Assembly (NCBI RefSeq): GCF_024298765.1 | Contig: NZ_CP101210.1 | Length of the DNA: 64,000 nucleotides | Strand: one strand, 5' to 3' | Origin: Escherichia coli | GTDB lineage: Bacteria; Pseudomonadota; Gammaproteobacteria; Enterobacterales; Enterobacteriaceae | Shown here: in pieces, positions 1 to 64,000 of the stretch | Layout of the letters: each line of letters opens with the position of its first letter | How positions within the stretch are numbered: the first letter of the stretch is position 1 | Translations under genes and position numbers: made by a program | The notes under the pieces: generated by a model | Seen by the model: the letters and a program-made list of their open reading frames with translations, nothing else | What the model was told of the DNA's origin: nothing | Database searches by the model: none

Positions 1-58
1 CTATAGTACGTTGCCATAAGGCCCTCTGAAATTTGTTAATTGGTAGCTAAGCCACAAA

Positions 59-1087
59 ATGGCGCATATTGTAACCCTAAATACCCCATCCAGAGAAGAT
101 TGGTTAACGCAACTTGCCGATGTTGTGACCGATCCTGATGAACTTCTGCGTCTTTTGAATATAGACGCGGACGAAAAACTGTTGGCCGGACGCAGTGCTA
201 AAAAGCTGTTTGCCCTGCGTGTGCCTCGATCATTTATTGAACGCATGGAGAAAGGTAATCCTGATGACCCTCTTTTGCGTCAGGTGCTTACATCGCAAGA
301 GGAGTATATTGTAGCGCCGGGATTCTCCACCGATCCGCTGGAAGAACAGCACAGCGTGGTGCCTGGTTTGTTGCATAAATACCACAACCGAGCGCTATTG
401 CTGGTAAAAGGCGGCTGTGCGGTAAATTGCCGCTATTGCTTCCGCCGCCACTTCCCGTATGCCGAAAATCAGGGCAATAAACGTAACTGGCAGACGGCAC
501 TTGAGTATGTTGCTGCGCATCCGGAACTGGACGAGATGATTTTCTCCGGCGGCGATCCGCTGATGGCGAAAGATCACGAGCTGGACTGGTTGCTCACACA
601 ACTGGAAGCCATCCCGCATATCAAACGTCTGCGGATTCACAGCCGTCTGCCGATTGTGATTCCGGCACGCATCACAGATGCGCTGGTTGAACGTTTTGCT
701 CATTCTACGCTGCAAATCTTGCTGGTGAATCACATCAACCATGCCAATGAGGTAGATGAAACATTCCGCCAGGCGATGGCTAAATTGCGCCGTGTCGGCG
801 TCACCCAGCTTAACCAGAGCGTTCTGTTACGTGGCGTGAACGATAACGCGCAAACGCTGGCAAATTTGAGTAATGCACTGTTTGACGCCGGTGTGATGCC
901 CTATTACCTGCACGTGCTCGATAAAGTGCAGGGCGCGGCGCATTTCGTGGTGAGCGATGATGAAGCACGGCAGATTATGCGTGAGTTGTTGACGTTAGTA
1001 TCGGGATATCTGGTGCCAAAACTGGCGCGCGAAATTGGTGGCGAACCCAGCAAGACTCCGCTGGATCTCCAGCTACGCCAGCAGTAA
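59..1087 (+). CDS. epmB: EF-P beta-lysylation radical-SAM enzyme (lysine 2,3-aminomutase-like)
   Basis: 342-aa ORF with radical-SAM Cys cluster (CAVNCRYC); matches remembered E. coli EpmB/YjeK and the conserved epmB-yjeJ-yjeI-groESL neighbourhood. Confidence 0.9.
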   Translation: MAHIVTLNTPSREDWLTQLADVVTDPDELLRLLNIDADEKLLAGRSAKKLFALRVPRSFIERMEKGNPDDPLLRQVLTSQEEYIVAPGFSTDPLEEQHSVVPGLLHKYHNRALLLVKGGCAVNCRYCFRRHFPYAENQGNKRNWQTALEYVAAHPELDEMIFSGGDPLMAKDHELDWLLTQLEAIPHIKRLRIHSRLPIVIPARITDALVERFAHSTLQILLVNHINHANEVDETFRQAMAKLRRVGVTQLNQSVLLRGVNDNAQTLANLSNALFDAGVMPYYLHVLDKVQGAAHFVVSDDEARQIMRELLTLVSGYLVPKLAREIGGEPSKTPLDLQLRQQ

Positions 1088-1117
1088 CTGATTAAACAGG
1101 GAAGTTAAACATTAAAA

Positions 1118-1228
1118 ATGCCTGATGCGCTACGCTTATCCGGCCTACATCGTGCTTTGAAATTGAATGAATTTTCTATGAACTGTAGGCCAGATAAGGC
1201 GTTTACGCCGCATCCGGCAAGAGCAACG
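1118..1228. repeat. REP/BIME-type extragenic palindromic repeats
   Basis: Two inverted copies of the enterobacterial REP consensus (gcctgatgcgctacgcttatccggcctac ... gtaggccagataaggcgtttacgccgcatccggc) in the epmB-yjeJ intergenic region. Confidence 0.8.
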
Positions 1229-1478
1229 AACACGAGTACAGCAACCTGCATTAAACTGGAAAGTTTAATCTTTGCCCGTTGCATTAGCCTTAAATATTCG
1301 TTTGATATGTTTTTTATTACTTACATAATTAACATCAATAATTATCCATTCTTTTCTGTTTATCTAGAGTGAGCCCCCTAAATTGTGTTATTTTAACAAC
1401 TATTACTACCAAGCCCATTTATCTGGCTTATAAATTAAAATTAATTATTTAATTGAGAAATGGTTAGGGAGAACCTAC

Positions 1479-2348
1479 ATGGCCATAAGCATCAAGGGTG
1501 TTAATACTGGTGTTATTCGCAAGAGTAATAATTTCATTGCGCTGGCGCTGAAAATAAAAGAGCCTCGCAATAAAGAATCGTTGTTCTTCATGTCTGCGAT
1601 GGAACTGCGCGACCTTTTGATAGCACTGGAAAGCCGTCTGTATCACAAGCATAAACTCGACGCTGAGGCTCGTCTTCAGTATGAGCAGGCGCGCGATAAA
1701 GCCATGAAAAAGATGGCAGAAAACATTCCAGAAATACAGATTGAAGAGCTTAAAAATGCCGATATTAATCGCCGAGTTAATATGCTGGAACTTACCGATA
1801 ATCAGGGCGAAAATCTTAGCTTCGTATTAACGTTACATGACGGTAGCAAATGTGAGTTAGTCGTCAATGAGTTGCAGATTGAAATGCTGGCGCGAGCAAT
1901 CATTCATGCAATTAATAATGCGGAAATGCGTGAACTGGCATTACGTATTACCTCACTGTTAGATTTCCTGCCGTTATACGACGTTGACTGCCAGGACAAT
2001 GGCAATCTGGAATATGACACCTATTCCCAACCGGAATGGAAACATAACTTGTTCAACCATTATCTGGCGGTGCTTTACCGCTTTAAAGATGAAAGTGGCA
2101 AAGAACAATTTAGCGGCGCAGTGGTGAAAACACGTGAAGCAACGCCGGGTAAAGAAGTGGAGGCGATCACTCGCCGAATGCTTGATTTCAGCCCACGACT
2201 GAAAAAACTTGCGGGTGTACCATGTCAGGTCTATGTTCGCACCGTAGCGGCAAATAACGCCCAACCGCTAACCCAGGATCAATGCTTACGCGCGCTGCAT
2301 CACTTACGTGTTCAATCCACCAGCAAAACTGCACCACAGGCGAAATAA
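1479..2348 (+). CDS. yjeJ: conserved protein YjeJ
   Basis: 289-aa ORF; position between epmB and groL locus matches K-12 synteny; length matches remembered YjeJ. Confidence 0.75.
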   Translation: MAISIKGVNTGVIRKSNNFIALALKIKEPRNKESLFFMSAMELRDLLIALESRLYHKHKLDAEARLQYEQARDKAMKKMAENIPEIQIEELKNADINRRVNMLELTDNQGENLSFVLTLHDGSKCELVVNELQIEMLARAIIHAINNAEMRELALRITSLLDFLPLYDVDCQDNGNLEYDTYSQPEWKHNLFNHYLAVLYRFKDESGKEQFSGAVVKTREATPGKEVEAITRRMLDFSPRLKKLAGVPCQVYVRTVAANNAQPLTQDQCLRALHHLRVQSTSKTAPQAK

Positions 2349-2397
2349 TCCCATCTGTTTTACTACGAGGCTGGAAGTATCCAGCCTCTGGATCACA

Positions 2398-2751
2398 TCA
2401 GTTCGGGCACTTATATACCTGGCCGATAATCTGGCTATCCGTCGGGACAAAACTGGACAACATTCCCTGCGACGGGCTGCTGATGCCATAAATCACGTTA
2501 CCGCCCATTGCAGCCGCCTGGTTGCGCAGATCATTTGCTGCGCCGCGCATAGAACCGCCCTCTTCACCGTGTTGCCCGGAAAGCCAGTTGCTTTGCTTAC
2601 CTGTCGCAGTACCAATCAGCTGGCACTCTGCGCCTGGCTGCTCGTCCACAATGCGTACACTCTGACCGGCAGCACTCAATTCGTTGCTGGAGCTACAACC
2701 CGCCATCAGTAGCGCGGCACCGACAATCCCTGCTAAGTATTTTACGTGCAT
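2398..2751 (-). CDS. yjeI: lipoprotein YjeI (DUF4156-like)
   Basis: ORF 2398..2784; likely start at internal Met giving lipoprotein signal peptide MHVKYLAGIVGAALLMAGC (lipobox LMAGC); synteny downstream of groL. Confidence 0.75.
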   Translation of the reverse strand: MHVKYLAGIVGAALLMAGCSSSNELSAAGQSVRIVDEQPGAECQLIGTATGKQSNWLSGQHGEEGGSMRGAANDLRNQAAAMGGNVIYGISSPSQGMLSSFVPTDSQIIGQVYKCPN

Positions 2752-2830
2752 GTTATTCCCCATAATCAATGAGCTGGACGCCACTCGCGTCGTCCGTGTC
2801 TGAATCTTATACTAGAAAGATGACCAAAAG

Positions 2831-2870
2831 AAAAACCCCCAGACATTTCTGCCCGGGGGTTTGTTTATTT
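2831..2870 (-). terminator. rho-independent terminator downstream of groL (hairpin usable in both orientations)
   Basis: GC-rich inverted repeat ccccc...ggggg flanked by A-run and T-run immediately 3-prime of groL stop. Confidence 0.65.
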
Positions 2871-2888
2871 CTGCGAGGTGCAGGGCAA

Positions 2889-4547
<1,659 letters not shown>

Positions 4548-4578
4548 TTAAATTCGTATGTTCAGTGTCGTGCGCGGA

Positions 4579-4923
<345 letters not shown>

Positions 4924-4929
4924 TTACGT

Positions 4930-4995
4930 GGTTTCCCGGCTGGTGACCAGAGAAATGGGGATGAGGCTTCGCCCCTTCAAGGGGGAAAAAGAAAA
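4930..4995 (-). promoter_or_regulatory. groESL heat-shock (sigma-32) promoter region
   Basis: Reverse complement reads tttcccccttgaaggggcgaagcctcatccccatttctc, matching the remembered sigma-32 -35 (CCCTTGAA) and -10 (CCCCATTT) elements of the E. coli groE promoter. Confidence 0.7.
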
Positions 4996-5147
4996 AAAAT
5001 TCTGATCAGCACAAAATCGGGTGAAAACCCTGATTCACCTCACATTTCATCGCTATTTCTTCATCACCGTCATAAGCGAATCTGATTGTGCTACCATCGA
5101 AAATCTACGCAGTTGCCCAAAATTTGGGCGCAATCGGACATCAACCC

Positions 5148-6404
5148 ATGAGTGGACTCAAACAAGAACTGGGGCTGGCCCAGGGCATCGGCCTGCTATC
5201 GACGTCATTATTAGGCACCGGCGTGTTTGCCGTTCCTGCGTTAGCTGCACTGGTAGCAGGCAATAACAGCCTGTGGGCGTGGCCCGTTTTGATTATCTTA
5301 GTGTTCCCGATTGCGATTGTGTTTGCGATTCTGGGTCGCCACTATCCCAGCGCAGGCGGTGTCGCGCACTTCGTCGGTATGGCGTTTGGTTCACGGCTTG
5401 AGCGAGTCACCGGCTGGCTGTTTTTATCGGTCATTCCCGTGGGTTTGCCTGCCGCACTACAAATTGCAGCCGGATTCGGCCAGGCAATGTTTGGCTGGAA
5501 TAGCTGGCAACTGTTGTTGGCAGAACTCGGTACGCTGGCGTTGGTGTGGTATATCGGTACTCGCGGTGCCAGTTCCAGTGCTAATCTACAAACCGTTATT
5601 GCCGGACTTATCGTCGCGCTGATTGTCGCTATCTGGTGGGCGGGCGATATCAAACCTGCGAATATCCCCTTCCCTGCGCCAGGAAATATCGAACTTACCG
5701 GGTTATTTGCTGCGTTATCAGTGATGTTCTGGTGTTTTGTCGGTCTGGAAGCATTTGCCCATCTTGCCTCGGAATTTAAAAATCCAGAGCGTGATTTTCC
5801 TCGTGCTTTGATGATTGGTCTGCTGCTGGCAGGATTAGTCTACTGGGGCTGTACGGTAGTCGTCTTACACTTCGACGCCTATGGTGAACAAATGGCCGCG
5901 GCAGCATCGCTTCCAAAAATTGTAGTGCTGTTGTTCGGTGTAGGAGCGTTATGGATTGCCTGCGTGATTGGCTATCTGGCCTGCTTTGCCAGTCTCAACA
6001 TTTATATACAGAGCTTCGCCCGCCTGGTCTGGTCGCAGGCGCAACATAATCCTGACCACTACCTGGCACGCCTCTCTTCTCGCCATATCCCGAATAATGC
6101 CCTCAATGCGGTGCTCGGCTGCTGCGTGGTGAGCACGTTGGTGATTCATGCTTTAGGGATCAATCTGGACGCACTTATCATCTATGCCAATGGCATCTTT
6201 ATTATGATTTATCTGTTATGCATGCTGGCAGGCTGTAAATTATTGCAAGGACGTTATCGACTACTGGCGGTGGTTGGCGGGCTGTTATGCGTTCTGTTAC
6301 TGGCAATGGTCGGCTGGAAAAGTCTCTATGCGCTAATCATGCTGGCGGGGTTATGGCTGTTTCTGCCAAAACGAAAAACGCCGGAAAATGGCATAACCAC
6401 ATAA
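5148..6404 (+). CDS. yjeH: APC-family amino-acid (methionine/branched-chain) exporter YjeH
   Basis: Multi-pass membrane ORF (track 5088..6404); start chosen at MSGLKQELGL to give a 418-aa product as in K-12 YjeH; synteny next to groS. Confidence 0.8.
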   Translation: MSGLKQELGLAQGIGLLSTSLLGTGVFAVPALAALVAGNNSLWAWPVLIILVFPIAIVFAILGRHYPSAGGVAHFVGMAFGSRLERVTGWLFLSVIPVGLPAALQIAAGFGQAMFGWNSWQLLLAELGTLALVWYIGTRGASSSANLQTVIAGLIVALIVAIWWAGDIKPANIPFPAPGNIELTGLFAALSVMFWCFVGLEAFAHLASEFKNPERDFPRALMIGLLLAGLVYWGCTVVVLHFDAYGEQMAAAASLPKIVVLLFGVGALWIACVIGYLACFASLNIYIQSFARLVWSQAQHNPDHYLARLSSRHIPNNALNAVLGCCVVSTLVIHALGINLDALIIYANGIFIMIYLLCMLAGCKLLQGRYRLLAVVGGLLCVLLLAMVGWKSLYALIMLAGLWLFLPKRKTPENGITT

Positions 6405-6419
6405 TCCGGCGTTTCGGCA

Positions 6420-6896
6420 TTAATCCTGGCGATCGTCTTTATGATCAAGGCGGTCGTGGTCATCATCCTTTCGCTGGTACTCACCATCAAAAGTATTACC
6501 GCCACCGGTCCCGGCGCTAAAACCGCCGCCTGGCATGCGAGAAAAGCGCAAATGCGGCATCAACTTCACTGTCAGATGCTTTTGCACCGGCGGCAATAAA
6601 AGCAGAAGACCGAGGAAGTCGGTGAAAAAGCCCGGTAATAAAAGCAGCAAACCGGCAATGATCAGCGAAACACTTTTAATCATCTCCGCCGCTGGGTTTT
6701 CACCCGCCGCCATTTTTTGCTGCATCAGCACGAAATTCTTAAAGCCCTGGTTGCGTACCAGTGACATACCGATAACTGACGTGAATATAACCAGCACGAG
6801 GGTCAGCAATACCCCCAATACATGGGCAACCTGAATAAAGATTGAAATCTCAATATAGACATAAAGGAAAATGGCAATAAAAGGTAACCAGCGCAA
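6420..6896 (-). CDS. fxsA: inner-membrane protein FxsA
   Basis: 158-aa ORF with N-terminal TM helices and acidic C-terminal tail (KDDDHDRLDHKDDRQD); located between yjeH and aspA as in K-12. Confidence 0.85.
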   Translation of the reverse strand: MRWLPFIAIFLYVYIEISIFIQVAHVLGVLLTLVLVIFTSVIGMSLVRNQGFKNFVLMQQKMAAGENPAAEMIKSVSLIIAGLLLLLPGFFTDFLGLLLLLPPVQKHLTVKLMPHLRFSRMPGGGFSAGTGGGNTFDGEYQRKDDDHDRLDHKDDRQD

Positions 6897-7232
6897 AGGT
6901 TTCTCCTGTAATAGCAGCCGGTTAACCCCGGCTACCTGAATGGGTTGCGAATCGCGTTCAGCTTATATTGTGGTCATTAGCAAAATTTCAAGATGTTTGC
7001 GCAACTATTTTTGGTAGTAATCCCAAAGCGGTGATCTATTTCACAAATTAATAATTAAGGGGTAAAAACCGGCACTTAAAGTGATCCAGATTACGGTAGA
7101 AATCCTCAAGCAGCATATGATCTCGGGTATTCGGTCGATGCAGGGGATAATCGTCGGTCGAAAAACATTCGAAACCACATATATTCTGTGTGTTTAAAGC
7201 AAATCATTGGCAGCTTGAAAAAGAAGGTTCAC

Positions 7233-8669
7233 ATGTCAAACAACATTCGTATCGAAGAAGATCTGTTGGGTACCAGGGAAGTTCCAGCTGATGCCTACTA
7301 TGGTGTTCACACTCTGAGAGCGATTGAAAACTTCTATATCAGCAACAACAAAATCAGTGATATTCCTGAATTTGTTCGCGGTATGGTAATGGTTAAAAAA
7401 GCCGCAGCTATGGCAAACAAAGAGCTGCAAACCATTCCTAAAAGTGTAGCGAATGCCATCATTGCCGCATGTGATGAAGTCCTGAACAACGGAAAATGCA
7501 TGGATCAGTTCCCGGTAGACGTCTACCAGGGCGGCGCAGGTACTTCCGTAAACATGAACACCAACGAAGTGCTGGCCAATATCGGTCTGGAACTGATGGG
7601 TCACCAGAAAGGTGAATATCAGTACCTGAACCCGAACGACCATGTTAACAAATGTCAGTCCACTAACGACGCCTACCCGACCGGTTTCCGTATCGCAGTT
7701 TACTCTTCCCTGATTAAGCTGGTAGATGCGATTAACCAACTGCGTGAAGGCTTTGAACGTAAAGCTGTCGAATTCCAGGACATCCTGAAAATGGGTCGTA
7801 CCCAGCTGCAGGACGCAGTACCGATGACCCTCGGTCAGGAATTCCGCGCTTTCAGCATCCTGCTGAAAGAAGAAGTGAAAAACATCCAACGTACCGCTGA
7901 ACTGCTGCTGGAAGTTAACCTTGGCGCAACAGCAATCGGTACTGGTCTGAACACGCCGAAAGAGTACTCTCCGCTGGCAGTGAAAAAACTGGCTGAAGTC
8001 ACTGGCTTCCCATGCGTACCGGCTGAAGACCTGATCGAAGCGACCTCTGACTGCGGCGCTTATGTTATGGTTCACGGCGCGCTGAAACGCCTGGCTGTGA
8101 AGATGTCCAAAATCTGTAACGACCTGCGCTTGCTCTCTTCTGGTCCACGTGCCGGCCTGAACGAGATCAACCTGCCGGAACTGCAGGCGGGCTCTTCCAT
8201 CATGCCAGCTAAAGTAAACCCGGTTGTCCCGGAAGTGGTTAACCAGGTATGCTTCAAAGTCATCGGTAACGACACCACTGTTACCATGGCAGCAGAAGCA
8301 GGTCAGCTGCAGTTGAACGTTATGGAGCCGGTCATTGGCCAGGCCATGTTCGAATCCGTTCACATTCTGACCAACGCTTGCTACAACCTGCTGGAAAAAT
8401 GCATTAACGGCATCACTGCTAACAAAGAAGTGTGCGAAGGTTACGTTTACAACTCTATCGGTATCGTTACTTACCTGAACCCGTTCATCGGTCACCACAA
8501 CGGTGACATCGTGGGTAAAATCTGTGCCGAAACCGGTAAGAGTGTACGTGAAGTCGTTCTGGAACGCGGCCTGTTGACTGAAGCGGAACTTGACGATATT
8601 TTCTCCGTACAGAATCTGATGCACCCGGCTTACAAAGCAAAACGCTATACTGATGAAAGCGAACAGTAA
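7233..8669 (+). CDS. aspA: aspartate ammonia-lyase (aspartase)
   Basis: ORF track 7188..8669; start at [30 protein letters not shown] gives 478 aa; fumarase/aspartase signature [12 protein letters not shown] present. Confidence 0.97.
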
Positions 8670-8692
8670 TCGTACAGGGTAGTACAAATAAA

Positions 8693-8722
8693 GAAGGCAC
8701 GTCAGATGACGTGCCTTTTTTC
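8693..8722 (+). terminator. rho-independent terminator after aspA
   Basis: Hairpin ggcacgtcagatgacgtgcc followed by ttttttc. Confidence 0.7.
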
Positions 8723-8786
8723 TTGTGAGCAGTAACTTAAAAATAACAATCTAATATCAACTTGTTAAAAAACAAGGAAGGCTAAT

Positions 8787-10088
8787 ATGCTAGTTGTAGA
8801 ACTCATCATAGTTTTGCTGGCGATCTTCTTGGGCGCCAGATTGGGGGGAATAGGTATTGGTTTTGCAGGCGGATTGGGGGTGCTGGTTCTTGCCGCTATT
8901 GGCGTTAAACCCGGTAACATCCCGTTCGATGTCATTTCCATTATCATGGCGGTTATCGCCGCTATTTCTGCCATGCAGGTTGCTGGCGGTCTGGACTATC
9001 TGGTTCATCAGACAGAAAAGCTGCTGCGCCGTAACCCGAAATACATCACGATCCTCGCACCGATCGTGACCTATTTCCTGACTATCTTTGCTGGTACTGG
9101 CAACATCTCTCTGGCGACACTGCCAGTTATCGCTGAAGTTGCGAAGGAACAAGGCGTTAAACCTTGCCGTCCGCTGTCTACTGCAGTGGTATCCGCGCAG
9201 ATTGCGATCACCGCATCGCCAATCTCAGCAGCAGTGGTTTACATGTCTTCCGTGATGGAAGGTCATGGCATCAGCTACCTCCATCTGCTCTCCGTGGTCA
9301 TCCCGTCCACCCTGCTGGCGGTTCTGGTGATGTCCTTCCTGGTCACTATGCTGTTCAACTCCAAACTCTCTGACGATCCGATTTATCGCAAGCGTCTGGA
9401 AGAGGGCCTGGTTGAACTGCGCGGTGAAAAGCAGATTGAAATCAAATCCGGTGCAAAAACGTCCGTCTGGCTATTCCTGCTGGGCGTAGTTGGCGTGGTT
9501 ATCTATGCAATCATCAACAGCCCAAGCATGGGTCTGGTTGAAAAACCGCTGATGAACACCACCAACGCAATCCTGATCATCATGCTCAGCGTTGCAACTC
9601 TGACCACCGTTATCTGTAAAGTCGATACCGACAACATCCTCAACTCCAGCACCTTCAAAGCAGGTATGAGCGCCTGTATTTGTATCCTGGGTGTTGCGTG
9701 GCTGGGCGATACTTTCGTTTCCAACAACATCGACTGGATCAAAGATACCGCTGGTGAAGTGATTCAGGGTCATCCGTGGCTGCTGGCCGTCATCTTCTTC
9801 TTTGCTTCTGCTCTGCTGTACTCTCAGGCTGCAACCGCAAAAGCACTGATGCCGATGGCTCTGGCACTGAACGTTTCTCCTCTGACCGCTGTTGCTTCTT
9901 TCGCTGCGGTGTCTGGTCTGTTCATTCTGCCGACCTACCCGACGCTGGTTGCTGCGGTACAGATGGATGACACGGGTACTACCCGTATCGGTAAATTCGT
10001 CTTCAACCATCCGTTCTTCATCCCGGGTACTCTGGGTGTTGCCCTGGCCGTTTGCTTCGGCTTCGTGCTGGGTAGCTTCATGCTGTAA
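8787..10088 (+). CDS. dcuA: anaerobic C4-dicarboxylate transporter DcuA
   Basis: 433-aa polytopic membrane ORF immediately downstream of aspA (aspA-dcuA operon arrangement). Confidence 0.95.
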   Translation: MLVVELIIVLLAIFLGARLGGIGIGFAGGLGVLVLAAIGVKPGNIPFDVISIIMAVIAAISAMQVAGGLDYLVHQTEKLLRRNPKYITILAPIVTYFLTIFAGTGNISLATLPVIAEVAKEQGVKPCRPLSTAVVSAQIAITASPISAAVVYMSSVMEGHGISYLHLLSVVIPSTLLAVLVMSFLVTMLFNSKLSDDPIYRKRLEEGLVELRGEKQIEIKSGAKTSVWLFLLGVVGVVIYAIINSPSMGLVEKPLMNTTNAILIIMLSVATLTTVICKVDTDNILNSSTFKAGMSACICILGVAWLGDTFVSNNIDWIKDTAGEVIQGHPWLLAVIFFFASALLYSQAATAKALMPMALALNVSPLTAVASFAAVSGLFILPTYPTLVAAVQMDDTGTTRIGKFVFNHPFFIPGTLGVALAVCFGFVLGSFML

Positions 10089-10094
10089 TGACCA

Positions 10095-10123
10095 ATCGCG
10101 GGGCTTCAGGCCCCGCTTTCTTT
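10095..10123 (+). terminator. rho-independent terminator after dcuA
   Basis: Hairpin gcggggcttcaggccccgc followed by tttcttt. Confidence 0.7.
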
Positions 10124-10202
10124 CCCGCCGACTAACATCCTTCCCCCGTCCGTTGTATAGTGACCTCTCTCTTGCGGTTCCATCTGTTCTTGCGAGGTGT
10201 TT

Positions 10203-10541
10203 ATGCTTGATGAAAAAAGTTCGAATACCGCGTCTGTCGTGGTGCTATGTACGGCACCGGATGAAGCGACAGCCCAGGATTTAGCCGCCAAAGTGCTGGC
10301 GGAAAAACTGGCGGCCTGCGCGACCTTGATCCCCGGCGCTACCTCTCTCTATTACTGGGAAGGTAAGCTGGAGCAAGAATACGAAGTGCAGATGATTTTA
10401 AAAACTACCGTATCTCTCCAGCAGGCACTGCTGGAATGCCTGAAGTCTCATCATCCATATCAAACCCCGGAACTTCTGGTTTTACCTGTTACACACGGAG
10501 ACACAGATTACCTCTCATGGCTCAACGCATCTTTACGCTGA
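10203..10541 (+). CDS. cutA: divalent-cation tolerance protein CutA
   Basis: ORF track 10197..10541 (GTG); ATG at 10203 gives 112 aa [55 protein letters not shown]; precedes dsbD. Confidence 0.9.
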
Positions 10542-12214
10542 TCCTGCTACTTTGCAGCACTTCCGTTTTTGCCGGATTATTCGACGCGCCGGGACGTTCA
10601 CAATTTGTCCCCGCGGATCAAGCCTTTGCTTTTGATTTTCAGCAAAATCAACATGATCTGAATCTGACCTGGCAGATCAAAGACGGTTACTACCTCTACC
10701 GTAAACAGATCCGCATTACGCCGGAACACGCGAAAATTGCTGACGTGCAGCTGCCGCAAGGCGTCTGGCATGAAGATGAGTTTTACGGCAAAAGCGAGAT
10801 TTACCGCGATCGGCTGACGCTTCCCGTAACCATCAACCAGGCGAGTGCGGGAGCAACGTTAACTGTCACCTACCAGGGCTGTGCTGATGCCGGTTTCTGT
10901 TATCCGCCAGAAACCAAAACCGTTCCGTTAAGCGAAGTGGTCGCCAACAACGAAGCGTCACAGCCTGTGTCTGTTCCGCAGCAAGAGCAGCCCACCGCGC
11001 AATTGCCCTTTTCCGCGCTCTGGGCGTTGTTGATCGGTATTGGTATCGCCTTTACGCCATGCGTGCTGCCAATGTACCCACTGATTTCTGGCATCGTGCT
11101 GGGCGGTAAACAGCGGCTTTCCACTGCCAGAGCATTGTTGCTGACCTTTATTTATGTGCAGGGGATGGCGCTGACTTACACGGCGCTGGGTCTGGTGGTT
11201 GCCGCCGCAGGGTTACAGTTCCAGGCGGCGCTACAGCACCCATACGTGCTCATTGGCCTCGCCATCGTCTTTACCTTGCTGGCGATGTCAATGTTTGGCT
11301 TGTTTACTCTGCAACTCCCCTCTTCGCTGCAAACACGTCTCACGCTGATGAGCAATCGCCAACAGGGCGGCTCACCTGGCGGTGTGTTTATTATGGGGGC
11401 GATTGCCGGACTGATCTGTTCACCATGCACCACTGCACCGCTTAGCGCGATTCTGTTGTATATCGCCCAAAGCGGGAACATGTGGCTGGGGGGCGGCACG
11501 CTTTATCTCTATGCGTTGGGCATGGGCCTGCCGCTGATGCTAATAACCGTCTTTGGTAACCGCCTGCTGCCGAAAAGCGGCCCGTGGATGGAACAAGTCA
11601 AAACCGCGTTTGGTTTTGTGATCCTCGCACTGCCGGTCTTCCTGCTGGAGCGAGTGATTGGCGATATATGGGGATTACGCTTGTGGTCGGCGCTTGGTGT
11701 CGCATTCTTTGGCTGGGCCTTTATCACCAGCCTACAGGCCAAACGCGGCTGGATGCGCGTAGTGCAAATAATCCTGCTGGCAGCGGCATTGGTTAGCGTG
11801 CGCCCACTTCAGGATTGGGCATTTGGTGCGACGCATACCGCGCAAACTCAGACGCATCTCAACTTTACACAAATCAAAACGGTAGATGAGTTAAATCAGG
11901 CGCTCGTTGAAGCCAAAGGCAAACCAGTGATGTTAGATCTCTATGCCGACTGGTGCGTCGCCTGTAAAGAGTTTGAGAAATACACCTTCAGCGACCCGCA
12001 GGTGCAAAAAGCGTTAGCAGACACGGTCTTACTTCAGGCCAACGTCACTGTCAACGACGCACAAGATGTGGCGCTGTTAAAGCATCTTAATGTCCTTGGC
12101 CTACCGACAATTCTCTTTTTTGACGGACAAGGCCAGGAGCATCCACAAGCACGCGTCACGGGCTTTATGGATGCTGAAACCTTCAGCGCACATTTGCGCG
12201 ATCGCCAACCGTGA
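10517..12214 (+). CDS. dsbD: thiol:disulfide interchange protein DsbD (DipZ)
   Basis: ORF track 10436..12214; start at [19 protein letters not shown] (signal peptide) gives 565 aa; central TM domain with CxxC pairs and C-terminal thioredoxin fold (WCVACK). Confidence 0.95.
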
Positions 12215-12250
12215 ACGACACTTGCAGTGGGAAAGACGGAGGAAAATAGC

Positions 12251-12826
12251 GTGCAACGTGAAGATGTACTGGGAGAAGCCCTGAAATTATTAGAATTACA
12301 AGGGATTGCCAACACCACGCTGGAGATGGTTGCTGAACGTGTGGATTATCCACTGGACGAGCTACGCCGCTTCTGGCCAGACAAAGAGGCAATCCTCTAC
12401 GATGCGCTGCGTTATCTTAGCCAACAGATAGATGTCTGGCGTCGTCAGCTGATGCTGGACGAAACGCAAACCGCCGAACAAAAGTTGCTGGCACGTTATC
12501 AGGCGTTATCGGAGTGCGTTAAAAACAACCGCTATCCGGGCTGTCTGTTTATCGCTGCCTGTACGTTTTATCCCGATCCTGGCCACCCTATTCATCAACT
12601 GGCCGATCAGCAAAAAAGCGCGGCCTACGATTTCACCCACGAACTGTTAACCACGCTGGAAGTTGACGATCCGGCGATGGTAGCAAAGCAGATGGAACTG
12701 GTGCTGGAAGGCTGTTTAAGCCGAATGCTGGTGAATCGTAGCCACGCGGATGTCGACACCGCACATCGGCTGGCAGAAGATATCCTGCGCTTCGCTCGCT
12801 GCCGCCAGGGTGGCGCACTGACCTGA
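12251..12826 (+). CDS. yjdC: TetR-family transcriptional regulator YjdC
   Basis: ORF track 12227..12826; GTG at 12251 gives 191 aa starting (M)[30 protein letters not shown] (TetR HTH); synteny dsbD-yjdC-pheU. Confidence 0.8.
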
Positions 12827-12932
12827 CAGAAACACAGAAAAGAAGCGATTTGCCGCAATCTTAAGCAGTTGAATCGCTTTTACTGAAATTAGGTTGACGA
12901 GATGTGCAGATTACGGTTTAATGCGCCCCGTT

Positions 12933-13008
12933 GCCCGGATAGCTCAGTCGGTAGAGCAGGGGATTGAAAATCCCCGTGTCCTTGGTTCGATTCCGAGTCC
13001 GGGCACCA
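12933..13008 (+). tRNA. pheU: tRNA-Phe (anticodon GAA)
   Basis: 76-nt sequence GCCCGGATAGCTCAGTCGGTAGAGCAGGGGATTGAAAATCCCCGTGTCCTTGGTTCGATTCCGAGTCCGGGCACCA; anticodon loop ATTGAAAAT; identical to remembered E. coli tRNA-Phe; pheU assignment from yjdC neighbourhood. Confidence 0.97.
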
Positions 13009-13020
13009 AATTCATATAAA

Positions 13021-13050
13021 CGGACCTCCACGGAGGTCCGTTTTTCGTTT
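13021..13050 (+). terminator. rho-independent terminator of pheU
   Basis: Perfect hairpin cggacctccacggaggtccg followed by tttttcgtttt. Confidence 0.85.
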
Positions 13051-13205
13051 TAGGACGCCACGATTTAAGCGTCCTGCCGCCAAATCAATTCTACCGAACT
13101 CAACCAGACTCCCCCCACATCAACCCCATTGTGTGGGTATAATTGCGGGTATACCCCAGTTCGACAGAATTTGTACCCTCTTTAACGCATTCAGAAGGCT
13201 GAACT

Positions 13206-14468
13206 ATGGCACTGACTGACGCAAAAATCCGGGCTGCAAAGCACACTGACAAGGCTTATAAACTCACTGACGGGGCTGGCATGTTCCTGCTGGTACATCC
13301 TAATGGTTCCCGTTACTGGCGTCTCCGTTATCGTATTCTGGGTAAGGAGAAGACTCTGGCACTTGGTGTGTATCCAGAAGTTTCTCTCTCCGAAGCTCGT
13401 ACAAAACGGGATGAGGCCCGAAAACTGATTTCAGAGGGGATTGACCCTTGCGAACAGAAAAGAGTTAAAAAAGTAGTCCCTGATTTACAGCTCTCTTTTG
13501 AACATATTGCACGACGCTGGCATGCCAGTAATAAACAATGGGCACAATCACACAGCGATAAAGTACTCAAAAGCCTCGAGACACACGTTTTCCCCTTTAT
13601 CGGCAACCGGGATATCACAACACTCAATACCCCGGACCTGCTTATCCCTGTTCGTGCTGCAGAAGCAAAACAAATTTATGAAATCGCCAGTCGTCTGCAG
13701 CAAAGAATATCTGCTGTAATGCGTTACGCCGTACAGTCTGGCATCATCAGATATAACCCGGCTCTGGATATGGCTGGTGCATTGACCACGGTAAAACGCC
13801 AGCATCGCCCCGCTCTGAATCTTTCACGTCTGCCTGAACTTCTGTCGCGTATTAACAGTTATAAAGGTCAGCCTGTCACCCGGCTTGCTGTTATGCTGAA
13901 TTTACTGGTTTTTATTCGCTCCAGTGAACTCAGATATGCCCGCTGGGCTGAAATTGATATTGACAATTCAATGTGGACTATTCCAGCCGAACGCAAACCT
14001 CTGCCAGGGGTAAAATTCTCACACCGGGGCTCCAAGATGCGAACACCACATCTTGTGCCACTCAGCAAACAGGCTGTAGCCATACTGACAGAACTTCAGA
14101 CATGGGCTGGTGAAAATGGTCTGATCTTTACGGGAGCACATGACCCGCGTAAACCAATCAGTGAAAATACCGTAAATAAGGCCCTCAGAGTGATGGGGTA
14201 TGACACAACCAAGGAAGTCTGTGGCCATGGATTCCGGGCGATGGCGTGCAGTGCATTGATTGAATCAGGTTTGTGGTCCCGCGATGCTGTGGAACGTCAG
14301 ATGAGCCATCAGGAGCGTAATGGTGTACGTGCTGCGTATATCCATAAAGCAGAACATCTGGAAGAACGTCGACTGATGCTACAGTGGTGGGCAGATTTTC
14401 TGGATGCGAACAGAGATAAGGGTATCAGCCCGTTTGAATATGCAAAGATTAACAATCCATTAAAATAG
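13206..14468 (+). CDS. int: P4-type tyrosine integrase (genomic-island integrase)
   Basis: 420-aa ORF immediately 3-prime of tRNA-Phe; N-terminal MALTDAKIRAAKHTDKAYKLTDGAGMFLLVHPNGSRYWRLRYR typical of P4/CP4-57-type integrases; C-terminal catalytic region with H-x-x-R and terminal Tyr region. Confidence 0.9.
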   Translation: MALTDAKIRAAKHTDKAYKLTDGAGMFLLVHPNGSRYWRLRYRILGKEKTLALGVYPEVSLSEARTKRDEARKLISEGIDPCEQKRVKKVVPDLQLSFEHIARRWHASNKQWAQSHSDKVLKSLETHVFPFIGNRDITTLNTPDLLIPVRAAEAKQIYEIASRLQQRISAVMRYAVQSGIIRYNPALDMAGALTTVKRQHRPALNLSRLPELLSRINSYKGQPVTRLAVMLNLLVFIRSSELRYARWAEIDIDNSMWTIPAERKPLPGVKFSHRGSKMRTPHLVPLSKQAVAILTELQTWAGENGLIFTGAHDPRKPISENTVNKALRVMGYDTTKEVCGHGFRAMACSALIESGLWSRDAVERQMSHQERNGVRAAYIHKAEHLEERRLMLQWWADFLDANRDKGISPFEYAKINNPLK

Positions 14469-14919
14469 TAAGCAGTCCGGGCTGATTGCCCGGACTGCTT
14501 TAACTGATTATTTTTCTTTGTAAATGATGACGAAGATTGATGTTCTGGCAAGTTACTCCGGCTTCCATTAAAGTCCCTTCGTCATGTTCTTCAGGCTATT
14601 TATGACTGTGATTAGCACCAGGAATATCTGGTTTCCATGAGAGCAGGTAATACCCCCCGGTGTTTTCGGCTGTTCTGGTATCCTTGTCCAACGCAGGCAG
14701 TCATTATAAACGGTAAAAAATGTATTCACTGTTATGAAATCAATAGTCCTGACGTACTGTTGAATGTGCTTGCGTTCTGAACCTTGTACAACCAGTACAT
14801 TTGATACCGAATTATAAACAAAACATTGCATCCAACTTTTTCAATATGGACAATAGTTGTCCATATGGTGGTTTTATATTCGATAAATCAATGGATTTCA
14901 TTGAGTCATAGGACTGGTA

Positions 14920-17900
14920 ATGGATGAAAATGCTTTAGGGTTTGCCTCATACTGGCGCAACTCGCTTGCGGACGCTGAGTCAGGAAAGGGCAGTTTTGAA
15001 CGGAAAGACGCCAAAAATTTCACTCATTGGCATGGGATAGCGGCGGGACGTCTTGACGAAGCGATTGTCAGTAAATTTTTTAAGGGAGAAAAAGACGATG
15101 TCGAAACGGTCGATGTCATCTTGCGCCCAAAAGTTTATTTCCGGTTACTGCAGCATGGTAAGGACCGTTCTGCAGGTGCGCCTGATATTGTTACCCCGAT
15201 AGTGACGCCAGCCTTGCTAAGCCGTGAGGGTTTTTTATATCCGACGCCAGCGACCTCCATTCCCAGAGACCTGCTTGAACCTTTGCCAAAAGGAGCATTT
15301 TCGATTGGTGAGATTGGGCAGTATGACAAATACAAGACGACCCATACCACGTTCTCTATCAACTTTGATGACAGCGTTGATAAGACTGCCGAAACGGATG
15401 AAGAACGGGAAGAACGATATGCAGCCTTGCAGCAGGAGTGGCGTCAATATCTGGATGATTCAGAGAGGCTGCTGAAGAACGTTGCCGGCGACTGGATTAA
15501 AAATCCTGAGCAATATGAACTCGCTGAGCACGGTTATATTGTTAAAACGGCGCAATCTGGCGGTGCCAGTTTCCATATCCTTTCTCTTTATGATCACCTG
15601 CTTGTTTGCAATAAGGATGTGCCGCTCTTCAATCGATTCGCCTCGCGAGAGGTTCATGCTGCAGAGTCTTTGCTGGCCCCTGGAGCAAAATTCAGCGACA
15701 GGCTTGGACACTCCGGAGATAAGTTTCCGCTGGCAAAGGCTCAGCGCGATGCCTTAAGCCATTTTCTGGATGCTAAACATGGCGATATCCTTGCTGTTAA
15801 TGGCCCTCCTGGAACCGGAAAAACCACGCTGGTGCTTTCTATCATCGCCACGCAGTGGGCCAGAGCGGCTCTCGAAAAATCTGAGCCTCCGGTTATTATC
15901 GCGACTTCAACGAATAACCAGGCTGTAACGAACATTATTGAGGCATTCGGGAAAGACTTTTCGCAAGGTTCAGGTGCGATGGCCGGGCGATGGTTGCCAG
16001 AGCTGAAAAGCTTCGGCGCTTATTTTCCCTCAGGCAGCCGTAAAGCTGAAGCAGCCAAAAAATATCAAACTGAAGATTTCTTCAACCAGGTTGAGTCAAA
16101 AGAGTATGTAGAAGATGCACTGCTGTTTTATCTGGAAAAGGCTAAGGCAGCCTTTCCTGAAAAAGAGTGTTCATCCCCTGAAAAGGTCATTGAACTCCTG
16201 CATGGTCAGTTGGCAGCAAAATCCGAGCAACTGATAAGACTGAACGCAACATGGCAAAAGTTAAGCCAGATTCGGGCTGCGCGTGAGCTTATTGCTAATG
16301 ATATTGAGCAATATCTCAATAATTTAAATAAATTACTTTCCGGACAAGAACAAAAAATCACTCTACTGAAGAGTGCTAAAACGGAATGGAAAAAATATCG
16401 CGCCGGTGAATCACTGATCTATTCATTATTTTCCTGGCTTCCGGCGGTTCGCAGTAAGCGACAGTACCAAATACAGCTGTTTCTCGAAGATAAATTAGGT
16501 GCGCTGATTGCAGGAAATCAATGGTCTGATCCTGAAACTATCGAACGTAATATTGATGGGCTGCTCAATTCCGCTGAGCGCGAGCAAACAACATACCGGC
16601 AGCAGATTGACTCCGCCCATGAAATCATTCTTAAAGAACAGCAGGCGGTTCAGGAGTGGCAGAGACTGGCTCTTGATTTAGGGTATGAGGGCGACGAGGA
16701 ACTGAGCTTCTCACAGGCCGATGAACTGGCTGATACGCAGATTCGCTTCCCTGCATTTTTACTGACGACTCACTACTGGGAAGGTCGTTGGCTGATGGAT
16801 ATGGCCAGCATTGATGATCTGCAGGAAGAGAAGAAGAAAAAAGGCGCTAAAGGGGTAACCGCCCGTTGGCAACGTCGAATGAAACTCACTCCATGTGTGG
16901 TGATGACATGCTATATGCTGCCCGGCAATATGCAGATAAGTGAGCACAAAGGACAGCGTAAATTCGAGAAAAGTTATTTGTATGATTTTGCCGATTTACT
17001 CATTGTCGATGAAGCCGGGCAGGTGCTTCCTGAAGTGGCTGCTGCCTCGTTTGCATTAGCTAAGAAGGCATTAGTGATTGGCGATACGGAGCAGATCCCG
17101 CCAATATGGAGTATTGCTCCTGCGATTGATATCGGTAACATGCTGGCGGAAAAAATTCTGTCTGGCAGTACGCAAGAAGAGATTACCGAGAAATATACGG
17201 CAATCGCAGACCTTGGTAAAAGTGCCGCATCTGGCAGCGTTATGAAAATAGCGCAGTTTGCTTCGCGCTATCAATATGATCCCGAACTGGCTCGTGGTAT
17301 GTACCTATATGAACACCGCCGGTGCTACGACAATATTATTGGATACTGTAATACGCTCTGCTATCACGGTAAGTTGTTGCCTAAAAGAGGGCGTGAAGAG
17401 AGCAATTTAATGCCCGCAATGGGGTATCTCCATATTGATGGTAAAGGAGAGCTGGCAAGTAGTGGAAGTCGATATAATTTGCTTGAGGCTGAAACGATAG
17501 CGGTCTGGTTGGCAGAGAACCAGCAAAATATTGAAGCGCATTACGGTAAATCGCTTCATGAAGTTGTCGGTATTGTGACGCCTTTTAGCGCTCAGGTATC
17601 CACTATCAAACAGGTGCTGGGCAAACAAGGTATCAGTACGGGCACGAATGAAAAGTCGCTCACAGTGGGCACCGTGCACTCTCTTCAGGGAGCGGAAAGA
17701 GCGATTGTGATATTCTCGCCAGTCTATTCAAAACATGAAGACGGCGGGTTTATTGATAGCGATAACAGCATGCTGAATGTTGCAGTCTCCCGTGCGAAGG
17801 ACAGTTTTCTGGTCTTCGGCGATATGGACCTGTTTGAGGTCCAGCCAGCCTCATCGCCACGGGGATTACTGGCAAAATACCTCTTTGAGTCAGAGAAGAA

Positions 17901-18435
17901 TGCGCTCTCTTTTGATTATAAAGAGCGTAAGGATTTAAAAACCGCCGGGACCAAAATCTACACACTTCATGGTGTGGAGCAACATGATAATTTCCTGAAT
18001 CAGACATTTGAAAATACCAGTAAACACATCACGATAGTTTCTCCATGGCTGACCTGGCAAAGGCTGGAGCAAACCGGTTTTCTTGATTCCATGATTGCGG
18101 CGTGTTCACGTGGAATTAACGTCACGATAGTCACTGACAGAAGCTACAACACTGAACATAATGATTTTGAGAAGCGAAAAGAGAAGCAGCAGAACTTTAA
18201 AGCGGCGCTGGAGAAACTGAATGCGCTGGGTATTGCTACAAAGCTGGTAAACCGTGTTCATAGCAAAATTGTTATTGGTGATGATGGTTTGCTGTGCGTG
18301 GGATCGTTCAACTGGTTTAGTGCGACACGGGAAGCGCGATATGAACGATACGATACATCAATGGTTTATTGCGGTGATAACCTGAAGGGTGAGATTGAGG
18401 CTATTTATAATAGTCTTGAGAGGCGGCAGGTTTAG
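14920..18435 (+). CDS. large SF1 (Upf1/DNA2-like) helicase fused to C-terminal PLD-family (HKD) nuclease; candidate single-gene anti-phage defence protein (Mokosh type II-like)
   Basis: 1171-aa ORF; Walker A GPPGTGKT at 15802..15825; Walker B-like LIVDEAGQ; motif VI-like [17 protein letters not shown]-terminal HxKxxxxD motif HSKIVIGDD at 18259..18285; first cargo gene after integrase. Confidence 0.7.
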
Positions 18436-18543
18436 AGCAGGAATGGTGAGTAGCCATCTTACCGATCGTTTTCGAGCGTAAGATGGCTGAATGGAATGGC
18501 TATTATTGCACAGTCCTTAATTATAACATTCATACCGACATGA

Positions 18544-20043
18544 TTATCTTCTGTCCGGAAGAATCAGAGGCTGTGGTTTCAGACTGTCTGCCGGTACATT
18601 CCTGTCTCCGTTAAAAACAATAACGGGTTCATTATCTTCGTCTGTCAGCGGATTGAATGGCGGTATATTTTCAGTACGAATGCCGGTCAGCCACTGAAAA
18701 ATACCTGCGAAATGACGGGCACTGATTTTTCTGCTGACGGACTGATGAGACGTGATGTCACTGGCGGTAATAATCAGGGGAACGCTGTAGCCTCCTTGTA
18801 TATGGCCATCATGATGAACAGGATTAGCACTGTCGCTGACCGACAGACCATGGTCAGAAAAGTAAAGCATGGCAAAATGACGGGAGTGCCGGCGAAGGAT
18901 ACCATCAAGCTGACCGAGAAAGTTATCCAGTTTACTGATGCTGGCGAGGTAACAGGCAATCTTTCGGGGATACTGCTCCAGGTAATGATTCGGCCAGGAG
19001 TTAAGTCGGTCACACGGATTCGGATGAGAGCCAATCATGTGCAGGAATATCACCTTCGGAGAGGATTTATCCGCCAGTGCACGTTCTGTTTCCTGTAACA
19101 ACAACATGTCATCCGTTTTACGGGAAGCAAAGCTGCCTTTCTTGAGGAAAACGGTATGCTCCGCATCAGAAGCAATAACAGAGATGCGTGTATCATGCTC
19201 CCCCAGTTTTCCCTGATTGGATATCCACCATGTGCTGTATCCTGCTTTTGCTGCCAGCGCCACCACGTTGTTGCCGGAGTCAGGGTTCTGCTCATAGTCA
19301 TAAATCAGTGTCCGGCTCAGGGAAGGTACGGTACTGGCTGCTGCCGATGTATAGCCGTCAATAAATAAACCGGGAGCCGTATTCAGCCATGGTGTGGTTG
19401 GCACGGGATAGCCATATACCGACATATAATCCCTGCGCACACTCTCACCAGTAACGATAACAATCGTGTCATACAACGGTGTTCCCGGCAGGATTTTCCA
19501 GTTGTCAGCCCCGTGCTGACTCAGTTGTTTATAACGCTGCATTTCACGCAATGTGTCAGTTGTTCCCACAACAATTCCTTTAACCATCCGCAACGGCCAG
19601 CTGTTTACAGAGCATAATACGAACAGCAGCAGTGCCAGCCAGTTACGGTGACCGCGGTGGTGTGTCCGCCAGAAAATCACCATGAATACCAGAATCGCGG
19701 CACTGACCAGAAAATGATAAACAGGAATCATCCCGGTAAACTCTGCAGCCTCATCAGCCGTGGTCTGCAGCAACGCGACAATAAAACTGTTGTTGATTTT
19801 ACCGTACGTCATACCCGCAGGCGCATACAGTGCACAACAGAACAGAAATAACAGCGTTGTAATGGATGTGAGGGTATTTCTGTGTGCAAGGAGCAGAAGG
19901 AGAAACAGAAGCAGCACATTTCCTGTGGCATTCTTCTCAGTGTATCCGCATGCAATTGTGGTTATCACAGAAATAACAAAAAAGAATAAAAACAATAAAA
20001 TCCGGGGTGTGTCGCCCGGACAAAACAGTTTTCTGATATTCAT
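18544..20043 (-). CDS. phosphoethanolamine transferase / sulfatase-superfamily inner-membrane protein (EptA/MCR-like family)
   Basis: 499-aa ORF; N-terminal multi-TM region then periplasmic domain with VTGESVRRDYMSVYGYP (cf. GE[T/S]AR nucleophile motif of EptA/MCR), HMIGSHPNP and FSDHG metal-site motifs. Confidence 0.7.
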   Translation of the reverse strand: MNIRKLFCPGDTPRILLFLFFFVISVITTIACGYTEKNATGNVLLLFLLLLLAHRNTLTSITTLLFLFCCALYAPAGMTYGKINNSFIVALLQTTADEAAEFTGMIPVYHFLVSAAILVFMVIFWRTHHRGHRNWLALLLFVLCSVNSWPLRMVKGIVVGTTDTLREMQRYKQLSQHGADNWKILPGTPLYDTIVIVTGESVRRDYMSVYGYPVPTTPWLNTAPGLFIDGYTSAAASTVPSLSRTLIYDYEQNPDSGNNVVALAAKAGYSTWWISNQGKLGEHDTRISVIASDAEHTVFLKKGSFASRKTDDMLLLQETERALADKSSPKVIFLHMIGSHPNPCDRLNSWPNHYLEQYPRKIACYLASISKLDNFLGQLDGILRRHSRHFAMLYFSDHGLSVSDSANPVHHDGHIQGGYSVPLIITASDITSHQSVSRKISARHFAGIFQWLTGIRTENIPPFNPLTDEDNEPVIVFNGDRNVPADSLKPQPLILPDRR

Positions 20044-20224
20044 CGGAGTATATCGACAACATTATTATGAAGAGAACAGGATAATAAAAATCAGAAATTA
20101 TCTGTAAAACAGATAACAGACAACCCTGCAGCAATAGACTGCAGGGTGTTTCTGTTTAATTGCAGAAGATATACAATTATATTAATTACAGAATATTCGT
20201 GATTATCTCTCGGGAACAGTGTTG

Positions 20225-20965
20225 TCAGAAGTTATAAGTCACACCAAGCATGATGTCATGACTTTTAACATCAACTTCTGACTTATATTTATCGCCCCAC
20301 TCGTCCTTGTAACTCACACTGCTGTCACCTGCATCAAGATAGCGATAGCTGAGGTCCAGAGCGATATCCGGGGTTACGTCATAGCGGACACCCGCGCCAA
20401 GGTTCCATGCGAAGTTGTCAGCAGAGCCTGAACGTGACAACGATTCGCGACCACTGCTTCCGTACTCATAATCCCAGGTACTGATACCGGTTGTTTTCTG
20501 GTGAATTCTGGCGTAGCCAATCCCTGCAGATATCCAAGGTGTGAATGCGCTGTCATTCCGGAAGTCATAGTACGCATTCAGCATTAGTGTGTTGACTGAC
20601 ACCTCATTCTTCAGGTCATCACGCCAGTAACCACCTGACCAACTGTCTTTATCTACGTTATACTTCGAATCAGCTTTTCCACGAGCGTAAAACTCCAGTT
20701 CTGTACGAACCGGAATACTGAACTGCGGATAAAAATCATAACCAGCCGCGATACCACCACTGAATACCGTATCATGGTCATCGCCGCCTTTATACTTTGA
20801 CGTTTCTTCCTCATCTCCTGACAGGAAACGCTGGTCTGAAAGTGACACCACAGAGGTACCGGCTTTACCGGTCAGATAAAAACCGCTTTTACCTTCCTCA
20901 GCACCTGCATTTGCTGCAAATACACAGGCTGCGGCCACCACTGAAACAGCAAAAACCTTTTTCAT
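20225..20965 (-). CDS. outer-membrane beta-barrel protein (OmpA-like transmembrane barrel family)
   Basis: 246-aa ORF; Sec signal peptide MKKVFAVSVVAAACVFAANA; alternating amphipathic beta-strands; C-terminal aromatic residue (GVTYNF) typical of OMPs. Confidence 0.7.
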   Translation of the reverse strand: MKKVFAVSVVAAACVFAANAGAEEGKSGFYLTGKAGTSVVSLSDQRFLSGDEEETSKYKGGDDHDTVFSGGIAAGYDFYPQFSIPVRTELEFYARGKADSKYNVDKDSWSGGYWRDDLKNEVSVNTLMLNAYYDFRNDSAFTPWISAGIGYARIHQKTTGISTWDYEYGSSGRESLSRSGSADNFAWNLGAGVRYDVTPDIALDLSYRYLDAGDSSVSYKDEWGDKYKSEVDVKSHDIMLGVTYNF

Positions 20966-21452
20966 TTCAATTATCTCCGTTATTGCTCCGTTGCTGCAAG
21001 CAGTACTCAGTGCATTTTAAAACCCGCCATGCTATAGCCTCAATCGAATAAAATCGATCGAATCGATCGATGATATCGATCGTCATTAACCAGAAATTTT
21101 TATCGTATTCAGTCAGCACAGACACAACAAATGCATGCCATGCAGGCAGCCATGCCCCGTCGCGACAGATGGTAGCAGTGGGCTGGCGAAGAGCAGAATT
21201 AATAAAATTTGTTTATTCTGTCAGGAGATAAGGTGTCACCTGTTCATGAACACAATTAAGGAAGAGACATACATGAGCTGACTGGCAGTCCAGAGTGCAT
21301 GCGGTTACAAGCCGGAAAGGTGAACCGGTATAACCAGTGAGCAGAGTTTGTGAAGGGGGGATATAAAAAAGCCCACTGCATGGCTGCGGGTAAAGAGTCA
21401 GTTATTTCCGGCGTTTTTCAAGGTAGTTGTCGCCTGATGTAATAAAATTACG

Positions 21453-21790
21453 TTATGCCGCTTCTTTTTCTGGATTCAGATAAACTGCCTGAATGAGTTC
21501 CCAGTCACGCAACTGTTTGCTCCAGCGCTCAGGATGACGCTTGCGAGCTTCGCGATAAACTTTTTTTCTGGCTTCCAGTATTTGTGCATCAATTCCGCGA
21601 TGGCGTTCATCCGGAGTAACATACTTAATACCGCTGTGCTTGTGTTCCAGGTTGTACCATTACGTGAACTTGCTTAACCAACTTCTGGCTTCATCTATGG
21701 TTCGAAAACCATTCTCCGGCCACCATGAACAATACTTAATCGTCCGGAAGAGCGATTCGGAATAAAGAAGTGTTACTGGCAGTTCTTTCA
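21453..21790 (-). pseudogene. remnant of IS3-family transposase OrfB (C-terminal part, in-frame stop)
   Basis: Minus-strand translation gives ...GFRTIDEARSWLSKFT*WYNLEHKHSGIKYVTPDERHRGIDAQILEARKKVYREARKRHPERWS..., typical integrase-core C-terminus, interrupted by a stop; no intact ORF. Confidence 0.5.
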
Positions 21791-21820
21791 TCGCATCAGT
21801 GAAAACCAGCAGGGCACTGC

Positions 21821-22162
21821 TCACCAGAGCAACACAGGAAAGTGAACCCGAACAAAAGTTCCTGTACCATTTTCTCCCAGCAGACGTGAGGCTTGTTCCA
21901 GTGACGCTGGTATACGTCCCAGCCGGACATCAAGTGCGCCGATGGCTATTGCCTGAAATCGCATCGTACAGCAAATCACCAACAGGACACCGACAGACAT
22001 TAAAGGTAACCCCCTGTAATCCAGTAGTTCCGACAGCCAGCGGTCATTTAGGGAGTCAGAAAACCAATCGCCAGAATCGTGCCCGGAAAGGCATAACCCA
22101 GCGACGCCCCTCTCATCACACCGCGCCTGAACAGTGGCATAGCGTTGAGGAATTCCGGGCAT
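21821..22162 (-). pseudogene. possible fragment of an ABC-transporter permease gene
   Basis: 113-aa ORF contains permease-like EAA-loop-type segment (IPASLEQASRLLG) but is far too short and lacks context. Confidence 0.25.
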
Positions 22163-22291
22163 TCCAGACTACGAGCAGACTGACAAAAATTACGACAAAG
22201 CGTTGAAGGAAGCCAGCGCGCGGACTGACAGGACTTTACCATAAAAACACAGGCTAACCGCGCCTGCGTTTTTAATGACGGATAAACAGAA

Positions 22292-24271
22292 TCAGGTGCC
22301 GATTATGCCGCCGTCGGCTTTTACGATAACGACAGTTGAGGAGCGCGGACGACCAGCCTTATCGCCGTCAGGCCAGCTTGATACTGCCGTCGGATGCTGC
22401 GGATCGCTAAGCCCTTCGCTTGGCTCGCCAGGGTGCTGGATGTTAATAAACAGCGTCCGGTTATCCGGAGTGAACGCGATGCCGGTGATTTCGCAGCCGC
22501 GCGGGCCGGTCAGGAAGCGGCGGAACTCATTGGTACCGGGGATCGTCGCCACCATCTGGTTGTTGCCCATGCCTTTGTAATCTTTACTATTGATGGTTGA
22601 TGACGACACGTCGGTCTGGATCCATAGCACGCCGCGGTGATCGAAGCTCAGGCCATCGGCGCTGCCGAATTCCGCCCCCTTCATGCTGCCTTTGGTTTCC
22701 GGTTTGTCCGTATCGGTGCGACCGCCCATCACAAGAATATCCCAGGCAAACTGCAGCGCGGTCGGGTCACCGTTATGCTCCAACCAGTGAATGATGTGGC
22801 CGTAAACGTTTTTGGCGCGCGGGTTGGCCGCATCCACTGGCGCTTTTCCTTCCTTACCGCGATCGCTGTTGTTGGTGAGCGTGCAGTAAACGCTGCCGGC
22901 GTGATATGGATCGACCGCAATCCACTCCGGGCGGTCCATTTTAGTGGCCCCCACGGCGTCTGCCGCCAGACGGGTTTTAATCAACAGGTCGCCCTGGTTT
23001 TCAAACCCTTTACTGGCGTCGAGCCCATTTTGTCCGAACACCAGCGGTAGCCACTCGCCTTTGCCGTCGTCGTTAAATTTCGCCACGTACAGAGTGCCTT
23101 TTTCCAGCAGGTGCATGTTGGCTTTGCGATCCTGCGGGTTGAATTTTCCTTCCGAGACAAATTTATATATGTATTCGAATTTCTGGTCATCGCCCATATA
23201 GACCACAACGCGGTTATCCGGGGCAATTGTCACCGCTGCGCCTTCGTGTTTGATGCGACCAAGCGCGGTGTGCTTGCGCGGCACTGAATGCGGATCGTAT
23301 GGATCGATTTCCACCACCCAGCCGAAGCGGTTCGGCTCGTTCGGCGTGGCGTCGACGCTGAACCTTTTATCCACTTCGTTCCAGCGGTAAGAGTCGTCGC
23401 TCCCGCTGATACCGTAACGTTTTTCCAGCGGGTTCATCTCTGCTTTTTTTACGAAAATATCGGACCAGTTCTCTTCACACGTCAGATAGGTGCCCCACGG
23501 CGTAAATCCGTTGGCACAGTTCTGCATGGTGCCGAGAATGATTTCGCCTTTCGGATCGTCAACTGTTTGCATCAGTGGGTTATGCAGCGCCGGACCGGTG
23601 ATTTTCATCGGCGTGTTAACGGTGATGCGGCGTGCGAAAGATGACGGGCGCACCACTTCCCAGCCCAGGGGCACTTTTTTTACTTCAATGACCGACACGC
23701 CCATCGCGTTCTGGCCTTTAAGAGCTTTATCGGCGCTCCAGTTGGCATCGCCATCTTTAAACAGTAGACCGTTATCGATGTATTCATGGTTTATGGCAAG
23801 CAGGCCGTGATCGGAGCTGTTCCCGCCCTGCGGCAGGCTAAACCACGCCATGCCGTCGTGGTGCATCCCGGCCTGCGCCGCCTGTTCTTCCGTGGTGTTG
23901 CTACCGTCGGTTTTAAAAACCGGCAGATTTCCGGCAATCCCGGTGGCGTCGCCCCATTTGTAGAAGGGCTTCGCGATGTATCCTTCCGGCACGATAACGG
24001 TATCTTCCGTGGAAACCGGCAGGCTGGTGAAACCGAGCGTCGTCGCTTTGCCGAGGTTACCGCTTGCTTTGGAGACCACTTTCGCCAGCGCGTTTTCCTG
24101 TTTCAGCAGAAATGGGAACGCTGCCGCGGCACCGGCGACCGTGCCTGCCTGTAACAGACGGCGGCGTGACAAATAGACTTCCGCCACCTGCGAAAACGCG
24201 CGGTTATCGCTCGGGTTACTGATTTCTTCACTATGCTCACGTTTGAATAAAGTTTTTAACGGTCTGCCCAT
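22292..24271 (-). CDS. phoX: Tat-secreted PhoX-family alkaline phosphatase (DUF839-like)
   Basis: 659-aa ORF; twin-arginine signal (SRRRLLQAGTVAGAAAAF); overall resemblance to PhoX family by memory. Confidence 0.6.
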   Translation of the reverse strand: MGRPLKTLFKREHSEEISNPSDNRAFSQVAEVYLSRRRLLQAGTVAGAAAAFPFLLKQENALAKVVSKASGNLGKATTLGFTSLPVSTEDTVIVPEGYIAKPFYKWGDATGIAGNLPVFKTDGSNTTEEQAAQAGMHHDGMAWFSLPQGGNSSDHGLLAINHEYIDNGLLFKDGDANWSADKALKGQNAMGVSVIEVKKVPLGWEVVRPSSFARRITVNTPMKITGPALHNPLMQTVDDPKGEIILGTMQNCANGFTPWGTYLTCEENWSDIFVKKAEMNPLEKRYGISGSDDSYRWNEVDKRFSVDATPNEPNRFGWVVEIDPYDPHSVPRKHTALGRIKHEGAAVTIAPDNRVVVYMGDDQKFEYIYKFVSEGKFNPQDRKANMHLLEKGTLYVAKFNDDGKGEWLPLVFGQNGLDASKGFENQGDLLIKTRLAADAVGATKMDRPEWIAVDPYHAGSVYCTLTNNSDRGKEGKAPVDAANPRAKNVYGHIIHWLEHNGDPTALQFAWDILVMGGRTDTDKPETKGSMKGAEFGSADGLSFDHRGVLWIQTDVSSSTINSKDYKGMGNNQMVATIPGTNEFRRFLTGPRGCEITGIAFTPDNRTLFINIQHPGEPSEGLSDPQHPTAVSSWPDGDKAGRPRSSTVVIVKADGGIIGT

Positions 24272-24693
24272 TGCGGTTTCCTTTCAAAAAATCGATTTCA
24301 AGGGGAATCATTTTTATGCACGTGAGTCTACGGAAAGATTGTTACGGAAATATAACAATTGTCATAAAAAACCGGCGATAAAATCATCTATGGTCGGGAC
24401 GCGGTTTCAGGTATGATGTGAGGCTAGAATTCTGAACGCTCTCTTTTGTTGAGCATATATGGACGTCCCAGATGAGGCAAGTACTGGTTCGATGCGGTTT
24501 GCGACCATATATCCGGCGTCGTTAGTAGGTTCAATGACCTGCGCCATGATGTTATCCGGGCCCTATTTCCTAATCACTACACCGGTATTTGATTACCCAG
24601 GTCAACTTCAGACTGTTACAGGGGCGGTAGCCGTTATCTCATCAGTGAATGTAAACTCAGTTAAAAATATTTTCTATAACTTACTGTTTTTCT

Positions 24694-24877
24694 TTAATTC
24701 ATCACAACGGCCTTCTGCATATTAAAATCAATACTATCGCTCAAAACACGCCAGATGATTCTTGTCAGCTTATTCGCCAGCGCACCAGTGGTTTTCAGGA
24801 ACCCTCGACGGGCTTCCATCCTTTGCAGACAAATACTCAGACTGTCAGTGAGCTTTTTCACACAGCGCATTACAGAC
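24694..24877 (-). pseudogene. possible IS110-family transposase C-terminal remnant
   Basis: Segment GALANKLTRIIWRVL resembles conserved C-terminal motif of IS110-family transposases; ORF N-terminus runs into IS911 end so it is chimeric. Confidence 0.3.
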
Positions 24878-25252
24878 TGAAATGGCACACTGAATTTGGT
24901 CACCTGAACAGAGGTGATATGCTCACCTCAGAACAAGACTGGTGCCCTAATGAAAAAAAGAAATTTTAGCGCAGAGTTTAAACGCTAATCCGCCCAACTG
25001 GTTGTTGACCAGAACTATACGGTGGCAGATGCCGCCAAAGCTATGGATATCGGCCTTTCCACAATGACAAGATGGGTCAAACAACTGCGTGATGAGCGTC
25101 AGGGCAAAACACTAAAAGCCTCTCCGATGACACCAGAACAAATCGAAATACGTGAGCTGAGGAAAAAGCTACAACGCATTGAAATGGAGAATGAAATATT
25201 AAAAAGGCTACTGCACTCTTGATGTCAGCCTCCCTGAACAGTTCTCTATAAT
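24878..25252 (+). mobile_element. IS911 (IS3 family) left end with orfA, frameshifted and truncated
   Basis: Terminal sequence tgaaatggcacactgaatttggtcacctgaacagaggtg; orfA product matches remembered IS911 OrfA (MKKRNFSAEFKR...[37 protein letters not shown]...) but has a TAA after codon 12 and a one-A deletion in the A6G slippery run; element is cut about 25252. Confidence 0.75.
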
Positions 25253-25361
25253 AGGGAAACTCAGGACACGTTATCCTTTGGTCACTCTCTGTGTAGTGGA
25301 TCGGTAATTCAGGACACCTCATTTTCACTGTTAATGTTAAAAAGTGAAAATGAGGTGATGC

Positions 25362-26161
25362 ATGATCAAAACTCGTCGGACTAAACGTACCTTTTCCCCG
25401 GAGTTCAAGCTTGAAGCTATCGAACAGGTGGTTAAATACCAGCGTGATGTCAGAGAAGTCGCGCTGGCACTCGAGCTCAACCCTGACCATTTGCGTAAAT
25501 AGATACGGTTGTATAAGCAGGAACTTCAGGGTATTGAGCCCGCTGGTAATGCTATTACTCCTGAACAACGCTAAATTAAGCAGCTTAAAGCGCAGATAAA
25601 GCGCCCTGAGATGGAAAAAGAAATACTAAAGCAGGCTGCCGTGCTGATGAGCGAAATCCCCGGGGAAACTGTCGCGCTAATCACACAGCTGAAAGCAAAG
25701 TGGCCAGTGCGGGTTCTTTGTCATTTATTCGGTATTCACCGTAGCATTTATTACGCGCAGGTGAAGCGTCCTGTTAATGTGCAAAGAATTGAATTACGAA
25801 GTCGGGTGAGGGCTGTCCATGCTCTCAGTCGTGGCGCAGTCGGTAGCCGGGCAATCAGTCAGATGTTGCGCCATAGTGGCGTTGATGCAGGCCGGTGGCT
25901 GGCACGACGACTGATGCGGGAATGCGGGCTGACAAGTCGACAGCCAGTTAAACATCACTACCGGGTAAACGAAGACAAAAGTCCGCCATTGCCAAATTTA
26001 CTGAACCGGCAATTTCACCCCGCCGCACCAAACCGCGTCTGGTGCGGCAACATCAGTTTTATTCGCCTGCAGGACAAATGGTGTTATCTCGCACTCGTTG
26101 TTGATTTATATTCACGGCGGATTATCGGTTCAGCCCTCTCATTAACCGCTGATGCTGAGTT
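25362..26161 (+). mobile_element. IS3-family element fragment (orfA with two in-frame stops; orfB truncated by IS66 insertion)
   Basis: orfA-like MIKTRRTKRTFSPEFKLEAIEQVVKYQRDV...LNPDHLRK*; orfB-like 25611..26165 (WPVRVLCHLFGIHRSIYY...) stops at the IS66-family terminus at 26162. Confidence 0.6.
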
Positions 26162-26198
26162 GTAAGCGTACAGCGAGGGCCGTATTGACGGGGATGTG

Positions 26199-27461
26199 TT
26201 ATTCAGCTGGCAGTGCTATGCGCCACGGAAGCAGTTCGCTGACCCGGTTGACCGGCCAGTCTGCTATGACGCCAAGCACATGGCGAAGGTAACTTTCTGG
26301 ATCCACGTCATTCAGTTTGCACGTCCCTATCAGGCTGTACAGTAGCGCTCCCCGCTCACCACCATGGCCAGAGCCGAAGAACAGGAAGTTTTTACGACCC
26401 AGACTTACCGCCCGCAGGGCATTTTCAGCGATGTTGTTGTCGATTTCCACCCAGCCATCGTTCGCATAGTACGTCAGTGCCGGCCACTGGTTAAGTGCGT
26501 ACGCGAACGCCTTCGCCAACTCTGAGTGTCGCGACAGGGTCTTCATCTTTTCACGCAACCAGCTTTCCAGGGATTTCAACAGCGGTTTCGTTTTTCGCTG
26601 ACGTTCAGCAAGCCGCTGCTCTGCCGGCATTCCCCTTATATCCGCCTCTATGGCGTACAACTGACCGATCTGCTCCAGGGCTTCTTCCGTCAGTGCTGAC
26701 GGGATGCGGACGTGCACATCGTGGATCTTTCGGCGGGCATGAGCCCAGCAGGCAGCTTCCGTTATCCCACCATTGCGATACAGCTCGTTGAACCCGGCGT
26801 ACGCATCCGCTTGCAGCACACCGCTGAAGCAAGCAAGATGAGTCTGCGGATGGATGCCTTTTCTGTCCGGGCTGTAAGCGAACCACACTGCAGGTGCCAA
26901 CGCTGACCCGGCATTGCGGTCATCACGAACATACGCCCACAACCGCCCGGTCTTCGTCTTCTTATTACCCGGCATCAGTACCTGGACCGGGGTATCATCG
27001 GCATGGAGTTTGCCGTCAGTCATGACATAGCCATGAAGCGCCTCTTCCAGCGGAGACAGCAGCCGGCAGCATGCATCCACCCAGCCCGACAGCAGTGAAC
27101 GGCTCAGCTCCACACCTTGCCGGCCGTATATTTCTGACTGGCGATACAGCGGGGTGTGCTCTGCATACTTCGAGGTCAGCACGCGGGCCAGCAGCCCCGG
27201 TCCGGCGATACCCCGCTCGATGGGCCGCGAAGGTGCAGGTGCCTGCACGATGGCATCGCACTGAGTACAGGCATGTTTTTCCCGTACCGTCCGGATAACC
27301 CGGAAGGCGCTACGCATCAACTCCAGCTGTTCGGCGGTATCCTCGCCCAGATAGCTCAGTGAACCGCCGCAGTTCGGGCAGCACGGCGCCGCAGGCAACA
27401 GTCGCTTTTCGTCACGGGGTAGTGATTCAGGGAACGGCTTACGGATGCGGGTCTGACGCAA
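26199..27461 (-). CDS. tnpC: IS66-family transposase TnpC (C-terminal 420 aa; N-terminal part in another frame)
   Basis: Zn-finger-like CCPNCGG...CTQC and DDE region; N-terminal leucine-zipper part is in ORF 27356..27736, implying a frameshift. Confidence 0.7.
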
Positions 27462-27736
27462 CGGACGCTGTACTGCGGGTCATACACCCTACCAGTCAGC
27501 GTATCGCTCTCTTTCTGAAGCCGGTTCAGATCGGCTTCCATTTGTGCGATACGGCGGGAGACTTTTTCGGAACGACTGCCGAAGTTCATCCGGCGGAGTT
27601 TATCCAGCTGCGCCTGCAGATGGTCTATTTCGCGCTCCCGGTTGCTCAGCTTTTCCTGCAGGGCGTGGATCAGCGCTTCCTGTTCGGCCAGGCGCTGTTT
27701 CAGCAGGAAGATGTCGTCAGAAGAGATGTCGTTCAT
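27356..27736 (-). pseudogene. IS66 TnpC N-terminal segment (frameshifted relative to the C-terminal part)
   Basis: 126-aa ORF with coiled-coil region (LLKQRLAEQEALIHALQEKLSNREREIDHLQAQLDKLRR); overlaps 26199..27461 in a different frame. Confidence 0.6.
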
Positions 27737-27785
27737 AAGCCCGTATTTTACCGGGCTTATTCTGTGACAACCAGGATAAAGAGAT

Positions 27786-28133
27786 TTACAGCATGGTCAG
27801 GGAGGTCAGCAGCCGCTTAGGCTGTCGCCAGTCGATACCTTCCAGCAGCATCGCCAGCTGCGCCTGTGTAAGGAACACTTTGCCATCACGGGCTGACGGC
27901 CAGGCGAAGCGCCCACGCTCCAGCCGTTTGGTCAGGAGGCACAGTCCGTCACCGGTGGACCACAGCAGTTTAACCTGACTGCCGCTGCGGCCCCGGAAAA
28001 TGAAAACATGGCCGGACATGGGATCGTCTTTCAGCGCCGTCTGTACTTTCGCAGCCAGGCCGTTGAAGCCATTTCTCATATCGGTGATACCGGCAACCAG
28101 CCAAATTTTGGTCCCGGAAGGTAACGGGATCAT
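27786..28133 (-). CDS. tnpB: IS66-family Orf2 (TnpB)
   Basis: 115-aa ORF MIPLPSGTKIWLVAGITDMRNGFNGLAAKV; canonical IS66 Orf2. Confidence 0.85.
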   Translation of the reverse strand: MIPLPSGTKIWLVAGITDMRNGFNGLAAKVQTALKDDPMSGHVFIFRGRSGSQVKLLWSTGDGLCLLTKRLERGRFAWPSARDGKVFLTQAQLAMLLEGIDWRQPKRLLTSLTML

Positions 28134-28531
28134 CGCTTCAGTTCCTGTATCAGCAGAGTCAGGAGCTTTTCGCTGACATTGCCATTGAAGCGGAGCGTCC
28201 CGTGCCGGAACGTTACCTCACAGCTGATACTGAGGGTTTCCGGGTCCTCTGCGAGCGATTCTGGCTGTTCGGCAGCTGCATCGAGAGTCACAGGAAGTAG
28301 CTGGGGGCTCTCTGAAGAAGGTAATATCAGCTTTCCCTCGCGCCATTGTTGTCGCCATTTGAACAACAGATTGGCGTTAATGCCATTTTCAAGAGCAAGT
28401 TTTGAGATGTATATCCCGGGTTCACAGGAGGCAGCAACGAGCTGCTGTTTAAATTCGGGAGGATAATTAGGGCAGCCTTTTCGCCTGCCGGGAGTCACAT
28501 TTTTCTGCATATCTGACACTTTGGTTCCCAC
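28130..28531 (-). CDS. tnpA: IS66-family Orf1 (TnpA)
   Basis: 133-aa ORF overlapping tnpB by 4 nt; typical IS66 Orf1. Confidence 0.8.
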   Translation of the reverse strand: MGTKVSDMQKNVTPGRRKGCPNYPPEFKQQLVAASCEPGIYISKLALENGINANLLFKWRQQWREGKLILPSSESPQLLPVTLDAAAEQPESLAEDPETLSISCEVTFRHGTLRFNGNVSEKLLTLLIQELKR

Positions 28532-28587
28532 TACTTATTTGAAGTGCGCCCCAATAGTTAGACACCAGATCTGTAACTGAGGAGCGT

Positions 28588-28943
28588 ATGAGCAAATTTT
28601 CATTAGAATTCAAAAGGGAAGTATCAGAAAAATACCTGGAAGGTGAGCTGAGTTTGAAGTCTGTTGGAAAAATGTACAATATTGACCCCAGCACGGTAAG
28701 GAAATGGGCTTATGTTTACCGTAAGCACGGATTAAAAACACTGACTGGGCAAAAAAGACGTTATGACGATAACTTCAGATTGAATGTGGTCAGAGATGTT
28801 ATTGATAATTCTCTTTCTATAAGGGAAGCTGCAGTGAAGTATGGGATCCCTGCTTTTAACACCATATCCAAATGGATTAAAAAATACAGTGAGGTTGATT
28901 TTTCGATGAAGGGACAAAAGGAAGATTTGAGGCCGAAAACTCC
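28588..28943 (+). pseudogene. HTH transposase-like OrfA gene, 3-prime end replaced by IS1
   Basis: 125-aa ORF with two HTH-like segments; last codons are encoded by the IS1 terminal repeat beginning at 28944. Confidence 0.5.
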
Positions 28944-28998
28944 GGTGATGCTGCCAACTTACTGATTTAGTGTATGATGGTGTTTTTGAGGTGCTCCA

Positions 28999-29274
28999 GT
29001 GGCTTCTGTTTCTATCAGCTGTCCCTCCTGTTCAGCTACTGACGGGGTGGTGCGTAACGGCAAAAGCACCGCCGGACATCAGCGCTATCTCTGCTCTCAC
29101 TGCCGTAAAACATGGCAACTGCAGTTCACTTACACCGCTTCTCAACCCGGTACGCACCAGAAAATCATTGATATGGCCATGAATGGCGTTGGATGCCGGG
29201 CAACAGCCCGCATTATGGGCGTTGGCCTCAACACGATTTTACGTCACTTAAAAAACTCAGGCCGCAGTCGGTAA
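28999..29274 (+). CDS. insA: IS1 InsA
   Basis: 91-aa [46 protein letters not shown]... Confidence 0.95.
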
Positions 29275-29696
29275 CCTCGCGCATACAGCCGGGCAGTGAT
29301 GTGATTGTCTGCGCTGAAATGGACGAACAGTGGGGCTACGTCGGTGCTAAATCACGTCAGCGATGGCTGTTTTACGCGTATGACAGGATACGGAGGACGG
29401 TTGTGGCGCACGTCTTCGGTGAACGCACTCTGGCCACACTGGAGCGTCTTCTGAGCCTGCTGTCGGCCTTTGAGGTCGTGGTATAGATGACGGATGGCTG
29501 GCCGCTGTATGAATCACGCCTGAAGGGAAAGCTGCACGTTATCAGCAAGCGTTACACTCAGCGCATTGAGCGACATAATCTGAATCTGAGACAACATCTG
29601 GCAAGGCTGGGACGGAAGTTACTGTCGTTCTCAAAATCGGTGGAGTTGCATGACAAGGTCATCGGGCATTATCTGAACATAAAACACTATCAGTAA
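29193..29696 (+). pseudogene. insB: IS1 insB with internal stop (TAG at 29484..29486)
   Basis: insB reading frame split into 29193..29486 and 29487..29696; canonical ...FEVVMWMTDGW... reads ...FEVVV*MTDGW... here. Confidence 0.8.
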
Positions 29697-29837
29697 GTTG
29701 GAGTCATTACCTCCTCCCGAACTCAAAGCTATCATACAGATAATTACTGGTTAACCCTATATAGGGCATTTTAAAGTGTTGTGATCTTACCCAGCAATAG
29801 TGGACACGCGGCTAAGTGAGTAAACTCTCAGTCAGAG

Positions 29838-30143
29838 GTGACTCACAAGACAAAACAGTTTCAACCAGTAAAAAAACGTAAACAGCATTCGCCTGAATTT
29901 CTCAGTGAAGCCCTGAAACTTGCTGAACGCATCGGTGTTGCTGCCGCAGCCCGTGAACTCAGCCTGTATGAATCACAGCTCTATGCGTGGCGCAGCAAAC
30001 TGCAGCAACAAATGAGTTCGTCAGAGCGTGAAAGTGAACTGGCCGCTGAAAATGCCCGCCTGAAGCGGCAACTGGCGGAGCAGGCAGAGGAACTGGCTAT
30101 CCTCCAAAAGGCCGCGACATACTTTGCGAATCGTCTGAAATGA
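29838..30143 (+). CDS. IS3 OrfA (GTG start)
   Basis: 101-aa HTH/leucine-zipper ORF ...[42 protein letters not shown]... Confidence 0.85.
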
Positions 30144-31006
30144 AGTATGTCTTTATTGAAAAACATCAGGCTGAGTTCAGCATCAAAGCAATGTGCCGCG
30201 TGCTCCGGGTGGCCCGCAGCGGCTGGTATACGTGGTGTCAGCGGCGGACAAGGATAAGCACGCGTCAGCAGTTCCGCCAACACTGCGACAGCGTTGTCCT
30301 CGCGGCTTTTACCCGGTCAAAACAGCGTTACGGTGCCCCACGCCTGACGGATGAACTGCGTGCTCAGGGTTACCCCTTTAACGTAAAAACCGTGGCGGCA
30401 AGCCTGCGCCGTCAGGGACTGAGGGCAAAGGCCTCCCGGAAGTTCAGCCCGGTCAGCTACCGCGCACACGGCCTGCCTGTGTCAGAAAATCTGTTGGAGC
30501 AGGATTTTTACGCCAGTGGCCCGAACCAGAAGTGGGCAGGAGACATCACGTACTTACGTACAGATGAAGGCTGGCTGTATCTGGCAGTGGTCATTGACCT
30601 GTGGTCACGTGCCGTTATTGGCTGGTCAATGTCGCCACGCATGACGGCGCAACTGGCCTGCGATGCCCTGCAGATGGCGCTGTGGCGGCGTAAGAGGCCC
30701 CGGAACGTTATCGTTCACACGGACCGTGGAGGCCAGTACTGTTCAGCAGATTATCAGGCGCAACTGAAGCGGCATAATCTGCGTGGAAGTATGAGCGCAA
30801 AAGGTTGCTGCTACGATAATGCCTGCGTGGAAAGCTTCTTTCATTCGCTGAAAGTGGAATGTATCCATGGAGAACACTTTATCAGCCGGGAAATAATGCG
30901 GGCAACGGTGTTTAATTATATCGAATGTGATTACAATCGGTGGCGGCGGCACAGTTGGTGTGGCGGCCTCAGTCCGGAACAATTTGAAAACCAGAACCTC
31001 GCTTAG
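30140..31006 (+). CDS. IS3 OrfB (integrase core, DDE)
   Basis: 288-aa ORF with rve-type catalytic core (WAGDITYL...[15 protein letters not shown]...[10 protein letters not shown]...). Confidence 0.85.
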
Positions 31007-31036
31007 GCCTGTGTCCATATTACGTGGGTAGGATCA

Positions 31037-31685
31037 CTAAGCCAGGAATTAAGTCATTTAAAGATATTTCAAATTCACTGGCAATCGTATCTAATCCTTC
31101 CTTATCAATAGATTCAAGCCATAAATTATAATCAATAGGAAGAAGCAACGGATGAGTAAAGTTCAATCTATTTACTAAAGATGATTTAGTATACTCATCA
31201 TTACTTAGCTCTCCAATAAATTCATTATTTATAGAAACAGCATAGTTCTTTATATATGCTGCTCTGTGCAATTGTGACCATGCGATTTTAAACTCTACAT
31301 AAACCTTTTCAGTTTCATCTGCAATGTCTTTCATTTTTATAAAATGAATATCGAAAATATCACCAAGTTCTTCTAAATATGTTTTATATTCTACACCTAT
31401 TGTTTGTTCAGGATCGAAACCGATACCAATAGTAATTACATTATTCAGATCCCCATTATGGACTAGAGATCTAAATCCATCTATGCGCCTGTTCCCCATA
31501 GCTTCTAAATATATAGGATCACACTGCTCACGGTCTAATATTTGTTGAAGATAAAATAATGCAATTAAAATAGTAGTCTTGCCCGCGCTGTTTGGCCCCA
31601 ATAGTAATGTTACAGGTGCAAAATCAATTTCCTGCCGCTCTCTAACAGATCTGAAATTTTCAAGTACAAGTTTAGTTAATTTCAT
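31037..31685 (-). pseudogene. AAA/ABC-type ATPase gene (OLD/Abi-like N-terminus) truncated at 3-prime end by IS3
   Basis: N-terminus MKLTKLVLENFRSVRERQEIDFAPVTLLLGPNSAGKTT (Walker A); ORF runs into the IS3 terminus after about 215 codons. Confidence 0.65.
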
Positions 31686-31693
31686 AATGAACC

Positions 31694-32800
31694 TTACATG
31701 AAATATTTATTCGATAGGTTTGATGCTAAAAGTTGAAGTTGCATTGCGCTTTTATCATAAATGCTTAGTCCTTTTTTTATTTTTTTATAAATAATCTCAT
31801 ACTCATCTTGTAGATGCTTAGGTGGGATTAATATCTCTATATTCTGCAATTCCTGTGCATTAATATTAGCCATGCCAACAATACTTTTACACATATTCAT
31901 CAATGTGATTTTGCCATGGATGGAATTAAGATACCCTGAAATATAGTAGTTATTTCCGATAGAATTAGGTCTAACGCGGATTAAATATCCAGCAAATGCC
32001 ATAGGCCTGTCTTCTTCATACACAGCTGTTTTACCAACAAGTTCCTTACTGTTAGTACGATTGAAAAGAAGATCGCCTTCTTTAACCAAATATTTATCCT
32101 TTTCTTTTACACTGAGATCAAGATATTTTAAATCTGTAAAATCCCACCTACCTTGATATGTTATATTACCCATCCGTAATATAGGATATTCACCAGAATC
32201 AATAGAGGCTTTTGCTGAAGTTCCATAATTTACTGAATCAACCAAGTCGCGAATCGTTCCTTTCGGGAAACGATGTATGTTGTTTGCAGGAGTTCCAAAC
32301 ATCTCTAGAAACTTAGCCCGCAAAAAATCATCAGCCAGTTTGATGGCTTGTTCGCGTTTTTGGCGTATACCCTCAGCTTTATCGAGAAGATCCACAATTC
32401 GTTTCTGCTCTTCAAAAGGTGGTAATTTAATAAATGTATCATAGAGATCGTCTCTATTTAATCCAGGAATACTTGTGGTAATCGTTTTCTTAGTGAGATC
32501 AATTCCGCTCAGAATATAAAACAAGTATCGGAGATCTAACTTATTATTATCTTTGATCTCAACGTAATAAGCAGTATCAATGATCCAACCTCCGTCAGGA
32601 GCCCAGGTAATAGCACCAACGCTGCCTTTGCGACCAATAATTATCGTGGGATAGCTGCAAAGCGTTTTATCGTGGTTGCCGACAATTCCTGAACTACCAA
32701 AAACATGGACACTTCCATTCGATACTCGCTGATCAGCTTTTAATGCTTTTCCGTAGTGAACATTAATAACATCCCCTAACTTCACCATCGCCGAACTCAC
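31694..32800 (-). CDS. hsdS: type I restriction-modification specificity subunit HsdS
   Basis: 368-aa ORF overlapping hsdM stop by 4 nt; two target-recognition-domain-like halves; operon position. Confidence 0.8.
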   Translation of the reverse strand: MSSAMVKLGDVINVHYGKALKADQRVSNGSVHVFGSSGIVGNHDKTLCSYPTIIIGRKGSVGAITWAPDGGWIIDTAYYVEIKDNNKLDLRYLFYILSGIDLTKKTITTSIPGLNRDDLYDTFIKLPPFEEQKRIVDLLDKAEGIRQKREQAIKLADDFLRAKFLEMFGTPANNIHRFPKGTIRDLVDSVNYGTSAKASIDSGEYPILRMGNITYQGRWDFTDLKYLDLSVKEKDKYLVKEGDLLFNRTNSKELVGKTAVYEEDRPMAFAGYLIRVRPNSIGNNYYISGYLNSIHGKITLMNMCKSIVGMANINAQELQNIEILIPPKHLQDEYEIIYKKIKKGLSIYDKSAMQLQLLASNLSNKYFM

Positions 32801-34431
32801 AGCATACCCTCCAGCTCATCCAGATCCGCCAGAATTTCTTTTTCCAAATCTTTTAAGCGCTTTAGTATCACCTTCGGATCTTCATATTCCTCCGCCTGAT
32901 ACACCACTTCTTTATAACGATTGATAGAGAGATCGTATTTCTGCGCAGCAATATCCGCTTTCGGTACAACAAACGCCGCCTGCGTGCGATCTTTAAAATC
33001 AACGCCAGCATCAATCCCTTCCGGGTACTGCTGTTTAAGCAACGAGGCTAACTTCTCACCCATAAAGTTATCAACCGGTAGCCCGCGTAAAGTACGGTAA
33101 TGCTTCCAGCTTGCCAGCAGATGCGGCAGATCGTTGTCTTTTATCGGGTTGCGCTTATCATCCAGGCTGTAGCCATCATTTTGCAGATCGTAGAACCAGA
33201 CCTCATCCGTTTGACCGCCTTTGGTAAAGATCAGGATCGCCGTCGCCACGCCAGCGTAAGGTTTAAATACACCAGAAGGCAGATTGATCACCGCTTCCAG
33301 TTGGTTATCTTCCACCAGCGTTTTGCGAAGTGACTGGTGCGCCTTGCTGGAGCCAAACAGCACGCCCTGCGGCACGATAGTGGCACTGCGCCCGCCCACT
33401 TTCAGCATTTGCAGAATACGCGCCAGGAACAGCAGTTCGGTTTTTTTGGTTTTCACCATTGCCGACAACGTGGAGTCGATATCTTCCTCGTCCAGTGAAC
33501 CGGTAAAAGGCGGGTTCGCCAGAATCAGATTGAAAGCGTTTTTACTGGCCTGAGGGAAGTTAGTGCTGAAGCTCTGGCTCATGGTGTCCTGATAGTGAAT
33601 ATCCGGCGCTTCCACACCGTGCATAATCAGGTTCATAGCGGCGATACGCAGCATGGTGGTATCAAAATCGTAACCGTGGAACATATTGTTATCTACATGG
33701 TTACGCCACGGTGTCAGCAGATCGCCGGTAAAGATTTTTTGCTCTTCCAGTTCGCCACGTTCGTTGGTGCCAATCTCAGTATGGATGGATTCCAGCGAGC
33801 TGTACTTCTCCAGAAGATATTCATAGCTGGTTGCCAGAAAACCACCGGTGCCACAGGCGGGATCACAAATCGTCTCGCCGCGGGCCGGGTTCGGCTCCAT
33901 CATTTCAACCATCGTGCGGATAATGTGGCGCGGCGTGCGGAACTGACCGTTGATTCCGGCAGTGGTCAGCTTGCTTAACAGGTATTCGTAAAGGTCGCCT
34001 TTGGTGTCGCCACGATCCAGCGGCAGGTTTTTGATCACCTCAACCGCTTTGGTCAGTAATGACGGCTTAACAATCTCCAGACGAGCATCTTTCATAAAGT
34101 TGCCCAGCAGCGTCACCTTCGACGCATCGGCCTGGCCAAGCTGACGAAAATGCTGGAATACGCCATCGCGCACCACTTCCATCATCTCATCCGAGCCAAG
34201 ATTGCTATAGTGACTGAAACGGAACTCCTGCTGTTCTGGCGCAAAACGCGGTTTAAAATCAATTCCCGCGATTTGTTTACGCTTCTCGTCGCGTTGTTCC
34301 TGGGTATCCAGCATCCGGGAATACATCAGATAGGTGATCTGTTCGATTACGGTCAGCGGGTTGGTGATACCACCCACCCAGAAATCTTCCCACAGGCCGT
34401 CGATTTTACTTTTTAAGTCACCAGTGATCAT
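32797..34431 (-). CDS. hsdM: type I restriction-modification N6-adenine DNA methyltransferase HsdM
   Basis: 544-aa ORF; SAM-binding [10 protein letters not shown] and catalytic NPPF motifs. Confidence 0.9.
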
Positions 34432-34494
34432 TGTTAGCGTTTATATCCTGTTTTAAATACAAAAGCCCCGCTGTCGGGGCTTGTCATGTGCGTA

Positions 34495-37400
34495 TTATAC
34501 CGTCGCTGCGTCGGTCACAACACCCAGCTCTTCGACTATCTTTTGCAGGCGGGCGATCTGCTCTATATCCGGGAACACACCGGTAACGCCTTCGTTGTGG
34601 ATATGCGTAAAAGGCTGTTCAAAGAGCTGCCGCATTTCAATGGTGCCGTAATCGCGAATGTGGTTTTTCAGCAATGACAGGAAGCGCAGTTGTTGGCTGG
34701 TCAGACTGTTATCAGCGGCGAACTGAGCAAAGCGCACTTCCACCGCGTCGCTGTCCATCCCGATGATGGTACGCAAAAGTTTATCCAGGCTGGCAGTTGC
34801 CTGCGGATAGAACTCTTTCAGTGCCCGGATATCAACGTTGGGGTTCTGGATCAGCACCAGCTTCGCCAGCTCATCCAGCTCGTTTTGCGTGACTGGCTCA
34901 CCGTTGCGGATTTTCTTCAGCACCGGATTTTGCTGGAACAGCGGCTCCAACGCTCCCTGAACCTGCTGGCGATAGAGTTTGAAATCAATCGAGCGGATAT
35001 TAGTTTTGCGGGTCTCTGTCTGGATCAGGTTCGCATCTTCGGTAATATCTACCTGTATCGAACCAAATTTTGGCGTCGCGTCTTTTTCCATCAGGTGCAT
35101 GATGCCGCGCAGATGAATGCGGATATCTTCCAGCTCTTCCAGGCTGGCCTGCTTCCACCAGCCTAAATCACGAAGCTGATTGATCCGCGGTCCTTGCTGT
35201 TGGACCTGCGCCAAATGCGGCGGCAGGCGCTCCACTTTTTCGACGATGACCGGCCAGAGCACATCCAGCTCTTCCGGGTTGGTATAACGGGCAGTTTGCG
35301 CCGCCAGAATATCCATATCAAAGCGCATAGCGTCGCTTTGCCCGCGCACGTCCAGCCACTGCATCAGCGGGGCCAGGACAGATAGCAAATCCTGCTGTGT
35401 TTTCGGGGAAAGCTGGCGCAGCACTTTTTCATCGCTGTACTGCGCTTTTTGATGCCACTTTTCCTGGACGGCAATCGACTTTTCATCCAGTGCATTGATT
35501 TGCTCGCGTAGCTGGTGAGCAACTAAATCCACCGCCTGTTTGTCGAATTTACGTTGCGCAGCGGCCCCCAGCATAACCCACGCTTCGAAGCGTTTTTGTG
35601 CAAGCGATTTTGTCGCTGTGACTTCGGCCTCTTCGGTATGCAGTTCGTGATACTCAAAATTGCCCCAGTGATCGAAAATGCGGAATTTCTGTTTATCCAG
35701 AGGTTTGCCGTTATCGTCGTAACCGTACAACCCCGGACAGAGGCGCGTACCACGGCCAATCATCTGCCAGAACTTCACTTTTGATTTGACCGGTTTGGCA
35801 AAGACCAGATTCACAATTTCCGGGACATCAATACCGGTATCGAGCATGTCAACGGAGATAGCGATGGTCAGCTCTTTGTTGGTGCTTTCATCCAGCCCTT
35901 TAAAATCATCAATCAGTTGCTCGGCGCGGGGATCGTAATTGTCGATGACCTGGCAGAAGCGCCCGGCAAACTGCGGGTACATATCGTCGAATAATTCATT
36001 CAACAGCAGCGCGTGTTTGTGGTTACGGGCGAAAATGATGGTTTTACCTGGCAACTGGCCGTCCCGATCTTTCAGGCCATTTTCCATCAGGTTACGCAGG
36101 ATATAGCGGTTGGTGTCTTTGTTGTAGATCGCCTCATCCAGCGCCTTGCCATCAAACTCCAGCGTATTGGGATCTATGCCTTGTTCTTCCAGCTCGCGGA
36201 TTTGTGCGTCGCTTAATTTCTCCCGTTTGATGCCTTCGCGCAGGAATTCTGTGGTGTGCGTGACAACCTCATAGGGAACCAGATTGTTATCGGCGATGGC
36301 ATCTTCCAGGCTGTAGTTGGCGGTAGGAATACGTCCTTCACAACCAAACAGGCCGAAAGTGGTTTTACTCACCATGTCAATCGGCGTGGCCGTCAGGCCA
36401 ATCTGGAGGGCATCAAAATACTTAAACAGATCGCCGTAAACGTTGTAGATAGAGCGATGGGATTCATCGGCGATGATCAAATCGAAATAACCAACATCGA
36501 AATGGTCCATGATTTTCATCATACCAGGATAGGTGGCGATGTAGATCCTAGCATTCTGCCTGTCTGCTTTTTTCGATTTCCCGACCACATACAGCGGCTC
36601 ATTGGTGAATTGATTAAAGGCATTCGCCGCCTGTTTACGTAGTTCCTTGCGGTCGCAAAGAAACAGGACGCGTTTTACCCAGCGGGCATCAATCATCAGT
36701 TTGCTTAGCGCTATTGCCACGCGGGTTTTGCCTGTACCCGTAGCCTGAACAATTAGCGATTGCCGGTATTTGTTGGTAAACCGCTCGCTGACACGGGCAA
36801 TGGTTTCAAGCTGGTACAAACGTCCGGCAACGGCCTTACCTTCGTTATCTTTTACGTGCGGCACACTGTTCAGCGGAAGACGGGTTTCACGCTGTTGAAT
36901 AAGATATTGCAGGCTTTCCTTGCTGTAGAAGCCAAACACCCGACGCGGGGGATAACCATGAGTTTTATGGTCATCCCACAGCCAGATATCATAGCCGTTG
37001 GTGTAGAAGATGATCGGACGCTGGCCGTATTCTTTTTCCAGCCAGTCTGCATACAGCCGGGCCTGAATTCGTCCTTGCTCGGCATTGACGCTGGTTTTTT
37101 TTGCTTCCACCACCGCCAGCGGTTTGTGTGCCTCATCCCACAAGACATAGTCCGCATAACCGTCTCCGGTCGCGGTAGGTTGTTCTTTAACGGGATGTTC
37201 CTGCGTAACCTGATCGGTATTTTTAAGGCCTTCGCCTACATTCCAGTCAGCAGCAAGCAGGCGAGAGTCAATCAGGCGACGGCGGGTTTCCGCTTCATCA
37301 ATAGAGAGAATATCGGCAACATGCTGGTTACGCGCTCTGGCTTCATTCAGGCGTTGAGTGAGGTGTTCGGCCTTTTCCTGTTCTTGCTGTAGTGCGCGTT

Positions 37401-37911
37401 GCAGCGCCAGTTCGCGCTCACGGCTTTCATCCTGAGCCCTGATTGCATCTTCCAGACGTTTTTCATCTGCACGACCTGAAGATTGTGTTAATGGAGGGAG
37501 TGTAAATTTGGGGCAGTCATCAACATTACCGTGGGCGTAGCGAACATACAGCCAAATTCCCAACAAATACGCTTCTTTGAGCAGCCAGTAAGTATCTTTA
37601 GCTTTGATACGTCCGCCGTGCGCGGCACGGTTGCCATGGATACGCAGCGCATCCATTTTCATGATGATGGCTTCCGGCATCATGCTGGTAAAGACATCAG
37701 CATTCATTAAATCGTAAAGATTAGCCTTAATACCTTCCGGCAACCGCTCCTGACGATACAACCAGCGCACCATCAATTCGGTGTAGTTGCGCAGCTTGAC
37801 CAGACAGCTTTCCGGATCGGAGTGAACATAGCGTTCCGCCATACACGCGAGTTCAGCCAGTTCCGGCCACTGGCTGCGCAACATTTCAAAATTGAGAGAC
37901 TGCTCCATCAA
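34495..37911 (-). CDS. hsdR: type I restriction enzyme endonuclease/helicase subunit HsdR
   Basis: 1138-aa ORF; PD-(D/E)xK-like segment (DYVLWD...VVEAKK), SF2 helicase motifs (ATGTGKT, DESH); upstream of hsdM on same strand. Confidence 0.9.
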   Translation of the reverse strand: MMEQSLNFEMLRSQWPELAELACMAERYVHSDPESCLVKLRNYTELMVRWLYRQERLPEGIKANLYDLMNADVFTSMMPEAIIMKMDALRIHGNRAAHGGRIKAKDTYWLLKEAYLLGIWLYVRYAHGNVDDCPKFTLPPLTQSSGRADEKRLEDAIRAQDESRERELALQRALQQEQEKAEHLTQRLNEARARNQHVADILSIDEAETRRRLIDSRLLAADWNVGEGLKNTDQVTQEHPVKEQPTATGDGYADYVLWDEAHKPLAVVEAKKTSVNAEQGRIQARLYADWLEKEYGQRPIIFYTNGYDIWLWDDHKTHGYPPRRVFGFYSKESLQYLIQQRETRLPLNSVPHVKDNEGKAVAGRLYQLETIARVSERFTNKYRQSLIVQATGTGKTRVAIALSKLMIDARWVKRVLFLCDRKELRKQAANAFNQFTNEPLYVVGKSKKADRQNARIYIATYPGMMKIMDHFDVGYFDLIIADESHRSIYNVYGDLFKYFDALQIGLTATPIDMVSKTTFGLFGCEGRIPTANYSLEDAIADNNLVPYEVVTHTTEFLREGIKREKLSDAQIRELEEQGIDPNTLEFDGKALDEAIYNKDTNRYILRNLMENGLKDRDGQLPGKTIIFARNHKHALLLNELFDDMYPQFAGRFCQVIDNYDPRAEQLIDDFKGLDESTNKELTIAISVDMLDTGIDVPEIVNLVFAKPVKSKVKFWQMIGRGTRLCPGLYGYDDNGKPLDKQKFRIFDHWGNFEYHELHTEEAEVTATKSLAQKRFEAWVMLGAAAQRKFDKQAVDLVAHQLREQINALDEKSIAVQEKWHQKAQYSDEKVLRQLSPKTQQDLLSVLAPLMQWLDVRGQSDAMRFDMDILAAQTARYTNPEELDVLWPVIVEKVERLPPHLAQVQQQGPRINQLRDLGWWKQASLEELEDIRIHLRGIMHLMEKDATPKFGSIQVDITEDANLIQTETRKTNIRSIDFKLYRQQVQGALEPLFQQNPVLKKIRNGEPVTQNELDELAKLVLIQNPNVDIRALKEFYPQATASLDKLLRTIIGMDSDAVEVRFAQFAADNSLTSQQLRFLSLLKNHIRDYGTIEMRQLFEQPFTHIHNEGVTGVFPDIEQIARLQKIVEELGVVTDAATV

Positions 37912-38004
37912 TCATCGCCTTATGTCGTGGATACAACAGCATTTCTGGAAAGAATATCACACTAATTTGGCCGACGAAGTGAGCCGGAAAGGGCGGAATT
38001 ACCA

Positions 38005-38337
38005 TTAATTCTCATATTTAAAGTCGATGTTTATTTTGAGTGTTTCAATATTCACAGTGACTTCGCAACCATGCCAGAATGGCTTTTCTTGTGATTTAAA
38101 GTTATCCACAAACAAATTTCTTAGTTCCACCAAAAGATCTAAAAGTCTTTCACTGGCATCTGCGGTTTCAGTGATCCAATGTTGATTGCCCTGTTTATCT
38201 ACATAGTCATAAGTAAACTCACCACAGTCGCTTTCCGGTTCTAACTTTGCACACAGAATGATTTTGACTGCATCACTAGGAGTGATCGATAGCAACACCG
38301 AACCAATGTCATTATAAATATCCTGATCAGAACGCAT
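38005..38337 (-). CDS. cdiI: putative CdiI immunity protein for the adjacent CdiA-CT toxin
   Basis: 110-aa ORF whose ATG overlaps the cdiA stop (TAATG); position immediately downstream of a VENN-delimited CdiA-CT. Confidence 0.6.
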   Translation of the reverse strand: MRSDQDIYNDIGSVLLSITPSDAVKIILCAKLEPESDCGEFTYDYVDKQGNQHWITETADASERLLDLLVELRNLFVDNFKSQEKPFWHGCEVTVNIETLKINIDFKYEN

Positions 38338-41300
38338 TATTTACCTCCGGGTGCATTGTTAAATACTTTTTCAATCGGGCGACCTCCATCTATCGAATAT
38401 ACTACTTTAAATTTAGCAGGTCTGACACTATCCCCAATATACGATGGCTGAATGTTGACCTTAACCTCTTTTCCTTCACCCAATGCTTTTGCCCAAGTAT
38501 TTTCCATCTGCTTCCAGGCTCCTTTGTTCAGATTTCCATCCATTGGAACAAGGTTCAATTTTTCACCAGGACCATTAAAAATACTGGCTATTAAATGACC
38601 ACCCTCATCTCCATCAAGGCCACACTTACCTGCTTTACATTGTTGATAGCCATTTCTATCCTTTACATTAGGACTAAGAGTTGCTTCAACCTGGCTTGGC
38701 CTTGCCTGAGCATCAGTTTTATAAATTTTATCACCATCTACATGATAAACTTTATTCGGCTGTGGGTTATTTAGCTCTTTGCTCCAGTTCCCTTTACCAC
38801 CTGAGTCTAGCATCAGCTTTTCAAGTGACTCCGCACTGATTTTCTGACCTGTCTGTTTTTCAACAGCCATTAGAGCCTTCAACTCTGACAACTCGCTGGC
38901 AGACATTTTACCAACCGCCGCTACTGTCAGGCCCGCTGGAAGAGCATCGCCAGCGACCATTTCCGCAACCCAGATACTAACTTCATTTGCACACAGCACA
39001 GTATTCGCACCACAGGCACTGACTGCTGCCTGGGCGGCTGCAATTGCTTCCGGAGTCAGAGCAATCACTACCCCACCTGTAGCCCCCCCAACAAGCGCTG
39101 CTGCAATCGCTTTGTTTACAGCCTCACCGCGTTTACATTCAGCCCCGCCAGGGTTAGTCGAGCAGGACGCAATATCTTTGCCATGCTCCTGCACGAACTT
39201 GGTCTGAGTGTCTTCATTACCACCCAGCAGGTTATTCTCAACAACATTCTTCCCAGCAGCAGCTCCGGTAGCCACACCCGCAGTATTCCCACCTGCAACA
39301 CCACCCGCCATACCTGCTGAGATACTCGCCAGCGTACTTAGCGTCTGCTTCTGGTCCTCGGTCAGCTTCGACAGGTCTTTCTCATCCGGATATAAAACCT
39401 TCGCGATTGCACCTGCGATAAGTTCACCGCTCACCGCACCGACTGAACCTGCTGCGGCATTATTTCCCTGAAGAGCCGCAGTCACACCGCCGAGAATGGC
39501 ATGAGCAATGGCTTTCGCTGCATCGTTATCATTAATTCCAGCATTGTGCCCTATGAAGTTTGCCAGTTCCGGTGCAGAAGCTCCGGCCAGAGCACCCGCT
39601 AAATTCCCCCCAGCCAGTCCCTGAAGCGCGGCTGTCGCGGCCTGGATACCCCGCTGCATATCGCTACCGGTACCATACTTTTCCTGTTCCTTTTTGTATT
39701 CCGGCGTATCACGCAGTTTTGCCAGATATGCCTGCCGCTGTTCTTCCGTCGTATCCGCCGGAACAGGCCCATATTTATCCTGCGCAGCCTTCAACGCATT
39801 CAGTTCACCCTGCGTCCGCGCGATATCCGCCACCTGACTGCCTATGTCACTGATAAGCCCCACTGTCTGCAGACGCCTCTGCTCTTTCTCCTTGTCAAAT
39901 ATCGGGCTGATACTGTCGTTGGCGTGTTCCGGGTCACGGCTCAGGTTCGCCAGATTCTGCTTCTGATTGTCCCTGTCCCGGATGGTGATAGTGCCTTCTG
40001 CCACTGCGGCCTGAGTCGTTCCTTCCGCATGTCCGCTGTGACCTCCGGCGGATATCATGCCACCCGGCATGTTACCCTGAAATTTATCCCCGAAGCTGCC
40101 ACCACCGCTCAGACTGATTCCACTGTGACTGACTTTATAATCCGCTTCGTTGTGAAGGTCACTGAACCCCAGCGTTCCGGTATCCAGGTGGTTTTTATCC
40201 GGTGTGGCAGTGGAGGCAATCACCGCACCATCCAGTTGGGTATGTTTACCCACTGTGATGTCGAAGCCGCCGTCACCGGCAAACATTCCGGTTTGTTCAG
40301 CAACGGAGTCAAAGCGGCTCTTCATCTTATCCCGGGAGGCAGCGATGTAACCTGAGCCGGTCATGGAGCCAAAGGTAAAACTGCCGCCGGCAGCCACGCT
40401 GGTCTGTTTACTGTCGTACTTACTGGTGTCCTGCTGGCTGCTTATCAGCAGGTCGTGGCCCACATCGGCGATAATCCTGTTGCCGTTGACCTGAGCACCG
40501 TTCAGTACCGTATCCCGACCACTGTTGATGGTGACGGTTTTACCGCTGTCTATTGTGGTTTCAGTCCACTCAGTACCGTTACCTTTCTCGCTGCCTTTTG
40601 CCGCATTAACGCTGGCAAAGACACTGATACCGGCACCGTTACCACCGGCACCGATACTGACACCCACGCCACCGCCACTGCTGCTGTTCCTGCCCGTTGT
40701 TTTTTGTGTGTTTGCCGCGCCACTCAACAGAACATCATTCGCAGCATCCAGGTTTGTGTTACCACCGGCCTTAAGCTGGCTTCCGGCAATCACAATATCT
40801 CCGCGGTTATCGCCCCTGTTTTTACCGGTTGCGACAACAGACAGATTATTCCCGGCATTCAGCGTACTGCCGGATACTGTGTCACTTTCAGAATGTTGTT
40901 GTGATTTCGATTTCTGGGTGGTGAGCGACAGGCTGACTCCCATCGCATTCGGGTCACCGGTTGCGGAGGCCATTGCCGCAGCCTGTCCGGCCTGCACACC
41001 AGACAGCGCTGTCTTTGTAGCCTGCAGGGTTTTCAGACGGCTGTCACTGCTCTCCTTCGTCTCCTGTGCACTGGTGACCGCATTATTGATGGCACTGCCC
41101 ACTGTGCCGGAAAGGGCAACCGTCAGCCCGCTTTTCTTCTGCTCAAATTTTTCGTCCACAGTACGACGGTCATGCCCCGGGTCAACCACCACACTGTCAC
41201 CGGTAATGCTGATATCCCGGTTCGCAATCACATCCGAACCGCTGATATGAGCCTGTTTGCCCGCGGTAATACTGACATTACCGGCAGTGGAGCCGATGGT

Positions 41301-41801
41301 ACTGGCACTCTGACTCTGCGTTGTCCCGGCCTCGCGGCGGTCGTGCGTTGTCTTACTGCTGCCAATGGTGAAGCCAATACCGCCGGTACCCATCAGACCG
41401 GATTTCTTCGTTTCCTTAAAGCGCCAGGACGTATCTGTACTGGTGGCAGCAAGAACATCAACATGGTTACCCGCCGCCAGTGACACATCCCGGTCAGCCA
41501 CCACATCCGAACCCTCTACCGTCAGGTTATCACCGGCGTTAACGGTCACGCGGTTCCCCGACAGCAGGGAGCCTGCTTCACGGGAGGCACTGTTCTCACT
41601 GATGGTGTGGGTGGTTTTCTTACTGAGAAAACCTCCGCTTTTTTTCTTCGTTTCCAGATAGTGATAGTCACTTTCTGTCGCCGTGGTCAGGGCGACATCA
41701 CGACCGGCATTCACACTGATATTGCCGGTTGCGGTAACGGATGACGCAACAGCGGTGATACGCATACTGAAGAGCATTCCGTATAAAGATTCAGCTGGCA
41801 A
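38337..41801 (-). CDS. cdiA: 5-prime-truncated contact-dependent inhibition toxin CdiA fragment (FHA-repeat region, pretoxin VENN, variable CT toxin domain)
   Basis: 1154-aa ORF rich in Gly/Ser/Thr beta-helical repeats; VENN motif ([11 protein letters not shown]) encoded at 39231..39242; about 298-aa CT after VENN; no TPS domain or cdiB upstream. Confidence 0.8.
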
Positions 41802-42032
41802 AACTTTATCAGTCCATAAAAATCAACGGAAGCGCAGATGGTTCACACGTCCATTACCAACTGATTGTTGTCACAACCGGTAACACAAAGTACTGAACGA
41901 CTGTTTTTAACAGCGGTGTTGCGTCATCCACCACCGTGAAACAACGCTGTGCAGGGAATCGTCCGCATCCCCATAACGGTCAAACATCGTGGCGTTGACA
42001 GAATGACCGACGAAAAGCCAGAAAGCGCTGAT

Positions 42033-42581
42033 TCACTGAGCTGTAATCAATGTACAGCGCTGTACCGGACGATGGGTAATGGCGGTCACAACCGGTAACC
42101 CCAGAGACAATGCGACTGTTTTTAACGCAACATACTGACCGGATGTATCACCCCGGGCAACCCGAAAACACCTTTCCACCCGGCATTGTCCGCCAGCACT
42201 TATCACCTGCCAGCTATGTTGCAGTAAATCCACCACTTGCGAACATTGTTCATCAACTGTGACACAGGCTCGCGGGTGACAAATACTCGTCTGGCTGAGC
42301 AGCAACAGGCATCGAATTGTTGCTCCTCCATGTTGTTCCCGCAACCAGCGTAATACCACCGACGATGATGGACTGGCAGTGTGATTGCTCTCAGTAATAC
42401 GTTCATGCAGTTGTCGATAAAAGGAAGTACAGAATGCATGAATCTGTTGCCCGTTGATATTTCCTTCTGCCGAATGGAGTGTGAAGTAAAATGCCAGCAA
42501 ATGCGGCCAGTGGTCCACCGCCTGCTGAACAAAACGCCGGATGTCTCCCGGCTCTGAAATTAAGGCTTCGGTTATTTGCAC
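42033..42581 (-). CDS. YfjJ/YagK (inovirus Gp2-like) family protein, possibly degenerate
   Basis: 182-aa ORF; pattern ...RWLREQHGG..IRCLLLLSQ... parallels ...FWCREFGKMYGRKHYHVILLLNKD... of the paralogue at 61862..62593. Confidence 0.4.
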   Translation of the reverse strand: MQITEALISEPGDIRRFVQQAVDHWPHLLAFYFTLHSAEGNINGQQIHAFCTSFYRQLHERITESNHTASPSSSVVLRWLREQHGGATIRCLLLLSQTSICHPRACVTVDEQCSQVVDLLQHSWQVISAGGQCRVERCFRVARGDTSGQYVALKTVALSLGLPVVTAITHRPVQRCTLITAQ

Positions 42582-43026
42582 GAAATGTTCCTTTTCAAAC
42601 CCTGTTGGATTTTGTCAAGACGGTACAGACACAGTAAAGCGCGCATCAACACCTGAAAGGTACGATACAAACACAAGTTACAAACAATAAGAACGGAAGG
42701 ACAATTAATCAGTGAGGAATAATAACTAAATTAACCAAAAGAATGTTACTGACAATACCACCAATACTTAAATAGCAATATATTAATTAATGTAAGAACA
42801 GATGCCCGGTAAGACATATACACAATACATCCACAAACACACTCTTTTCATTAAATAAATCACCTGATTAAACCATGAAAGTGTGATGTAAGTCAAAATT
42901 ACTGACACAATCAATTGATAATGATTATCTCTATCATTATCGTGAAATTCGAGAATGAAAGGAGAAGTAGTCATTATAAGTCTTTTATAAATCGTCATCA
43001 TCATAGTAAAGTAGAACACTTTTTAT

Positions 43027-43485
43027 ATGAGTTACTATATGAAAATATACTGGACAAGAAAAAACATTCCTGAACTTTCAGCACTTCCACCTTCATTAAG
43101 AAAGAAAAATTTTACTGACGCATATAATGCTGCATCTTCCCATATCGAATACTGGATAGGTGCTGGCGTCTCATTTATCTCGATGATGATTTTATTCAAA
43201 GTATATGACTTTCTTTTACCCGCCCAAGATACTTTCCCGGGTGATATCATAAGAAGTTTATGTGTTGTGTGTCCATCCATATTAATCTGGTTTCAGTTTT
43301 CGGTATATGTCATGAGGAAATATTACAGACATATTCTGGAACGAGGTAAGGAAACCGAAACCATTTCAGAAAGGTTGATACGTGAGGCTGATACACGAGA
43401 ATATGAATTATGGCGTCCGGCCCATCGCTTTTTCTCCATTATTCTATTAGTTTGCATTCATTCACTGATAACAACTATAAAATAA
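43027..43485 (+). CDS. hypothetical small membrane protein at edge of microcin cluster
   Basis: 152-aa ORF with 2-3 hydrophobic helices; no recognizable family. Confidence 0.4.
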   Translation: MSYYMKIYWTRKNIPELSALPPSLRKKNFTDAYNAASSHIEYWIGAGVSFISMMILFKVYDFLLPAQDTFPGDIIRSLCVVCPSILIWFQFSVYVMRKYYRHILERGKETETISERLIREADTREYELWRPAHRFFSIILLVCIHSLITTIK

Positions 43486-43584
43486 AAGTTATGGCTGTTC
43501 TGATACAGGAAAATAAACGTTCATTCTATGGTTACCTCTTCCTGTTATATAAAAGAATTTTAAACAACAAGTAAGGGAATATAA

Positions 43585-44271
43585 ATGGAAATAACAAAAA
43601 ATAAAAATGCAACTATAAAAAAACAGTCATCAGCCGGCTGCTTTTCAATGTTTACTTTATCATTTTCCATTACCTTTATTCCTGCATTTCTTACAAACAG
43701 GCAGGAACTTATATCCAGGGGGCTTCTTGTTCCAGCATTATTTCTTGCTGAATTTCTAATTCTTGTTCCACTGTATTTTATTTTCTTCCGAAAAAGAGAA
43801 GGATTAGGAAGAGGTTCTTTTCGACTGGATGTTTTTTTTACTCTTTTCTCTTTAATAATGATTATTCAGTTATTTGTCCCTTATCTGCTGGCAGTGAGGA
43901 AAACGGAAGAATGGATGATCTCGCAAATGTCTTTTTCCGGGGCCATTTTATGGATTAATATATTTTCTTCCGTACTTCTTGTTCCTGTATATGAAGAGAT
44001 TGTATTTCGAGGGTGTCTTTTTAACTCTTTTAAATTCTGGTTTAATGACAATATTTACATCTCTGCTATTGTAACATCAGTCATATTTTCTGCATTACAT
44101 CTACAATATACTGACTTTCGTACATTTTTGATGCTCTTTCTGATATCGTTAGTTCTTATCAGTGCAAAAATAAAGTCGAATGGCCTGTTAATGCCCATAT
44201 TACTTCACATGGCGATGAATGCAGTCATAACAGGAATACAATATACGTTACAATATCACATAACAGTCTGA
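43585..44271 (+). CDS. CPBP-family (CAAX protease/Abi) intramembrane protein, MceF/McmM-like microcin accessory protein
   Basis: 228-aa polytopic ORF with CPBP motifs EEIVFRG, FSALH and HMAMN; such genes accompany class II bacteriocin/microcin loci. Confidence 0.7.
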   Translation: MEITKNKNATIKKQSSAGCFSMFTLSFSITFIPAFLTNRQELISRGLLVPALFLAEFLILVPLYFIFFRKREGLGRGSFRLDVFFTLFSLIMIIQLFVPYLLAVRKTEEWMISQMSFSGAILWINIFSSVLLVPVYEEIVFRGCLFNSFKFWFNDNIYISAIVTSVIFSALHLQYTDFRTFLMLFLISLVLISAKIKSNGLLMPILLHMAMNAVITGIQYTLQYHITV

Positions 44272-44644
44272 AATTGTTATTATGAGATATCTATAACACC
44301 TGAAGTTGGAAAAAGAAGCAAATAATTCCTTATAAGGAATCGTTTACTAATATATTTAGATGATCTCATATTTGTTTATGATATACATCTGATTAAGATA
44401 TAATGGATTATAAATTACTCAAAGGTGAACAAATATCTTCGCCTTTTCTCGTAGAAAGAGACTTGAAACTTATAATACATCTATATAAACGTGATTTAAA
44501 TCACGATTTGCAGTAAAAGCAATTGGTATAATTCATTGGTATTACTATTATTTCATCTATTGCACGAACTATTTTACAACAATAAAAAAGATATACAAAC
44601 AGCAAGAAGTAAAAATATTCGGATAAATAAAAATTTTTGCTACC

Positions 44645-44881
44645 TTGGTTTCTATAGTCTTTATTTCTAAGTTTTTCATAAGCACTCAAAGACTCATGTA
44701 TAGGGACGGTTTAATAATGAAACTATTTTTTTATTTCTCGTTGTTCTTTATAATACAACTTATAAATTCAGACTTAGACACATTAACCCTTTATCTTTTC
44801 ATAAAGAAAATAATTCTTTCGTTACTTGCGAGTGTACTGTTTTTATTTGTTTTATCTTTCTTTAATAAAAAGAGGAAATAA
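44645..44881 (+). CDS. small hydrophobic protein, candidate microcin immunity protein
   Basis: 78-aa ORF (alternative start at 44717 gives 54 aa) ending 1 nt before the microcin-like precursor gene; two predicted TM helices. Confidence 0.45.
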   Translation: MVSIVFISKFFISTQRLMYRDGLIMKLFFYFSLFFIIQLINSDLDTLTLYLFIKKIILSLLASVLFLFVLSFFNKKRK

Positions 44882-44882
44882 C

Positions 44883-45206
44883 ATGAGAAATATAACAACC
44901 GATGAACTTGCTTTAATACATGGTGCAGGATTAGATAAAGATGCATCCGTTGCAATAGGTACTGCGGCTGGTGGTTTTTTAGGTAAAGCAACAAAAATCC
45001 CTGGTGCGGATATAGCAGGAAGTGCAATTGGAGGATATATTGGAGGAGTTATTGCTGATGGTTCAAATAGGACAATAACAATACCATCAAACGGTATTAA
45101 CTATAATCCGGGTATAGGACTTGGAAGTTTTAATCCAAACTACAATGGAGGTTTATTAAACTCAGGATTTAACTCATCAACATCCTCTTCTAGTAGTGGA
45201 AGTTGA
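44883..45206 (+). CDS. double-glycine-leader class IIb (siderophore-type) microcin precursor, identity unassigned
   Basis: ORF track 44826..45206; start at ATG 44883 (RBS aagagg) gives 107 aa; leader MRNITTDELALIHGA-G parallels MchB leader; Gly-rich core; Ser-rich C-terminal tail NSSTSSSSSGS. Confidence 0.65.
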   Translation: MRNITTDELALIHGAGLDKDASVAIGTAAGGFLGKATKIPGADIAGSAIGGYIGGVIADGSNRTITIPSNGINYNPGIGLGSFNPNYNGGLLNSGFNSSTSSSSSGS

Positions 45207-45266
45207 TTAATTTCTAAAGCAGCATAGCTTATTATGCAGCAATGCTGCTTTTAGTGATATATTATC

Positions 45267-47369
45267 CTAATTTGTAATTCTAAAAATCCGATCAACTGTT
45301 CTTAAAGTTGTCTCTCTATGTGCAATAATCACCCGGGTGATATTCATCTTTTTTATAGCAGCATTCACGAAACGTTCACTTTCTGTATCAAGAGAACTTG
45401 TAGCCTCATCCATAAATAATATTCCAGGTTTCCGGTATAAAGCTCGGGCAATGAATATACGCTGTTTTTGACCGCCGGAAAGACCTTCCCCCAGTTCACC
45501 TATTAACGTTTCATACCCCATTGGCATTTTCATTATCACATCATGAATATGACTTGCTCTGGCACATTCTGTCATCCATTCGTCGTCTGTTTCTTCTGCA
45601 AACCCACAGATATTTTCACGAATTGATCCTGAAAATAGCCGGTCGTCCTGCATAACACAGGCTATCATACGGTGATAATTATTTATTCCAAGTTGACGTA
45701 TATCCGTGCCATTAACCAGTACTTTTCCACTATCTGGTTCAAACAGTCCACATAATACTTTCATTAATGTGGTTTTTCCGGCACCGGAGGCACCAGTTAT
45801 AGCCACACTTTCTCCCGGAGCCACAGACAAATTCAGACCACTGAATACCTGTGCTGACTGGCTGTCATACCGGTAGCTTAAATCAGTGGTTTCCAGTGAA
45901 ACCGGGCTCATGTCAGCAACGATTTCAATTTCCGGTTTCTTTTCTTCCTTTTCATGTAGTGCAATATCTGCAATGCGCTCATTATGCAGACTCATTATTC
46001 TCAGTTGAAGAAGAAAACTGGTCAGCGAAGCAACCCGATCCGAAAACTGCCCACGAAAAGAACCAAATGCCACAAACATCCCTATTGTCATCTGATTATC
46101 GATCACAAGGCTTGCACCCAGCCATAAAATCGCCACCTGATCACAGGCGGCAACAAAAGTATTTATCCCCCCGAAGAGCAAATCCATCCTGGTTAACTTA
46201 ATACCTGAATTGATCGCATCTATTTTCAGGTTAAGCCAGTGTGTTCCCCGAATCCCAGCCATACCCTGGATTTTTACCGTGGCAATACCATACAGGCTTT
46301 CCATAAAATAGGAGCTGGCCCGGGCCCCCCTGACAAGAGTTTCTTCCGATATTTGCCGGTAATAGCCGTATGTCACCAGACGAATAAGAACGTAAACCAT
46401 GGTAAAACCGAGCACTATCCAGGTAAGATATCCTCCATATAACAGCATCATCACAAAAACACCCACAACCATAATACTGTCCATGATTGCCCCAACAACA
46501 CAGGTGGTAAAGGTGGCCCTCAAAGTGTCAAGGGAGCCAAAACGCGACTGGATATCACCTAATTTACGGCGTTCAAAAAACGCCAGCGGCAGTCTGAGAA
46601 GATGGTTAAACAGACCCGACTGCCACTGTATATTGATGAGCGTGCTCATAACCAGTGAGGACCATGCACGCAGCATACTCACCGCGGCCCTGAGCAATAT
46701 AAAGAACATCAGGCCAGCAGAAATAAGCGTCAGCAGCCCTCTGTCCCCCGCCGGAATCGCATGATCCATAACCAGCTGAGTTCCCACCGGCATTACCAGA
46801 TTGATTGCTTCAATTACAACTGACAGACAGAAAATTTTCGCCAGTGTTCTTTTAATACCGTAAATACTGTTAATCAGTGAACGGAGACTTATGCGGGTCT
46901 GCTGGGTTTCCGCCAGGAATTCACTTCCGGGCCAGACCTCAAGTGCAATGCCCGTAAAATACCGGCTCATTTCCTCCCGACCGAGATATCTTCTGCCTCT
47001 GGCCGGATCATGCAGTACATAACGGTTACGCTTTACGCTGACCAGCACGACGAAGTGACTGAAATCCCAGTGGAGAATACACGGCATTTTGAGGGCACCA
47101 AGTTCATCCAGCTCCAGTGAAAGAGCCCGGGTGACCATCCCCAGCTGCTCCGCTATTCCATTGATTCCTGCAAGGTTTGCTCCACGGGCCGAGAGATTAA
47201 ACTTCCGGCGAAGAGATATCAGGTCAATATTCTTACCAAAATGACCGCATATCATTGCCAGGCAGGCCAGTCCACATTCAGCGGTCTCCGTCTGATGAAT
47301 AACCGGAACACGACGTCGCCAGCGCATATCAAGCTGATTTATAATTTGTCTGAAATTCCCGTTAGTCAT
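45267..47369 (-). CDS. mchF: microcin export ABC transporter with N-terminal C39 peptidase domain (CvaB/MchF family)
   Basis: ORF track 45267..47387; near-identical over long stretches to remembered CvaB ([32 protein letters not shown]...); Walker [10 protein letters not shown], signature LSGGQKQR. Confidence 0.9.
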
Positions 47370-48636
47370 TGAGCGGTCCTGTTGCACTGTGTTTCATGTC
47401 ATAGAAAGGAGAAAGCATCCACTGGTAAATACGCCTTTTTTCCAGAAATAGTGTACTTTCGGCTTTCATTCCATTTTCCAGAGGGAGGTATTTTTCGTCA
47501 TATCTGATAATCTGCTTTTCAGGCATCGCAATGACTTTATACCAGGGAACAGAGTCGCCCGGCGTATTCTGTGGTGCTCCCTTATAGGTCAACATTTCCT
47601 GTGTTGACGCAGGAGTCCTGGATATAGTTTTAACCGTAGCAGAGAACTGCCCAAATTTTTCTGCCGGAAAGGCTTCATAACGAATATTCACTTTGTCACC
47701 AGCCGAAATATAAGGAACAGCATCATTCGGGACCCAGAGAATAAGATAATAGTTTTCAATGTTCTCAGGAATAACCTGCAGAAGGCTGTCTCCGGTATTG
47801 ACCATTTGCCCGACAGTGACACTCAAGGAGTCAACTTTCCCGTCAGTCAACGCCCGGATAATGATTTCGCCCTCCACATCAGTGTTAACCAGTTCTTTCT
47901 GTAACTCATACCGTTGCAGTTCCATCTGGTAGATACGGTTATCAAAATCTGCAGCCTGAGTCTGAATCTGACTCTCCAGAGTGGTTATCTGCAGGGCATT
48001 CTGTTCGTTCTGTCCGCTCAGGCTGAGAAGATTGTTTTGTTGCTGATAATATAATGCCACCTGGTTAGTTAACTGATCTTTATTAATCAGCCCTTTTGCC
48101 TGATAGTTTCTGTAATTCTCCATATTGTTTTTCATTATTTTTATCCCTTCCTCTGCACGCTGTATAATATCTGATGAGCGACGAAACGCATCTGTGTATT
48201 GCAGGCGTTGTTTTTCCAGGGTATCTAGCGTTATTTTTTTACTTTCTTCCAGACGGGAAATAATGTTGTCCACACGAACCAACTGGTTTTCTATATCCCG
48301 ACGATGATTATCAGTGACAATACCACTACGTGTACTTTTACTGATGTCAATCAGATAAACAGGATCCCCTTTTTTTATCAACTGTCCTTCATGAACAAAC
48401 TGCCTGACAACAAATCCCTGTACACCTGAATATATATTGACAGCTCTTGGCCAGGTTGTGACCTCACCACTGACATTAACACGGCGGCTATAGGTACCAA
48501 CAATAATGAACATCAGAAATGCCGTAATAAACACTATGCTTCCCAGCATGATTAACCATAGTGGTATTCCGGGAAGTAATATTGCCCGTCCCTGCCACTT
48601 CATTTTTCTGTTTTCTAAAGCATCCTGACGAAACAA
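47362..48636 (-). CDS. mchE: microcin secretion membrane-fusion protein (CvaA/MchE, HlyD family)
   Basis: 424-aa ORF; N-terminal TM anchor, coiled-coil region; matches remembered CvaA. Confidence 0.9.
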
Positions 48637-48788
48637 AATAGCTCCTCTTACTCACACTTTTCCTGTAATACCTTCACTGGTTAACCGAAATGCTATAATC
48701 AAAGCCAGAAAATATAGAGTCCTGTTAAAATAGTATCAGCGATGCATTTACCCCGTAATTTACAATTATCTCTGTATCTTCAGAGGTA

Positions 48789-49241
48789 CTACGTTTTATG
48801 CAGCCGCTCAGGGATGTATGTCACAATTTTCTTTCGCCTGCTTAACCATCGTACTTCTCCTTCTCCCCATGGCTGAAGCTGTATGAGATAGTCAATAACT
48901 TTTCGACCAAAGCCTGGTTTACAACAGAAATCCAGAATCCAAATCCTTCCATCTTCATTCCATTCAGACGGATGCAACCTGAATTCTGGATCCCTGAGCA
49001 GGCGCGCTTCTGTATCAGCCTCAAGATATGCCCAGGTAATATACGCCAGTGGAAAACCTCGTGAATCAAACAGGAATTTAATCTGATTATGCTGTATCGC
49101 ATATTCAGTCCAGTATTGAATGGTTAACACCGGATACAGACTGTAATTACGATTGTAGAGCATACAACTGACCGCAAAACCGATCTGTTCATAAACAGTC
49201 CATTCATCTTTTCCTCTGATGTTTTCCCTTATATAAGACAT
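48789..49241 (-). CDS. mchD: microcin maturation accessory protein (MchD/MceI-like)
   Basis: 150-aa ORF between mchE and mchC; assignment by synteny with the H47/E492 systems as remembered. Confidence 0.55.
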   Translation of the reverse strand: MSYIRENIRGKDEWTVYEQIGFAVSCMLYNRNYSLYPVLTIQYWTEYAIQHNQIKFLFDSRGFPLAYITWAYLEADTEARLLRDPEFRLHPSEWNEDGRIWILDFCCKPGFGRKVIDYLIQLQPWGEGEVRWLSRRKKIVTYIPERLHKT

Positions 49242-49266
49242 GATTACTATTTCCCTTATATATTTT

Positions 49267-50817
49267 TTACACTGTGTTTCTTATCGGTTCAAGATATCCA
49301 AATGCATCTCTGGAAAACTTAAGCATAAAATTTTTCATATCAGAAATTGCTTCTTGTAAAAAAAGGGGATCATCGCCATGATTATCCAGCAGGATGGCAA
49401 TTTTTTCGCACATATTCTCTTTCCTCAGCTCTTCCCTGGGTTGCAGCCTTTTCATGGTATGATGTTCAATTTCTTTCAGGAGTAATGAGGCATTTATCTG
49501 ACGTCTGGTACTGCCTTGCGTCAGCCAGTGGATGGCCTGGGAAAAACACTGTTGTGCAACGGTGAAATAAACATCATTCTTGATGCTACTATTCAGTGCC
49601 TGCTTTTGATTATGCCTATGATGGATTAGCGTCACAACCAACTTTTGCAATGGTGAACCATCCTGATTGACAATATCTTGGGCATGTGATTTCTCGCAGT
49701 ATTGATTGAGTAATGCAACAAAACTGTTAACCAGTTCTTTCAATATATCAGGTATCTCTTTTTGTGTTATAAATTCTCCAGGAATACCCAACAGTTCTAG
49801 ATAACAGTAATAACATGCTTCATGAAAAGTTTTCTGAAATATCTCCTCAACCTTCAAACGGGCTGCAAGAGTGAAGTCAGGGTCAAACATATATTTTCCG
49901 ATATACAAGCAGAGATCAGACAGCCCTTGCATAAGTACCATCGGTTCTTTTGCCAGTTCAGCTAATCTTAGTTTATACCCAAAATCAGCTGGGGAATCTC
50001 CCGGAAACAGACAACTGAGTCCGCTAAAATCCATTAATCTGCCATCCATTGCAATATTAGAAGGAGAAGTTGTCAATCTCAGGAAACGTGTTCGACAAAA
50101 TGCCATTTGCCAGGCCTCACGACGTGCCAGTTCACATAACCCCTCAATGCAATAAATCCGGGGATCAGTTCGTGCTTCAGCATCAATTTCTTCCGGTGGT
50201 ACAGGTAGATATCCTGGCAGCTTGTGGATCACAGATCTAACCCGACAGGCATCGTGAATTAACAGACTGGAATACTCCGGTTTTACTTGGAAGTAAGGTG
50301 CCCGTTCAAAATGCGCCGGACGAACAACAGGCTCACGTACCAACAGGGCTCTTCGTGATTTCCTACCGGAGCGCTCAAATGCCTTTTCAGTATAGAGATC
50401 TGTAAGTAAAACCGCCCGAACCCGCACAGCACTATAAGGTAATATTTGAGCCAGTACTTCTCCCCACAAAGCCTCATATATTGCATGAACAGCGCCGAGT
50501 GCACCATTAGAATGACGTTCGTCAGTACCTTCGCCAACCAACGGATTACTTCCTATTCCTTTAACCTGGTAGTTACCATCAAACCCACAACGTGCACCAC
50601 CTCCATTACGCTGAATACCACTGCCACCATAGCGCTCTGCATGGAACACTTTGGCAGAAGCTGTACTGCCAGGATCGATAATATAACTGCAGGCATTTTG
50701 CAGCTCGTCTGGATTTCTGACATCCTCTGCACACCAGATTAATGAGGCCTTGATCTGCCTGGCAGTGAAAGGCACCAGGTTTTCATTCAGTTCAGAAAGT
50801 GAACACTGATGACTCAT
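49267..50817 (-). CDS. mchC: microcin maturation protein (MchC/MceJ-like)
   Basis: 516-aa ORF immediately downstream of mchB; size and position match remembered MchC. Confidence 0.6.
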   Translation of the reverse strand: MSHQCSLSELNENLVPFTARQIKASLIWCAEDVRNPDELQNACSYIIDPGSTASAKVFHAERYGGSGIQRNGGGARCGFDGNYQVKGIGSNPLVGEGTDERHSNGALGAVHAIYEALWGEVLAQILPYSAVRVRAVLLTDLYTEKAFERSGRKSRRALLVREPVVRPAHFERAPYFQVKPEYSSLLIHDACRVRSVIHKLPGYLPVPPEEIDAEARTDPRIYCIEGLCELARREAWQMAFCRTRFLRLTTSPSNIAMDGRLMDFSGLSCLFPGDSPADFGYKLRLAELAKEPMVLMQGLSDLCLYIGKYMFDPDFTLAARLKVEEIFQKTFHEACYYCYLELLGIPGEFITQKEIPDILKELVNSFVALLNQYCEKSHAQDIVNQDGSPLQKLVVTLIHHRHNQKQALNSSIKNDVYFTVAQQCFSQAIHWLTQGSTRRQINASLLLKEIEHHTMKRLQPREELRKENMCEKIAILLDNHGDDPLFLQEAISDMKNFMLKFSRDAFGYLEPIRNTV

Positions 50818-51088
50818 CTGGCAGTATTCTCCGTTTCAATTTTCATAAAAGAGTGTTCATAAAAGAGCAAGTAAGTGTCCTGACAGCTTCTTCCTTATTA
50901 CAGTAAAACTCTATTAATTACACATAAATTAAAAAATTATTTATCAACGACTGTAAATCATATCTTCATCAGTAAAGTGTTGAACATAAAAACACACTTA
51001 TAAATGGATCTTCTATCTGTTTTAAACAAAAAGGATATATTTTACAGGTACTACCGAAAAAGTGCCTGTAAAATAAATAAAAATATAA

Positions 51089-51316
51089 TTAGCTACCGCC
51101 ACCAGCAGAAGAACTGGCACTACCACTTCCCACGGTCGAGCCAATTGCTGTTGTCAAACCGGCAGATACGGCTCCAACTACAACCCCAAGTGGACCACCA
51201 GGTATTCCGGCGAGAGCTCCAACAATAGCTGCAGCACCTGCAGCATTAGCTGAAGTCGCTGGCGCACCTCCCGCCCCGGAAATATATCTTAACTGTGATT
51301 CTGTTATTTCTGGCAT
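51089..51316 (-). CDS. mchB: microcin H47 precursor
   Basis: 75-aa ORF M(P)EITESQLRYISGA-GGAPATSANAAGAAAIVGALAGIPGGPLGVVVGAVSAGLTTAIGSTVGSGSASSSAGGGS; core matches remembered MccH47 sequence. Confidence 0.9.
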   Translation of the reverse strand: MPEITESQLRYISGAGGAPATSANAAGAAAIVGALAGIPGGPLGVVVGAVSAGLTTAIGSTVGSGSASSSAGGGS

Positions 51317-51343
51317 ATAAACTGCATATAAACTCCATCATAT

Positions 51344-51553
51344 TTAACTTCCGTTTTTCCAGTCTGACCAGACCAGAATCCTTCGAATCCCATGAATCAG
51401 CTCAATAAAACCAAGAAATATTATAAAGCTTAGAAAAACGTCAACATAAGAATTCCCTTCGCCAACAATCCGAAGGGATGAAAGTGAAACCAATAAGATA
51501 GTAATAGGTAAACTGAATATAGCCGTCAATTGGGACAGTTTTTTATAACTCAT
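51344..51553 (-). CDS. mchI: microcin H47 immunity protein
   Basis: 69-aa hydrophobic ORF immediately upstream of mchB on same strand; size matches MchI. Confidence 0.75.
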   Translation of the reverse strand: MSYKKLSQLTAIFSLPITILLVSLSSLRIVGEGNSYVDVFLSFIIFLGFIELIHGIRRILVWSDWKNGS

Positions 51554-51964
51554 TAATCCCTACCTGTTGCTTTATTTTCATTATGAAAAGTTACCAAATC
51601 TTAGCACCTCAGTCAGGAGAGTCAGGTCATCGATAAAGAATATTCCAGTAGAGTGGCGCTCATGATCAAAGATAACAGCAAAGTTGATGACAGTGCTGAC
51701 CGACTGTCATTTACAGAAACCCTGTTTGTAGCAAATTCCATCTTACCTGACCTCACCCAGACAAAGACAAAAGAGAATGATTGTTATTTACTTTTCAAAA
51801 AAAGTGTCATATTGTCCATATAAAGTCAAGAGGTATTTTACGTTATGTCACTGATGCAATTGTTAGTCAGGATCTCATGGTTGTCGCTCATGTATAACCT
51901 GAGACTTGAACGCACACTAATAGCGCTGACGGTCATACATCGGGAAATGTGAGGAGGCATAAGA

Positions 51965-52210
51965 ATGAATTGTGATAATAATCACAGAAATGAAGAATTC
52001 ATTGTTACCTTTGATAAAGGCAACAAGCAAGACAATTCAAGACGAAAACACGATAATTTTCCTATAGAGGTAGAATCCTCCGTAGAGCAGGAGACACACT
52101 GTATCACAAATAATAAGTCAGCTTCCGGTATAGTAACACATGACTATGATGCCGATTATATTTGTGGTTGTGGTGAAATTATGTGTCCTGGTTGCGGTCA
52201 TGACCTATAA
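51965..52210 (+). CDS. small Cys-rich hypothetical protein
   Basis: 81-aa ORF with C-terminal CGCGEIMCPGCGH cluster; no family assignable; coding status uncertain. Confidence 0.3.
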   Translation: MNCDNNHRNEEFIVTFDKGNKQDNSRRKHDNFPIEVESSVEQETHCITNNKSASGIVTHDYDADYICGCGEIMCPGCGHDL

Positions 52211-52365
52211 CAAACATTTTTGCAAACTGATACCTGATCAGGTACAAGCCTGTTGATTATTATGCTGAATATTTCATGTTATAAAACCATCGATATAAAC
52301 ATTAACAAGAAAAAACATATATTGTTTATCTGAACATTTATCGATGGAAAACCAAAGGGGAAAGT

Positions 52366-52800
52366 ATGTATCTTACGAAAAAGATTATAATAAGTATGAT
52401 GTTTATATTACCATCTGCTGCATTTTCATCAGATCCACCTCCCCTTCAACAATCGTTAGAAAAAACAACCTATTTTTCTATAGGTATGAATGGGTTTATA
52501 GGCTATCAGAGCGAAGGGGAAAAATTATACACACACATTCTTACATTAGATAATCCCGAAGAGATATTTAAAAATATAATAGAAAATAGAAAGTCAACTA
52601 AGGAGTCTAAAATTTATGCTGCTTGTGGGCTATATTATTTAAACGTAGAAAATATAGAGTCATTGTTTAATGAAAATGATAAACAAGAATATATGTCTGT
52701 CTTAAGAGGGGATATTTTAACAAAAATAAAACTGAATGATATTCTGAATTCTGTGATAATAAATGGTTGCAACACCAAATTAATATCTGAACATAAATGA
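52366..52800 (+). CDS. secreted small protein adjacent to microcin-like precursor (possible immunity/accessory protein)
   Basis: 144-aa ORF with Sec signal peptide (MYLTKKIIISMMFILPSAAFS); ends 16 nt before the precursor gene. Confidence 0.45.
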   Translation: MYLTKKIIISMMFILPSAAFSSDPPPLQQSLEKTTYFSIGMNGFIGYQSEGEKLYTHILTLDNPEEIFKNIIENRKSTKESKIYAACGLYYLNVENIESLFNENDKQEYMSVLRGDILTKIKLNDILNSVIINGCNTKLISEHK

Positions 52801-52816
52801 GCAGGAGGTTTTTAAA

Positions 52817-53053
52817 ATGAGAGAAATATCAGATCACATGCTTGATTTCGTGAAAGGAGGGATGAATCTTAATGGATTACCTAGTTCTACTAATGTAATA
52901 GATCTACGAGGAAAAGATATGGGAACATATATTGATGCTAATGGAACATGCTGGGCTCCGGGTACTCCATCCATCATCATGTATCCGGGGGGAAGTGGAC
53001 CTTCTTATAGTATGAGTAGTTCCACATCCAGCGTAAACAGCGGCACATCATAA
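52817..53053 (+). CDS. double-glycine-leader class IIb microcin-like precursor (possibly MccI47-type; identity not confirmed)
   Basis: 78-aa ORF; leader MREISDHMLDFVKGG; Ser-rich C-terminus SMSSSTSSVNSGTS; located next to IroD/IroB homologues. Confidence 0.6.
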   Translation: MREISDHMLDFVKGGMNLNGLPSSTNVIDLRGKDMGTYIDANGTCWAPGTPSIIMYPGGSGPSYSMSSSTSSVNSGTS

Positions 53054-53337
53054 ATACCCTCCGGCATGGCCGGAGGGTATTTATGATGTGCCTGTAAGAC
53101 TCTACTTCTGTCGTCTCTTTACAAAGGCATATGATCTGTCATTTTGTACCAGACATCTTAACGAGAGCCTTTTCATATATTACTTACATACGTGAAATCT
53201 ACAGTATAAAGCAAAAATTTTATTAAACCTGTTTTATATTTATCATCAATACAACAGATTTAATTCCGGAAAGTCACTCATCATCCCTTGAATGAACGTC
53301 ATTTGATGTATTATTCTTACACTTGGATTAATTTAAG

Positions 53338-54612
53338 ATGATACCTATGAAAAACTATCTTTTCCAGACTCCCGAAGATATTTGTGTACAGTTAAAAAAA
53401 ATGACACATCCTGTCACAATAAGAACAACAGATATTGCTAATTTCTGGCACTATCTTGAGTCAGCAACACTTCCAGTGATCACAAAAAGCACCACTACAG
53501 AAAATCGGGAGGTTACATTTCTGTGGCGCTCAGAGAAAGCACTGCAAGGCGTATATCTTCGCCTGAATCGTGTTACAGATAAAAAAGACGTCAAAAAAGG
53601 ACTAATGACTCATATCCCTTCGACAGATATCTGGATGCTGACACTGGTGTTACCAGCTTCATATCGGGGCTCATACTCATTTATAGAAATTCCCACAGAT
53701 ATGACACAAAAAGACATATTTCAACTAGGAAGTCGCTTCTCTCCATTACCCGGTAAATCTGATCCATTTAACAAAACAGCAGAAATAAATATACGAGGAT
53801 TCGGAGAATCAGTCCTTTCTCTTGATATGGCTCCTGAACAAAAGGAATGGGATGATACTTCCCATAAATGTACAGGTATTCTTTCAATATTACATTCCTT
53901 TGTTGCAGGATATCAACGCCGGATTCGTTTATATTTCCCCCTGAATCCAACATCAGTACCTCTTGGATTACTTGTGTTACCTGATGCTGAAACATGGTTT
54001 GACCGGATAGATATTACCCGGGCATTAGATATGGCCATCACCACTGGTCGTATCACGCCAATGGCAATTATGGGGATAGACAATATTAATGAATCTGATC
54101 GTATGAATATACTGGGAGGCAATAAAGAACTCATCTTTGATATAGCGGAAAATCTGATACCCCAGTTATACAGAGACTATCCGGATATCGTATGGGCTGG
54201 TCGCTCTAATACTGTACTGGCCGGGCAGAGCCTCGGTGGAGTGACAGCACTGATGGCAGCTATATATGCGTCGACAACATTTGGTACAATCATTAGTCAC
54301 TCACCTTCAATGTGGTGGAACCCTGACCAGGGCAGCCCGATCTTGTTTACTGAGAATAATACCTCCTGGGTAAGTGAGCAGATACTTTCAGCGCCTCCGA
54401 AAGATGTAAATATCCGACTTGGAGTCGGTTCTTTAGAAGGTACAACCGTCTCACATGTTCAGCGATTGCATCATTCGTTAATCGCAGCTGGTTTGGAAAG
54501 TAACCTCACTGTCTATACCGGTGGTCACGATTATGCTTGGTGGCGCGGAGCAATTATTGATGAATTAGCAAATTATAATTGCAGGAAGGTATCAAATAAT
54601 AACTCTGTGTAA
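53338..54612 (+). CDS. enterobactin/salmochelin esterase homologue (IroD/Fes-like; MceD/McmK/MchS1-type)
   Basis: 424-aa ORF with serine-hydrolase motif GQSLGG. Confidence 0.7.
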   Translation: MIPMKNYLFQTPEDICVQLKKMTHPVTIRTTDIANFWHYLESATLPVITKSTTTENREVTFLWRSEKALQGVYLRLNRVTDKKDVKKGLMTHIPSTDIWMLTLVLPASYRGSYSFIEIPTDMTQKDIFQLGSRFSPLPGKSDPFNKTAEINIRGFGESVLSLDMAPEQKEWDDTSHKCTGILSILHSFVAGYQRRIRLYFPLNPTSVPLGLLVLPDAETWFDRIDITRALDMAITTGRITPMAIMGIDNINESDRMNILGGNKELIFDIAENLIPQLYRDYPDIVWAGRSNTVLAGQSLGGVTALMAAIYASTTFGTIISHSPSMWWNPDQGSPILFTENNTSWVSEQILSAPPKDVNIRLGVGSLEGTTVSHVQRLHHSLIAAGLESNLTVYTGGHDYAWWRGAIIDELANYNCRKVSNNNSV

Positions 54613-54753
54613 AATATCGTTTTATCGTCCGATAACTCTTTCTGCAATATTATTATGGGAGACTGTCTCATTTATTTAGTGATGTCCTTCATTTATGTGA
54701 TGAAGGACATTATATTACTCATAACATTTCTCGTTGAAAATTTCAGCAATACG

Positions 54754-55878
54754 CTACAATTGTTTCCCGTTGTTTTTTAATTTTCTCATCAAAACCTCTG
54801 CGATCTCTGCAGGAGTGGGTTGTTCAGCCATTTCAGCGGCTACCTGATCTGAACAGAAGCGTAGTGAATCATCATAAAGCAGGCGATTTACCAAATCACT
54901 GGTCAGTCCATGCTTGTCCGGAATAATCCCACACCCACGCTTCGCAACAATTTCTGCATTAACAGAGCGATCTGCACCTTCTCCAAACACAATCTGTGGT
55001 ATTCCACTATACAGCGCTGTCAGGGTATTACCTGCGCCACCGTGATGAATAAATCCATCAGCTCCATTAAGGAATACACCCATAGGTATCCAGTCAACCA
55101 GACGTACATTTGATGGTAGTTTTCGTAATCCAGTACGAGCATTTATTGCAAGTTGCAAAATGATATCAGCATCAACTTCATTTGCTGAATCCATAACCCA
55201 TGAAATCAGCTCCAGACCATCAACCATTGGTTTTACAGTGCCAAGGCTGATGAGTAAACGTTTCCGATCAGAATCCCTGTCCCACCATGTTTCCTTTACA
55301 GCACCTCCGTTATAAGGAATATATCGCATTGAGATAATCGGTTCTTCAGCATTTTTAAGAATGCTCATACTTGGGGGAGCAACATCAATCCATGCTAAAT
55401 CACATAGTGGACCGCTGACTCCATGCCGCCTGTAAGCATTGCTTAAAGAACGGTTTAACATCTGAATATGGGCAGATGTATGCGCGAATCCAACAGCCAG
55501 CATCACTGAAGAAATTCTATATTTAGCAGCAACCAATGGGCCTGCCGGACCAAGCGGGGGATAGACTATTAAATCTGGCCTCCATTTTCCTGCAAAATCG
55601 ATGAGGTTATCTGCCATTTCATCGCTAAAAAAAGAGAAATGACCAATAATATTACTTTTTTTCCTCAACTCTTCCTGATGACGATATCCAGCCTCTGAAT
55701 CTAAACTTGGAGCTGCATCAAAAACAACCAGTCCAGCTTCTGCTGCTTTATTCGCGAATTTGCCAGCGCTACTAATTACTACATCATGTCCGATTACACG
55801 AAAGGCCTGAGCCAGAGAAATCAATGGGTATAACAAACCGTACAGCGGAGGGCCAATAAAAAGAATACGTTTTCGCAT
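54754..55878 (-). CDS. IroB-like C-glycosyltransferase (MceC/McmL/MchA-type) for siderophore-microcin maturation
   Basis: 374-aa ORF; GT1-family architecture; C-terminal donor-binding region ...HHGGAGNTLTALYSGIPQIVF... Confidence 0.7.
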   Translation of the reverse strand: MRKRILFIGPPLYGLLYPLISLAQAFRVIGHDVVISSAGKFANKAAEAGLVVFDAAPSLDSEAGYRHQEELRKKSNIIGHFSFFSDEMADNLIDFAGKWRPDLIVYPPLGPAGPLVAAKYRISSVMLAVGFAHTSAHIQMLNRSLSNAYRRHGVSGPLCDLAWIDVAPPSMSILKNAEEPIISMRYIPYNGGAVKETWWDRDSDRKRLLISLGTVKPMVDGLELISWVMDSANEVDADIILQLAINARTGLRKLPSNVRLVDWIPMGVFLNGADGFIHHGGAGNTLTALYSGIPQIVFGEGADRSVNAEIVAKRGCGIIPDKHGLTSDLVNRLLYDDSLRFCSDQVAAEMAEQPTPAEIAEVLMRKLKNNGKQL

Positions 55879-56554
55879 TAAAAAAGTCCGTCTTCTGCTT
55901 ACCTGTTTATTTTTCTATCGCTAAGAAAACATAATTAATATTATTTTTATGTGAGCTTATGCACAAAAATAACAAAGTATCTTATCTTCTGGTAGAGATA
56001 CAGGATACAGTTTGTAGGAGCTTTCTTTTTTTGAACAATGATTTGCAGGACAGTTATGCCAACCTAGCAGAATCAGTATCACAACAATAAATGACAGATC
56101 ATACCTGAAATTTGAATTAACAGGCATCATGAATGTCAATAGTCTAAGCGGTTACTACTTACATCGCTTGCATAAATACTAAACACTGACTAGAAAAGTA
56201 TTGGATAACCCCGTCACTAAAAGTAACACTTCGGTTATTTGCTCGGAATGTATCAACGCCAAGATTGTTAGCCGTTACGCCTTATATCACTGGCGCTGAC
56301 AAATGTTTCTTTTCTAATTTACTGAACCGGCGCAGACTTACAGAAAAACACTCCGGCACCGGTGTAATGCCAGTTATAAACAATGTGAATGGAATGACGA
56401 ATCAGTCAGGAAAGAGCTACAATCTGCTGGCTGACCGGAGAGGGTCAGCAGGAAGATGAACGGTAATGTCGCCAGCACCAGGGGCAGGGCCGGGTTCCAC
56501 AATACCAGCGCCGGCATTTTGCACATTGCCAGCGTACCGGCATCACAACACGTT

Positions 56555-56728
56555 TCATGCAGCTGCTCCTCGTGATTCCTCAATTCGCTGCTGCATCCAC
56601 TGCTCCACTTCACTTTTGTACCAGCGGCTGCTGCGGCCCAGCTTGATGGGTTTCGGGAAATGGCCTTCACTGATCAGCTTGTAAAACCATTTATCTGTCA
56701 TACCGGTGAAACTGGTGATGTAGTTCAT
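56555..56728 (-). CDS. alpA: AlpA-family phage/island transcriptional regulator
   Basis: ORF track 56555..56791; internal start gives MNYITSFTGMTDKWFYKLISEGHFPKPIKLGRSSRWYKSEVEQWM, typical Phage_AlpA HTH. Confidence 0.75.
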   Translation of the reverse strand: MNYITSFTGMTDKWFYKLISEGHFPKPIKLGRSSRWYKSEVEQWMQQRIEESRGAAA

Positions 56729-56859
56729 GTCGATCAGGGGATCGTCGGCACGCAGCAACACGCAGTCGTGGCCTGTCATTGAGGTCAACATGGTCAGAAT
56801 ATCCTCTGTGAGATTTATGAAGGTTGTGCGAATGCGGGGAAAGGTGCTGAGCCGTATTC

Positions 56860-57435
56860 TCAGAACGGTCCTGCAGATCCGGGATAGCCGGGATTACCGG
56901 CGAGGCAACGGGCTTCCGGATCGCACACACCACGACGATCGCGGGCGAAATCACTGAACGCCCAGATCAAATCTTTGAGGATGTCTTCGCAGTCCGGTGA
57001 ACGACTGTCCAGCACCACATCCCGGGTTATCTGTTTCTGGTACGGTGCCGCTTCCCCCGGTGACGCGAAGCCCAGTACGTTGCTCCAGGCATCCAGAATC
57101 AGCCGGTCCAGTTCGGGGCCGTCGAAATACTCCTGTCTGACGCACAGCACCACGTGGTATTCCGGCTTTTCCGGATGACGGGTCAGGAGCCAGCAAAGGT
57201 CGCGTCCGGGTTTCGCATTCATCAGCGCACTGACGGTTTCGATAAAATCCATACCAAACCAGGTCTGTCTGCTGTTGAAGGCGTTGTCATGTTCCCACGG
57301 CAGACGAAGCAGGATCCGCCGTATCCGTGAGCCGGACTGCTCACGCAGCGCACGCTCAAGGACGCCGATGACTTTGTTCTGATAAGATGGCCAGAAGGGT
57401 GCCAGGCTATAGTCGAAATAAGGAATAGCATTCAT
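56860..57435 (-). CDS. YfjJ/YagK (inovirus Gp2-like) family protein
   Basis: ORF track 56860..57567; start at MNAIPYFDYSLAPFW gives about 191 aa; downstream of alpA as in CP4-57-type islands. Confidence 0.6.
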   Translation of the reverse strand: MNAIPYFDYSLAPFWPSYQNKVIGVLERALREQSGSRIRRILLRLPWEHDNAFNSRQTWFGMDFIETVSALMNAKPGRDLCWLLTRHPEKPEYHVVLCVRQEYFDGPELDRLILDAWSNVLGFASPGEAAPYQKQITRDVVLDSRSPDCEDILKDLIWAFSDFARDRRGVCDPEARCLAGNPGYPGSAGPF

Positions 57436-57681
57436 AAGATATGTTCCGTTATGCGCAGCCCACAATGCGTCCTGCCCGTGAATGAGCTGACGTGTTATGG
57501 CTTGCGGATGAGATTGATGGAATAAGTGAAGAACTGAAGCAGAACGGGAAGATAAGGGACAGAACACCGGATTCAGGTTCAGGATGAATGATCTCCGTTG
57601 ACTTCAGTTCACATCATTAATCAATGCGGTAAGTTTTTACCGACGGAGTGTTTCCAGGAGCGGAGGCTCAGGCCTTAAGCT

Positions 57682-58248
57682 TCAGAAGTGAGGCTTACGA
57701 GGACGCCCTGCAGCAGGACGTTCAGGAACTTCATTGCAGCCGTAGGCACACAGCCCGTCTTTTTGTTCTTCTTTCGCCAGATAATGCAGGGCACCGCGAA
57801 TATTATCGATGCTTTCAGGATCGTTGTGGCGCACAGGAATGTTGATGTTGTATGCATAATGCGGCTGATATGTACAGCGGTGCGCCGAACCACAGTTATA
57901 CGTAATTGCCTGCCAGCATTCCGCTATCCGCTCCGCAAAGGGATATATTTTTTTAACCCTCTGACGATCGATCCAGAAAACGACATGCGCATGAAAACCA
58001 TGATCAGCCGTCCATTCAATCACCCAGAAGAAACCAACGATATTTTCAAATTGTTCCACCTGCTCCAGCAGCATACGCAACTGTAATTCAAGCCAGCGAT
58101 GATCAGGTTGTAAGAAATCGGGCGTATCTTTCCTGTAGAAGAAATCCATCCGTAAGGCCCGCAGGCAGGAATAGCGTGCCATCATTTGATTGATGTGATT
58201 GTCAAGTAAAGCGGTAAAAAACCAGTTTGGTGTGTAAGATTTAGGCAT
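57682..58248 (-). CDS. YfjJ/YagK (inovirus Gp2-like) family protein
   Basis: 188-aa ORF MPKSYTPNWFFTALLDNHINQMMARYSCLRALRMDFFYRKD...; paralogue of 56860..57435 and 61862..62593. Confidence 0.6.
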   Translation of the reverse strand: MPKSYTPNWFFTALLDNHINQMMARYSCLRALRMDFFYRKDTPDFLQPDHRWLELQLRMLLEQVEQFENIVGFFWVIEWTADHGFHAHVVFWIDRQRVKKIYPFAERIAECWQAITYNCGSAHRCTYQPHYAYNINIPVRHNDPESIDNIRGALHYLAKEEQKDGLCAYGCNEVPERPAAGRPRKPHF

Positions 58249-59665
58249 GTTGATGACTCCTGAAAGTTAATGATGTTTTAAGCTCTGTGAGCGAATTAAT
58301 GCTTTCGCTCATAATCAGATCTAAAACGGTAATAACTTACAGATGGTATTTATCAGGCATGCTGTAACAGAATGGATACGACGGATTATTAACGACACAC
58401 AGCGTTGTGCTGAAGGGTATGAGTTATCTGATGGCATTGTCTATAGAGATGAGATAAACGAGGTGCGAAGAAAATACAGATTCAATACAACACAGTGAAA
58501 TACAGAAAAATACGAACTGTAATCCCGCTGCCAGGCGGTTAGGAAACATATTACAACTATAAGCTCATGATTTGTAAATTTGCTCTCAGTGAGTCTGAAA
58601 AAACGTTTATAAGGTCACCACAATAAACTCACACGCGCTTATTCAATCTGTTTTCCAGGATATGAACGTTAACGACACACGATAGCATAAGACAACATAC
58701 AATGGATGAATAATTTTCACCCAGTACCTTAAACAATACAACCGGCAACAAATATAATCAGAAATTCACTCTGTTAATTCTGTTGTTTATCCTGCGCTGT
58801 TAAACATGACGGAATCATGGATACCTTATCAAAGAGTAAACATTCAGTTAATCTGTGATGACAGAGAAATTGTTTCCAACCAGAATAGTTAAAACACTTC
58901 AGATAAACAATCATTGTTAAGCAAATACAGTTCATGATGGATAAGATTAAAATCAATTGCTGTTTCACTGAAAATGAGAACAGATGGATATCAGCAATAG
59001 CGTAGTAGAGAATAACTTATCCGAACATCATATGAGTTACAGTAATTATGATTGAGGGGGATGGAGTGGATACGATAACAAGAGTAAATAAAGACAGAGT
59101 AAAAGTAAAGGGCAAGTGTAATAATAGTAATAAACCTAAATTAAAATTATCCATGTTTGATGTAAAAATAATAATATACTGACAACCATGAAGGTAAGAA
59201 AAAGAGAGTGCAGGTATCAGGAAGATCTCAGGATATGAAGATTCCCACAGCACAGATTTAAAATTAGTCGAATATAATAAATTTAAAAACCTTAATTAAA
59301 ATGTAATCTCATCCATGGTTAACATGCTCCTGAAAAGGAAAGTTACAAATACCGTATGCTACCAACTAATTACAACAATGATATATGTACATTCAGTAAG
59401 AATACAGATAAAATATTAATACCAACTTCCAGTATCAAGATCGTATCGCGAACTTCAGATGCGCTATGAGGCAGTTCAATTTTTAACTTTCGTTTTCCTC
59501 TTCCTCCCTGGCTTCATATGCATAAGCGACTTGAAAGACCCGATGATAGTTACAATTTCAGGTTGTGGCATGACGATCAATTTGTAACTGAAACAATGAA
59601 CGGTAACGCTGCCATATAAACATCAAAATGCGAGCATTACAGCGACATTGAACCGATTAGATGTA

Positions 59666-60406
59666 TCACTCATAATCAGAACAAGATGATGTATCCTGAG
59701 ATATAAGAAAATCATCAAGAGAACCTCCGGCTTTTATTGCTTCTGCAATAACATTAGGCCGACGACCTTGTCCACTCCAGTACATTGTTTGACCGTTATA
59801 CTCATATCTGTATTTATGCCCTCCTGACACACTTTTTCTGCCTGCCTGTAATTTTTTGCCAAATTCACGTTCGTCGATCATGGTAATGATATAGCGACGC
59901 ATTTCACCCATTCTGAGCTCAATGGCGTCCATCCCAATGAGCTCACCGGTCTTTACCAGACGGTAGTGCTTTGGCCGGTGGGGTTTGGCGGTTCGCTTTT
60001 TGACAAGCAGAGCCTTACCCCGCGAGCTCAGACGTACTGGTACCATCCGCATTTTATCGTGTGCGGTGGCGATCATTCTGCCGATGGTGGAAACACTCGG
60101 GCAGGTCAGATGGCGCTGTGCGCACCAGGGCTTCAGGCGAACAAAAATCTGCTCTTTACCGAGGTTTGGCAGCTCTGTCCTGAGGCGTCGAATCTCTTTC
60201 AGCACATCGGGATGCCAGTGCTTTTTTCGTCGCACCAGAGGTGCCTTACTGTGCGGGATTAGCCCCTCAGGTCCTCCCTTGTTCAGTAACTGACGCCACC
60301 AGTAAAGCGTGCGGCAGGACACGCCAAAGGCTTCAGAAGCCGCAGAAATACCGTGTTTATCCCAGAAGTGCAGAGCCTTCATTCTCATTGTTGCTATATC
60401 AGCCAT
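59666..60406 (-). pseudogene. transposase-like gene fragment (HTH plus start of integrase core), probably degenerate
   Basis: ORF track 59666..60421; HTH region (FGVSCRTLYWWRQLL) then partial rve-like start (GMDAIELRMGEMRRYIITMID) but no complete catalytic core. Confidence 0.4.
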
Positions 60407-60899
60407 CACTGAAAGCCTCAACGCATAATCGGCCGTTTAGGATAGCCAACCATCAGATGCTGCATTTGCATAGTGCAATCTCCCCTTACTTATCCGGAGG
60501 CAATTGCAATATCTCTGTGAACTTACACACAGGTATAATCAATAAGGGCGTACGGAGATTGCCCGTTATTGCTGCAGGATCGGCAGACTGGTTCCCGTCC
60601 TTGCGCATATAACTGTACAACCACAGAGAAAAGCATCAATGCACGCTTTATGTTGCGTCAGGGCAGCGAACGACTCCTTTTGTTGACGACACATATCACC
60701 TTCTGTACTGCCAATTATGGCATTCAGCGTCTCCCCGAGTTTTAAGCTCCTGCTCTTACGAACCAGCGACAAGCAATAAATAACTATGGCAATGAATCTA
60801 ATAACAGCATAAATATGAGACTCATCGATACTCATCGTGATTAGTATAATCGGGGCAGAATTATATTCACTGTCTGATTTATTATTGAGTTAAATATAA

Positions 60900-61352
60900 T
60901 TAAAGTGTTCTCAAAAGTCTGGCTGGATTACCGGCATACACGCCTTTTACCAGCACGGGCTTTGTAACCACACTACCAGCACCAATCACTGCTCCACTGC
61001 AAATTTCTGTGGTTAAAATGGTCGCTCCGCTACCCACTGTTACAGTGTTACCTAATACGATGCGTATCCAGCTTTCTGCAGAGGCATCGGGACCACCACA
61101 CTTAAAAAGATCATTAGCAAAAGTTACGCCATGACCGATGAAACAGCCATCACCTAAAATGACGTTCTCACAGATGAAACTGTGGGACTGAATTCGGCTC
61201 CGGTTGCCAATGATACATCCCTTCTGTATTTCCACAAAGGGACCGATAAAAACATCATCCCCCAGTTCACATTCATAGAGGTTTACTGGCATGACGACTT
61301 TCACATTTTCACCAAATTTCACATCACGAATGCGGCTGTCAATAACGTTCAT
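60900..61352 (-). CDS. hexapeptide-repeat (left-handed beta-helix) acetyltransferase
   Basis: 150-aa ORF with tandem [LIV]-G-x-x-x-x hexapeptide repeats (IGDGCFIGHGVTF, LGNTVTVGSGATI, SGAVIGAGSVV). Confidence 0.75.
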   Translation of the reverse strand: MNVIDSRIRDVKFGENVKVVMPVNLYECELGDDVFIGPFVEIQKGCIIGNRSRIQSHSFICENVILGDGCFIGHGVTFANDLFKCGGPDASAESWIRIVLGNTVTVGSGATILTTEICSGAVIGAGSVVTKPVLVKGVYAGNPARLLRTL

Positions 61353-61861
61353 ATCCGTTGTATCCTCCCTCAGGATGATTCTTATCAGAACATTTCACCT
61401 GTCAGAATATTCCCGGTAATGTGATACAAGAGCCAGTCTCACCGGGTACCATGTGTTATTGCTCGTATCCTTTTGCCCGTTACGAGTGTACAACCGGTTT
61501 TATATTTTGCAATCCAGGCCTGTTACACCAGAGCATCCTCTCACTGCCCCCTCACTGGTCAATCCGGGATTCAAAGTCATCCTCCAGCACTAAACCCCAT
61601 ACCAGTCCTGAACCTTCCCTCGCCAGCAGCCAGACTCCTACTGTTCACCACAATCCTCTTCCGTGAATGGCCGTAAGTGCGCAGCACCAAAATAAATCGG
61701 TACTTCCGATGACAGACAGTGAAAGCGTCAGAGAAATATGAACATGAGAATGGAAGCAGATACATGACTTCAGGACGACTTTTTCAGAAAACGAGCTAAG
61801 GGCGTCAGCCAACGACCTTACCGTGGTATACGCTCAGGCGCCGGATGCCGTTTTACCCGGT

Positions 61862-62593
61862 TCACCTGCCATCCAGCAAACGCCCCGGCCCACGACTGCA
61901 ACCATAATTACGTTGCCCGGAACCGTCATGCTGCTTCGTCTCATATTTCACGAGATAACTGGCTCTGTTCCGGGCTTTCTGCATCGCTTCCACATCACCA
62001 CGCTTGATCCAGAGAACAGCGGCTTCACCAGACTTTTTGTCTGAAGCCTTCCAGGTATCAGAACATCCACCCGACAAAGGCGTGTCATCGGAAGAAGGGC
62101 GAACATCAGACGATGCTGGTTTACGGGAAGGCGTCCACCTGGAAAAATGGACCAGGCCATCGCCTTGCCAGGGCTCAAGATGCAGGGCGCTGCACCATGC
62201 CTCCTGGATCATCGTCGCCAGCGAAGACGGTTCGCTGAAATCCCCGAGCGAGCACCAGGTATCTTTGTTGAGCAGTAATATCACGTGATAATGTTTCCTG
62301 CCATACATCTTGCCGAACTCCCGGCACCAGAAATAACCCAGGCTGGTTGCATGCACACGCTGATTGGCACATCTTTTTTTCCGCTGGTAAGCCTGAATTT
62401 TGGCTTTCAGGGATGCAAAAAAACGAGAAATCACCGCTGAATCCGGATCGGGATCCATGATGGTGACAGGCATATACTCAGGGAAACGTAAATCCACCCG
62501 GATTAACGAGACGGCACGGTGCTGCGCCAGGGCACTGTCGAGAAGGCTGTCAAAACGGGATAACCAGTAAGCATTGTGTATTGGTTGATTCAT
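61862..62593 (-). CDS. YfjJ/YagK (inovirus Gp2-like) family protein
   Basis: 243-aa ORF MNQPIHNAYWLSRFDSLLDSALAQHRAVSLIRVDLRFPEY...; CP4-like island backbone family. Confidence 0.6.
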   Translation of the reverse strand: MNQPIHNAYWLSRFDSLLDSALAQHRAVSLIRVDLRFPEYMPVTIMDPDPDSAVISRFFASLKAKIQAYQRKKRCANQRVHATSLGYFWCREFGKMYGRKHYHVILLLNKDTWCSLGDFSEPSSLATMIQEAWCSALHLEPWQGDGLVHFSRWTPSRKPASSDVRPSSDDTPLSGGCSDTWKASDKKSGEAAVLWIKRGDVEAMQKARNRASYLVKYETKQHDGSGQRNYGCSRGPGRLLDGR

Positions 62594-62984
62594 GATGAGA
62601 GATCTCCGTTGATTTGGATTGACTTCACATCATTAATCAACGCAGTAAAACTTTACGGCATCCGACATTGAGCAATACTACAACTCTCTGATTAAGAGTG
62701 ATTGAAACGGAACAAACCATCCCGGAACGAAAAGATAATCCTGCACACAGCAGCAAAATACGCAACAACAGCATGAATGGATTTAAAAACGACATGGACG
62801 ACGAGAAAAGTCTGAAGGGAAAAGGAGCCACAGAACATTCGAACAAAACACCAGAAATGCAACCAGAACGCTTCCTGGCAATGCAAATCAACAACAACGC
62901 CAAAACCTACAACTTAATCACACAACTCAATCACGGATGCGAATGACACGCTTAAAACCTGTTTACAGATAACGCCGTAACACG

Positions 62985-63026
62985 ATCATCACCATCACCA
63001 TCACCATCACCATCACCATCACCATC
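62985..63026. repeat. hexanucleotide microsatellite (ATCACC/CATCAC) of about 6.7 units
   Basis: Perfect tandem atcacc repeats 62988..63023 with partial flanking units; not in any long ORF. Confidence 0.9.
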
Positions 63027-63460
63027 AGAATCGATTTTCTCATCCCGAAAATGTTACGTTTCACTACGCACCATAAAAACGATTAACCATCGATAACGTA
63101 AATCTCATCTGAATCAAAACACCAAAACCGTTCATCACACTTTCGCAATGCAAGAAGAAACCTCATGACAAAAAGAATGACCTTACACGGAAAAGAAAAA
63201 CGTCAGGAATCGTTAATGCCTCAATCTGATTGTTATCAAAACATCCAGAAAGTCGTTTAACAGAATCGTCGTAAGCACATCGAAAAGAACGTCAGATTAC
63301 TTCAGGAAAGTTCGGGTTGATTTAGCGTAAAGATACTTTTCTCAAGCTAACGTCGAAACTCGAAATCTCAGGAAAGGTTAAACGTAACATCAGTAAAATC
63401 GAATAGCAGATTGATTGCTTAAACAGAAAGGTTTTACAGCAGCATTAAACTGATTTAGTT

Positions 63461-63494
63461 AACGTAAAGATTTACTAAACGTAAAGATTTACTA
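63461..63494. repeat. two perfect tandem copies of a 17-bp unit (acgtaaagatttactaa)
   Basis: Direct tandem duplication; related copies (ttagcgtaaagatac, ttagttaacgtaaagat) nearby at about 63316 and 63455. Confidence 0.85.
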
Positions 63495-64000
63495 AACTGG
63501 ATGTGTATCAGATCAAACAATGTGTACAGCAATGCTTAATGAAAATACTTGTAGAATTGTTTATGAGAAAGCGTGTATAACACTTACTGAAATGCTTAGT
63601 TAAATACGTGTATGTTTGGTAAAACACTTAAGTAAAATACGTGTATAGTACCATTCCCGACATTCTCAACATCTTCAGACATCCATGCAGACTGAGTGTT
63701 GATTTCAGTTTTTCACGGCCAGCATGGATCTTTACTGTTTAAAAAACATACAGATTTACTCTGAAATTATTTACCCAGGCCTCCCTGAAAAGACCATCCG
63801 GAGCATCCCGTTCGTCAGCTTCCATGTTGTCTTTTACCCCGGAAAGTGATCGCATTTTCCAGCCAGAATGACAGCCATACTGATTATGACGTCTCTCCGG
63901 CCCCTTCACATATAACATTCATGTCAGTCATTTCTTACTGCCTCACTCACCGGAATTCTCCATGCCGGATGAAGCAATTGTTCTGAACTGAGCAGAAGCA

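Follow-up and report, generated by a model that had tools for sequence, protein, structure and literature searches.

Composition of the insertion sequence pile-up

The window examined here, a stretch of 64,000 nucleotides from Escherichia coli, carries at positions 24449-31036 a pile-up of insertion sequences (IS) of 6,588 bp (~6.6 kb), 99% of which is IS DNA. Seven IS-derived segments belonging to four families can be distinguished, in place of the 'five or six types' of the preliminary description, and together they form a staircase of one-sided truncations. Every element listed in that description (IS110-like, IS911, a second IS3-family element, an IS66-family element, an HTH gene, IS1 and IS3) is present. 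Its term graveyard also proved apt, as in five of the seven cases one end and most of the transposase are gone, ISEc8 (the IS66-family element) is frameshifted and IS1 contains a nonsense codon. The interval had been given as 24694-31036; the right border is retained, but the left one had to be moved 245 bp further left, to 24449, because the 3' non-coding tail of the IS110 element is also present.

The leftmost segment (24449-24877, minus strand) is an IS110-family 3' remnant containing the last 61 transposase codons (24694-24877) and a complete 3' non-coding end of ~245 bp. It matches positions 302-340 of the 343 in the NCBIfam IS110 model (E = 2.8e-4), and in a tblastn search it aligned with the C-terminal end of an annotated IS110-family transposase at 85% amino acid identity (E = 2e-26). 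At the nucleotide level, 429 bp align at 93% identity with the 3' end of the element encoding that transposase (L007), and homology stops at 24449-24456 in three independent contexts, which defines the 3' terminus. The ~283 N-terminal transposase codons are missing and the DEDD plus Transposase_20-type domain arrangement of the family is not found in the segment, which is the remnant of a family member and not a functional one.

It is followed by an IS911-like 5' fragment of the IS3 family (24878-25291, plus strand), which shares 93% identity over 414 bp with copies annotated 'IS3-like element IS911 family'. The left inverted repeat (IRL), TGAAATGGCACAC, is intact and aligns with that of IS911, and orfA has a Pfam HTH_Tnp_1 match. 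Direct reading of the sequence revealed that codon 13 of orfA is changed from GAA to TAA and that the slippery run is one A too short. The fragment stops at 25291, at the start of the IRL of the next element, and has no orfB with its rve domain, no right inverted repeat (IRR) and no 3-bp duplication.

The second IS3-family element (25292-26161, plus strand) is represented by the 5' 870 bp of ~1255 bp, with an IRL (TGTAGTGG), orfA and a cut orfB giving Pfam matches to HTH_Tnp_1, HTH_21 and rve. Translation of orfA meets two in-frame stops, TAG at 25500-25502 and TAA 23 codons on. OrfB is broken inside the rve domain (positions 2-48 of 102) and covers positions 73-259 of the 369 in the NCBIfam IS3 model, where it scores 151 bits, under the 160-bit cut-off because of the truncation. 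The element is 95% identical to a full-length copy (L009) which is itself defective, and its closest named relative is ISKpn37 (77%). Its IRR is absent from the window and present in strain B771 and in L009.

An ISEc8 element of the IS66 family, 2378 of 2442 bp long, occupies 26162-28539 on the minus strand. It has the tnpA-tnpB-tnpC organisation of ISEc8 and is >99% identical to intact 2442-bp copies; the three genes are recognised by the Pfam models TnpB_IS66, DDE_Tnp_IS66, zf-IS66 and LZ_Tnp_IS66 and by NCBIfam IS66 TnpA. The tnpC-side terminus GTAAGCG is intact at 26162. The window copy differs from the intact ones, which have both ends (GTAAGCG...CGCTTAC) and an 8-bp duplication, by the lack of the duplication, by the loss of the 62 bp at the tnpA side including one terminal repeat, and by a 1-bp deletion in tnpC at 27475/6, outside any homopolymer run. 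Its counterparts in other genomes are labelled 'IS66-like element ISEc8 family, frameshifted' by PGAP.

The HTH gene of the preliminary description turned out to be the orfA of an IS150-like element of the IS3 family, of which the 5' 404 of 1415 bp remain (28540-28943, plus strand): the IRL TGAAGTGCGCCCC and the greater part of an orfA with a double HTH (28588-28943), severed by IS1 at 28943/28944. The fragment is 100% identical to L012 and has Pfam matches to HTH_28 and HTH_Tnp_1. The full-length reference copy in pGF4-A (1415 bp) has the imperfect repeats TGAAGTGCGCCCC and TGTACTGCGCCCC and the double-HTH orfA of the family.

Comparison with related strains, suggested at the outset as a way to reconstruct the insertion order, recovered two true nests, both genuine insertions in other replicons. 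In B771, the second IS3-family element is interrupted by ISEc8 and continues beyond it with its 3' part and IRR. In pGF4-A, ISEc8 is flanked by an 8-bp duplication (AGATAAAA) and the IS150-like element lies within it at the same site as in the window, with a TATT duplication. The elements can therefore be called nested in a historical sense, but the window no longer has their distal halves. That the pile-up arose by in situ insertions alone, each IS entering the previous one with nothing lost, is contradicted here and extremely unlikely: all bases of 24449-31036 are accounted for and no distal half of a truncated element is found among them, the 62-bp end of ISEc8 was not found anywhere in the window, no junction of the pile-up shows a target-site duplication, and the IS1 described below is a recombinant of two types.

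A mosaic IS1, an IS3 variant and a truncated ATPase gene

The IS1 (28944-29711, plus strand, 768 bp) belongs to its family by its length, its two intact terminal repeats (GGTGATGCTGCC...GGAGTCATTACC), an intact insA and an A6C slippery site for frameshifting. InsB carries a TGG to TAG change at 29484-29486 and insB', needed for the InsAB' transposase, is not open. The flanks differ (GAAAACTCC and TCCTCCCGA), and there is no 8-9-bp target duplication. IS1 typing, a site-by-site comparison across seven IS1 copies, gave 30 consecutive variable sites of IS1A type followed by 42 of 43 of IS1F type, the corresponding parts being 28944-29288 and 29300-29711. The window IS1 is thus an IS1A/IS1F recombinant, in which the insB TAG was inherited from IS1F, where it is the ancestral state.

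IS1F adjoins fec in E. coli K-12, has 73 mismatches to the consensus and transposes at most at an extremely low frequency (PMC12428005). The right 412 bp of the window IS1 share the IS1F bases, including the insB stop, and continue into the same 70-bp flank. The copy differs from IS1F in that IS1A-type sequence makes up its left 345 bp and that it sits in an IS150-like orfA and not beside fec. The flank (29712-29781, no strand assigned) is a non-IS spacer that travels with IS1F. It is present in 2,540 of 5,426 genomes, directly adjoins the fec-linked IS1 on the right at the two loci of this kind that were inspected, and has 96% identity to a stretch inside plasmid ompT-type genes. The whole block made of the right part of IS1, the spacer and the adjacent IS3 is a copy of a block adjoining fecIRA in other strains.

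This IS3 variant (29782-31036, plus strand, 1255 bp) retains both inverted repeats, orfB and the frameshift motif. Its inverted repeats are those of K-12 IS3 and its 288-aa OrfB scores 339 bits with the NCBIfam IS3 model, placing it in IS3 proper. Compared with K-12 IS3 (1258 bp) it shows 95.6% identity; it shares the terminal repeats and the frameshift region, differs at a single base in orfB (30992) and is 3 bp shorter, and 54 of the 55 differences fall within 29848-30134, where orfA is ~15% diverged. The canonical orfA ATG is lost, being replaced by AAG, and an in-frame GTG lies upstream, at 29838. The variant is 100% identical to a copy next to fec/IS1F (L019) and is found at >=99% identity in 323 records. 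PGAP calls the XB2 copy, with one difference (30910), an intact programmed-frameshift transposase, and labels a copy identical to that of the window, and others, 'frameshifted'. Judging from these features, the element may have kept its activity.

No 3-bp target duplication surrounds it (left flank TTG, right flank CTA), unlike what a simple insertion would leave. L019 and L020 likewise lack duplications, in contrast to the K-12 finO copy with its AGC/AGC. That ISs drive rearrangements, as had been proposed, is borne out by the IS1A/IS1F hybrid and by ISEc8 and IS3, both without duplications here and with duplications at clean sites. It is also borne out by the IS1 of XB2, whose pattern is the exact product of a crossover (29564-29573) between the two IS1 copies of CH4804, which bracket a 13-kb segment.

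To the right, IS3 abuts codon 216 of 540 of an ABC-type (AAA_15/AAA_21) ATPase gene, whose 5' part (31037-31685, minus strand) follows hsdS, with the breakpoint at 31036/31037; the resulting ORF (31020-31685, 221 codons) terminates inside the IS3 terminal repeat. The genes hsdS (368 aa), hsdM (544 aa) and hsdR (1138 aa) all have open reading frames, and 272 genomes contain the hsd/ATPase block, in most cases free of IS. PCN033 and EC26 carry the full-length ATPase allele (540 aa) together with a partner gene coding for 298 aa. The remaining 324 ATPase codons and the 298-codon partner gene are absent here.

The remnant matches positions 1-130 of the 374 in Pfam AAA_15 and keeps the GPNSAGKT motif in residues 1-216. 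In this family, C-terminal ATPase motifs are expected in the missing half, and the remnant does not combine them with its N-terminal Walker A motif as a complete ATPase does. The matches of the top three PADLOC models (PDC-M55A, NsnB and HEC-03B) cover residues ~344-538 of the full-length protein, also missing in the window. The ATPase is predicted to be inactivated because the half with the C-terminal motifs is lacking. The preliminary description attributed this to IS3: the truncation at codon 216 stands, but not a simple insertion, since the rest of the gene is missing and the junction therefore stems from recombination or deletion.

The full-length allele resembles ATPases linked to type I restriction-modification loci, of the kind known from defence systems (PARIS AriA, Gabija GajA, Septu PtuA), in following hsdS on the same strand, in its AAA_15/AAA_21 domain and in matching the AriA profile end to end, the matches to PDC-M55A, NsnB and HEC-03B being partial; the window differs in keeping the N-terminal 216 codons only. 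The 298-aa partner protein matched no PADLOC or Pfam model, and for this reason the full-length system cannot be assigned to a named defence system.

Island setting and recurrence in other genomes

The identities, borders and lesions of the elements were observed directly, as were the mosaic structure of IS1, the blocks shared with other strains and the recurrence in further genomes. Among 5,426 genomes, the full 8-kb arrangement occurs in one other. Misassembly is classic in IS-rich regions such as this one, and the IS1 of XB2 differs from that of the window by a dense tract of 32 mismatches that could resemble a chimeric consensus. Stops, a frameshift and joins created by collapsed or mis-joined repeats or by sequencing errors are nevertheless scarcely conceivable as the explanation. 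XB2 is otherwise identical across the interval save two single bases (28327 and 30910), and the tnpC deletion, present in XB2, CH4804 and Ch1, is found in four assemblies and involves no homopolymer. The hybrid IS1 with its TAG is also present in ACN002, one base different from the window, and PGAP flags an 'internal stop' both there and in the fec-linked IS1F; the TAG is the ancestral IS1F state. The junctions are seen again in 6 to 14 complete genomes (ISEc8/IS150-like in 6 records, IS3/ATPase in 14 genomes); junctions and lesions recur in 4-14 independent complete genomes and are therefore not assembly errors.

The proposal that the pile-up marks a module junction is well supported, as the phoX...ISEc8, IS1-spacer-IS3 and hsd/ATPase blocks each occur elsewhere in other strains; the first is also found beside vat and at selC. 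The block from ISEc8 to hsdR lies at pheU in the window and in ACN002 and at pheV in XB2. This distribution, and the terminal repeats kept by both IS1 and IS3, might evoke a functional mobile unit, with IS1 and IS3, or ISEc8 with cargo, acting as a composite transposon moving the adjacent RM or phoX module. Such a unit is very unlikely: flanking duplications are lacking, no second copy of these ISs brackets a module in the window, the IS1 transposase is broken by the TAG, copies of the IS1F type have essentially no activity (PMC12428005), and ISEc8 combines a missing end with a frameshift in tnpC. A shared P4-type integrase and attachment of the island at tRNA-Phe account for the occurrence at both pheU and pheV.

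PheV is among the most often targeted tRNA loci, and Fec is carried by leuX-associated and SRL islands (PMC7545054). The locus resembles the E. coli tRNA islands at pheV, pheU, selC and leuX in its tRNA-Phe site, its P4-type integrase, the modules shared piecemeal with other islands and the IS fragments at the seams; it does not differ from them in kind, although its order of seven elements is rare. We consider it probable (about 0.88) that the pile-up is a decayed IS cluster built in layers, a seam at which modules of an E. coli genomic island at tRNA-Phe (pheU) are joined. The feature is real, yet ordinary and of a known kind.

Proposed history of the pile-up

In this layered construction, the IS110-type, IS911-like and second IS3-family elements would each have been cut by the next arrival, an order that we infer only from which element has kept its end intact at a given junction; we found no genome in which the older elements occupy this site undisrupted. 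ISEc8 would then have landed in the second IS3-family element, the 1415-bp IS150-like element at a distance of 62 bp from the end of ISEc8, and an IS1 of the IS1A type in the IS150-like orfA. Later loss of the distal half at each step would have left the staircase of left-hand fragments. The final joins probably arose by homologous recombination between IS copies and not by transposition: recombination between the IS1 and an IS1F beside fecIRA would have imported the IS1F right part with its TAG, the 70-bp spacer and the IS3 variant, and the outer end of IS3 would have become joined to codon 216 of the ATPase gene that follows hsdS. How and in which order the single deletions took place is likewise deduced, and each loss may have been either an IS-mediated adjacent deletion or a recombination between two copies.

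As a consequence, the five left-hand elements are unable to move, and IS1 and IS3, with both ends kept, are at most mobilisable or substrates for recombination. The pile-up joins gene modules that have no relation to each other and has severed part of a defence-type ATPase gene.

Outside the pile-up, an eighth scrap lies left of phoX (21453-21764, minus strand, borders approximate). It had no Pfam match; the ORF at 21660-21824 matches IS3-family transposases (tblastn, best E = 1e-15), and the scrap corresponds to an IS3-family orfB remnant that is fused to part of an iron ABC-permease gene (21821-22162). At the matching position in A65EC, PGAP annotates an 'integrase core domain' pseudogene.

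Composition of the IS cluster

Public-genome copies, intact or broken in other ways, were used to attribute each base of the segment 24449-31036, between phoX and a truncated ATPase gene, to an element. The 6,588 bp comprise seven IS-derived segments of four families (IS110, IS3 four times, IS66 and IS1), the only non-IS sequence being a 70-bp spacer. The list of elements in the preliminary description was correct item by item; its figure of five or six IS types in about 6.3 kb has to be revised accordingly.

The leftmost segment (24449-24877, minus strand) is the 3' end of an IS110-family element, recognised by an NCBIfam profile, tblastn and DNA identity. Its 69-aa ORF gave a weak profile match (NCBIfam IS110 positions 302-340 of 343, E = 2.8e-4) and, by tblastn (E = 2e-26), 85% identity to the C-terminal end of a transposase annotated as IS110-family; at the DNA level the remnant and the element encoding that transposase share 93% identity over 429 bp. 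Pfam matched neither this ORF nor the short ORFs left of phoX, and tblastn was needed. About 245 bp beyond the stop codon are kept, so that the remnant starts 245 bp to the left of the coordinate first proposed; its terminus was set at 24449-24456, where homology is lost in three unrelated contexts. An IS911-like fragment follows (24878-25291, plus strand; 93% identity to IS911, IRL intact), with TAA at codon 13 of orfA and a slippery run one A short. A second IS3-family element (25292-26161, plus strand) begins with the IRL TGTAGTGG and shares 95% identity with a copy that has its full length (about 1255 bp) but is defective as well, ISKpn37 being its nearest named relative (77%); it carries two in-frame stops in orfA, and its orfB ends within the rve domain. 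Compared with intact 2442-bp copies ending in CGCTTAC, ISEc8 (26162-28539, minus strand) lacks the final 62 bp on the tnpA side and has a 1-base deletion in tnpC at 27475/6 (CTGCCGGG to CTGCGGG).

What had been described as an HTH transposase gene belongs to an IS150-like IS3-family element, of which the first 404 bp are left (28540-28943, plus strand). Beyond it lie a full-length IS1 of 768 bp (28944-29711, plus strand), with both ends, insA and the A6C site intact and TAG instead of TGG at 29484-29486, then the spacer (29712-29781), and finally an IS3 variant of 1255 bp (29782-31036, plus strand). In this variant AAG replaces the canonical ATG of orfA; orfB, the frameshift region and the two inverted repeats are intact. 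A search of the window for second copies of any of these IS elements found none. Annotation of this segment calls for caution, since the short ORFs labelled 'transposase', 'HTH protein' and 'AAA ATPase' are fragments; in the equivalent region of strain XB2, PGAP already annotates a string of transposase pseudogenes.

The pile-up, its lesions and its joins are not an assembly artefact, since both lesions and junctions recur in other genomes. The window junctions were seen again in 6-14 complete genomes, and the orfA stops lie within segments that are 100% identical elsewhere. The tnpC deletion, outside any homopolymer run, is common to XB2, CH4804 and Ch1 and absent in B771 and A65EC, and the insB TAG is the state of IS1F, a divergent IS1 type.

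In the IS1111 subgroup of the IS110 family, the guide RNA (bridge RNA or seekRNA) is encoded at the 3' non-coding end. A complete end of this kind, of ~245 bp, is kept in the IS110-type remnant (24449-24693, minus strand), and could be read as an orphan guide-RNA gene that is retained, or that a related recombinase could use in trans. Copies of this tail with 7-15% divergence occur on their own in ET826 and on an F-type plasmid (157 bp at 85%); at most of the 841 plasmid places found, the match is to the first 51 bp of the tail. An Rfam scan of 24000-31500 (E <= 1) matched no described RNA family, guide RNAs included, and folding of the tail gave a z-score of +0.9, a stability no greater than that of shuffles. 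Folding of a four-copy alignment gave a conserved stem (columns 109-181) with several one-sided changes preserving pairing and no compensatory changes, because the four copies are too similar. Database scan, single-sequence folding and four-sequence alignment thus give no support to an orphan guide RNA, which we consider highly improbable.

IS1 recombinants, the IS3 variant and the probable history of insertions

The window IS1 was compared with six other IS1 copies at 73 variable sites. From 28944 to 29288 it is identical to the IS1A-type copy at the same site in CH4804; from 29300 to 29711 it carries the bases of the fec-linked IS1 at 42 of 43 sites, TAG included. In K-12, the divergent IS1 that adjoins fec has been described as IS1F; it differs from the consensus by 73 mismatches and transposes at most at extremely low frequency (PMC12428005). 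PGAP labels the IS1 beside fecIRA "IS1F family, internal stop". The 70-bp spacer is present in 2,540 genomes. At the two fec-linked loci inspected it lies directly right of the IS1, and in an ST80 strain the next element after it is an IS3 100% identical to that of the window. Given IS1F-type bases, spacer and identical IS3 beside fec, 29300-31036 is a copy of the fec-adjacent IS1F-spacer-IS3 block, joined through a crossover inside IS1. On the same comparison, the IS1 nonsense codon was inherited from IS1F via recombination and is no fresh lesion.

The same IS1 hybrid occurs in ACN002 with one base different. In CH4804, a direct duplication of ISEc8 tnpB-tnpA, the IS150-like fragment and IS1 flanks a 13-kb insert containing an autotransporter gene and two ISEc45 copies. 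The left IS1 of this strain is purely of IS1A type; the right one is the hybrid, with a short IS1A-type patch (window equivalent 29474-29485) in its IS1F-type half that restores TGG. PGAP then calls the transposase intact, and gene conversion from the adjacent copy appears to have mended a dead IS1. The XB2 IS1 is of IS1A type to 29564 and of IS1F type from 29573, the exact product expected of a crossover between the two CH4804 copies with 13 kb deleted. The dense tract of IS1 mismatches to XB2 was considered as a conversion private to the window and ruled out, because ACN002 has the window pattern and XB2 is derived. Comparison of these strains provides direct evidence that the IS copies act as substrates for deletion and gene conversion, and the XB2 IS1 bears out the earlier suggestion that such elements drive deletions. 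The IS1A/IS1F hybrids, with crossover points differing among window and ACN002, XB2 and CH4804, are a natural example of IS serving as portable homology in deletion and gene conversion.

The IS3 variant, found at at least 99% identity in 323 records, shows 55 differences from the K-12 IS3, 54 within orfA (29848-30134) and a single base in orfB; with differences so concentrated, it is itself a mosaic. The window copy and the fec-linked copy of the ST80 strain have the left flank in common and different right flanks, the ST80 copy and another IS3 copy (L020) have the right flank in common and different left flanks, and none of the three has a target duplication. Such a pattern is the one expected of recombination between IS3 copies. 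In PGAP annotation the gene is of the intact programmed-frameshift kind in XB2, whose copy differs by one base (30910), but 'frameshifted' in the copies of ST80 (identical to the window's), CH4804 and ACN002.

A true nest is expected to read A-left, B-left, C, B-right, A-right. The segment 24449-31036 holds left-hand element parts only, the distal halves being absent, and a search across the window for the missing 62-bp ISEc8 end did not find it. No target-site duplication was seen at the window junctions: IS1 is flanked by GAAAACTCC/TCCTCCCGA, IS3 by TTG/CTA as against AGC/AGC for the K-12 finO copy, and ISEc8 is without target duplication. On plasmid pGF4-A, the IS150-like element is complete (1415 bp), at exactly this ISEc8 position and flanked by a TATT duplication, and the host ISEc8 has its own 8-bp flanking duplication, AGATAAAA. 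In B771, ISEc8 is indeed followed by the 3' portion of the second IS3-family element, but 112 bp are gone at the insertion point; in A65EC the ISEc8 end joins the IS3-family element at a point 37 bp further in. The present staircase thus goes back to real nested insertions, kept in B771 and pGF4-A, followed by one-sided losses. Comparison with related strains, proposed for reconstructing insertion order, has recovered nests, and the term "nested" is apt historically but not for the present arrangement, which has neither distal halves nor target duplications.

The truncated ATPase gene beside the hsd locus

The ORF at 31020-31685 (minus strand) consists of ATPase codons 1-216 plus five codons from the IS3 end, the full-length allele having 540 codons. 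An hsd locus with the ATPase 5' region occurs in 272 E. coli genomes. Two of them, PCN033 and EC26, were examined, and both have a complete ATPase gene (540 aa), which overlaps the beginning of a 298-aa gene. The intact pair in PCN033 (L016, 3131-5649) lies directly after hsdS; the window remnant is 31037-31685. The IS3/ATPase junction was found in 14 genomes. Since the rest of the ATPase gene and the partner gene are absent, it is a recombination or deletion junction, not a simple insertion. The statement that IS3 inactivates the RM-linked ATPase holds in effect, only codons 1-216 being left, but not as a simple insertion. The genes hsdS, hsdM and hsdR are still open reading frames, in a type I RM locus that has lost its companion ATPase and partner gene.

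The full-length ATPase (AAA_15/AAA_21) matched the AriA profile end to end and PDC-M55A, NsnB and HEC-03B over part. The window remnant keeps Walker A; the missing C-terminal part is where these last three, the PADLOC top three, match the full-length protein (residues ~344-538). The 298-aa partner matched nothing in Pfam or PADLOC, and no named defence system was assigned to the two genes; linked to a type I RM locus, they are possibly an uncharacterised defence pair. Up to 32412 the hsdS gene shares 99% identity with the PCN033 allele, and from there to the start of hsdM (window 32412-32797) it has no detectable homology to that allele, which indicates a swap of the target-recognition domain (368 aa versus 380 aa).

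Island setting and module junctions

The window is E. coli chromosome, in which a tRNA-Phe gene (12933-13008) is followed by a P4-type integrase gene and the genomic island. The left chromosomal flank (5346-14981) is a 98.8% match to the pheU neighbourhood of ACN002 (yjdC/dicD, dsbD, cutA, dcuA, aspA), and homology with XB2, otherwise the closest genome and with its island at pheV, ends 48 bp past the tRNA; the window island is therefore located at pheU. A pheV location, as in XB2, was ruled out by the flank match. The island in XB2 is near-identical (99.8% over window 18000-38000), so both tRNA-Phe sites hold the same content in different strains. pheV is among the most often targeted tRNA loci, and Fec is among island cargo (PMC7545054).

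By annotation transferred from XB2, the island runs through the integrase, a 1171-aa AAA protein, a phosphoethanolamine transferase, an outer-membrane protein, an ABC-permease fragment, phoX, the IS cluster, the truncated ATPase gene, hsdS, hsdM, hsdR, a cdiA remnant with immunity gene and a microcin H47 cluster. The window keeps the cdiA C-terminal remnant (ORF 38337-41801) with its immunity gene and lacks, at 41755-41760, 9,378 bp present in XB2 (two hypothetical genes, cdiB and ~6.3 kb of 5' cdiA). A 1.3-kb IS3-family element near the XB2 microcin H47 cluster is also missing (52232-52238).

For E. coli genomes it is textbook knowledge that mosaic tRNA-associated islands have IS-rich seams. 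All elements here belong to known families, and the feature is real but ordinary and of an already known kind. Its interpretation in the preliminary description was sound, including that of a module junction: in many APEC/ExPEC genomes the phoX-to-ISEc8 block adjoins the gene for a vat-type S6 peptidase, and in A65EC it is at selC, the common phoX module there beginning at window 21308, straight after an IS1. The pile-up marks weld points of island modules and has mainly bookkeeping value, its modest interest residing in how well the IS1A/IS1F recombinants are resolved and in the loss, beside a type I RM locus, of an uncharacterised ATPase and its partner. The seven-element arrangement is rare, XB2 being the sole genome of 5,426 to cover at least 80% of window 24000-32000.

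Left of phoX lies an eighth IS fragment, the remnant of an IS3-family orfB (tblastn E = 1e-15), fused to the iron ABC-permease fragment (together 21453-22162); phoX is thus bracketed by IS debris. In ACN002 (L023, 9322-12426) ISEc8 is cut within tnpB (window equivalent 28024) and, instead of the phoX side, there are an aac(3) gene, a gene for a 180-aa AAA ATPase and ISVsa5; this IS seam has thus captured a resistance module as well.

Follow-up and report, generated by a model that had tools for sequence, protein, structure and literature searches.

The window analysed here is a stretch of 64,000 nucleotides of Escherichia coli DNA (contig NZ_CP101210.1, one strand). It contains a tRNA-Phe genomic island beside dsbD and dicD, at about 13000-45000 of the window as placed from a matching record (L013, offset 4699). 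The cargo of the island comprises a tyrosine integrase, a large AAA-domain protein, two phosphoethanolamine transferases, a PhoX phosphatase with a Tat signal (22292-24271, minus strand), and a split S6-peptidase autotransporter. A cluster of broken insertion sequences sits on the same island, where several other IS3 and IS66 remnants were also observed, including one in which an AL1L pseudoknot is annotated.

Within the cluster lies a fragment that resembles IS911 of Shigella dysenteriae (IS3 family, IS3 group), both in its left end, TGAA.TGGCACACTGAATTTGG, and in the HTH_Tnp_1 match of its interrupted orfA. IS911 has been studied by Polard et al. 1991, Rettberg et al. 1999, and Prere et al. 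2011. The features of the fragment and of its downstream neighbours are as follows.

24878..25291, plus strand: IS911-like 5′ fragment, equivalent to nucleotides 1-414 of the about 1250 of IS911 and 93.2% identical to them; the sole IS911-like piece in the window
24878..24913, plus strand: left terminal inverted repeat (TGAAATGGCACACTGAATTTGG...), its start determined by alignment to the TG end of annotated IS911 copies, its 36-bp extent taken to be that of the IS911 repeat
24950..24988, plus strand: orfA from its start ATG at 24950 to a premature TAA at 24986-24988 (codon 13; GAA in IS911)
25022..25222, plus strand: residual 66-codon open reading frame with GTG start, from the list of open reading frames, covering the rest of the orfA helix-turn-helix and leucine-zipper region (Pfam HTH_Tnp_1, E 2.4e-05)
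25186..25189, plus strand: GGAG, conserved Shine-Dalgarno-like upstream frameshift stimulator, identical to that of the reference cassette (role according to PMC4066793, PMC8136817)
25198..25207, plus strand: ATT (AUU start of OrfB in IS911) and a slippery run of five A, then GG, in place of six A, then GG
25206..25277, plus strand: remnant of the downstream stem-loop stimulator, from ViennaRNA folds of the reference and window 72-mers
25290..25292, no strand: truncation junction, where IS911-like homology gives way to a second IS3-family fragment at its left end (TGTGTAGTGG...)
25290..26162, plus strand: second IS3-family fragment, with two stops in orfA and a G3-to-G4 insertion that joins the orfA tail to orfB; cut by ISEc8
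26163..28509, minus strand: ISEc8 (IS66 family) copy truncating the second fragment; its right limit is an approximation based on where tnpA ends in AR_0085, the locus of which is near-identical

The IS911-like fragment

Comparison of the full-length IS911 of BL21 with the whole window by blastn gave one HSP, which joined nucleotides 1-414 to 24878-25291. The left end starts with TG at 24878 (TGAAATGG...), and no right-end inverted repeat matching it was found in 24400-28900. Judged by this single match, orfB, the DDE (rve) domain and the right end of the IS911-like copy are absent from the entire window. Of the two TG...CA terminal repeats of an IS3-family element, the left one alone is present. 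Such elements are also flanked by direct target duplications of 3-4 bp; in this copy, the right end and the sequence next to it are deleted. The frame homologous to orfA is recognizable and is broken by the TAA at codon 13, a nonsense codon that the first-pass annotation had noticed and that is real; IS911 copies have GAA there. The residual frame beyond it matches HTH_Tnp_1 at profile positions 27-74 of 75, so that the N-terminal part of the domain is missing. Relative to IS911, orfA carries 3 synonymous and 6 non-synonymous differences, the nonsense codon included; with such small numbers, the substitutions appear to give no sign of purifying selection.

GGAG, the AUU codon, an A run followed by GGCUAC, and a downstream hairpin occupy positions homologous to those in IS911. 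The assignment of this stretch as the orfA end of an IS911-type element holds. The downstream stimulator has decayed in part. In its inner hairpin, a G-C pair has become U-A and pairing is intact, whereas three substitutions break the basal stem GCGCUCU/AGAGCGC, with the loss of 3 of 7 pairs. The free energies calculated by ViennaRNA were −21.9 kcal/mol for the reference and −17.8 kcal/mol for the window, and these values describe the 72 nt that were folded, the remaining structure being deleted in the window copy. In addition to the broken stem, the copy differs from IS911 in its identity of 93-94% over 414 bp, in having A5 rather than A6, in the TAA at codon 13, and in the loss of everything past nucleotide 414 (orfB/DDE and right end).

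The identity of the fragment to every IS911 copy retrieved, from chromosomes as well as plasmids, lay within the same narrow range (93.2-94.0%). A search of 5,426 E. coli genomes and 72,556 plasmids gave no relative above about 94-95% other than 41 (to 48) records of the same locus, and the best plasmid relatives all spanned 415 nt, compared with 414 nt in the window. Isoforms in ISfinder practice share at least about 95% nucleotide identity. By this measure, the fragment is best regarded as IS911-like and not as IS911 sensu stricto. ISEc52, another IS3-family element, has the same architecture and an A6G site. With 88-89% identity, however, it is farther from the window copy than IS911 is, and its upstream stimulator reads GGAA, not GGAG. 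One decayed ISEc52-like copy (L011) has A5G.

At the junction, relatives of the second IS3-family element align from query position 21-23. This element reads CCCCGGGG at 25658-25665, where 95%-identical relatives read CCCCGGG. The insertion of one G in the orfA/orfB overlap creates a single frame (ORF 25611-26165); the element is dead regardless, with a TAG at 25500, a TAA at 25572, and the ISEc8 cut. An 18-nt inverted repeat, 94% complementary and with a 7-nt loop, was observed at 25315-25357, just 5′ of the ATG of the second element (25362), and its 3′ arm takes in the GAGGTG ribosome-binding site. In this it resembles the hairpins in leaders of insertion sequences by which transposase genes are protected against read-through expression. 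The cut by ISEc8, which lies on the opposite strand, falls at 26162/26163. In strains AR_0085 and 135, whose loci are near-identical, the tnpC gene of ISEc8 (26163-27700 in the window, minus strand) carries the annotation "frameshifted", and the tnpC-like frame in the window is split (26199-27461 and 27356-27736). An open reading frame at 24694-24903 (minus strand), which by eye seemed the tail of another transposase, was dropped when Pfam gave no match. Among the Rfam frameshift-element families, none was found in 24500-26500; the sole match was a chance microRNA (E 0.91).

The shortened slippery run and its effect on the reading frames

The site in the window reads ...GAATGAAATATT AAAAA GGCTACTGCAC..., with five A at 25201-25205, preceded by ATT at 25198-25200 and followed by GG at 25206-25207. 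The reference state was taken from the IS911 frameshift cassette used in reporter experiments, which reads GAAATATTAAAAAAGGCTACC / GAAATGGAGAATGAAATATTAAAAAAGGCTACCGCGCTC..., that is, ATT, six A, and GG (PMC8136817 Table 1). The comparison bears out the first-pass annotation, which had claimed that the run is one A short of A6G, and which had given the A_AAA_AAG heptamer of IS911 correctly. By the terms of that annotation, A5G in reference IS911 would have counted against the claim; the experimentally studied element carries A6G. The string ttaaaaagg that it quoted is present, at 25199-25207, one base to the right of the 25198-25206 assigned to it. In the orfA frame of the window copy, the heptamer A_AAA_AAG is absent, and A5G stands at 25201-25206 instead. 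The A6G state was found also in the copy on plasmid pO26_H19_2 (L004), a Mangrovibacter copy (L007), two MAG contigs (L008, L009), and an ISEc52 copy (L010).

The sequence A_AA.A_AA.G is among the most efficient −1 heptamers in E. coli (PMC4066793), and in IS911, −1 shifting is stimulated by the Shine-Dalgarno-like GGAG upstream and a stem-loop downstream (PMC4066793, PMC8136817). For IS911 constructs that lack the motif, a background of roughly 0.04% is reported (PMC4066793). In a working element, a ribosome translating orfA would slip back by one base at A_AAA_AAG with the aid of these two stimulators, and the OrfAB transposase would be produced. The orfA frame of IS911 reads UUA-AAA-AAG-GCU, and a −1 slip leads into the orfB frame, GGC-UAC-CGC. 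When the run is five A long, orfA becomes UUA-AAA-AGG-CUA-CUG-CAC-UCU-UGA and terminates early as ...EILKRLLHS*, the end of the residual open reading frame (25022..25222), which is put out of frame by the run. The former orfB frame is placed at +1, not −1, and a −1 slip would restore merely the old OrfA tail. Therefore, directly from the sequence, the canonical −1 route to the transposase is closed by A5G. In the window copy itself, this change is functionally silent, because translation stops at codon 13 and orfB is absent.

Distribution of A5G and A6G in E. coli

The two run lengths were counted in 5,426 E. coli genomes by exact-word megablast with queries of 32-33 nt, in which every 28-base seed spans the whole run; these words leave out ISEc52-type copies, which have GGAA instead of GGAG. 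A5G occurred at 1,070 places in 1,050 genomes, always on the chromosome and never on a plasmid, with a maximum of 3 per genome. A6G was found at 2,351 places (878 on plasmids) in 1,906 genomes, with a maximum of 13 per genome. No exact-word match was obtained in the census for A4G, nor for A7G, copies of which the BLAST low-complexity filter may hide. When one genome per species was searched for the pattern ATGGAGAATGAAATATTN{4,8}GGCTAC, 3 loci were found, all with A6, a number too small for a cross-species census.

A5G is not private to the window copy, because an IS911 that is fixed in K-12, BL21, and about a thousand genomes shares it. This resident copy lies at a different locus from that of the window copy, with the nanY-ythA genes on one side and a DUF2254 pseudogene on the other, and is 98.8-100% identical to IS911. 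It is single-copy, chromosomal, and vertically inherited in K-12, B, and about 1,000 other genomes. In BL21 it is full-length, and in K-12 it is cut by IS30 right after GGCTAC; the K-12 remnant is annotated as insN/insO. About 1,159 genomes matched the nanY-side flank together with the IS911 5′ end at ≥99% identity, a count with which the census fits in that most A5G copies appear to sit at the nanY site.

Two observations concern the sequence next to the run. The K-12 nanY copy (A5G; L005:2808-2850) and a MAG copy (A6G; L009, minus strand, about 9726) are 97.6% identical, and both are cut by IS30 between GGCTAC and TGTAGATTC, a few bases past the slippery run. This shared junction could reflect an IS30 hot spot or gene conversion. 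An IS911-like remnant of 82% identity in PS_131_S11 (L012:1202-1527) stops exactly where its A run ends.

The run-length lineage comparison covered 11 sequences, in which A5 was found in three lineages with A6 relatives: the window copy (93% to IS911), the nanY copy (98.8% to an A6G plasmid copy), and the ISEc52-like copy L011 (97.5% to the A6G copy L010), the last being one locus in two assemblies with identical match statistics. On parsimony, the loss from A6 to A5 would thus have arisen at least three times. Judging from the 7% divergence between them, and from the A6G copies that nest closer to the nanY copy, the A5 of the nanY copy is probably independent of that of the window. Parsimony over this handful of sequences also favours deletion from A6 over insertion into A5. 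For the window lineage, neither E. coli genomes nor plasmids yielded a close full-length relative (>95%), so that its ancestral run length is not observed directly.

By the census, A5G is a mark of copies that are immobile and vertically inherited. Their fixed chromosomal sites, their low copy number, and their absence from plasmids indicate that A5G copies do not transpose. In mutation-accumulation lines of E. coli B, IS911-mediated mutations were not detected (PMC5289635), and in Table 1 of a report on the long-term evolution experiment, IS911 has two ancestral copies and dashes alone for the evolved clones (PMC7881107). The support that these experiments lend to the immobility of A5G copies is weak, as REL606 reportedly carries two copies of IS911.

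Annotation of full-length A5G copies

The full-length A5G copies in BL21 (L006:1771-2938, which is NZ_CP010816.1 4386619-4387786) and M2021-10044802/2-E (L003:1574-2741) are annotated by PGAP as coding sequences in two joined pieces, labelled "programmed frameshift" (WP_085948656.1). A near-identical copy with an extra deletion in a C run is labelled "frameshifted" by RefSeq/PGAP. The annotated span is 1,168 nt; with a −1 slip it would come to 1,169 nt, and 1,169 is not divisible by three. A span of 1,168 nt fits no join other than +1 (388 aa, ...ILKGYRAL...) or −2 (389 aa, ...ILKKGYRAL...). Of the two proteins, that of 389 aa is the widespread multispecies IS911 transposase, and that of 388 aa occurs once in public data. 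We infer that PGAP forced the standard 389-aa protein onto the A5G locus. On A5G copies, the label "programmed frameshift" is probably an artefact of annotation, with about a thousand genomes affected. As no −1 slip can decode this span, intact IS911 transposases will be overcounted when they are tallied automatically.

Discussion

We consider it highly probable that the stretch from 24878 to 25291 is the dead 5′ third of an IS911-like element, and that the loss of one A from its slippery run is ordinary, functionally silent decay of an insertion sequence. The missing A was likely lost by strand slippage in the homopolymer during replication. The copy carries at least three lesions, namely the A5 run, the nonsense codon 13, and the loss beyond nucleotide 414, the last probably brought about by insertion of another insertion sequence and then deletion. 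The first-pass annotation had called the copy doubly inactivated; both of its lesions are real, and the description is an understatement, as the decisive lesion is the truncation after nucleotide 414, which it did not mention.

Homopolymer indels are a common class of error in long-read assemblies, and elsewhere a one-base indel in a C run separates two assemblies of the nanY copy, so that a true state of six A might be suspected in the window as well. A 721-bp query that runs from the upstream flank through the IS911-like piece and across its junction into the next element, however, matched 41 complete E. coli genomes without gaps at 99.6-100% identity, among them strain 135 (NZ_CP080260.1, around 803.8-804.5 kb). 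The genomes came from chicken, cattle, human, and wastewater sources and from many, unrelated laboratories. Because 41 independent complete assemblies show the same run length, A5 is not an assembly error, and the exact A5G 32-mer is moreover present in 1,050 genomes. We therefore rejected a sequencing or assembly error, which is effectively refuted and to which we give next to no credence. The same conservation of the locus could be read as a sign that the stump is retained for a function, either as a shortened OrfA-like DNA-binding peptide started at the GTG at 25022 or through an outward promoter in the left end, and a 66-codon frame with an HTH_Tnp_1 match does persist there. Recent common descent of the clade explains the conservation in 41 genomes equally well, however. 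No Shine-Dalgarno sequence was seen by eye before the GTG at 25022, the residual frame has lost the N-terminal helix-turn-helix part and has a frameshifted tail, and the substitution pattern in orfA is non-conservative. A retained function is accordingly most improbable, if slightly less so than an error in the run.

It might also be proposed that A5G is no lesion at all, and is instead the native +1 recoding site of a distinct IS911-like lineage. In such a site, tRNA-Lys in the P site would slip from AAA to the AAA that overlaps it one base downstream, with the rare codon AGG standing in the A site, and GGC-UAC-CGC, the orfB frame, would follow. Several properties of the sequence agree with this route. 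The orfB frame lies exactly at +1 with A5G, the re-pairing from AAA to AAA is perfect, and the logic is that of the CUU-AGG-C site of Ty1. In E. coli, AAA_AGG in pspD is among the candidate +1 sites selected by FSscan, as listed in Table 1 of that study (PMC2790909). In the window lineage, a compensatory change has maintained the inner hairpin of the stimulator, and the copies in BL21 and M2021 carry the "programmed frameshift" label. This label is alignment-based, however, and its 1,168-nt span is at odds with a −1 shift and suggests the forced 389-aa protein. The stimulators of IS911 were characterised for −1 shifting. The census also speaks against a working +1 site, in that A5G copies are never on plasmids, number no more than three per genome, and hold essentially fixed loci, whereas A6G copies have spread. 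We therefore regard a native +1 site as very unlikely. A milder form concerns the resident full-length A5G copies alone (BL21 and the roughly 1,000 nanY genomes), in which a weak +1 site could release a trickle of OrfAB minus one lysine, an attenuation that the host tolerates; it is no more likely than the native site. The window copy is excluded from any +1 reading because it has no orfB, and with a stop at codon 13 of orfA the question is moot there.

Decay of the IS911-like element thus remains the preferred explanation. The A5 run of the window copy is routine decay among other broken insertion sequences, is explained by biology that is already known, and carries very small biological weight in itself. 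The comparison made around it has a wider use. The "IS911" of K-12 and B is A5G, unlike the experimentally studied A6G element, and is a misleading reference for the slippery site; a comparison with K-12 or B would therefore wrongly refute the one-base loss. For the family, the contrast between A5G (no plasmid copies, at most three per genome) and A6G (878 plasmid copies, up to 13 per genome) serves, at the level of populations, as a simple indication that mobility requires the sixth A.

Follow-up and report, generated by a model that had tools for sequence, protein, structure and literature searches.

Elements of the IS66 family reportedly have a tnpABC organization in which tnpC encodes the transposase. 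According to a secondary description, the family is characterized by this three-gene layout and TnpC is a DDE transposase (PMC6778807), while in some Bacilli the leucine-zipper domain of the IS66 TnpC forms an independent ORF (PMC3971601). The member that concerns us here is ISEc8, a name that follows PGAP, where the features matched are labelled "IS66-like element ISEc8 family transposase". It is a very common IS66-family element, detected by megablast in 4214 of 5426 complete E. coli genomes, with plasmids also searched. Two intact copies, one from pB0017981_scFOS (L004, NZ_OQ534115.1) and one from pAPEC-O1-ColBM (L005, NC_009837.1), were used as references. Each is 2442 bp long, and perfect 8-bp target duplications, ATATCAGC and GTCTTAGG, surround them. 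Intact TnpC is encoded in one frame of 1539 nt (512 aa), represented by WP_000997962.1 in both reference copies and by WP_000997971.1 in strain B771 (L013).

The stretch of E. coli DNA analyzed here, 64,000 nt of contig NZ_CP101210.1 (the window), carries an element that is almost certainly a decayed ISEc8 copy lying in a nest of IS elements within a pheU genomic island. When the intact L004 copy was used as blastn query, its nt 62-2442 (2381 nt) aligned with window positions 28541..26162 at 99.75% identity, with five mismatches and one gap. The following parts of the copy were recognized:

26162..28541, minus strand: truncated copy of ISEc8 (IS66 family), equivalent to nt 62-2442 of the 2442-bp intact element
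28130..28510, minus strand: tnpA, intact, 126 aa from the ATG chosen by PGAP (Pfam HTH_Tnp_1; NCBIfam IS66 TnpA, 93.9 bits against a cutoff of 74)
27786..28133, minus strand: tnpB, IS66 accessory protein, intact, 115 aa (Pfam TnpB_IS66, 131 bits; NCBIfam IS66_TnpB, 120 bits against a cutoff of 50)
26199..27736, minus strand: tnpC pseudogene, frameshifted, 1538 nt instead of 1539 (ORFs and alignment with the intact copies)
26162..26191, minus strand: right inverted repeat of ISEc8, reverse complement GTAAGCGTACAGC... (element-end alignment and repeat search)

The genes are arranged on the minus strand in the order tnpA, tnpB, tnpC, that is, the accessory genes lie upstream of the transposase gene on the same strand, as is characteristic of the IS66 family. 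The tnpA product corresponds to WP_021572005.1 according to the annotation of a 100% identical DNA match, and the ORF finder extends its start to a GTG at 28531. TnpB is annotated as WP_000612591.1, and the sequence reads ATGA at 28130..28133, where the tnpB ATG and the tnpA stop codon overlap. The right inverted repeat agrees with the left repeat of the intact copies perfectly over the 13 terminal nucleotides and at about 22 of 30 positions overall. Between tnpB and tnpC (27735..27760, minus strand), a 9-bp stem-loop (AUAAGCCCG...CGGGCUUAU) was also observed, the 3′ arm of which includes the AU of the tnpC AUG and which is kept in intact ISEc8. The 66-nt stretch around it (27725..27790) has a folding energy of -19.1 kcal/mol (z = -3.19 versus shuffles). 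This structure might restrict the translation of tnpC or serve as a terminator.

The original prediction held that TnpC is represented by two parts, 27356..27736 and 26199..27461, which overlap in different frames, and both ORFs were found exactly so. The two frames and the lesion separating them are as follows:

27356..27736, minus strand: 5′ frame of tnpC, 126 aa (Pfam LZ_Tnp_IS66, 35 bits, residues 39-83)
26199..27461, minus strand: ORF of the 3′ frame of tnpC, 420 aa, with zinc finger, DDE and C-terminal domains; the frame itself is open over 26199..27479
27475..27476, minus strand: 1-nt deletion, GG to G, at ISEc8 nt 1127 and tnpC nt 261/262 (alignment with intact L004 and L005)

The 5′ frame comprises native residues 1-87 (coiled coil/leucine zipper), which are followed by 39 out-of-frame residues and a TGA at 27358..27356. 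The 3′ ORF carries the domains expected of an IS66-family DDE transposase (Pfam DDE_Tnp_IS66, 357.5 bits; zf-IS66, 50.6; DDE_Tnp_IS66_C, 61.4; NCBIfam transpos_IS66, NF033517, 457 bits against a cutoff of 180), and tblastn showed that its frame, 27479..26202, is 100% identical to residues 87-512 of intact TnpC, the N-terminus being in the other frame. The ORFs overlap by 106 nt (27356..27461, frames -1 and -3), and this is where the frameshift had originally been placed. The frameshift proved to be genuine, but its real site is 27476/27475, 15 nt upstream of that interval. The overlap is merely a consequence of the upstream 1-nt deletion, a fixed feature of the sequence in which chance plays no part. 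Alignment with intact IS66-family tnpC, a check proposed along with the original prediction, revealed a single 1539-nt frame in the reference, from which the window gene lacks one G. The intact copies read GTATGACCCGGCAGTACAG where the window reads GTATGACCCGCAGTACAG, and this is the sole gap within the shared part of the elements. In its immediate context, the deletion converts CCCGGCAG to CCCGCAG, and the codons of Pro87/Ala88 change from CCG GCA to CCG CAG. Re-insertion of one G restored a 512-aa ORF without internal stop, which is identical to the TnpC of B771 and differs from WP_000997962.1 solely by Q72R. The uninterrupted 512-aa frame that marks an active (autonomous) ISEc8 is absent from the window copy.

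On the favoured reading, the spontaneous loss of one G from the GG pair at tnpC nt 261/262 shifts the frame after codon 87, and translation from the native ATG would then yield an 87-residue leucine-zipper fragment extended by 39 nonsense residues up to the stop codon. The zinc-finger, DDE and C-terminal part (residues 87-512) would be left in the -1 frame without a usable start. A start codon scan of the 3′ frame for an in-frame start with a Shine–Dalgarno sequence upstream of the zinc finger found none. The first possible start is a TTG at 27461, which lacks a Shine–Dalgarno sequence, and the first ATG follows only at 27317, past the first CxxC of the zinc finger, thus independent translation of the catalytic ORF is unlikely. 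As the frame shifts after codon 87 and the 3′ part has no usable start, no full-length transposase would be expected. The original claim that the frameshift inactivates the transposase is supported, as a well-grounded inference from the sequence.

The window copy has a second defect, since it lacks ISEc8 nt 1-61 and with them the left inverted repeat (GTAAGCGTACAGCC...). A search of the whole window for this repeat, allowing up to three mismatches, gave no match, so of the two terminal inverted repeats (GTAAGCG...) typical of IS66 elements only the right one, ending at 26162, is found. Other IS sequences flank the copy on both sides:

28541..28965, plus strand: left end of another IS (TGAAGTGCGCCCC..., IS3-family-like), in place of ISEc8 nt 1-61 (alignment and ORFs)
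28588..28965, plus strand: orfA-like HTH ORF of that IS (ORF and profile matches)
25611..26165, plus strand: IS3-family transposase fragment adjoining the right end of ISEc8 (NCBIfam transpos_IS3, 151 bits, below the cutoff of 160)
28999..29696: IS1A, beyond the IS that adjoins the left side of ISEc8
29838..31006: further IS3-family element with programmed frameshift, beyond IS1A

FORC_082 and Ecol_AZ159, which have the same junction, retain the left inverted repeat, while among the top hits only XB2, CH4804 and GPEC60-33-648 have lost it as in the window. DDE transposition generally requires two ends. Since one end is missing, the window copy would be immobile even if transposase were supplied by another copy; that is, once the left repeat had been lost to the adjacent IS, mobilization in trans would no longer be possible. 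No 8-bp target-site duplication was recognized either. Copies at the window's junction read GTTCGTCA versus AACTCAGC, and in the window copy the left end needed for this comparison is missing. Because the junction is without target duplication, the flanks were probably rearranged after insertion. The IS3 fragment on the right side covers profile positions 73-259 of 369 and is annotated as IS3 family transposase WP_000409994.1. IS3-family orfA and orfB fragments lie here at 25022..25502 and 25611..26165, and the reading frame of the 184-aa orfB fragment continues into the ISEc8 right inverted repeat. Altogether, at least five IS elements or fragments are nested between about 24400 and 31006.

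The single-frame tnpC is clearly the norm, because the intact 62-mer at the lesion site occurs exactly in 4161 of 4509 matching E. coli records, while the deleted 61-mer centred on the lesion occurs in only 42 of 4474. The original prediction had named one observation that would speak against it, reference tnpC genes with the same two-frame organization, and these counts show that this is not the organization of ISEc8. The deletion-bearing records are mostly chromosomes in which ISEc8 adjoins the IS3-family fragment of the window, and the deletion was also found in other settings: in IncK2/Z-type plasmids (L006), at the cob genes of BEN2908 (L007, NZ_LR740776.1 2073026-2079086) and in AR_0085 (L009), where the left flank is a different one. 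The linked G at nt 1081 is present in all of these other-context copies. The occurrence of deletion copies in several genomic contexts could be taken as a sign that the defective variant is still mobile. However, target-site duplications were sought around the deletion-bearing copies L002, L006 and L009 and none was found, and the BEN2908 copy corresponds to ISEc8 with the G deletion only up to about nt 1579, where it continues as a diverged IS66 relative, distinguished by over 100 substitutions and by a variant form of the right inverted repeat. This structure indicates a mosaic formed by recombination between different IS66-family elements. Spread by transposition is less likely on these grounds, and homologous recombination between IS copies appears to be the more likely route. 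The same allele has suffered further lesions in other strains, namely a 33-bp deletion of ISEc8 nt 1509-1541 in APEC 102026 (L008) and additional 1-bp deletions at nt 2255 and nt 2248 (Ecol_AZ159, L003, and AR_0085, L009), which fits progressive neutral decay.

The original prediction had left the choice between a frameshift and a sequencing error. If the G were missing only through an error of sequencing or assembly, the real gene would be intact, and two observations are in line with this: single-base indels are the commonest type of assembly error, and a few strains with the same junction have GG. Such an error is nevertheless very improbable here. The 42 records with the exact deleted 61-mer are spread over many laboratories, hosts and countries, the G deletion and the window's right-hand junction occur together in more than 30 independent chromosomes, and PGAP labels tnpC as "frameshifted" in every junction-sharing deletion record inspected. 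Moreover, the lesion site is a mere GG pair and not a long homopolymer, and the ISEc8 segment of the window (26150..28600) is 100% identical to three independent assemblies. Of the two options, the true mutation is favoured by the identical deletion in dozens of independent assemblies, and the deletion is very likely a real, vertically inherited allele, neither an error nor a normal two-frame organization, as judged from these comparisons. The strains with GG also bear on its origin. The 121-nt junction of the right repeat and the IS3 fragment is present in 37 E. coli genomes, and most of these copies are deleted, but B771 and EcE.ESBL.COL (L014) have the same junction together with GG and an annotated intact 512-aa TnpC, and both carry the window's linked G allele at nt 1081. 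Since same-junction strains still carry the intact gene, the deletion probably occurred only after the copy had come to lie at this junction, and the simplest history is that an intact copy lay there and the G was lost in one sub-lineage.

Another reading is that the split gene serves a purpose through separate products: a leucine-zipper protein on its own, which might regulate or inhibit the other copies of ISEc8, a catalytic fragment, or both. The separate leucine-zipper ORF of some Bacilli (PMC3971601) provides a precedent, the break falls directly after the zipper domain as delimited by Pfam, and many strains and contexts have kept the allele. There is nevertheless very little chance that this is the case. 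The catalytic frame has no Shine–Dalgarno-supported start ahead of the zinc finger, the upstream product would carry the 39-residue nonsense tail, the window copy is without its left inverted repeat, and the erosion of the same allele elsewhere by the 33-bp and additional 1-bp deletions suggests neutrality over selection. It is likewise highly doubtful that the allele expresses a leucine-zipper TnpC fragment that dampens the transposition of intact ISEc8 in the same cell, in the manner of truncated-transposase inhibitors, though such an activity would help to explain the presence of the allele in several chromosomal and plasmid contexts.

Finally, it is extremely improbable that the two-frame layout is functional and full-length TnpC is made by programmed -1 ribosomal frameshifting, as in IS3 and IS1, or by transcriptional slippage: the downstream frame does lie at -1 relative to the upstream one, the direction used by IS3 and IS1, and the zone where the frames could be rejoined is 122 nt long, but no X_XXY_YYZ heptamer was found in this zone (27479..27358), where the only runs are AAAA (27409) and CCCC (27419), about 99% of ISEc8-bearing records are single-frame, a slip downstream of the lesion would swap native residues for out-of-frame sequence, and PGAP, which marks the adjacent IS3 and IS1 genes as having programmed frameshifts, says only "frameshifted" here. 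Programmed -1 frameshifting was rejected because no convincing heptamer or homopolymer run occurs in the zone.

The wider surroundings identify the window as a genomic island at pheU, because 8787..14468 holds dcuA, dsbD and yjdC/dicD, then a tRNA-Phe gene (12933..13008) and a P4-type integrase gene (13206..14468). Judging by annotated relatives, the cargo includes a PhoX phosphatase, a phosphoethanolamine transferase, a type I restriction-modification system, a cdiA fragment and microcin H47 genes. In XB2, a nearly identical island lies beside yqgA, that is, in the pheV position, and in CH4804 the integrase is beside a gene that PGAP annotates as tRNA-Ser, next to an SPI-7-type element; collinearity with the window is partial in both cases: XB2, the sequence of which contains a gap, matches 12885..53281, and CH4804 matches 12959..35398. 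The cdiA of the window (38337..41801) is a 3′ fragment only, with a 1154-aa ORF, while in XB2 cdiA is full-length (9.7 kb) and accompanied by cdiB. At about 41755..41760, the window lacks about 9.4 kb that XB2 contains.

The frameshifted tnpC is a routine pseudogene that is already flagged in public annotation. For annotation, it follows that this region should be described as one tnpC pseudogene in a truncated, immobile ISEc8 remnant, and not as two genes. The shared deletion and the IS junctions could serve as markers for lineages of the pheU/pheV-type island in avian and extraintestinal pathogenic E. coli, and the allele series leading from the intact gene through the 1-nt deletion to further deletions and loss of an end repeat illustrates the stepwise decay of an IS.

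Compared with the described systems, the window copy is closest to intact ISEc8 of pAPEC-O1-ColBM and pB0017981_scFOS, with which it shares the tnpA-tnpB-tnpC order, an identical TnpB and the same right inverted repeat, but it lacks one G at nt 1127, nt 1-61 and an identifiable target-site duplication. FORC_082, Ecol_AZ159, XB2 and CH4804 have both the right junction of the window and a frameshifted tnpC. The IS66 and IS679 prototypes (Han et al. 2001, J Bacteriol 183:4296; Gourbeyre et al. 2010) resemble intact ISEc8 in their tnpABC genes, DDE TnpC, GTAAGCG repeats and 8-bp target duplications. They are, however, different elements, and the window copy is a defective ISEc8 derivative rather than a new member of the family. 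The orfA-orfB genes of IS3 and IS1 are, like the split tnpC, two overlapping frames of which the downstream one is at -1, but the layout of the split tnpC comes without a slippery heptamer and is not a conserved feature of the copies, nor does its annotation call it programmed, as is done for the neighbouring IS3 and IS1A genes. In the IS66 elements of some Bacilli (PMC3971601), the zipper and catalytic parts are separated at about the same domain boundary as in the window tnpC; there the split is the normal layout, whereas in ISEc8 it is a rare 1-nt deletion allele of a single-frame element.

Follow-up and report, generated by a model that had tools for sequence, protein, structure and literature searches.

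Known IS1 isoforms and the copy in the window

The closest described systems are the IS1 copies of Escherichia coli K-12. IS1A and IS1E are the K-12 copies which actually transpose, and IS1F, which carries 73 mismatches from the consensus, makes no detectable contribution to native transposition (PMC12428005). When InsAB' is over-produced, IS1F is mobilized efficiently in trans, accounting for 44% of events among the non-consensus copies, and is the non-consensus copy most readily mobilized in this manner; miniIS1 is also mobilized by InsAB' supplied in trans (PMC12903888). In these 2025 studies of the six K-12 IS1 copies the immobility of IS1F was put down to amino-acid changes, or its reason was called unknown (PMC12428005, PMC12903888), and the main texts of both make no mention of a stop, a nonsense codon or a pseudogene in IS1F. 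A literature search on insB7 / b4576 returned nothing relevant. The RefSeq annotation of IS1F lists insB7 as a pseudogene, and its internal stop is a sufficient explanation for an element which is immobile alone yet readily mobilized in trans.

The window analyzed here, a 64-kb stretch of E. coli DNA (64,000 nucleotides of contig NZ_CP101210.1), contains one IS1 copy, at 28944-29711. Columns given below are those of a gap-free 768-column alignment of this copy with K-12 IS1A and IS1F. The features of the element and its immediate flanks are as follows.

28588-28943, + strand: left flank, IS3-family element of which only the 5' part remains (HTH orfA; Pfam HTH_28/HTH_Tnp_1), cut by IS1
28944-29711, + strand: complete IS1, 768 bp, IS1A-left / IS1F-right hybrid, from both inverted repeats and the gap-free alignment
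28944-28966, + strand: left inverted repeat GGTGATGCTGCCAACTTACTGAT, IS1A type (GGTGATG...), from a sequence search of the window
28999-29274, + strand: insA, intact, 91 aa, GTG start, InsA repressor/inhibitor, from the open reading frame list and Pfam (Zn_ribbon_InsA and HTH_Tnp_IS1)
29250-29256, + strand: A6C programmed −1 frameshift motif AAAAAAC, intact, in a column invariant in all aligned isoforms
29288-29300, + strand: predicted IS1A-to-IS1F crossover interval, columns 345-357 (IS1A-specific bases end at column 345 and IS1F-specific ones begin at column 357)
29363, + strand: the sole private base, C>A (CGC>CGA, Arg>Arg, silent), found in neither IS1A nor IS1F
29484-29486, + strand: amber TAG replacing Trp163 (TGG) of InsAB', columns 541-543; the IS1F allele, same in K-12 IS1F
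29487-29696, + strand: 3' remainder of insB' beyond the stop, 69 codons and a TAA, with no other damage; encodes the C-terminal half of the DDE domain (open reading frame list, Pfam)
29689-29711, − strand: right inverted repeat GGTAATGACTCCAACTTACTGAT, IS1F type, from a sequence search of the window
29712-29781, + strand: right flank, a spacer of 70 bp with an IS3-family element beyond it, identical to the flank of genuine IS1F in N21, GPEC1031 and BL21-AI

The first-pass annotation of this DNA had described the IS1 as full length with good ends, and this was borne out: the element is exactly 768 bp, and each inverted repeat was matched once in the window where the chance expectation was 0. 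Over 23 bp the left and right repeats differ at 4 positions in the window copy, compared with 5 in IS1A and 3 in IS1F. The copy shares with the IS1 family its length of 768 bp with imperfect repeats of ~23 bp, the insA domains and the A6C motif, and lacks the open 232-aa InsAB' frame and the 8-9 bp target-site duplication. It is therefore IS1 by descent and not an autonomous IS1.

Comparison with the K-12 isoforms revealed a mosaic. IS1A and IS1F differ at 73 sites, which agrees with the published number (PMC12428005). In the window copy the first 31 of these (columns 4-345) are of IS1A type and the last 42 (columns 357-750) of IS1F type; counted as F-type sites this is 0/31 in columns 1-345 and 42/42 in columns 357-750. 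Over columns 1-344 there were 0/344 differences from IS1A and 30/344 from IS1F, while over columns 345-768 there were 43/424 differences from IS1A and 2/424 from IS1F. The copy does have the IS1F amber at Trp163 which defines the insB7 pseudogene allele, but it is a hybrid and not IS1F proper.

For the right half the reference is K-12 IS1F (type IV; NC_000913.3 4518472-4519239; insA7 b4294, insB7 b4576 pseudogene), to which the window copy is identical from column 357 to the right end bar one silent base, including the TAG at Trp163, an S>L change in the tail and the right repeat. The right flank is likewise identical to that of IS1F in related genomes. Unlike K-12 IS1F, the left 345 bp (repeat, insA and frameshift region) are those of IS1A, with 31 differences from IS1F, and the left flank is an IS3-family element rather than ykiE-fecI. 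The copy resembles the autonomous "consensus" elements IS1A and IS1E in columns 1-344, in length, in its InsA protein and in the frameshift site, and the insA DNA is 100% identical to K-12 IS1A insA (insA1). It departs from them by the 43 differences in columns 345-768 and by TAG where both have TGG.

An intact relative common in E. coli is the A-left/F-right isoform of ETEC1720 (similar copies are annotated by PGAP as "IS1X2 family"), which has the same mosaic with a switch in columns 345-357 and 99.1% identity to the window copy. The ETEC1720 copy differs in having TGG and, at columns 573, 677 and 703, the bases of IS1A; it is enclosed by a 9-bp duplication, and the isoform is present many times per genome. 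Columns 542, 573, 677 and 703 distinguish IS1F from the ETEC1720-type right half, and at 4/4 of these the window copy has the IS1F base. In having intact ends and no working transposase gene the copy is also similar to the non-autonomous derivatives which are mobilized in trans (miniIS1 cassettes, MITE-like elements), although unlike these it is full length and retains insA, and a single base separates it from an open transposase frame.

The amber codon, its predicted products and its distribution

The nonsense codon which had been proposed in insB at 29484-29486 was correct to the base. The insB' frame reads GTC GTG GTA TAG ATG ACG GAT GGC TGG, which translates as ...FEVVV*MTDGW.... The intact string had been given as FEVVMW; the Trp was right and the remainder inexact, since intact copies read FEVVVW (ETEC1720 type) or FDVVIW (K-12 IS1A). 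The accompanying claim that the InsAB transposase could not be made from this copy was also sustained, as the predicted −1 fusion stops at 162 of 232 residues. What did not survive was the implication that the lesion was peculiar to this copy. On alignment with the IS1 reference isoforms, the check which the annotation had itself suggested, K-12 IS1F was found to have the identical TAG at the same codon; this shared stop still does not rescue the transposase, insB7 being a pseudogene. The codon in the window is the IS1F insB pseudogene allele, already annotated in the E. coli K-12 reference, and is an old, widespread and inherited allele rather than a new mutation.

The −1 frameshift fusion was built conceptually and its domains were placed with Pfam. 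With codon 163 read as Trp the predicted InsAB' fusion has 232 residues, and this repaired protein contains Zn_ribbon_InsA (PF03811, residues 1-36), HTH_Tnp_IS1 (PF12759, residues 43-86) and DDE_Tnp_IS1 (residues 102-232); the PF03811 and PF12759 matches had E values of 1e-21 to 1e-28. As it stands the fusion has 162 residues, keeps the Zn-ribbon and HTH DNA-binding domains and covers only positions 1-61 of the 131 in the DDE_Tnp_IS1 profile. The 69-codon open reading frame which begins with the ATG right after the stop covers profile positions 63-131, and it has one amino-acid change (S>L) relative to intact copies. The sequence MDEQW (Asp109) lies upstream of the stop, and TDGW (Asp166) and IERHN (Glu191) lie downstream; we take Asp166 and Glu191 to be the second Asp and the Glu of the IS1 D-D-E motif, which fits the Pfam coverage.

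Judged from sequence, InsA should still be producible from the window copy, while the rare −1 frameshift would yield no more than a fragment of 162 residues, in which the DNA-binding domains and the region of the first catalytic Asp are present and Asp166 and Glu191 are missing. The hybrid, as IS1F, presumably cannot move itself. Its two intact ends could allow it to be moved by InsAB' from another IS1, and in a suppressor host the amber may be read through. The reading frame would be restored by one A>G change or by gene conversion over a short patch, as in strain CH4804 (see below).

To count the allele among complete E. coli genomes a 55-mer query was used (29458-29512) in which the A of TAG is at position 28, so that every 28-base megablast seed includes the variant base. 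The TAG allele was found at 4,283 places in 3,108 of 5,426 genomes (57%), with a median of one per genome; for comparison, IS1 overall was found at 74,826 places or more in 4,970 genomes. An internal stop at this codon is annotated by PGAP in ACN002, N21, GPEC1031, BL21-AI, CU568-3, pS65EC and ATCC BAA-178. The TAG copies sampled from BL21-AI, an O25:H4 strain, an O104:H21 strain and plasmid pS65EC were all annotated "programmed frameshift; internal stop". The sampled copies lie in at least three different genomic contexts, and the O25:H4 and O104:H21 strains both have the amber IS1 at the mdtM-brnT locus. No target-site duplication was found at the amber copies sampled, which form a small set (K-12, N21, BL21-AI, the O25:H4 and O104:H21 mdtM-brnT copies and pS65EC), while the intact ETEC1720 copy has a clean 9-bp duplication (GGATTTTTT). 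In this small sample the pattern is consistent with amber copies having spread mainly through recombination and hitch-hiking. That the amber insB' allele is kept as a dormant transposase gene which can be reactivated in one step, or as an InsA-only dampener of IS1 activity, is a speculative and improbable reading; it draws on the presence of the allele in 57% of genomes, usually as a single copy, on the lack of a second inactivating lesion and on its restoration by gene conversion in CH4804.

Junctions, the same locus in other strains and origin of the hybrid

No target-site duplication is present at the window IS1, the left side reading GAAAACTCC and the right side TCCTCCCGA. The IS3-family element on the left lies beside ISEc8. 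Uninterrupted copies of it were found in ECCNB12-2 and pGF4-A, where it continues with TGCTGTTTATC..., and this remaining part had no BLAST match in the window. At the corresponding position of the element IS1 is absent in pAA-EA11, a UPEC132 plasmid, pGF4-A, ECCNB12-2 and OkiPb01695. The fec side of the usual left flank of IS1F is likewise absent from the window. Further to the right, beyond the IS3-family element, are an AAA ATPase gene and a type I restriction-modification (R-M) system.

Each junction of the window copy is held elsewhere by a pure isoform. In GPEC60-33-648, and at a second CH4804 site, pure IS1A-type copies whose right flank differs hold the identical left junction, and the identical right junction is held by full-length genuine IS1F in N21, GPEC1031 and BL21-AI, where the left neighbor is ykiE-fecI, as in K-12. 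A left junction shared with IS1A-type copies, a right junction shared with IS1F and a single switch of type between them together point to homologous recombination between two IS1 copies, which would also account for the missing target-site duplication. The event may have been a deletion, an inversion or the integration of a plasmid. One parent would have been an IS1A-type copy in an island module which contains PhoX, inside the IS3-family element that adjoins ISEc8. The other would have been an IS1F copy which, from its place in related genomes, had ykiE-fecI on one side and an IS3 / AAA-ATPase / type I R-M module on the other. The crossover would have fallen in columns 345-357, just past the insA stop, so that the IS1A left repeat, promoter region, insA and frameshift site were kept and the whole IS1F insB' with the Trp163 amber was gained.

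The first parent was also predicted in silico, as IS3-family element, IS1A, 9-bp duplication and IS3-family continuation. When this construct was compared with complete E. coli genomes and plasmids there was no full-length match and only one-sided junctions were found. No genome was found with a duplication-flanked simple IS1 insertion in the IS3-family element, which would have recorded the first insertion event, and this counts against the recombination reading.

The same locus was identified in three other strains. ACN002 has the same hybrid with TAG, and its sole difference from the window copy is at 29363. CH4804 has the same hybrid with four IS1A bases (GACGTGGTGATATGG) at columns 531-542, flanked by IS1F bases at columns 523 and 573, and the codon is TGG. 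This patch, at 3531-3542 of the CH4804 locus sequence (29474-29485 in window equivalents), is a gene-conversion tract of 12-49 bp which converted the amber to Trp, and the CH4804 copy at this locus is annotated as intact by PGAP. An IS1A-type copy lies 13 kb from the patched hybrid in the same genome and is a plausible donor. In XB2 both flanks are the same, and the IS1 (2028-2795 of the reverse complement in window orientation, equivalent to 28944-29711) is of IS1A type to column 621 and of IS1F type from column 630. The XB2 codon is TGG because of this crossover at columns 621-630. Two markers private to the IS1A-type copy of CH4804 (columns 444 and 494) are also found in the XB2 copy, which arose either by an independent crossover of the same two parents or by a long conversion tract. 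Whether the amber is present at this locus depends only on where the recombination and conversion tracts fell.

The longest tract of identity between IS1A and IS1F, 51 bp at columns 294-344, adjoins the crossover interval. In pS65EC an independent amber-bearing A-left/F-right hybrid changes type within columns 293-345, and the intact isoform of ETEC1720 type, a common one, goes from A-like to F-like in columns 345-357, as the window copy does. From these positions we infer a recombination hotspot beside the identity tract. The mosaic pattern is thus partly a family-wide feature, which counts against the recombination reading, although such a hotspot would explain the shared switch.

Several other origins of the TAG codon were weighed. 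A new TGG>TAG mutation private to the window copy, arising after insertion and independently of IS1F, would require only the single G>A transition which separates the window codon from that of the intact ETEC1720-type isoform. The TAG is, however, linked to other IS1F-specific bases (columns 573, 677 and 703), the right flank is that of IS1F, the allele is also in K-12 IS1F and 3,108 genomes, and the only truly private base is the silent one at 29363. The shared linked markers and shared flank effectively refute a private mutation, which we regard as highly improbable. An artefact of sequencing or assembly at 29485 had nothing specific in its favor apart from the tendency of IS copies to collapse in short-read assemblies. 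It was rejected and its probability is negligible, as the same TAG is present in the independently sequenced orthologous insertion of ACN002, in K-12 IS1F and in the 3,108 complete genomes, and the surrounding sequence is a coherent IS1F haplotype.

It was also considered that a pre-formed amber hybrid had transposed into the IS3-family element with help in trans, the right flank being lost later. Other amber A-left/F-right hybrids do exist, such as that of plasmid pS65EC, and IS1F-type elements can be mobilized in trans (PMC12903888). The window IS1 nevertheless has no target-site duplication, and pure IS1A-type copies hold the identical left junction (GPEC60-33-648, CH4804) and pure IS1F the identical right junction (N21, GPEC1031, BL21-AI), which is the pattern expected from recombination in place and would need two coincidences under transposition. 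This route was rejected on these two grounds and is considered very unlikely. A different type of objection concerns function, in that the amber may be leaky, with read-through or re-initiation at the adjacent ATG (TAGATG) giving enough transposase, possibly split, for autonomy. The ATG does follow the stop immediately and the 69 downstream codons are undamaged, but K-12 IS1F, with the same insB', makes no detectable contribution to native transposition (PMC12428005), the sampled amber copies all lack a target-site duplication while the intact copy has one, and these data give no indication that a DDE domain divided at profile position 61/63 would function as two parts. We consider autonomy by this means most unlikely. 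The reading we prefer, with a probability of roughly 0.92, is that the window copy is structurally complete yet non-autonomous, a hybrid formed by recombination between IS1A and IS1F which inherited the amber from IS1F.

Island context

The genomic island which contains the IS1 is inserted at tRNA-Phe (12933-13008), beside a dsbD-aspA-groL backbone (1-12900). In XB2 an island of 99.8% identity occupies the tRNA-Phe gene adjacent to yqgA, so that one island is found at different tRNA-Phe sites from strain to strain. The window IS1 is the seam between the PhoX/ISEc8 module and the R-M/CDI module of this island, and its hybrid structure together with the missing target duplication marks it as an IS-IS recombination joint of the two modules. 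The seam is of some help in following the history of the island. The finding itself is ordinary IS biology and an already known allele, of little importance beyond annotation, where the element should be labeled as a hybrid IS1 with an IS1F-type insB pseudogene and not as a freshly mutated IS1. The series formed by the window and ACN002, CH4804 and XB2 shows in compact form how recombination and gene conversion reshuffle defective IS copies in nature and can even repair them.

Other features of the island were noted. Compared with XB2, the window is without ~9.4 kb at ~41755-41760 (XB2 36662-46039), and with it the 5' portion of cdiA, cdiB and small neighboring genes; the locus for contact-dependent inhibition is apparently truncated, the remaining open reading frame being at 38337-41801 on the minus strand. 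The IS3-family element directly downstream of the IS1 extends from 29782 to about 31040 (orfA 29838-30143, orfB 30140-31006), and its orthologue is annotated as "frameshifted" in ACN002, CH4804, N21 and GPEC1031 and as "programmed frameshift" (intact) in XB2. On the other side the IS66-family element ISEc8 (28130-28531, extending upstream to about 26199, minus strand) adjoins the truncated IS3-family element, and its tnpC is annotated as frameshifted in XB2, CH4804 and GPEC60-33-648. The 26-31 kb part of the window is a pile-up of damaged IS elements.

Follow-up and report, generated by a model that had tools for sequence, protein, structure and literature searches.

The window, a 64-kb stretch of DNA, belongs to an E. 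coli pheV-tRNA genomic island that is rich in insertion sequence (IS) elements. It carries a type I restriction-modification (RM) operon, the remnant of an ABC ATPase gene and a series of IS elements (Table 1). The first-pass annotation had placed hsdR-hsdM-hsdS on the minus strand, and this reading agrees with both the open reading frame list and full-length PADLOC matches for HsdR (REase_I, 7.6e-274, residues 3-1126), HsdM (MTase_I, 1e-192 over residues 1-544) and HsdS (Specificity_I, 1.6e-112 over residues 1-368), with HsdM additionally matching TIGR00497 hsdM (8.8e-22).

Table 1. Features of the RM operon, the ATPase remnant and the adjoining IS elements, in window coordinates
Feature	Coordinates	Strand	Details
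IS1 copy	28944..29711	+	Member of the IS cluster
70-bp remnant of unknown origin	29712..29781		Between IS1 and the IS3-family element
IS3-family element	29782..31036	+	orfA 29838-30143, orfB 30140-31006; right inverted repeat is the truncation point
Truncated NsnB-like ABC ATPase gene	31020..31685	-	221-aa ORF; starts 8 bp past the hsdS stop
hsdS	31694..32800	-	368 aa; intact
hsdM	32797..34431	-	544 aa; intact; stop overlaps hsdS start by 4 bp
Terminator-like GC-rich hairpin	34463..34482	-	8 pairs, 6 of them G-C; T-rich tail follows; consensus match only
hsdR	34495..37911	-	1138 aa from TTG; RefSeq start is ATG at 37908; intact
DUF4145 (HEPN-superfamily) domain of HsdR	37579..37842	-	Residues 24-111; Pfam PF13643, E 3.7e-8

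The type I restriction-modification operon

HsdR combines a DUF4145/HEPN-like domain, a PD-(D/E)xK nuclease, an SF2 motor and EcoEI_R_C (Pfam HSDR_N, ResIII at 1e-33, Helicase_C and EcoEI_R_C at 6.7e-21), and its motifs D..E269-A-K271, GTGKT (392), DESH (482) and QMIGRGTR (716) are in place. A nuclease and an SF2 motor within HsdR, with the N6-adenine methyltransferase HsdM and the specificity subunit HsdS encoded together, identify a type I system. The gene set and the nuclease, motor and EcoEI_R_C domains of HsdR resemble those of EcoAI and EcoEI (type IB), whereas the additional N-terminal HEPN/DUF4145 domain sets the window HsdR apart. Scores against the NCBIfam equivalogs fell below their cut-offs (NF046051 for EcoAI, 231 vs 550 bits; PRK11448, 334 vs 729). 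Judged by its reading frames, the operon is an EcoEI/EcoAI-like type I system that appears to be intact, its RM genes untouched; the 63-bp gap between hsdR and hsdM contains the terminator-like hairpin.

The N-terminal extension of HsdR had been noticed earlier and left without a family; the extension is indeed present, and Pfam now assigns it to DUF4145, with the motif RIHGNRAAH at residues 90-98 inside the domain. DUF4145 also occurs in eight of the complete HsdRs from related loci; it is a HEPN-superfamily domain for which fusions to REase and SF2 helicase modules are known (PMC3710099). The N-terminal target-recognition domain of the window HsdS is unlike that of strains with the intact downstream module: at locus L001, positions 7869-8288 (TRD1) find no match in the window, and the remainder is 99.2% identical.

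The ATPase remnant and the loss of the module

Codons 1-216 of the truncated gene (31038-31685) are genuine ATPase sequence, and codons 217-221 (VILPT) and the stop codon are supplied by the IS inverted repeat, which matches closely the earlier estimate that the gene runs into the IS3 repeat after about 215 codons. By tblastn, residues 1-216 of the 540-aa homolog WP_000778955.1 align with the window at 100% identity (31685-31038), while residues beyond 216 have no match anywhere in the 64 kb; the gene for a partner protein that follows the ATPase in other strains is likewise absent from the whole window. The remaining stump matches the PADLOC families PDC-M55A (2e-17), AriA and NsnB, and of the ATPase motifs it keeps only Walker A (G30-K36), those past residue 300 being missing. 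The junction at codon 216 is common to 13-14 independent complete E. coli genomes and is therefore not an assembly artefact. Since only a 221-aa stump bearing Walker A alone can be made, the module is non-functional in the window strain.

IS3-family elements are recognised by an orfA/orfB overlap for -1 frameshifting, TG...CA terminal inverted repeats and a 3-bp target duplication. In the element at the junction, orfA and orfB overlap, the inverted repeats read TGATC(T/C)TACCCA (terminal repeats TGATCTTACCCA / TGATCCTACCCA) and RefSeq annotates an 'IS3 family transposase'; no 3-bp target-site duplication was found, the flanks being TTG and CTA. The first-pass annotation had attributed the loss of the ATPase gene to insertion of this element. 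An RM-linked ATPase gene was indeed lost at the IS3-family end, but a simple insertion does not describe the event: the window holds neither the ATPase 3' part nor the partner gene, no target duplication is present, and the block of IS1, 70 bp and IS3 also exists in E. coli genomes without the RM locus (hits H49-H55, over query positions 445-2541 only). Where intact loci have the ATPase 3' part, the partner gene and further sequence, the window has a cluster of IS1, a helix-turn-helix (HTH) gene and ISEc8/IS66. The event is therefore better described as an IS-associated deletion or rearrangement that removed a two-gene module; a missing duplication is expected after a deletion or a recombination between IS elements. 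Strain A1.S1.65 was considered as a possible precursor and set aside; its pair is intact and its IS3 copy lies further downstream. In E. coli strain 035152, an IS1 lies within the ATPase tail and the partner gene is intact. In total, three independent IS-mediated disruptions of the module were seen in E. coli, the window lineage included.

The intact ATPase-partner pair and its distribution

The first-pass annotation had proposed a check of strains lacking the IS3 for an intact gene pair, and such pairs exist: most E. coli strains with the locus carry, after hsdS, an ATPase gene of 540 codons (WP_000778955.1, 8 bp past hsdS) whose stop overlaps by one base the start of a 298-codon partner gene. 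The window gene is thus a truncation and not a short stand-alone protein, its intact homologs in E. coli having 540 and not some 220 residues. Across 5,426 complete E. coli genomes, the 5' part of the ATPase gene is present in 272 and the 3' part with the partner in 259 (nearly complete in 251), or about 5%.

The intact ATPase matches PDC-M55A (1.4e-40), NsnB (3.2e-37, including C-terminal coverage of residues 344-535), HEC-03B (6.7e-25) and AriA (5.5e-22) in PADLOC, and a split AAA_15 and weakly DUF3696 (E 0.0077) in Pfam. These families, together with the neighboring genes, mark it as defence-associated rather than housekeeping, as had been supposed. Its Walker A, signature-like VGxGxSQ, Walker B EQPE and H-loop ETHSEH motifs and its WPxGFFxER tail are invariant across 30 aligned homologs, and its AF2 model matches GajA, SMC/Rad50 heads, the retron Eco8 effector and PtuA. 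A TOPRIM or DUF4435 nuclease had been suggested as the missing C-terminal domain; instead, the 324 codons lost from the stump encode the second half of the ABC fold and a DUF3696-like tail, and the nuclease-like protein is the product of a separate gene.

That product is a 298-aa 'hypothetical' protein, translationally coupled to the ATPase, with no Pfam family and no significant PADLOC match (best NsnC, E 0.0032); a sequence search against solved structures likewise found nothing. Its AF2 model (pLDDT 96.6) predicts a PIN-like domain at the N terminus and a phospholipase-D-fold (PLD-fold) domain at the C terminus. The predicted site, H241-N-R243 (H-x-R) with D159, departs from the canonical HxK(x)4D motif and follows the MIT_C/PB-PLD1 pattern; its residues are conserved (D159 92%, H241 99%, R243 100%). 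Because the H-x-R site resembles the MITD1 MIT_C domain, for which no enzymatic activity is known, a nuclease activity of the partner is only putative. An exhaustive representative search, needed because a word-indexed protein search gave only Enterobacteriaceae relatives, returned 777 clusters (50% identity) at E<=1e-3, all of about 300 aa and all annotated 'uncharacterized'.

A genome scan for related loci, based on a 12-sequence alignment, yielded 34 informative loci spread over more than 10 phyla, and in all 34 the ATPase gene immediately precedes the partner gene. The pair usually follows EcoEI-like hsdRMS genes directly and often lies behind an RtcR-like regulator gene. No paper mentioning the accession numbers of the pair was found in a literature search, nor any on PDC-M55 or on RtcR, type I restriction and CARF together.

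Function of the pair and comparison with known systems

The window thus contains an apparently intact RM operon beside the dead remnant of a two-gene module, and the combined results make it probable that the intact pair is an anti-phage module in which an ABC ATPase holds and regulates a nuclease. We infer a defence role for the pair, whose class is likened by analogy to Menshen NsnB-NsnC, PARIS AriA-AriB and Septu PtuA-PtuB; precedents for such ABC ATPase and nuclease modules are published (PMC12065111; bioRxiv 10.1101/2024.01.29.577857). The window remnant is a decayed copy of a putative variant of this known class. In the proposed mechanism, the effector would be held on ATPase oligomers by way of the C-terminal tail and the PIN-like adaptor domain, a contact borrowed from AlphaFold3 models published for Menshen. 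The ATP-dependent state of the ATPase would change in response to an infection cue, and the PLD-fold domain, thereby released or activated, would cut nucleic acid and so abort the infection; the pair would be co-transcribed with hsdM-hsdS. The module is probably autonomous, since in about 40% of related loci the pair has no RM gene within 10 kb, lying for example beside parE or behind an RtcR-like gene.

A different account, possible but doubtful, would have the pair depend on the RM system, with the type I enzyme either replacing the NsnA sensor or being monitored. Like PrrC with EcoprrI, the pair would stay latent while HsdRMS works and fire when Ocr, Stp or an ArdA-like protein blocks the enzyme or restriction stalls; the window strain would then have lost a back-up layer. 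This account is favored by hsdR-hsdM-hsdS genes of a single clade, all with EcoEI_R_C, lying directly upstream of the pair in 13-14 of the 34 loci, in distant phyla and with 8-bp or overlapping junctions. It draws further on PrrC-EcoprrI and Ocr/Stp-triggered PARIS as precedents, and on an NsnA/DUF262 gene having been found at no locus examined. The loci without RM genes speak against it, as do five further loci in which other defence genes (Avs4, a Dsr1-like gene, CBASS) intervene between hsdS and the ATPase, and the HsdR beside the pair can be of the long, HEPN-bearing or of the short form; for these reasons the pair looks modular rather than obligate.

A broader composite, a single immune system built from the EcoEI-like enzyme, the NsnB-like ATPase and the PIN-PLD protein, is rather unlikely. 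Here the RM complex would take over DNA sensing from NsnA for a Menshen-like effector arm, or be guarded by that arm, and in many phyla the system would be switched on by an RtcR-like CARF/sigma-54 regulator able to sense cleaved RNA, the source of which might be the HsdR-fused HEPN domain. Genes for an RtcR-like CARF regulator occur at 24 loci; none was found in the window, and the E. coli version would be regulator-less, with the window strain stripped back to plain restriction. If true, restriction and abortive infection would be layered in one widely distributed system that is as yet undescribed.

A selfish role, in which the pair would be an addiction or stabilisation cassette riding on mobile RM islands, with the ATPase restraining a nuclease toxin, is improbable. 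Two tightly coupled genes, one of them for a nuclease-fold protein, on an IS-rich pheV island would fit such a cassette, and the three disruptions in E. coli would suit a costly element. However, the neighbors are overwhelmingly defence genes (RM, Avs4, Dsr1-like, CBASS, RtcR-like regulators), and the nearest families are validated defence ATPases. Strain 035152, with its intact partner beside a damaged ATPase, also argues against a simple toxin/antitoxin relation and suggests that the free effector is not obviously lethal, or is unexpressed there. Finally, a functional short protein such as a stand-alone P-loop regulator is a very remote prospect for the stump itself: it has kept its start codon and, behind hsdS, its ribosome-binding context, and RefSeq annotates its open frame as a CDS (WP_021527168.1), but the 30 aligned homologs all span 468-816 aa, the signature, Walker B and H-loop motifs that are invariant sit past residue 300, the frame terminates inside the IS repeat and the allele is confined to the 13-14 genomes sharing the junction, which are near-identical.

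The window strain has kept a working-looking type I RM system, while IS activity has cost it the second module attached to that system. The stump also points to a sizeable unnamed protein family with a confidently predicted PIN-like and PLD-fold structure, whose members always come with an NsnB-like ABC ATPase and mostly sit at the end of EcoEI-like type I RM operons. As the pair is native to E. coli and present in about one complete genome in twenty, RM-linked ATPase-nuclease pairs become testable as restriction back-ups.

The first-pass annotation had described the ATPase N-terminus as of OLD/Abi/ABC type. The ABC/OLD-type class was correct; the closest relatives, however, belong to Menshen (NsnB/NsnC) and not to PARIS or OLD. 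Menshen, which Millman reportedly described in 2022 and whose domains are analysed in PMC12065111, comprises NsnA, NsnB and NsnC. Like NsnB, the ATPase combines the ABC fold with a helical tail that is DUF3696-like, and its gene adjoins and overlaps that of the partner. In its modelled structure the partner shares the NsnC layout of a PIN-like N-terminal domain and a nuclease-type C-terminal domain of the PLD/MIT_C kind, in which an acidic residue and an H-x-R motif are conserved as in a PB-PLD1-like site; NsnC itself has an inPIN and PB-PLD1 (D/E ... H-D-R) architecture (PMC12065111). Full Menshen was ruled out, as no NsnA (ParB-DUF262 + ParBDB) sensor gene occurs at the loci examined, its position being taken by hsdS, an RtcR-like regulator gene or unrelated genes. 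At loci without RM genes, PADLOC NsnA matched none of 10 upstream neighbors, which were RtcR-like, parE, TPR or unknown genes. The PADLOC NsnC model does not recognise the partner, and the published Menshen survey was anchored on DUF262 and would have missed the pair.

PARIS likewise combines an ABC ATPase with a separate nuclease effector, is often found in similar islands and has anti-restriction proteins as its known trigger, but the effector of the pair is PIN-like and PLD-fold rather than TOPRIM/DUF4435, and its ATPase is the larger of the two and differs from AriA in insert and tail. Unlike OLD and Gabija GajA, the 540-aa ATPase has no fused C-terminal TOPRIM, and its GajA/Old matches are limited to residues 1-46. 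PrrC-EcoprrI, the paradigm of second-line defence coupled to restriction, and RloA/RloB-type genes also attach an ABC-type NTPase-nuclease function to a type I RM operon. PrrC, however, is one polypeptide that includes an anticodon-nuclease domain and is encoded between the hsd genes, whereas the pair consists of two genes appended after hsdS with another nuclease fold, its coupling to RM being hypothetical. With neither a TOPRIM nor an anticodon-nuclease domain in the pair, PARIS, OLD, Gabija and PrrC were all rejected as its identity, and MADS was dismissed on just weak partial matches to Mad2, Mad3 and Mad5, far below the cut-offs. Of the HEC-03 and PDC candidates of Payne et al. 2024 (bioRxiv 10.1101/2024.01.29.577857), the ATPase matches the models HEC-03B and PDC-M55A, but the effector of the pair matches no PADLOC effector model, PDC-M55 is a three-gene cassette, and HEC-03 lacks a PLD domain and has a VapC-like PIN that is active. 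Compared with PLD (HKD) superfamily nucleases, the partner has the PLD fold with H-x-R and D159 in place of HxK, and any catalysis by it is putative. The pair adds a sensor-less, RM-attached form to the Menshen/PARIS/Septu theme.

The restriction-modification operon and its truncated neighbor

An hsdR-hsdM-hsdS operon lies on the minus strand, as the first-pass annotation had described; both the open reading frames and the PADLOC type I models agree, with the latter covering the whole proteins (REase 7.6e-274, MTase 1e-192, specificity subunit 1.6e-112). The Pfam domains of HsdR are DUF4145, HSDR_N, ResIII, Helicase_C and EcoEI_R_C, and the protein has both nuclease and motor motifs (D...E269-A-K271, GTGKT at 392, DESH at 482). 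Within NCBIfam, HsdR is nearest to PRK11448 and the EcoAI family with scores under the curated cut-offs, and the operon is predicted to be an EcoEI/EcoAI-like (type IB-like) system outside close EcoAI equivalog membership. The N-terminal extension of HsdR, previously noticed with its family unassigned, was confirmed and can now be placed: residues 24-111 match DUF4145 (Pfam E 3.7e-8), with the motif RIHGNRAAH at 90-98. Because DUF4145 is a HEPN-superfamily domain whose fusions to REase/SF2-helicase modules have already been reported (PMC3710099), the extension is a known type of fusion with a putative function; save for this HEPN fusion, the operon is ordinary.

The hsdM and hsdS genes overlap by 4 bp, the ATPase gene begins 8 bp past hsdS, and the 63-bp gap between hsdR and hsdM holds a terminator-like hairpin (a consensus match only). 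GC content is 32-40% at 31000-33000, comprising the ATPase stump and hsdS, vs. 50-52% for hsdM and hsdR, suggesting a mosaic origin. Additionally, the N-terminal target-recognition domain of hsdS is unlike that of strains with the intact module (bases 7869-8288 of L001, the locus of E. coli H9Ecoli, are unmatched in the window), pointing to a DNA specificity that probably differs from theirs.

The IS3-family element directly adjoins the ATPase reading frame. The stump protein is identical to residues 1-216 of the intact ATPase, followed by 5 codons and a stop supplied by the IS repeat, in line with the roughly 215 codons noted earlier; intact homologues found by BLAST in other strains have 540 aa, and the window gene is therefore truncated. 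The missing 324 codons and the partner gene were not found in the 64-kb window by blastn or tblastn, the flanks of the element (TTG / CTA) carry no 3-bp duplication, and the block of IS1, 70 bp and IS3 recurs in unrelated E. coli contexts, in genomes where the RM locus is missing. On these grounds a simple IS3 insertion was rejected, and the event is best read from the sequence as an IS-associated deletion or inter-IS recombination. The earlier claim of an RM-linked gene inactivated by IS3 insertion therefore holds for the loss of the gene at the IS3 end while the route was a different one; the earlier observation stands and was, in its essentials, interpreted correctly. The module in the window is a dead remnant.

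Features of the RM locus and the surrounding island in the window
Feature	Coordinates	Strand	Description
tRNA-Phe	12933-13008		neighbor of MkoC-like gene
Island integrase	13206-14468		neighbor of MkoC-like gene
MkoC-like gene	14920-18435	+	1171 aa
Orphan segment	29712-29781		70 bp between IS1 and IS3-family element; 63-bp 'hypothetical protein' in RefSeq
IS3-family element	29782-31036		overlapping orfA and orfB; terminal repeats TGATCTTACCCA / TGATCCTACCCA
ATPase stump	31020-31685	-	221 aa, begins MKLTKLVLENFRSV...GPNSAGKTT (six-frame ORF list)
hsdS	31694-32800	-	368 aa (six-frame ORF list)
hsdM	32797-34431	-	544 aa (six-frame ORF list)
hsdR	34495-37911	-	1138 aa (six-frame ORF list)
cdi region	38005-41801	-	1154-aa C-terminal cdiA piece, then cdiI-like gene
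cdiI-like immunity gene	38005-38337	-	YezG family in RefSeq
705-aa ORF	45267-47387	-	in low-GC stretch (29-43% GC at 43-46 kb)

Elsewhere on the pheV island, the MkoC-like protein aligns over practically its whole length with the PADLOC model MkoC of Mokosh type II (E = 0; residues 1-1169 vs. model positions 1-1135 of 1136), indicating a second, apparently intact defence gene. The 705-aa ORF has partial PADLOC matches to two MADS models, Mad8 (1.5e-9) and Mad3 (2.7e-26, confined to the C-terminal 75 residues), and may represent all or part of a further ATPase-type defence gene. In strain XB2, cdiA is complete at 9.7 kb. The window and strain ACN002 both have a reading frame for the 3' 3.4 kb alone, which suggests that the CDI toxin gene of the window is truncated.

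The intact gene pair in E. coli

By megablast, the ATPase region is present in 272 of 5,426 complete E. coli genomes, every time beside hsdS; the match includes the IS repeat in 13 and ends exactly at window base 31037 in the others. Most strains without the IS3 junction carry an intact gene pair, a point that the earlier reading had proposed to check: in H9Ecoli, whose intact locus lies at NZ_CP029180 2184111-2192888, the ATPase gene (1623 bp, 540 aa, WP_000778955.1) overlaps by one base an 897-bp partner gene encoding a 298-aa hypothetical protein (WP_000499115.1). The 3' part of the ATPase gene and the partner gene were detected in 259 genomes (251 nearly complete), and the gap between 272 and 259 agrees with 13-14 genomes having the window allele. 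In strain 035152, IS1 interrupts the tail of the ATPase gene and the partner gene is undamaged; in strain U90, ISKpn26 is accompanied by a deletion reaching into the partner gene; hsdRMS is intact in both. The window allele, 035152 and U90 represent three separate IS-mediated losses of the module among the 272 carriers.

The missing C-terminal part of the ATPase was indeed lost, but it consists of ABC motifs and a weak DUF3696 match rather than the suggested TOPRIM or DUF4435 nuclease, and the partner is a separate gene. Pfam detects a split AAA_15/AAA_21 and the weak C-terminal DUF3696, and the best PADLOC matches are PDC-M55A (1.4e-40), NsnB of Menshen (3.2e-37), HEC-03B (6.7e-25) and AriA of PARIS (5.5e-22); matches to GajA, Old and PtuA are limited to the Walker A region. 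Across an alignment of 30 homologues, the invariant features are Walker A (G30...K36), P309/R311, a signature-like G407xG409..Q412, Walker B E431-Q-P-E434, H438 and the H-loop E464-T-H-S-E468, with a conserved tail W527-P-x-G-F-F-x-E; every conserved feature but Walker A lies past the truncation point. The AF2 model (pLDDT 78) resembles the ABC heads of GajA, SMC/Rad50, the retron Eco8 effector and PtuA.

No family in Pfam, NCBIfam or PADLOC takes in the partner, and it matches no sequence in the PDB; at a lax threshold its best PADLOC match is NsnC (E 0.0032). The lost module falls outside the Pfam, NCBIfam and PADLOC v2 effector models. An exhaustive search recovered 777 partner clusters at E<=1e-3, nearly all of about 300 aa, and 297 full-length Foldseek matches in AFDB50 are essentially all 'uncharacterized'. 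The AF2 model (pLDDT 96.6, alignment of 77 of the 777 clusters) combines a PIN-like and a PLD-fold domain. Conservation is high at D159 (92%), H241 (99%), N242 (83%) and R243 (100%), with a beta-strand preceding D159 and another following H241-N242-R243. This H-x-R variant of the PLD fold resembles MIT_C, itself no known enzyme, and nuclease activity is putative. Within the PIN-like domain, E4 is the one residue of the usual acidic set to reach 90% conservation, so this domain probably serves as an adaptor and not as an active RNase.

Conserved context across phyla

A metagenomic partner homologue (35% identity) has the same gene order of DUF4145-HsdR, HsdM, HsdS, ATPase and partner. Scanning one genome per species, with neighbors typed by phmmer against their ORFs, yielded 36 loci from Gammaproteobacteria, Desulfobacterota, Myxococcota, Acidobacteriota, Binatota, Gemmatimonadota, Planctomycetota, Calditrichota and others. 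The ATPase gene is immediately 5' of the partner at all informative loci. Immediately 5' of the ATPase gene, hsdR-hsdM-hsdS occurs in 13-14 loci; in 5 more the RM genes lie several kb upstream, and they are absent from about a dozen. Intervening genes at L024 and L041 are other defence genes (Avs4 and CBASS CapV with a cyclase), and L023 has a Dsr1-like gene upstream. The HsdRs at related loci all have an EcoEI_R_C-like C-terminus, and 8 complete ones have the DUF4145 N-terminal domain.

An unexpected companion of either the RM, ATPase and PLD cluster or the pair alone is an RtcR-like sigma-54 activator, a CARF-AAA+-HTH regulator encoded in 24 of the 36 loci across many phyla (PADLOC RtcR_PspF2, up to 1e-201). 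Its gene is immediately 5' of hsdR at ten RM-linked loci (L010, L011, L013, L016, L020, L022, L026, L029, L034, L035) and beside the ATPase gene at L014, L017, L019, L021, L025, L028, L030, L031 and L038-L040; at RM-less loci it either immediately precedes the ATPase gene or is divergent from it. The regulator is absent from E. coli, including the window, and from the Enterobacteriaceae versions of the cluster. Its association with RM systems was noted earlier (PMC4012209; PMC11090510); no connection with the present ATPase-PLD pair turned up in the literature. Behind one RtcR-like gene, L021 (4699-10912) and L028 (4798-10948) each have two tandem ATPase and partner-like pairs, the second partner type (325-371 aa) being distantly related to the first (E 1e-5 to 1e-14).

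Proposed mechanism and comparison with Menshen

Anatomy, truncation, folds, conserved residues and synteny are observations, whereas the mechanism of the intact pair is one that we infer. Oligomers of the ATPase would keep the effector bound by means of the tail and the PIN-like adaptor until infection supplied a cue that shifted the ATP-dependent state of the ATPase; the shift would free or activate the PLD-fold domain. The damaged ATPase tail beside an intact partner in 035152 suggests that an unrestrained effector is not obviously lethal, or else that it is not expressed in this strain. A PrrC-like arrangement, with the RM enzyme as the sensor or guarded target, would make the pair more notable but is unlikely, as about 40% of loci have no RM genes and elsewhere unrelated genes separate hsdS from the ATPase gene. 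The same two observations favour an autonomous module that would be co-transcribed with hsdMS.

A 2025 domain analysis of Menshen, which took the NsnA ParB-DUF262 protein as its anchor, described NsnC proteins that combine 'inPIN' with a 'PB-PLD1' effector; NsnB was described as an ABC ATPase with DUF3696, and in AlphaFold3 models the NsnB tails clamp around inPIN (PMC12065111). The loci examined here contain no NsnA ParB-DUF262 gene. The two-domain layout of the partner and its D/E ... H-x-R site (MIT_C-like) correspond to the described NsnC inPIN and PB-PLD1. We classify the lost module as a pair akin to NsnB/NsnC of Menshen but lacking NsnA, which as a rule is attached to EcoEI-like type I RM operons. 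The intact pair would act like other ABC ATPase and nuclease defence modules, resembling the Menshen models, PARIS, Septu and Gabija in mechanism.

Follow-up and report, generated by a model that had tools for sequence, protein, structure and literature searches.

The locus described here raises two questions: whether a cdiA gene that has lost its 5' end is a displaced toxin module or what is left of a primary contact-dependent system, and to which family its toxin belongs. The strain bearing the locus is Escherichia coli ACN002, to which the window (the whole stretch of DNA analysed, 64,000 nucleotides) is 100% identical.

Layout of the cdiA-cdiI locus

We identified an ORF of 1154 amino acids on the minus strand (41801..38337), counted mechanically from a TTG codon. 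Only the part from 41759 downwards is truly cdiA; a deletion has joined on the 14 codons with which the ORF opens, and these stem from an unrelated gene upstream. Pfam places Fil_haemagg_2 at residues 68-195 (E=2.5e-11) and 294-468 (E=2.6e-45), PT-VENN at residues 811-860 (E=4e-16; window positions 39222..39371) and Endonuclea_NS_2 at residues 1015-1139 (E=7e-37), matches that we judge to be far beyond chance. The retained CdiA body (39243..41759, minus strand) consists of FHA-2 repeats and the pre-toxin domain. In strain CH4793, whose CdiA is intact (3235 aa), the same stretch spans residues 2096-2934; 838 body residues are kept ahead of the VENN motif. This motif (39231..39242, minus strand) lies within the PT-VENN match and marks the point where the conserved body of CdiA gives way to the polymorphic C-terminal region (CT), which has 297 residues after VENN, or 301 if the motif is counted. 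Over its whole length the cdiA remnant has 100% amino-acid identity to CH4793 CdiA residues 2096-3235, with zero differences.

The intact immunity gene cdiI (38005..38337, minus strand; 110 aa) follows directly. Its start codon and the cdiA stop share one base (TAATG), and a GGAGG lies 6 nt upstream of the ATG. The 3' architecture of a CDI locus is present in full: FHA repeats, PT-VENN, a polymorphic CT and an immunity gene directly downstream. What stays is the 3' third of cdiA and a complete immunity gene. PGAP labels the ACN002 cdiA as a pseudogene 'missing N-terminus'. The sequence-only reading had described a cdiA truncated at its 5' end, a CT delimited by VENN and an immunity gene that overlaps the toxin gene, and the ORF, the Pfam matches and the TAATG overlap agree with that description. 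It had also noted that a TPS domain and cdiB are lacking upstream, which holds: tblastn with CdiB of CH4793 and with CH4793 CdiA residues 1-2095 gave no match anywhere in the 64-kb window. An NCBIfam scan returned no family for the CT and none for the upstream 182-aa ORF. We also considered whether ACN002 has a second cdi locus and rejected this for the chromosome, where only one cdiA-like place exists.

Origin of the truncation

The full set of cdiB, a cdiA of 3235 aa and the same cdiI is found in CH4793 and about 27 other genomes, enclosed by the same flanking genes (mchF, CPBP and hypothetical genes on one side, hsdR on the other). The intact cdiB-cdiA-cdiI of CH4793 occupies the same island position, and its 3' end is identical to that of ACN002. 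When the two loci are compared by blastn, the two flanks are 99.94% identical and abut at a single junction (41759..41760, minus strand), where the junction sequences share a 2-bp TA microhomology. Relative to CH4793, ACN002 lacks ~9.38 kb: the greater part of an ECs1377-family gene, a small ORF, cdiB with the native promoter ahead of it, and the first 2095 codons of cdiA. From the general domain order of CdiA, the signal peptide, the TPS domain, FHA-1 and the receptor-binding region would be expected within the lost residues 1-2095. The junction was seen in one of the 5,426 complete genomes, that of ACN002.

The ACN002 locus is thus very probably what is left of a once complete cdiBAI of the E. 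coli type on the tRNA-Phe genomic island, reduced by a strain-specific deletion that left cdiI intact. The comparison shows that a recent deletion by illegitimate recombination took cdiB and the 5' part of cdiA. Alignment to the sister strains indicates that the gene is the island's primary cdiA, cut by the 9.4-kb deletion, rather than a displaced module. An intact cdiBA, which the sequence-only reading had suggested seeking elsewhere in the genome, exists upstream of the CT in the sister genomes; it is absent from the ACN002 chromosome, which has the one cdiA-like place.

The junction itself invites another interpretation. The ATG of the deleted ECs1377-family gene (41763..41765, minus strand) now reads in frame into what is left of cdiA (ATG CGT | ATC ACC ...), giving a potential ORF (41765..38337) of 1142 uninterrupted codons. 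The deletion could then have made a new gene, a cytoplasmic nuclease fusion of 1142 aa held in check by CdiI, the two acting as a toxin-antitoxin-like addiction pair that stabilises the island. If this were true, losing the island or cdiI would be lethal. The in-frame join, the intact ORF and the good translational equipment of cdiI fit such a gene, but a join in frame is expected by chance in one of three cases, and the absence of mutations in the remnant is accounted for by recency, because the non-coding flanks are also 99.94% identical. The fusion ATG has no obvious Shine-Dalgarno sequence upstream, and a simple sigma-70 scan of the minus strand from 37800 to 42800 found no promoter-like site, and fewer sites than in shuffled sequences. 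The junction occurs in a single genome and therefore gives no sign of selection. We consider a functional fusion gene very unlikely.

Very unlikely, too, is the reading as a classic orphan module, in which the arrival of a new CT/immunity cassette would have shifted an ancestral cdiA-CT/cdiI pair to a place behind a complete cdiBAI, where it is kept as a recombination reservoir. The same CT/cdiI pair is a true orphan in strains 1303 and 89-3156, where it starts at or near VENN and adjoins the same hsdR (in 89-3156 it follows a main CT of the tRNase type and a deaminase-like orphan), and 10 of the 42 full-length copies look like orphans by their RefSeq labels. In ACN002, however, neither cdiB nor cdiA lies upstream in the 64-kb window, and 838 residues of CdiA body precede VENN, whereas orphan modules typically begin at the pre-toxin motif (PMC9086364). 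Both flanks are, moreover, collinear with the intact single-CT locus of CH4793, one clean deletion apart. By these sequence comparisons the orphan interpretation is already contradicted at the ACN002 locus. As far as the orphan modules of Poole et al. 2011 are described in PMC9086364, they resemble the ACN002 locus in having a non-secretable fragment that lacks a proper start and an intact immunity gene that is probably still protective. They differ in origin, having arisen by displacement, whereas the ACN002 locus lost cdiB and the 5' part of cdiA by deletion; it also lacks an upstream cdiBAI and keeps far more CdiA body (838 aa). Of the earlier suggestion of an 'orphan or remnant' module, the second term stands and the first does not: this is a primary cdiA with a strain-specific 9.4-kb deletion.

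That the truncation is an artefact of the ACN002 assembly, for instance a collapse across a repetitive cdiA with the true locus intact, is scarcely credible: cdiA is long and repeat-rich and the junction is known from one assembly, but the left breakpoint lies in the unique, non-repetitive start of the ECs1377-family gene, about 3 kb upstream of cdiA, and the two ends share 2 bp only, whereas repeat collapse would join homologous repeats.

The toxin and its immunity protein

Whatever remains of its carrier, the CT encoded at the deleted locus is complete. The toxin domain (38340..38759, minus strand) matches Endonuclea_NS_2 (PF13930) over the full length of the model (positions 1-132 of 132, E=7e-37), and phmmer aligns it to the EsaD/EssD chain 8GUO_B (E=1.5e-17, 31-32% identity). 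CT residue H216 (codon 38597..38595) aligns with EsaD H528 and N239 with N551, and both are invariant in 35 aligned sequences. We predict that His216 is catalytic and that Asn239 binds the metal. An earlier CT alignment was discarded, as entry-domain-only fragments were misplaced in it and no invariant His was left. The alignment used joins entry-domain fragments to nuclease fragments of other homologues, which gives chimeric rows and no inter-domain contact information; with some such rows in its input, the AF2 model of the nuclease part has pLDDT values mostly of 84-98. The best Foldseek match of the CT model is EsaD (8GUN; TMt 0.73-0.75, rmsd 1.7-2.6 A), followed by NucA, EndoG, EXOG and EndA. 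The modelled fold is that of a beta-beta-alpha-metal nuclease.

Profile and model together assign the toxin to Endonuclea_NS_2, as an EsaD/YeeF-type His-Me-finger nuclease. This confirms the tentative His-Me-finger reading of the 'GGHLIAS...NLN' segment, which the PF13930 match, the EsaD match, the invariant H216 and N239 and the fold all favour. It does not confirm the view that the toxin family could not be assigned, since the CT is a full-length PF13930 domain, a homologue of EsaD and YeeF, and the same CT occurs in strain 1303, the example isolate of type 6. The proposed profile and structure checks of the post-VENN residues and of the 110-aa protein did yield families, PF13930 and PF04634. 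The nuclease family is always C-terminal, in proteins of 140-4235 aa, with 3,252 representative clusters at E<=1e-3.

Between VENN and the nuclease lies a cytoplasm-entry domain of about 155 aa (38766..39230, minus strand), helical and hydrophobic, with two Cys pairs. The first ~95 of its residues recur in CTs that bear different toxin domains (PF00545 and PF18451, for example). AF2 predicts helices throughout, with low confidence (pLDDT 33-79); Foldseek gave no informative fold among the 50 matches listed, and a PDB sequence search gave no match for the domain. Entry domains of the MetI-dependent type are marked by homology to CdiA-CT(MHI813) and by the resistance of metI mutants. The primary papers on this entry domain are reportedly Willett 2015 and Bartelli 2019. 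For the CT of strain 1303, and thereby probably for that of ACN002, the MetI-dependent type is reported, Table 2 of PMC11630599 being the sole basis.

That table (Halvorsen et al. 2024, PLoS Genet) lists E. coli CdiA-CT type 6 as an Endonuclease NS_2 (PF13930) DNase with MetI entry and gives isolate 1303 as the example. The type-6 row cites no experimental reference, so the activity and import route of the type rest on annotation and comparison. Strain 1303 carries the CT and cdiI at 99.9% nucleotide identity to those of ACN002, with an identical CdiI (WP_001255836.1), the same adjoining hsdR and the same Pfam family, but its module is a displaced orphan and that of ACN002 the tail of a deleted primary cdiA. 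AJF58502.1 of strain 1303 probably corresponds to the ACN002 CT, given the single 99.9%-identical copy in 1303. The supplements of PMC11630599 give neither a sequence nor an accession for the type-6 CT, our literature search found no paper pairing 'CdiA-CT' with 'Endonuclease_NS_2', and a 2022 review of CDI effectors does not mention the toxin type of the ACN002 CT. There appears to be no dedicated experimental study of the type-6 CdiA-CT/CdiI pair.

CdiI is named 'immunity protein YezG family' in RefSeq (WP_001255836.1). It matches PF04634 (DUF600) at E=8e-6, over model positions 3-112 of 146 only, and TIGR01741 of NCBIfam at E=3.9e-6, below the curated cut-off. A PDB sequence search with CdiI returned nothing, and fold comparison was therefore used. 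The AF2 model (pLDDT 88.5) matches the EsaG chains 8GUO_A and 8GUP_A and the DUF600 protein BH3703 with TMq 0.74-0.77 and a Foldseek probability of 1.00. The six best matches are all DUF600/EsaG chains (E about 1e-6, TMq 0.65-0.77), and the next has E=0.06. By sequence and model, we assign CdiI to the YezG/EsaG-like (PF04634) immunity proteins. Gene adjacency and homology on both sides suggest that it neutralises the cognate nuclease.

EsaD(EssD)/EsaG is a nuclease toxin/immunity pair of the Staphylococcus aureus type VII secretion system (PDB 8GUN, 8GUO and 8GUP; PMC9616950), and metal-dependent DNase activity has been reported for EsaD (PMC9616950). The likeness extends to both partners: the nucleases are homologous (31-32% identity, TM 0.73-0.75), with the catalytic His and Mg-binding Asn conserved, and CdiI has the EsaG/DUF600 fold (23-24% identity, TMq 0.75-0.77). 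Delivery differs, being type V (CdiB/CdiA) and Gram-negative for CDI and by T7SS for EsaD. The ACN002 CT also lacks the 5-residue finger loop of EsaD (RPFKE), which triggers the EsaG-induced unfolding of the toxin (PMC9616950), and CdiI, at 110 aa against about 160 residues in the EsaG chains, is without the C-terminal third. With the finger loop missing from the CT and only part of the YezG model matched by CdiI, the mechanism of neutralisation may differ from that of EsaD-EsaG; CdiI may act on its finger-loop-less nuclease otherwise than by the 'toxin deformation' of EsaG, which splits the beta-sheet of its nuclease.

A second relative is the YeeF-CT/YezG pair of Bacillus subtilis, an LXG polymorphic toxin system in which YeeF-CT is reported as a metal-dependent DNase with an essential conserved His581 (PMC7033585). 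RefSeq and Pfam put CdiI in the YezG-named immunity family, and both toxins have a conserved His; the N-terminal delivery domain (LXG in YeeF) and the host phylum differ, and YeeF is compared here by its published description.

The exact match of toxin and immunity gene to a characterised family, and the presence of cdiB and a full cdiA N-terminus upstream, had been named in advance as findings that would refute the sequence-only reading. In spirit both were encountered: the pair falls in a characterised family, and cdiB and the full N-terminus are found in the sister genomes, not in ACN002.

Present and ancestral working of the locus

In the intact system, the CT would be released by cleavage at VENN and carried by the entry domain across the inner membrane of the target cell, a route reported to be MetI-dependent for this CT type. 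The nuclease would then degrade DNA, with His216 as the general base and Mg2+ held by Asn239. Without CdiB and the TPS domain, the ACN002 remnant would be neither exported nor displayed, and ACN002 could therefore no longer intoxicate its neighbours; we infer that the locus can no longer deliver toxin.

The immunity gene has probably fared better. The same protein, WP_001255836.1, is kept whether the locus is intact, interrupted by an IS, orphaned or reduced by deletion. If cdiI is transcribed, its own strong ribosome-binding site should allow production of a YezG/EsaG-like protein that would bind toxin of this type arriving from outside and neutralise it. An ACN002 cell would thereby remain protected against sister strains in which this CdiA is still in use, and most likely the locus still confers immunity. 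The loss of the native promoter and the lack of a promoter-like site in the sigma-70 scan count against transcription of cdiI, although the scan by itself points in neither direction.

The toxin and immunity types of the ACN002 locus are already catalogued, so the finding is an ordinary one, and its importance beyond good annotation is slight. Upstream of VENN about 2.5 kb of homology is left, through which an incoming cdiBA locus could readily recombine with the remnant. The locus is a clean, datable case of a strain that drops a contact-dependent weapon and keeps the shield. As such it agrees with the view, put forward earlier for orphan cdiI genes (PMC9086364), that an immunity gene persists longer than its toxin.

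Deletion at the cdi locus of ACN002

The longest reading from the TTG at 41801 (41801..38337, minus strand, 1154 codons) encodes two Fil_haemagg_2 stretches (residues 68-195, Pfam E=2.5e-11, and 294-468, E=2.6e-45), a PT-VENN domain (residues 811-860, E=4e-16) and a complete Endonuclea_NS_2 domain (residues 1015-1139, model positions 1-132 of 132, E=7e-37). The VENN motif (39242..39231, minus strand) is followed by 297 residues. The start of the 110-aa immunity gene cdiI (38337..38005, minus strand) shares the last base of the cdiA stop codon (TAATG), with GGAGG 6 nt 5' of its ATG. The FHA repeats, VENN motif, C-terminal toxin region (CT) and overlapping ORF described in the sequence-only reading were thus all found in place. 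The PGAP annotation of strain ACN002, to whose chromosome the cdi region is 100% identical, lists the ORF as a pseudogene "missing N-terminus".

The sister strain CH4793 has an intact locus (ECs1377-family gene, small ORF, cdiB, cdiA of 3235 aa, cdiI) between the same flanking genes as in ACN002 (mchF exporter, CPBP protease, two hypothetical genes, hsdR and hsdM). The strains align in two blocks, with 99.94% identity, that meet at a single point, so ACN002 lacks ~9.38 kb relative to CH4793. The left block stops 7 nt inside the ECs1377-family gene and the right block starts at CdiA codon 2096, placing the junction at 41760/41759, with only TA as microhomology at the breakpoint ends. There are zero amino acid differences between the remnant and CH4793 CdiA 2096-3235, and an 81-nt junction-spanning probe was fully matched in only one of 5,426 complete E. 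coli genomes. Based on these comparisons, we assign the truncation to a recent, strain-specific deletion of the primary cdi locus.

The locus had been described as an orphan or remnant module lacking an upstream cdiB and the CdiA N-terminus. The absences hold, as neither CdiB nor CdiA 1-2095 had a match within the 64-kb window, and remnant is the appropriate term. A displaced orphan is contradicted by these absences and by collinearity with CH4793 apart from one deletion. The ACN002 chromosome has a single cdiA-like place, with no second cdi locus on it.

Through the deletion, the remnant can be read in frame from the ECs1377-family ATG (41765..41763) as a fusion ORF of 1142 codons, for which neither a Shine-Dalgarno sequence nor a promoter-like site was found. 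We place little weight on this join because it is a one-in-three event.

The G+C content falls stepwise along 38005..41759 (FHA-2 and pre-toxin 55.5%, entry domain 53%, nuclease domain 39%, cdiI 37%), which fits an origin of the nuclease/immunity cassette other than that of the CdiA body.

Toxin, immunity protein and entry domain

The last ~140 CT residues match the S. aureus nuclease toxin EsaD/EssD (PDB 8GUO_B, E=1.5e-17), in which H528 is catalytic and N551 binds Mg2+ within a beta-beta-alpha-metal (His-Me) finger (PMC9616950). The CT residues aligned to them, His216 and Asn239 (numbered from the V of VENN), are invariant across 35 aligned homologues. The nuclease domain is confidently modeled by AF2 (pLDDT mostly 84-98). 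The closest PDB fold to the CT model is EsaD 8GUN (TMt 0.73-0.75, rmsd 1.7-2.6 A, 31-32% identity), followed by NucA, EndoG, EXOG and EndA, all His-Me-finger non-specific nucleases. Because alignment, invariant residues and fold matches agree, the tentative earlier reading of the CT end as a His-Me-finger nuclease is correct. The toxin had been left without a family; profile (the E=7e-37 match over the whole model) and predicted structure assign it to PF13930 (Endonuclea_NS_2). Unlike EsaD, which has a 5-residue "finger loop" (RPFKE) after N551, the CT lacks this loop, and in the model a nearly unbroken helix (236-240 and 242-255) takes its place.

An exhaustive search recovered 3,252 representative clusters with PF13930-type nucleases (E<=1e-3). 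The domain is always C-terminal, in host proteins of 140-4235 aa, a placement that we interpret as the signature of a polymorphic-toxin module. In RefSeq records of other strains (e.g., TUM14697, ZYB39, 6883, M22546), several full-length CdiAs ending in this DNase carry the PGAP name "contact-dependent inhibition effector tRNA nuclease", which seems to derive from the conserved CdiA body and is probably wrong as to toxin activity.

CdiI, which has homologues across Enterobacterales (52-99% identity), matches PF04634 (YezG-like, formerly DUF600; E=8e-6) over only model positions 3-112 of 146. Its AF2 model (pLDDT 88.5) has six significant PDB matches (TMq 0.65-0.77), all to the DUF600 protein BH3703 or the S. 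aureus immunity protein EsaG (8GUP_A and 8GUO_A, rmsd 2.2-2.3 A); the next match is five orders of magnitude worse. Given the family profiles and fold matches, both toxin and immunity protein are homologues of EsaD/EsaG. B. subtilis YeeF/YezG is related by family name; the YeeF toxin is a DNase in which a His is essential (PMC7033585).

Between VENN and the nuclease lies an entry domain of ~155 residues that is hydrophobic and helical, with two Cys pairs. Its first ~95 residues also occur in CTs of Serratia, Yersinia, Salmonella and Erwinia with other toxin domains (e.g., PF00545, PF18451), and the PF13930 nuclease also occurs behind other N-terminal domains. By this domain sharing, the CT has the usual modular CdiA-CT build. 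Halvorsen et al. (2024, Table 2) list E. coli toxin "type 6: Endonuclease NS_2 (PF13930), DNase", with entry domains of the MetI type in isolate 1303 and the DtpA/DtpB type in HVH 98 (PMC11630599). Strain 1303 has exactly this CT and cdiI (99.9% nucleotide identity).

The ~45 residues immediately after VENN (VENNLLGG...C...C.RGEAVNKA) are also found at the start of a glycine-rich, hydrophobic Klebsiella pneumoniae CT (118 member sequences) that resembles the ionophore toxins of PMC11630599. The entry region may therefore begin with a short sub-module that is shared independently.

Surrounding island

The same tRNA-Phe island holds what looks like a complete microcin H47 cluster for production, immunity and export (mchI, mchB, acyltransferase, HlyD-family gene and mchF; 51089..51553 and 45267..50817), with mchS3 at about 52366..52800. 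Together with the cdi remnant, this makes two separate bacterial-competition systems, one now disabled. A 107-aa ORF (WP_001390454.1, 44883..45206, plus strand; "hypothetical" in RefSeq) combines a double-glycine-type leader, MRNITTDELALIHGAG, with a Ser-rich tail (SSSSSGS), resembling class IIb siderophore-microcins. Its neighbors are mchF (45267..47387, minus strand) and a CPBP-family intramembrane protease gene (43585..44271, plus strand) of the typical bacteriocin-immunity type. The ORF is possibly a microcin that annotation has missed, and no NCBIfam family covers it.

The end of the island that lies by tRNA-Phe (23042..23117) and the integrase (23315..24577) has an ACN002-specific mosaic structure (23042..31685). 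An AAA-ATPase gene is cut by an IS3-family element (666 bp versus 1623 bp in CH4793). After this gene come fragments of IS1 and IS66, an aminoglycoside-resistance gene, aac(3) (26455..27282), and ISVsa5. Downstream of the cdi remnant, hsdS (32797..31703 region) is 1095 bp versus 1158 bp in CH4793, with a different protein accession; hsdM is 1635 bp in both, and its protein accessions also differ.

Distribution and fate of the module

Among 5,426 complete E. coli genomes, 47 carry the CT/cdiI module, 42 of them in full length. By RefSeq labels, about 28 of these full-length copies lie at the end of an annotated cdiA, 10 stand alone as orphan fragments (e.g., 1303, 89-3156, BH100) and four have other labels. 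Individual genomes show five states: an intact locus (CH4793), cdiA split by ISEc13 (Rb-23), a truncated cdiB in another island (A39), a displaced orphan preceded by a tRNase CT and a deaminase-like orphan (89-3156, 1303), and the ~9.38-kb deletion (ACN002).

We conclude that a CDI locus of an already catalogued toxin/immunity type has undergone ordinary pseudogenisation. The type-6 CdiA-CT/CdiI pair differs from EsaD/EsaG in small structural details. In intact strains, the CT would enter the target via MetI and then degrade DNA. The remnant would not be secreted, because CdiB and all of CdiA residues 1-2095 are missing. CdiI is annotated as intact in all five states (WP_001255836.1 in ACN002, CH4793, Rb-23, 89-3156 and 1303; the variant WP_021515902.1 in A39), which is consistent with immunity outlasting the weapon. 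The cdiB-proximal promoter is lost to cdiI in ACN002; if transcribed, cdiI would still protect against sister strains deploying the CT toxin.
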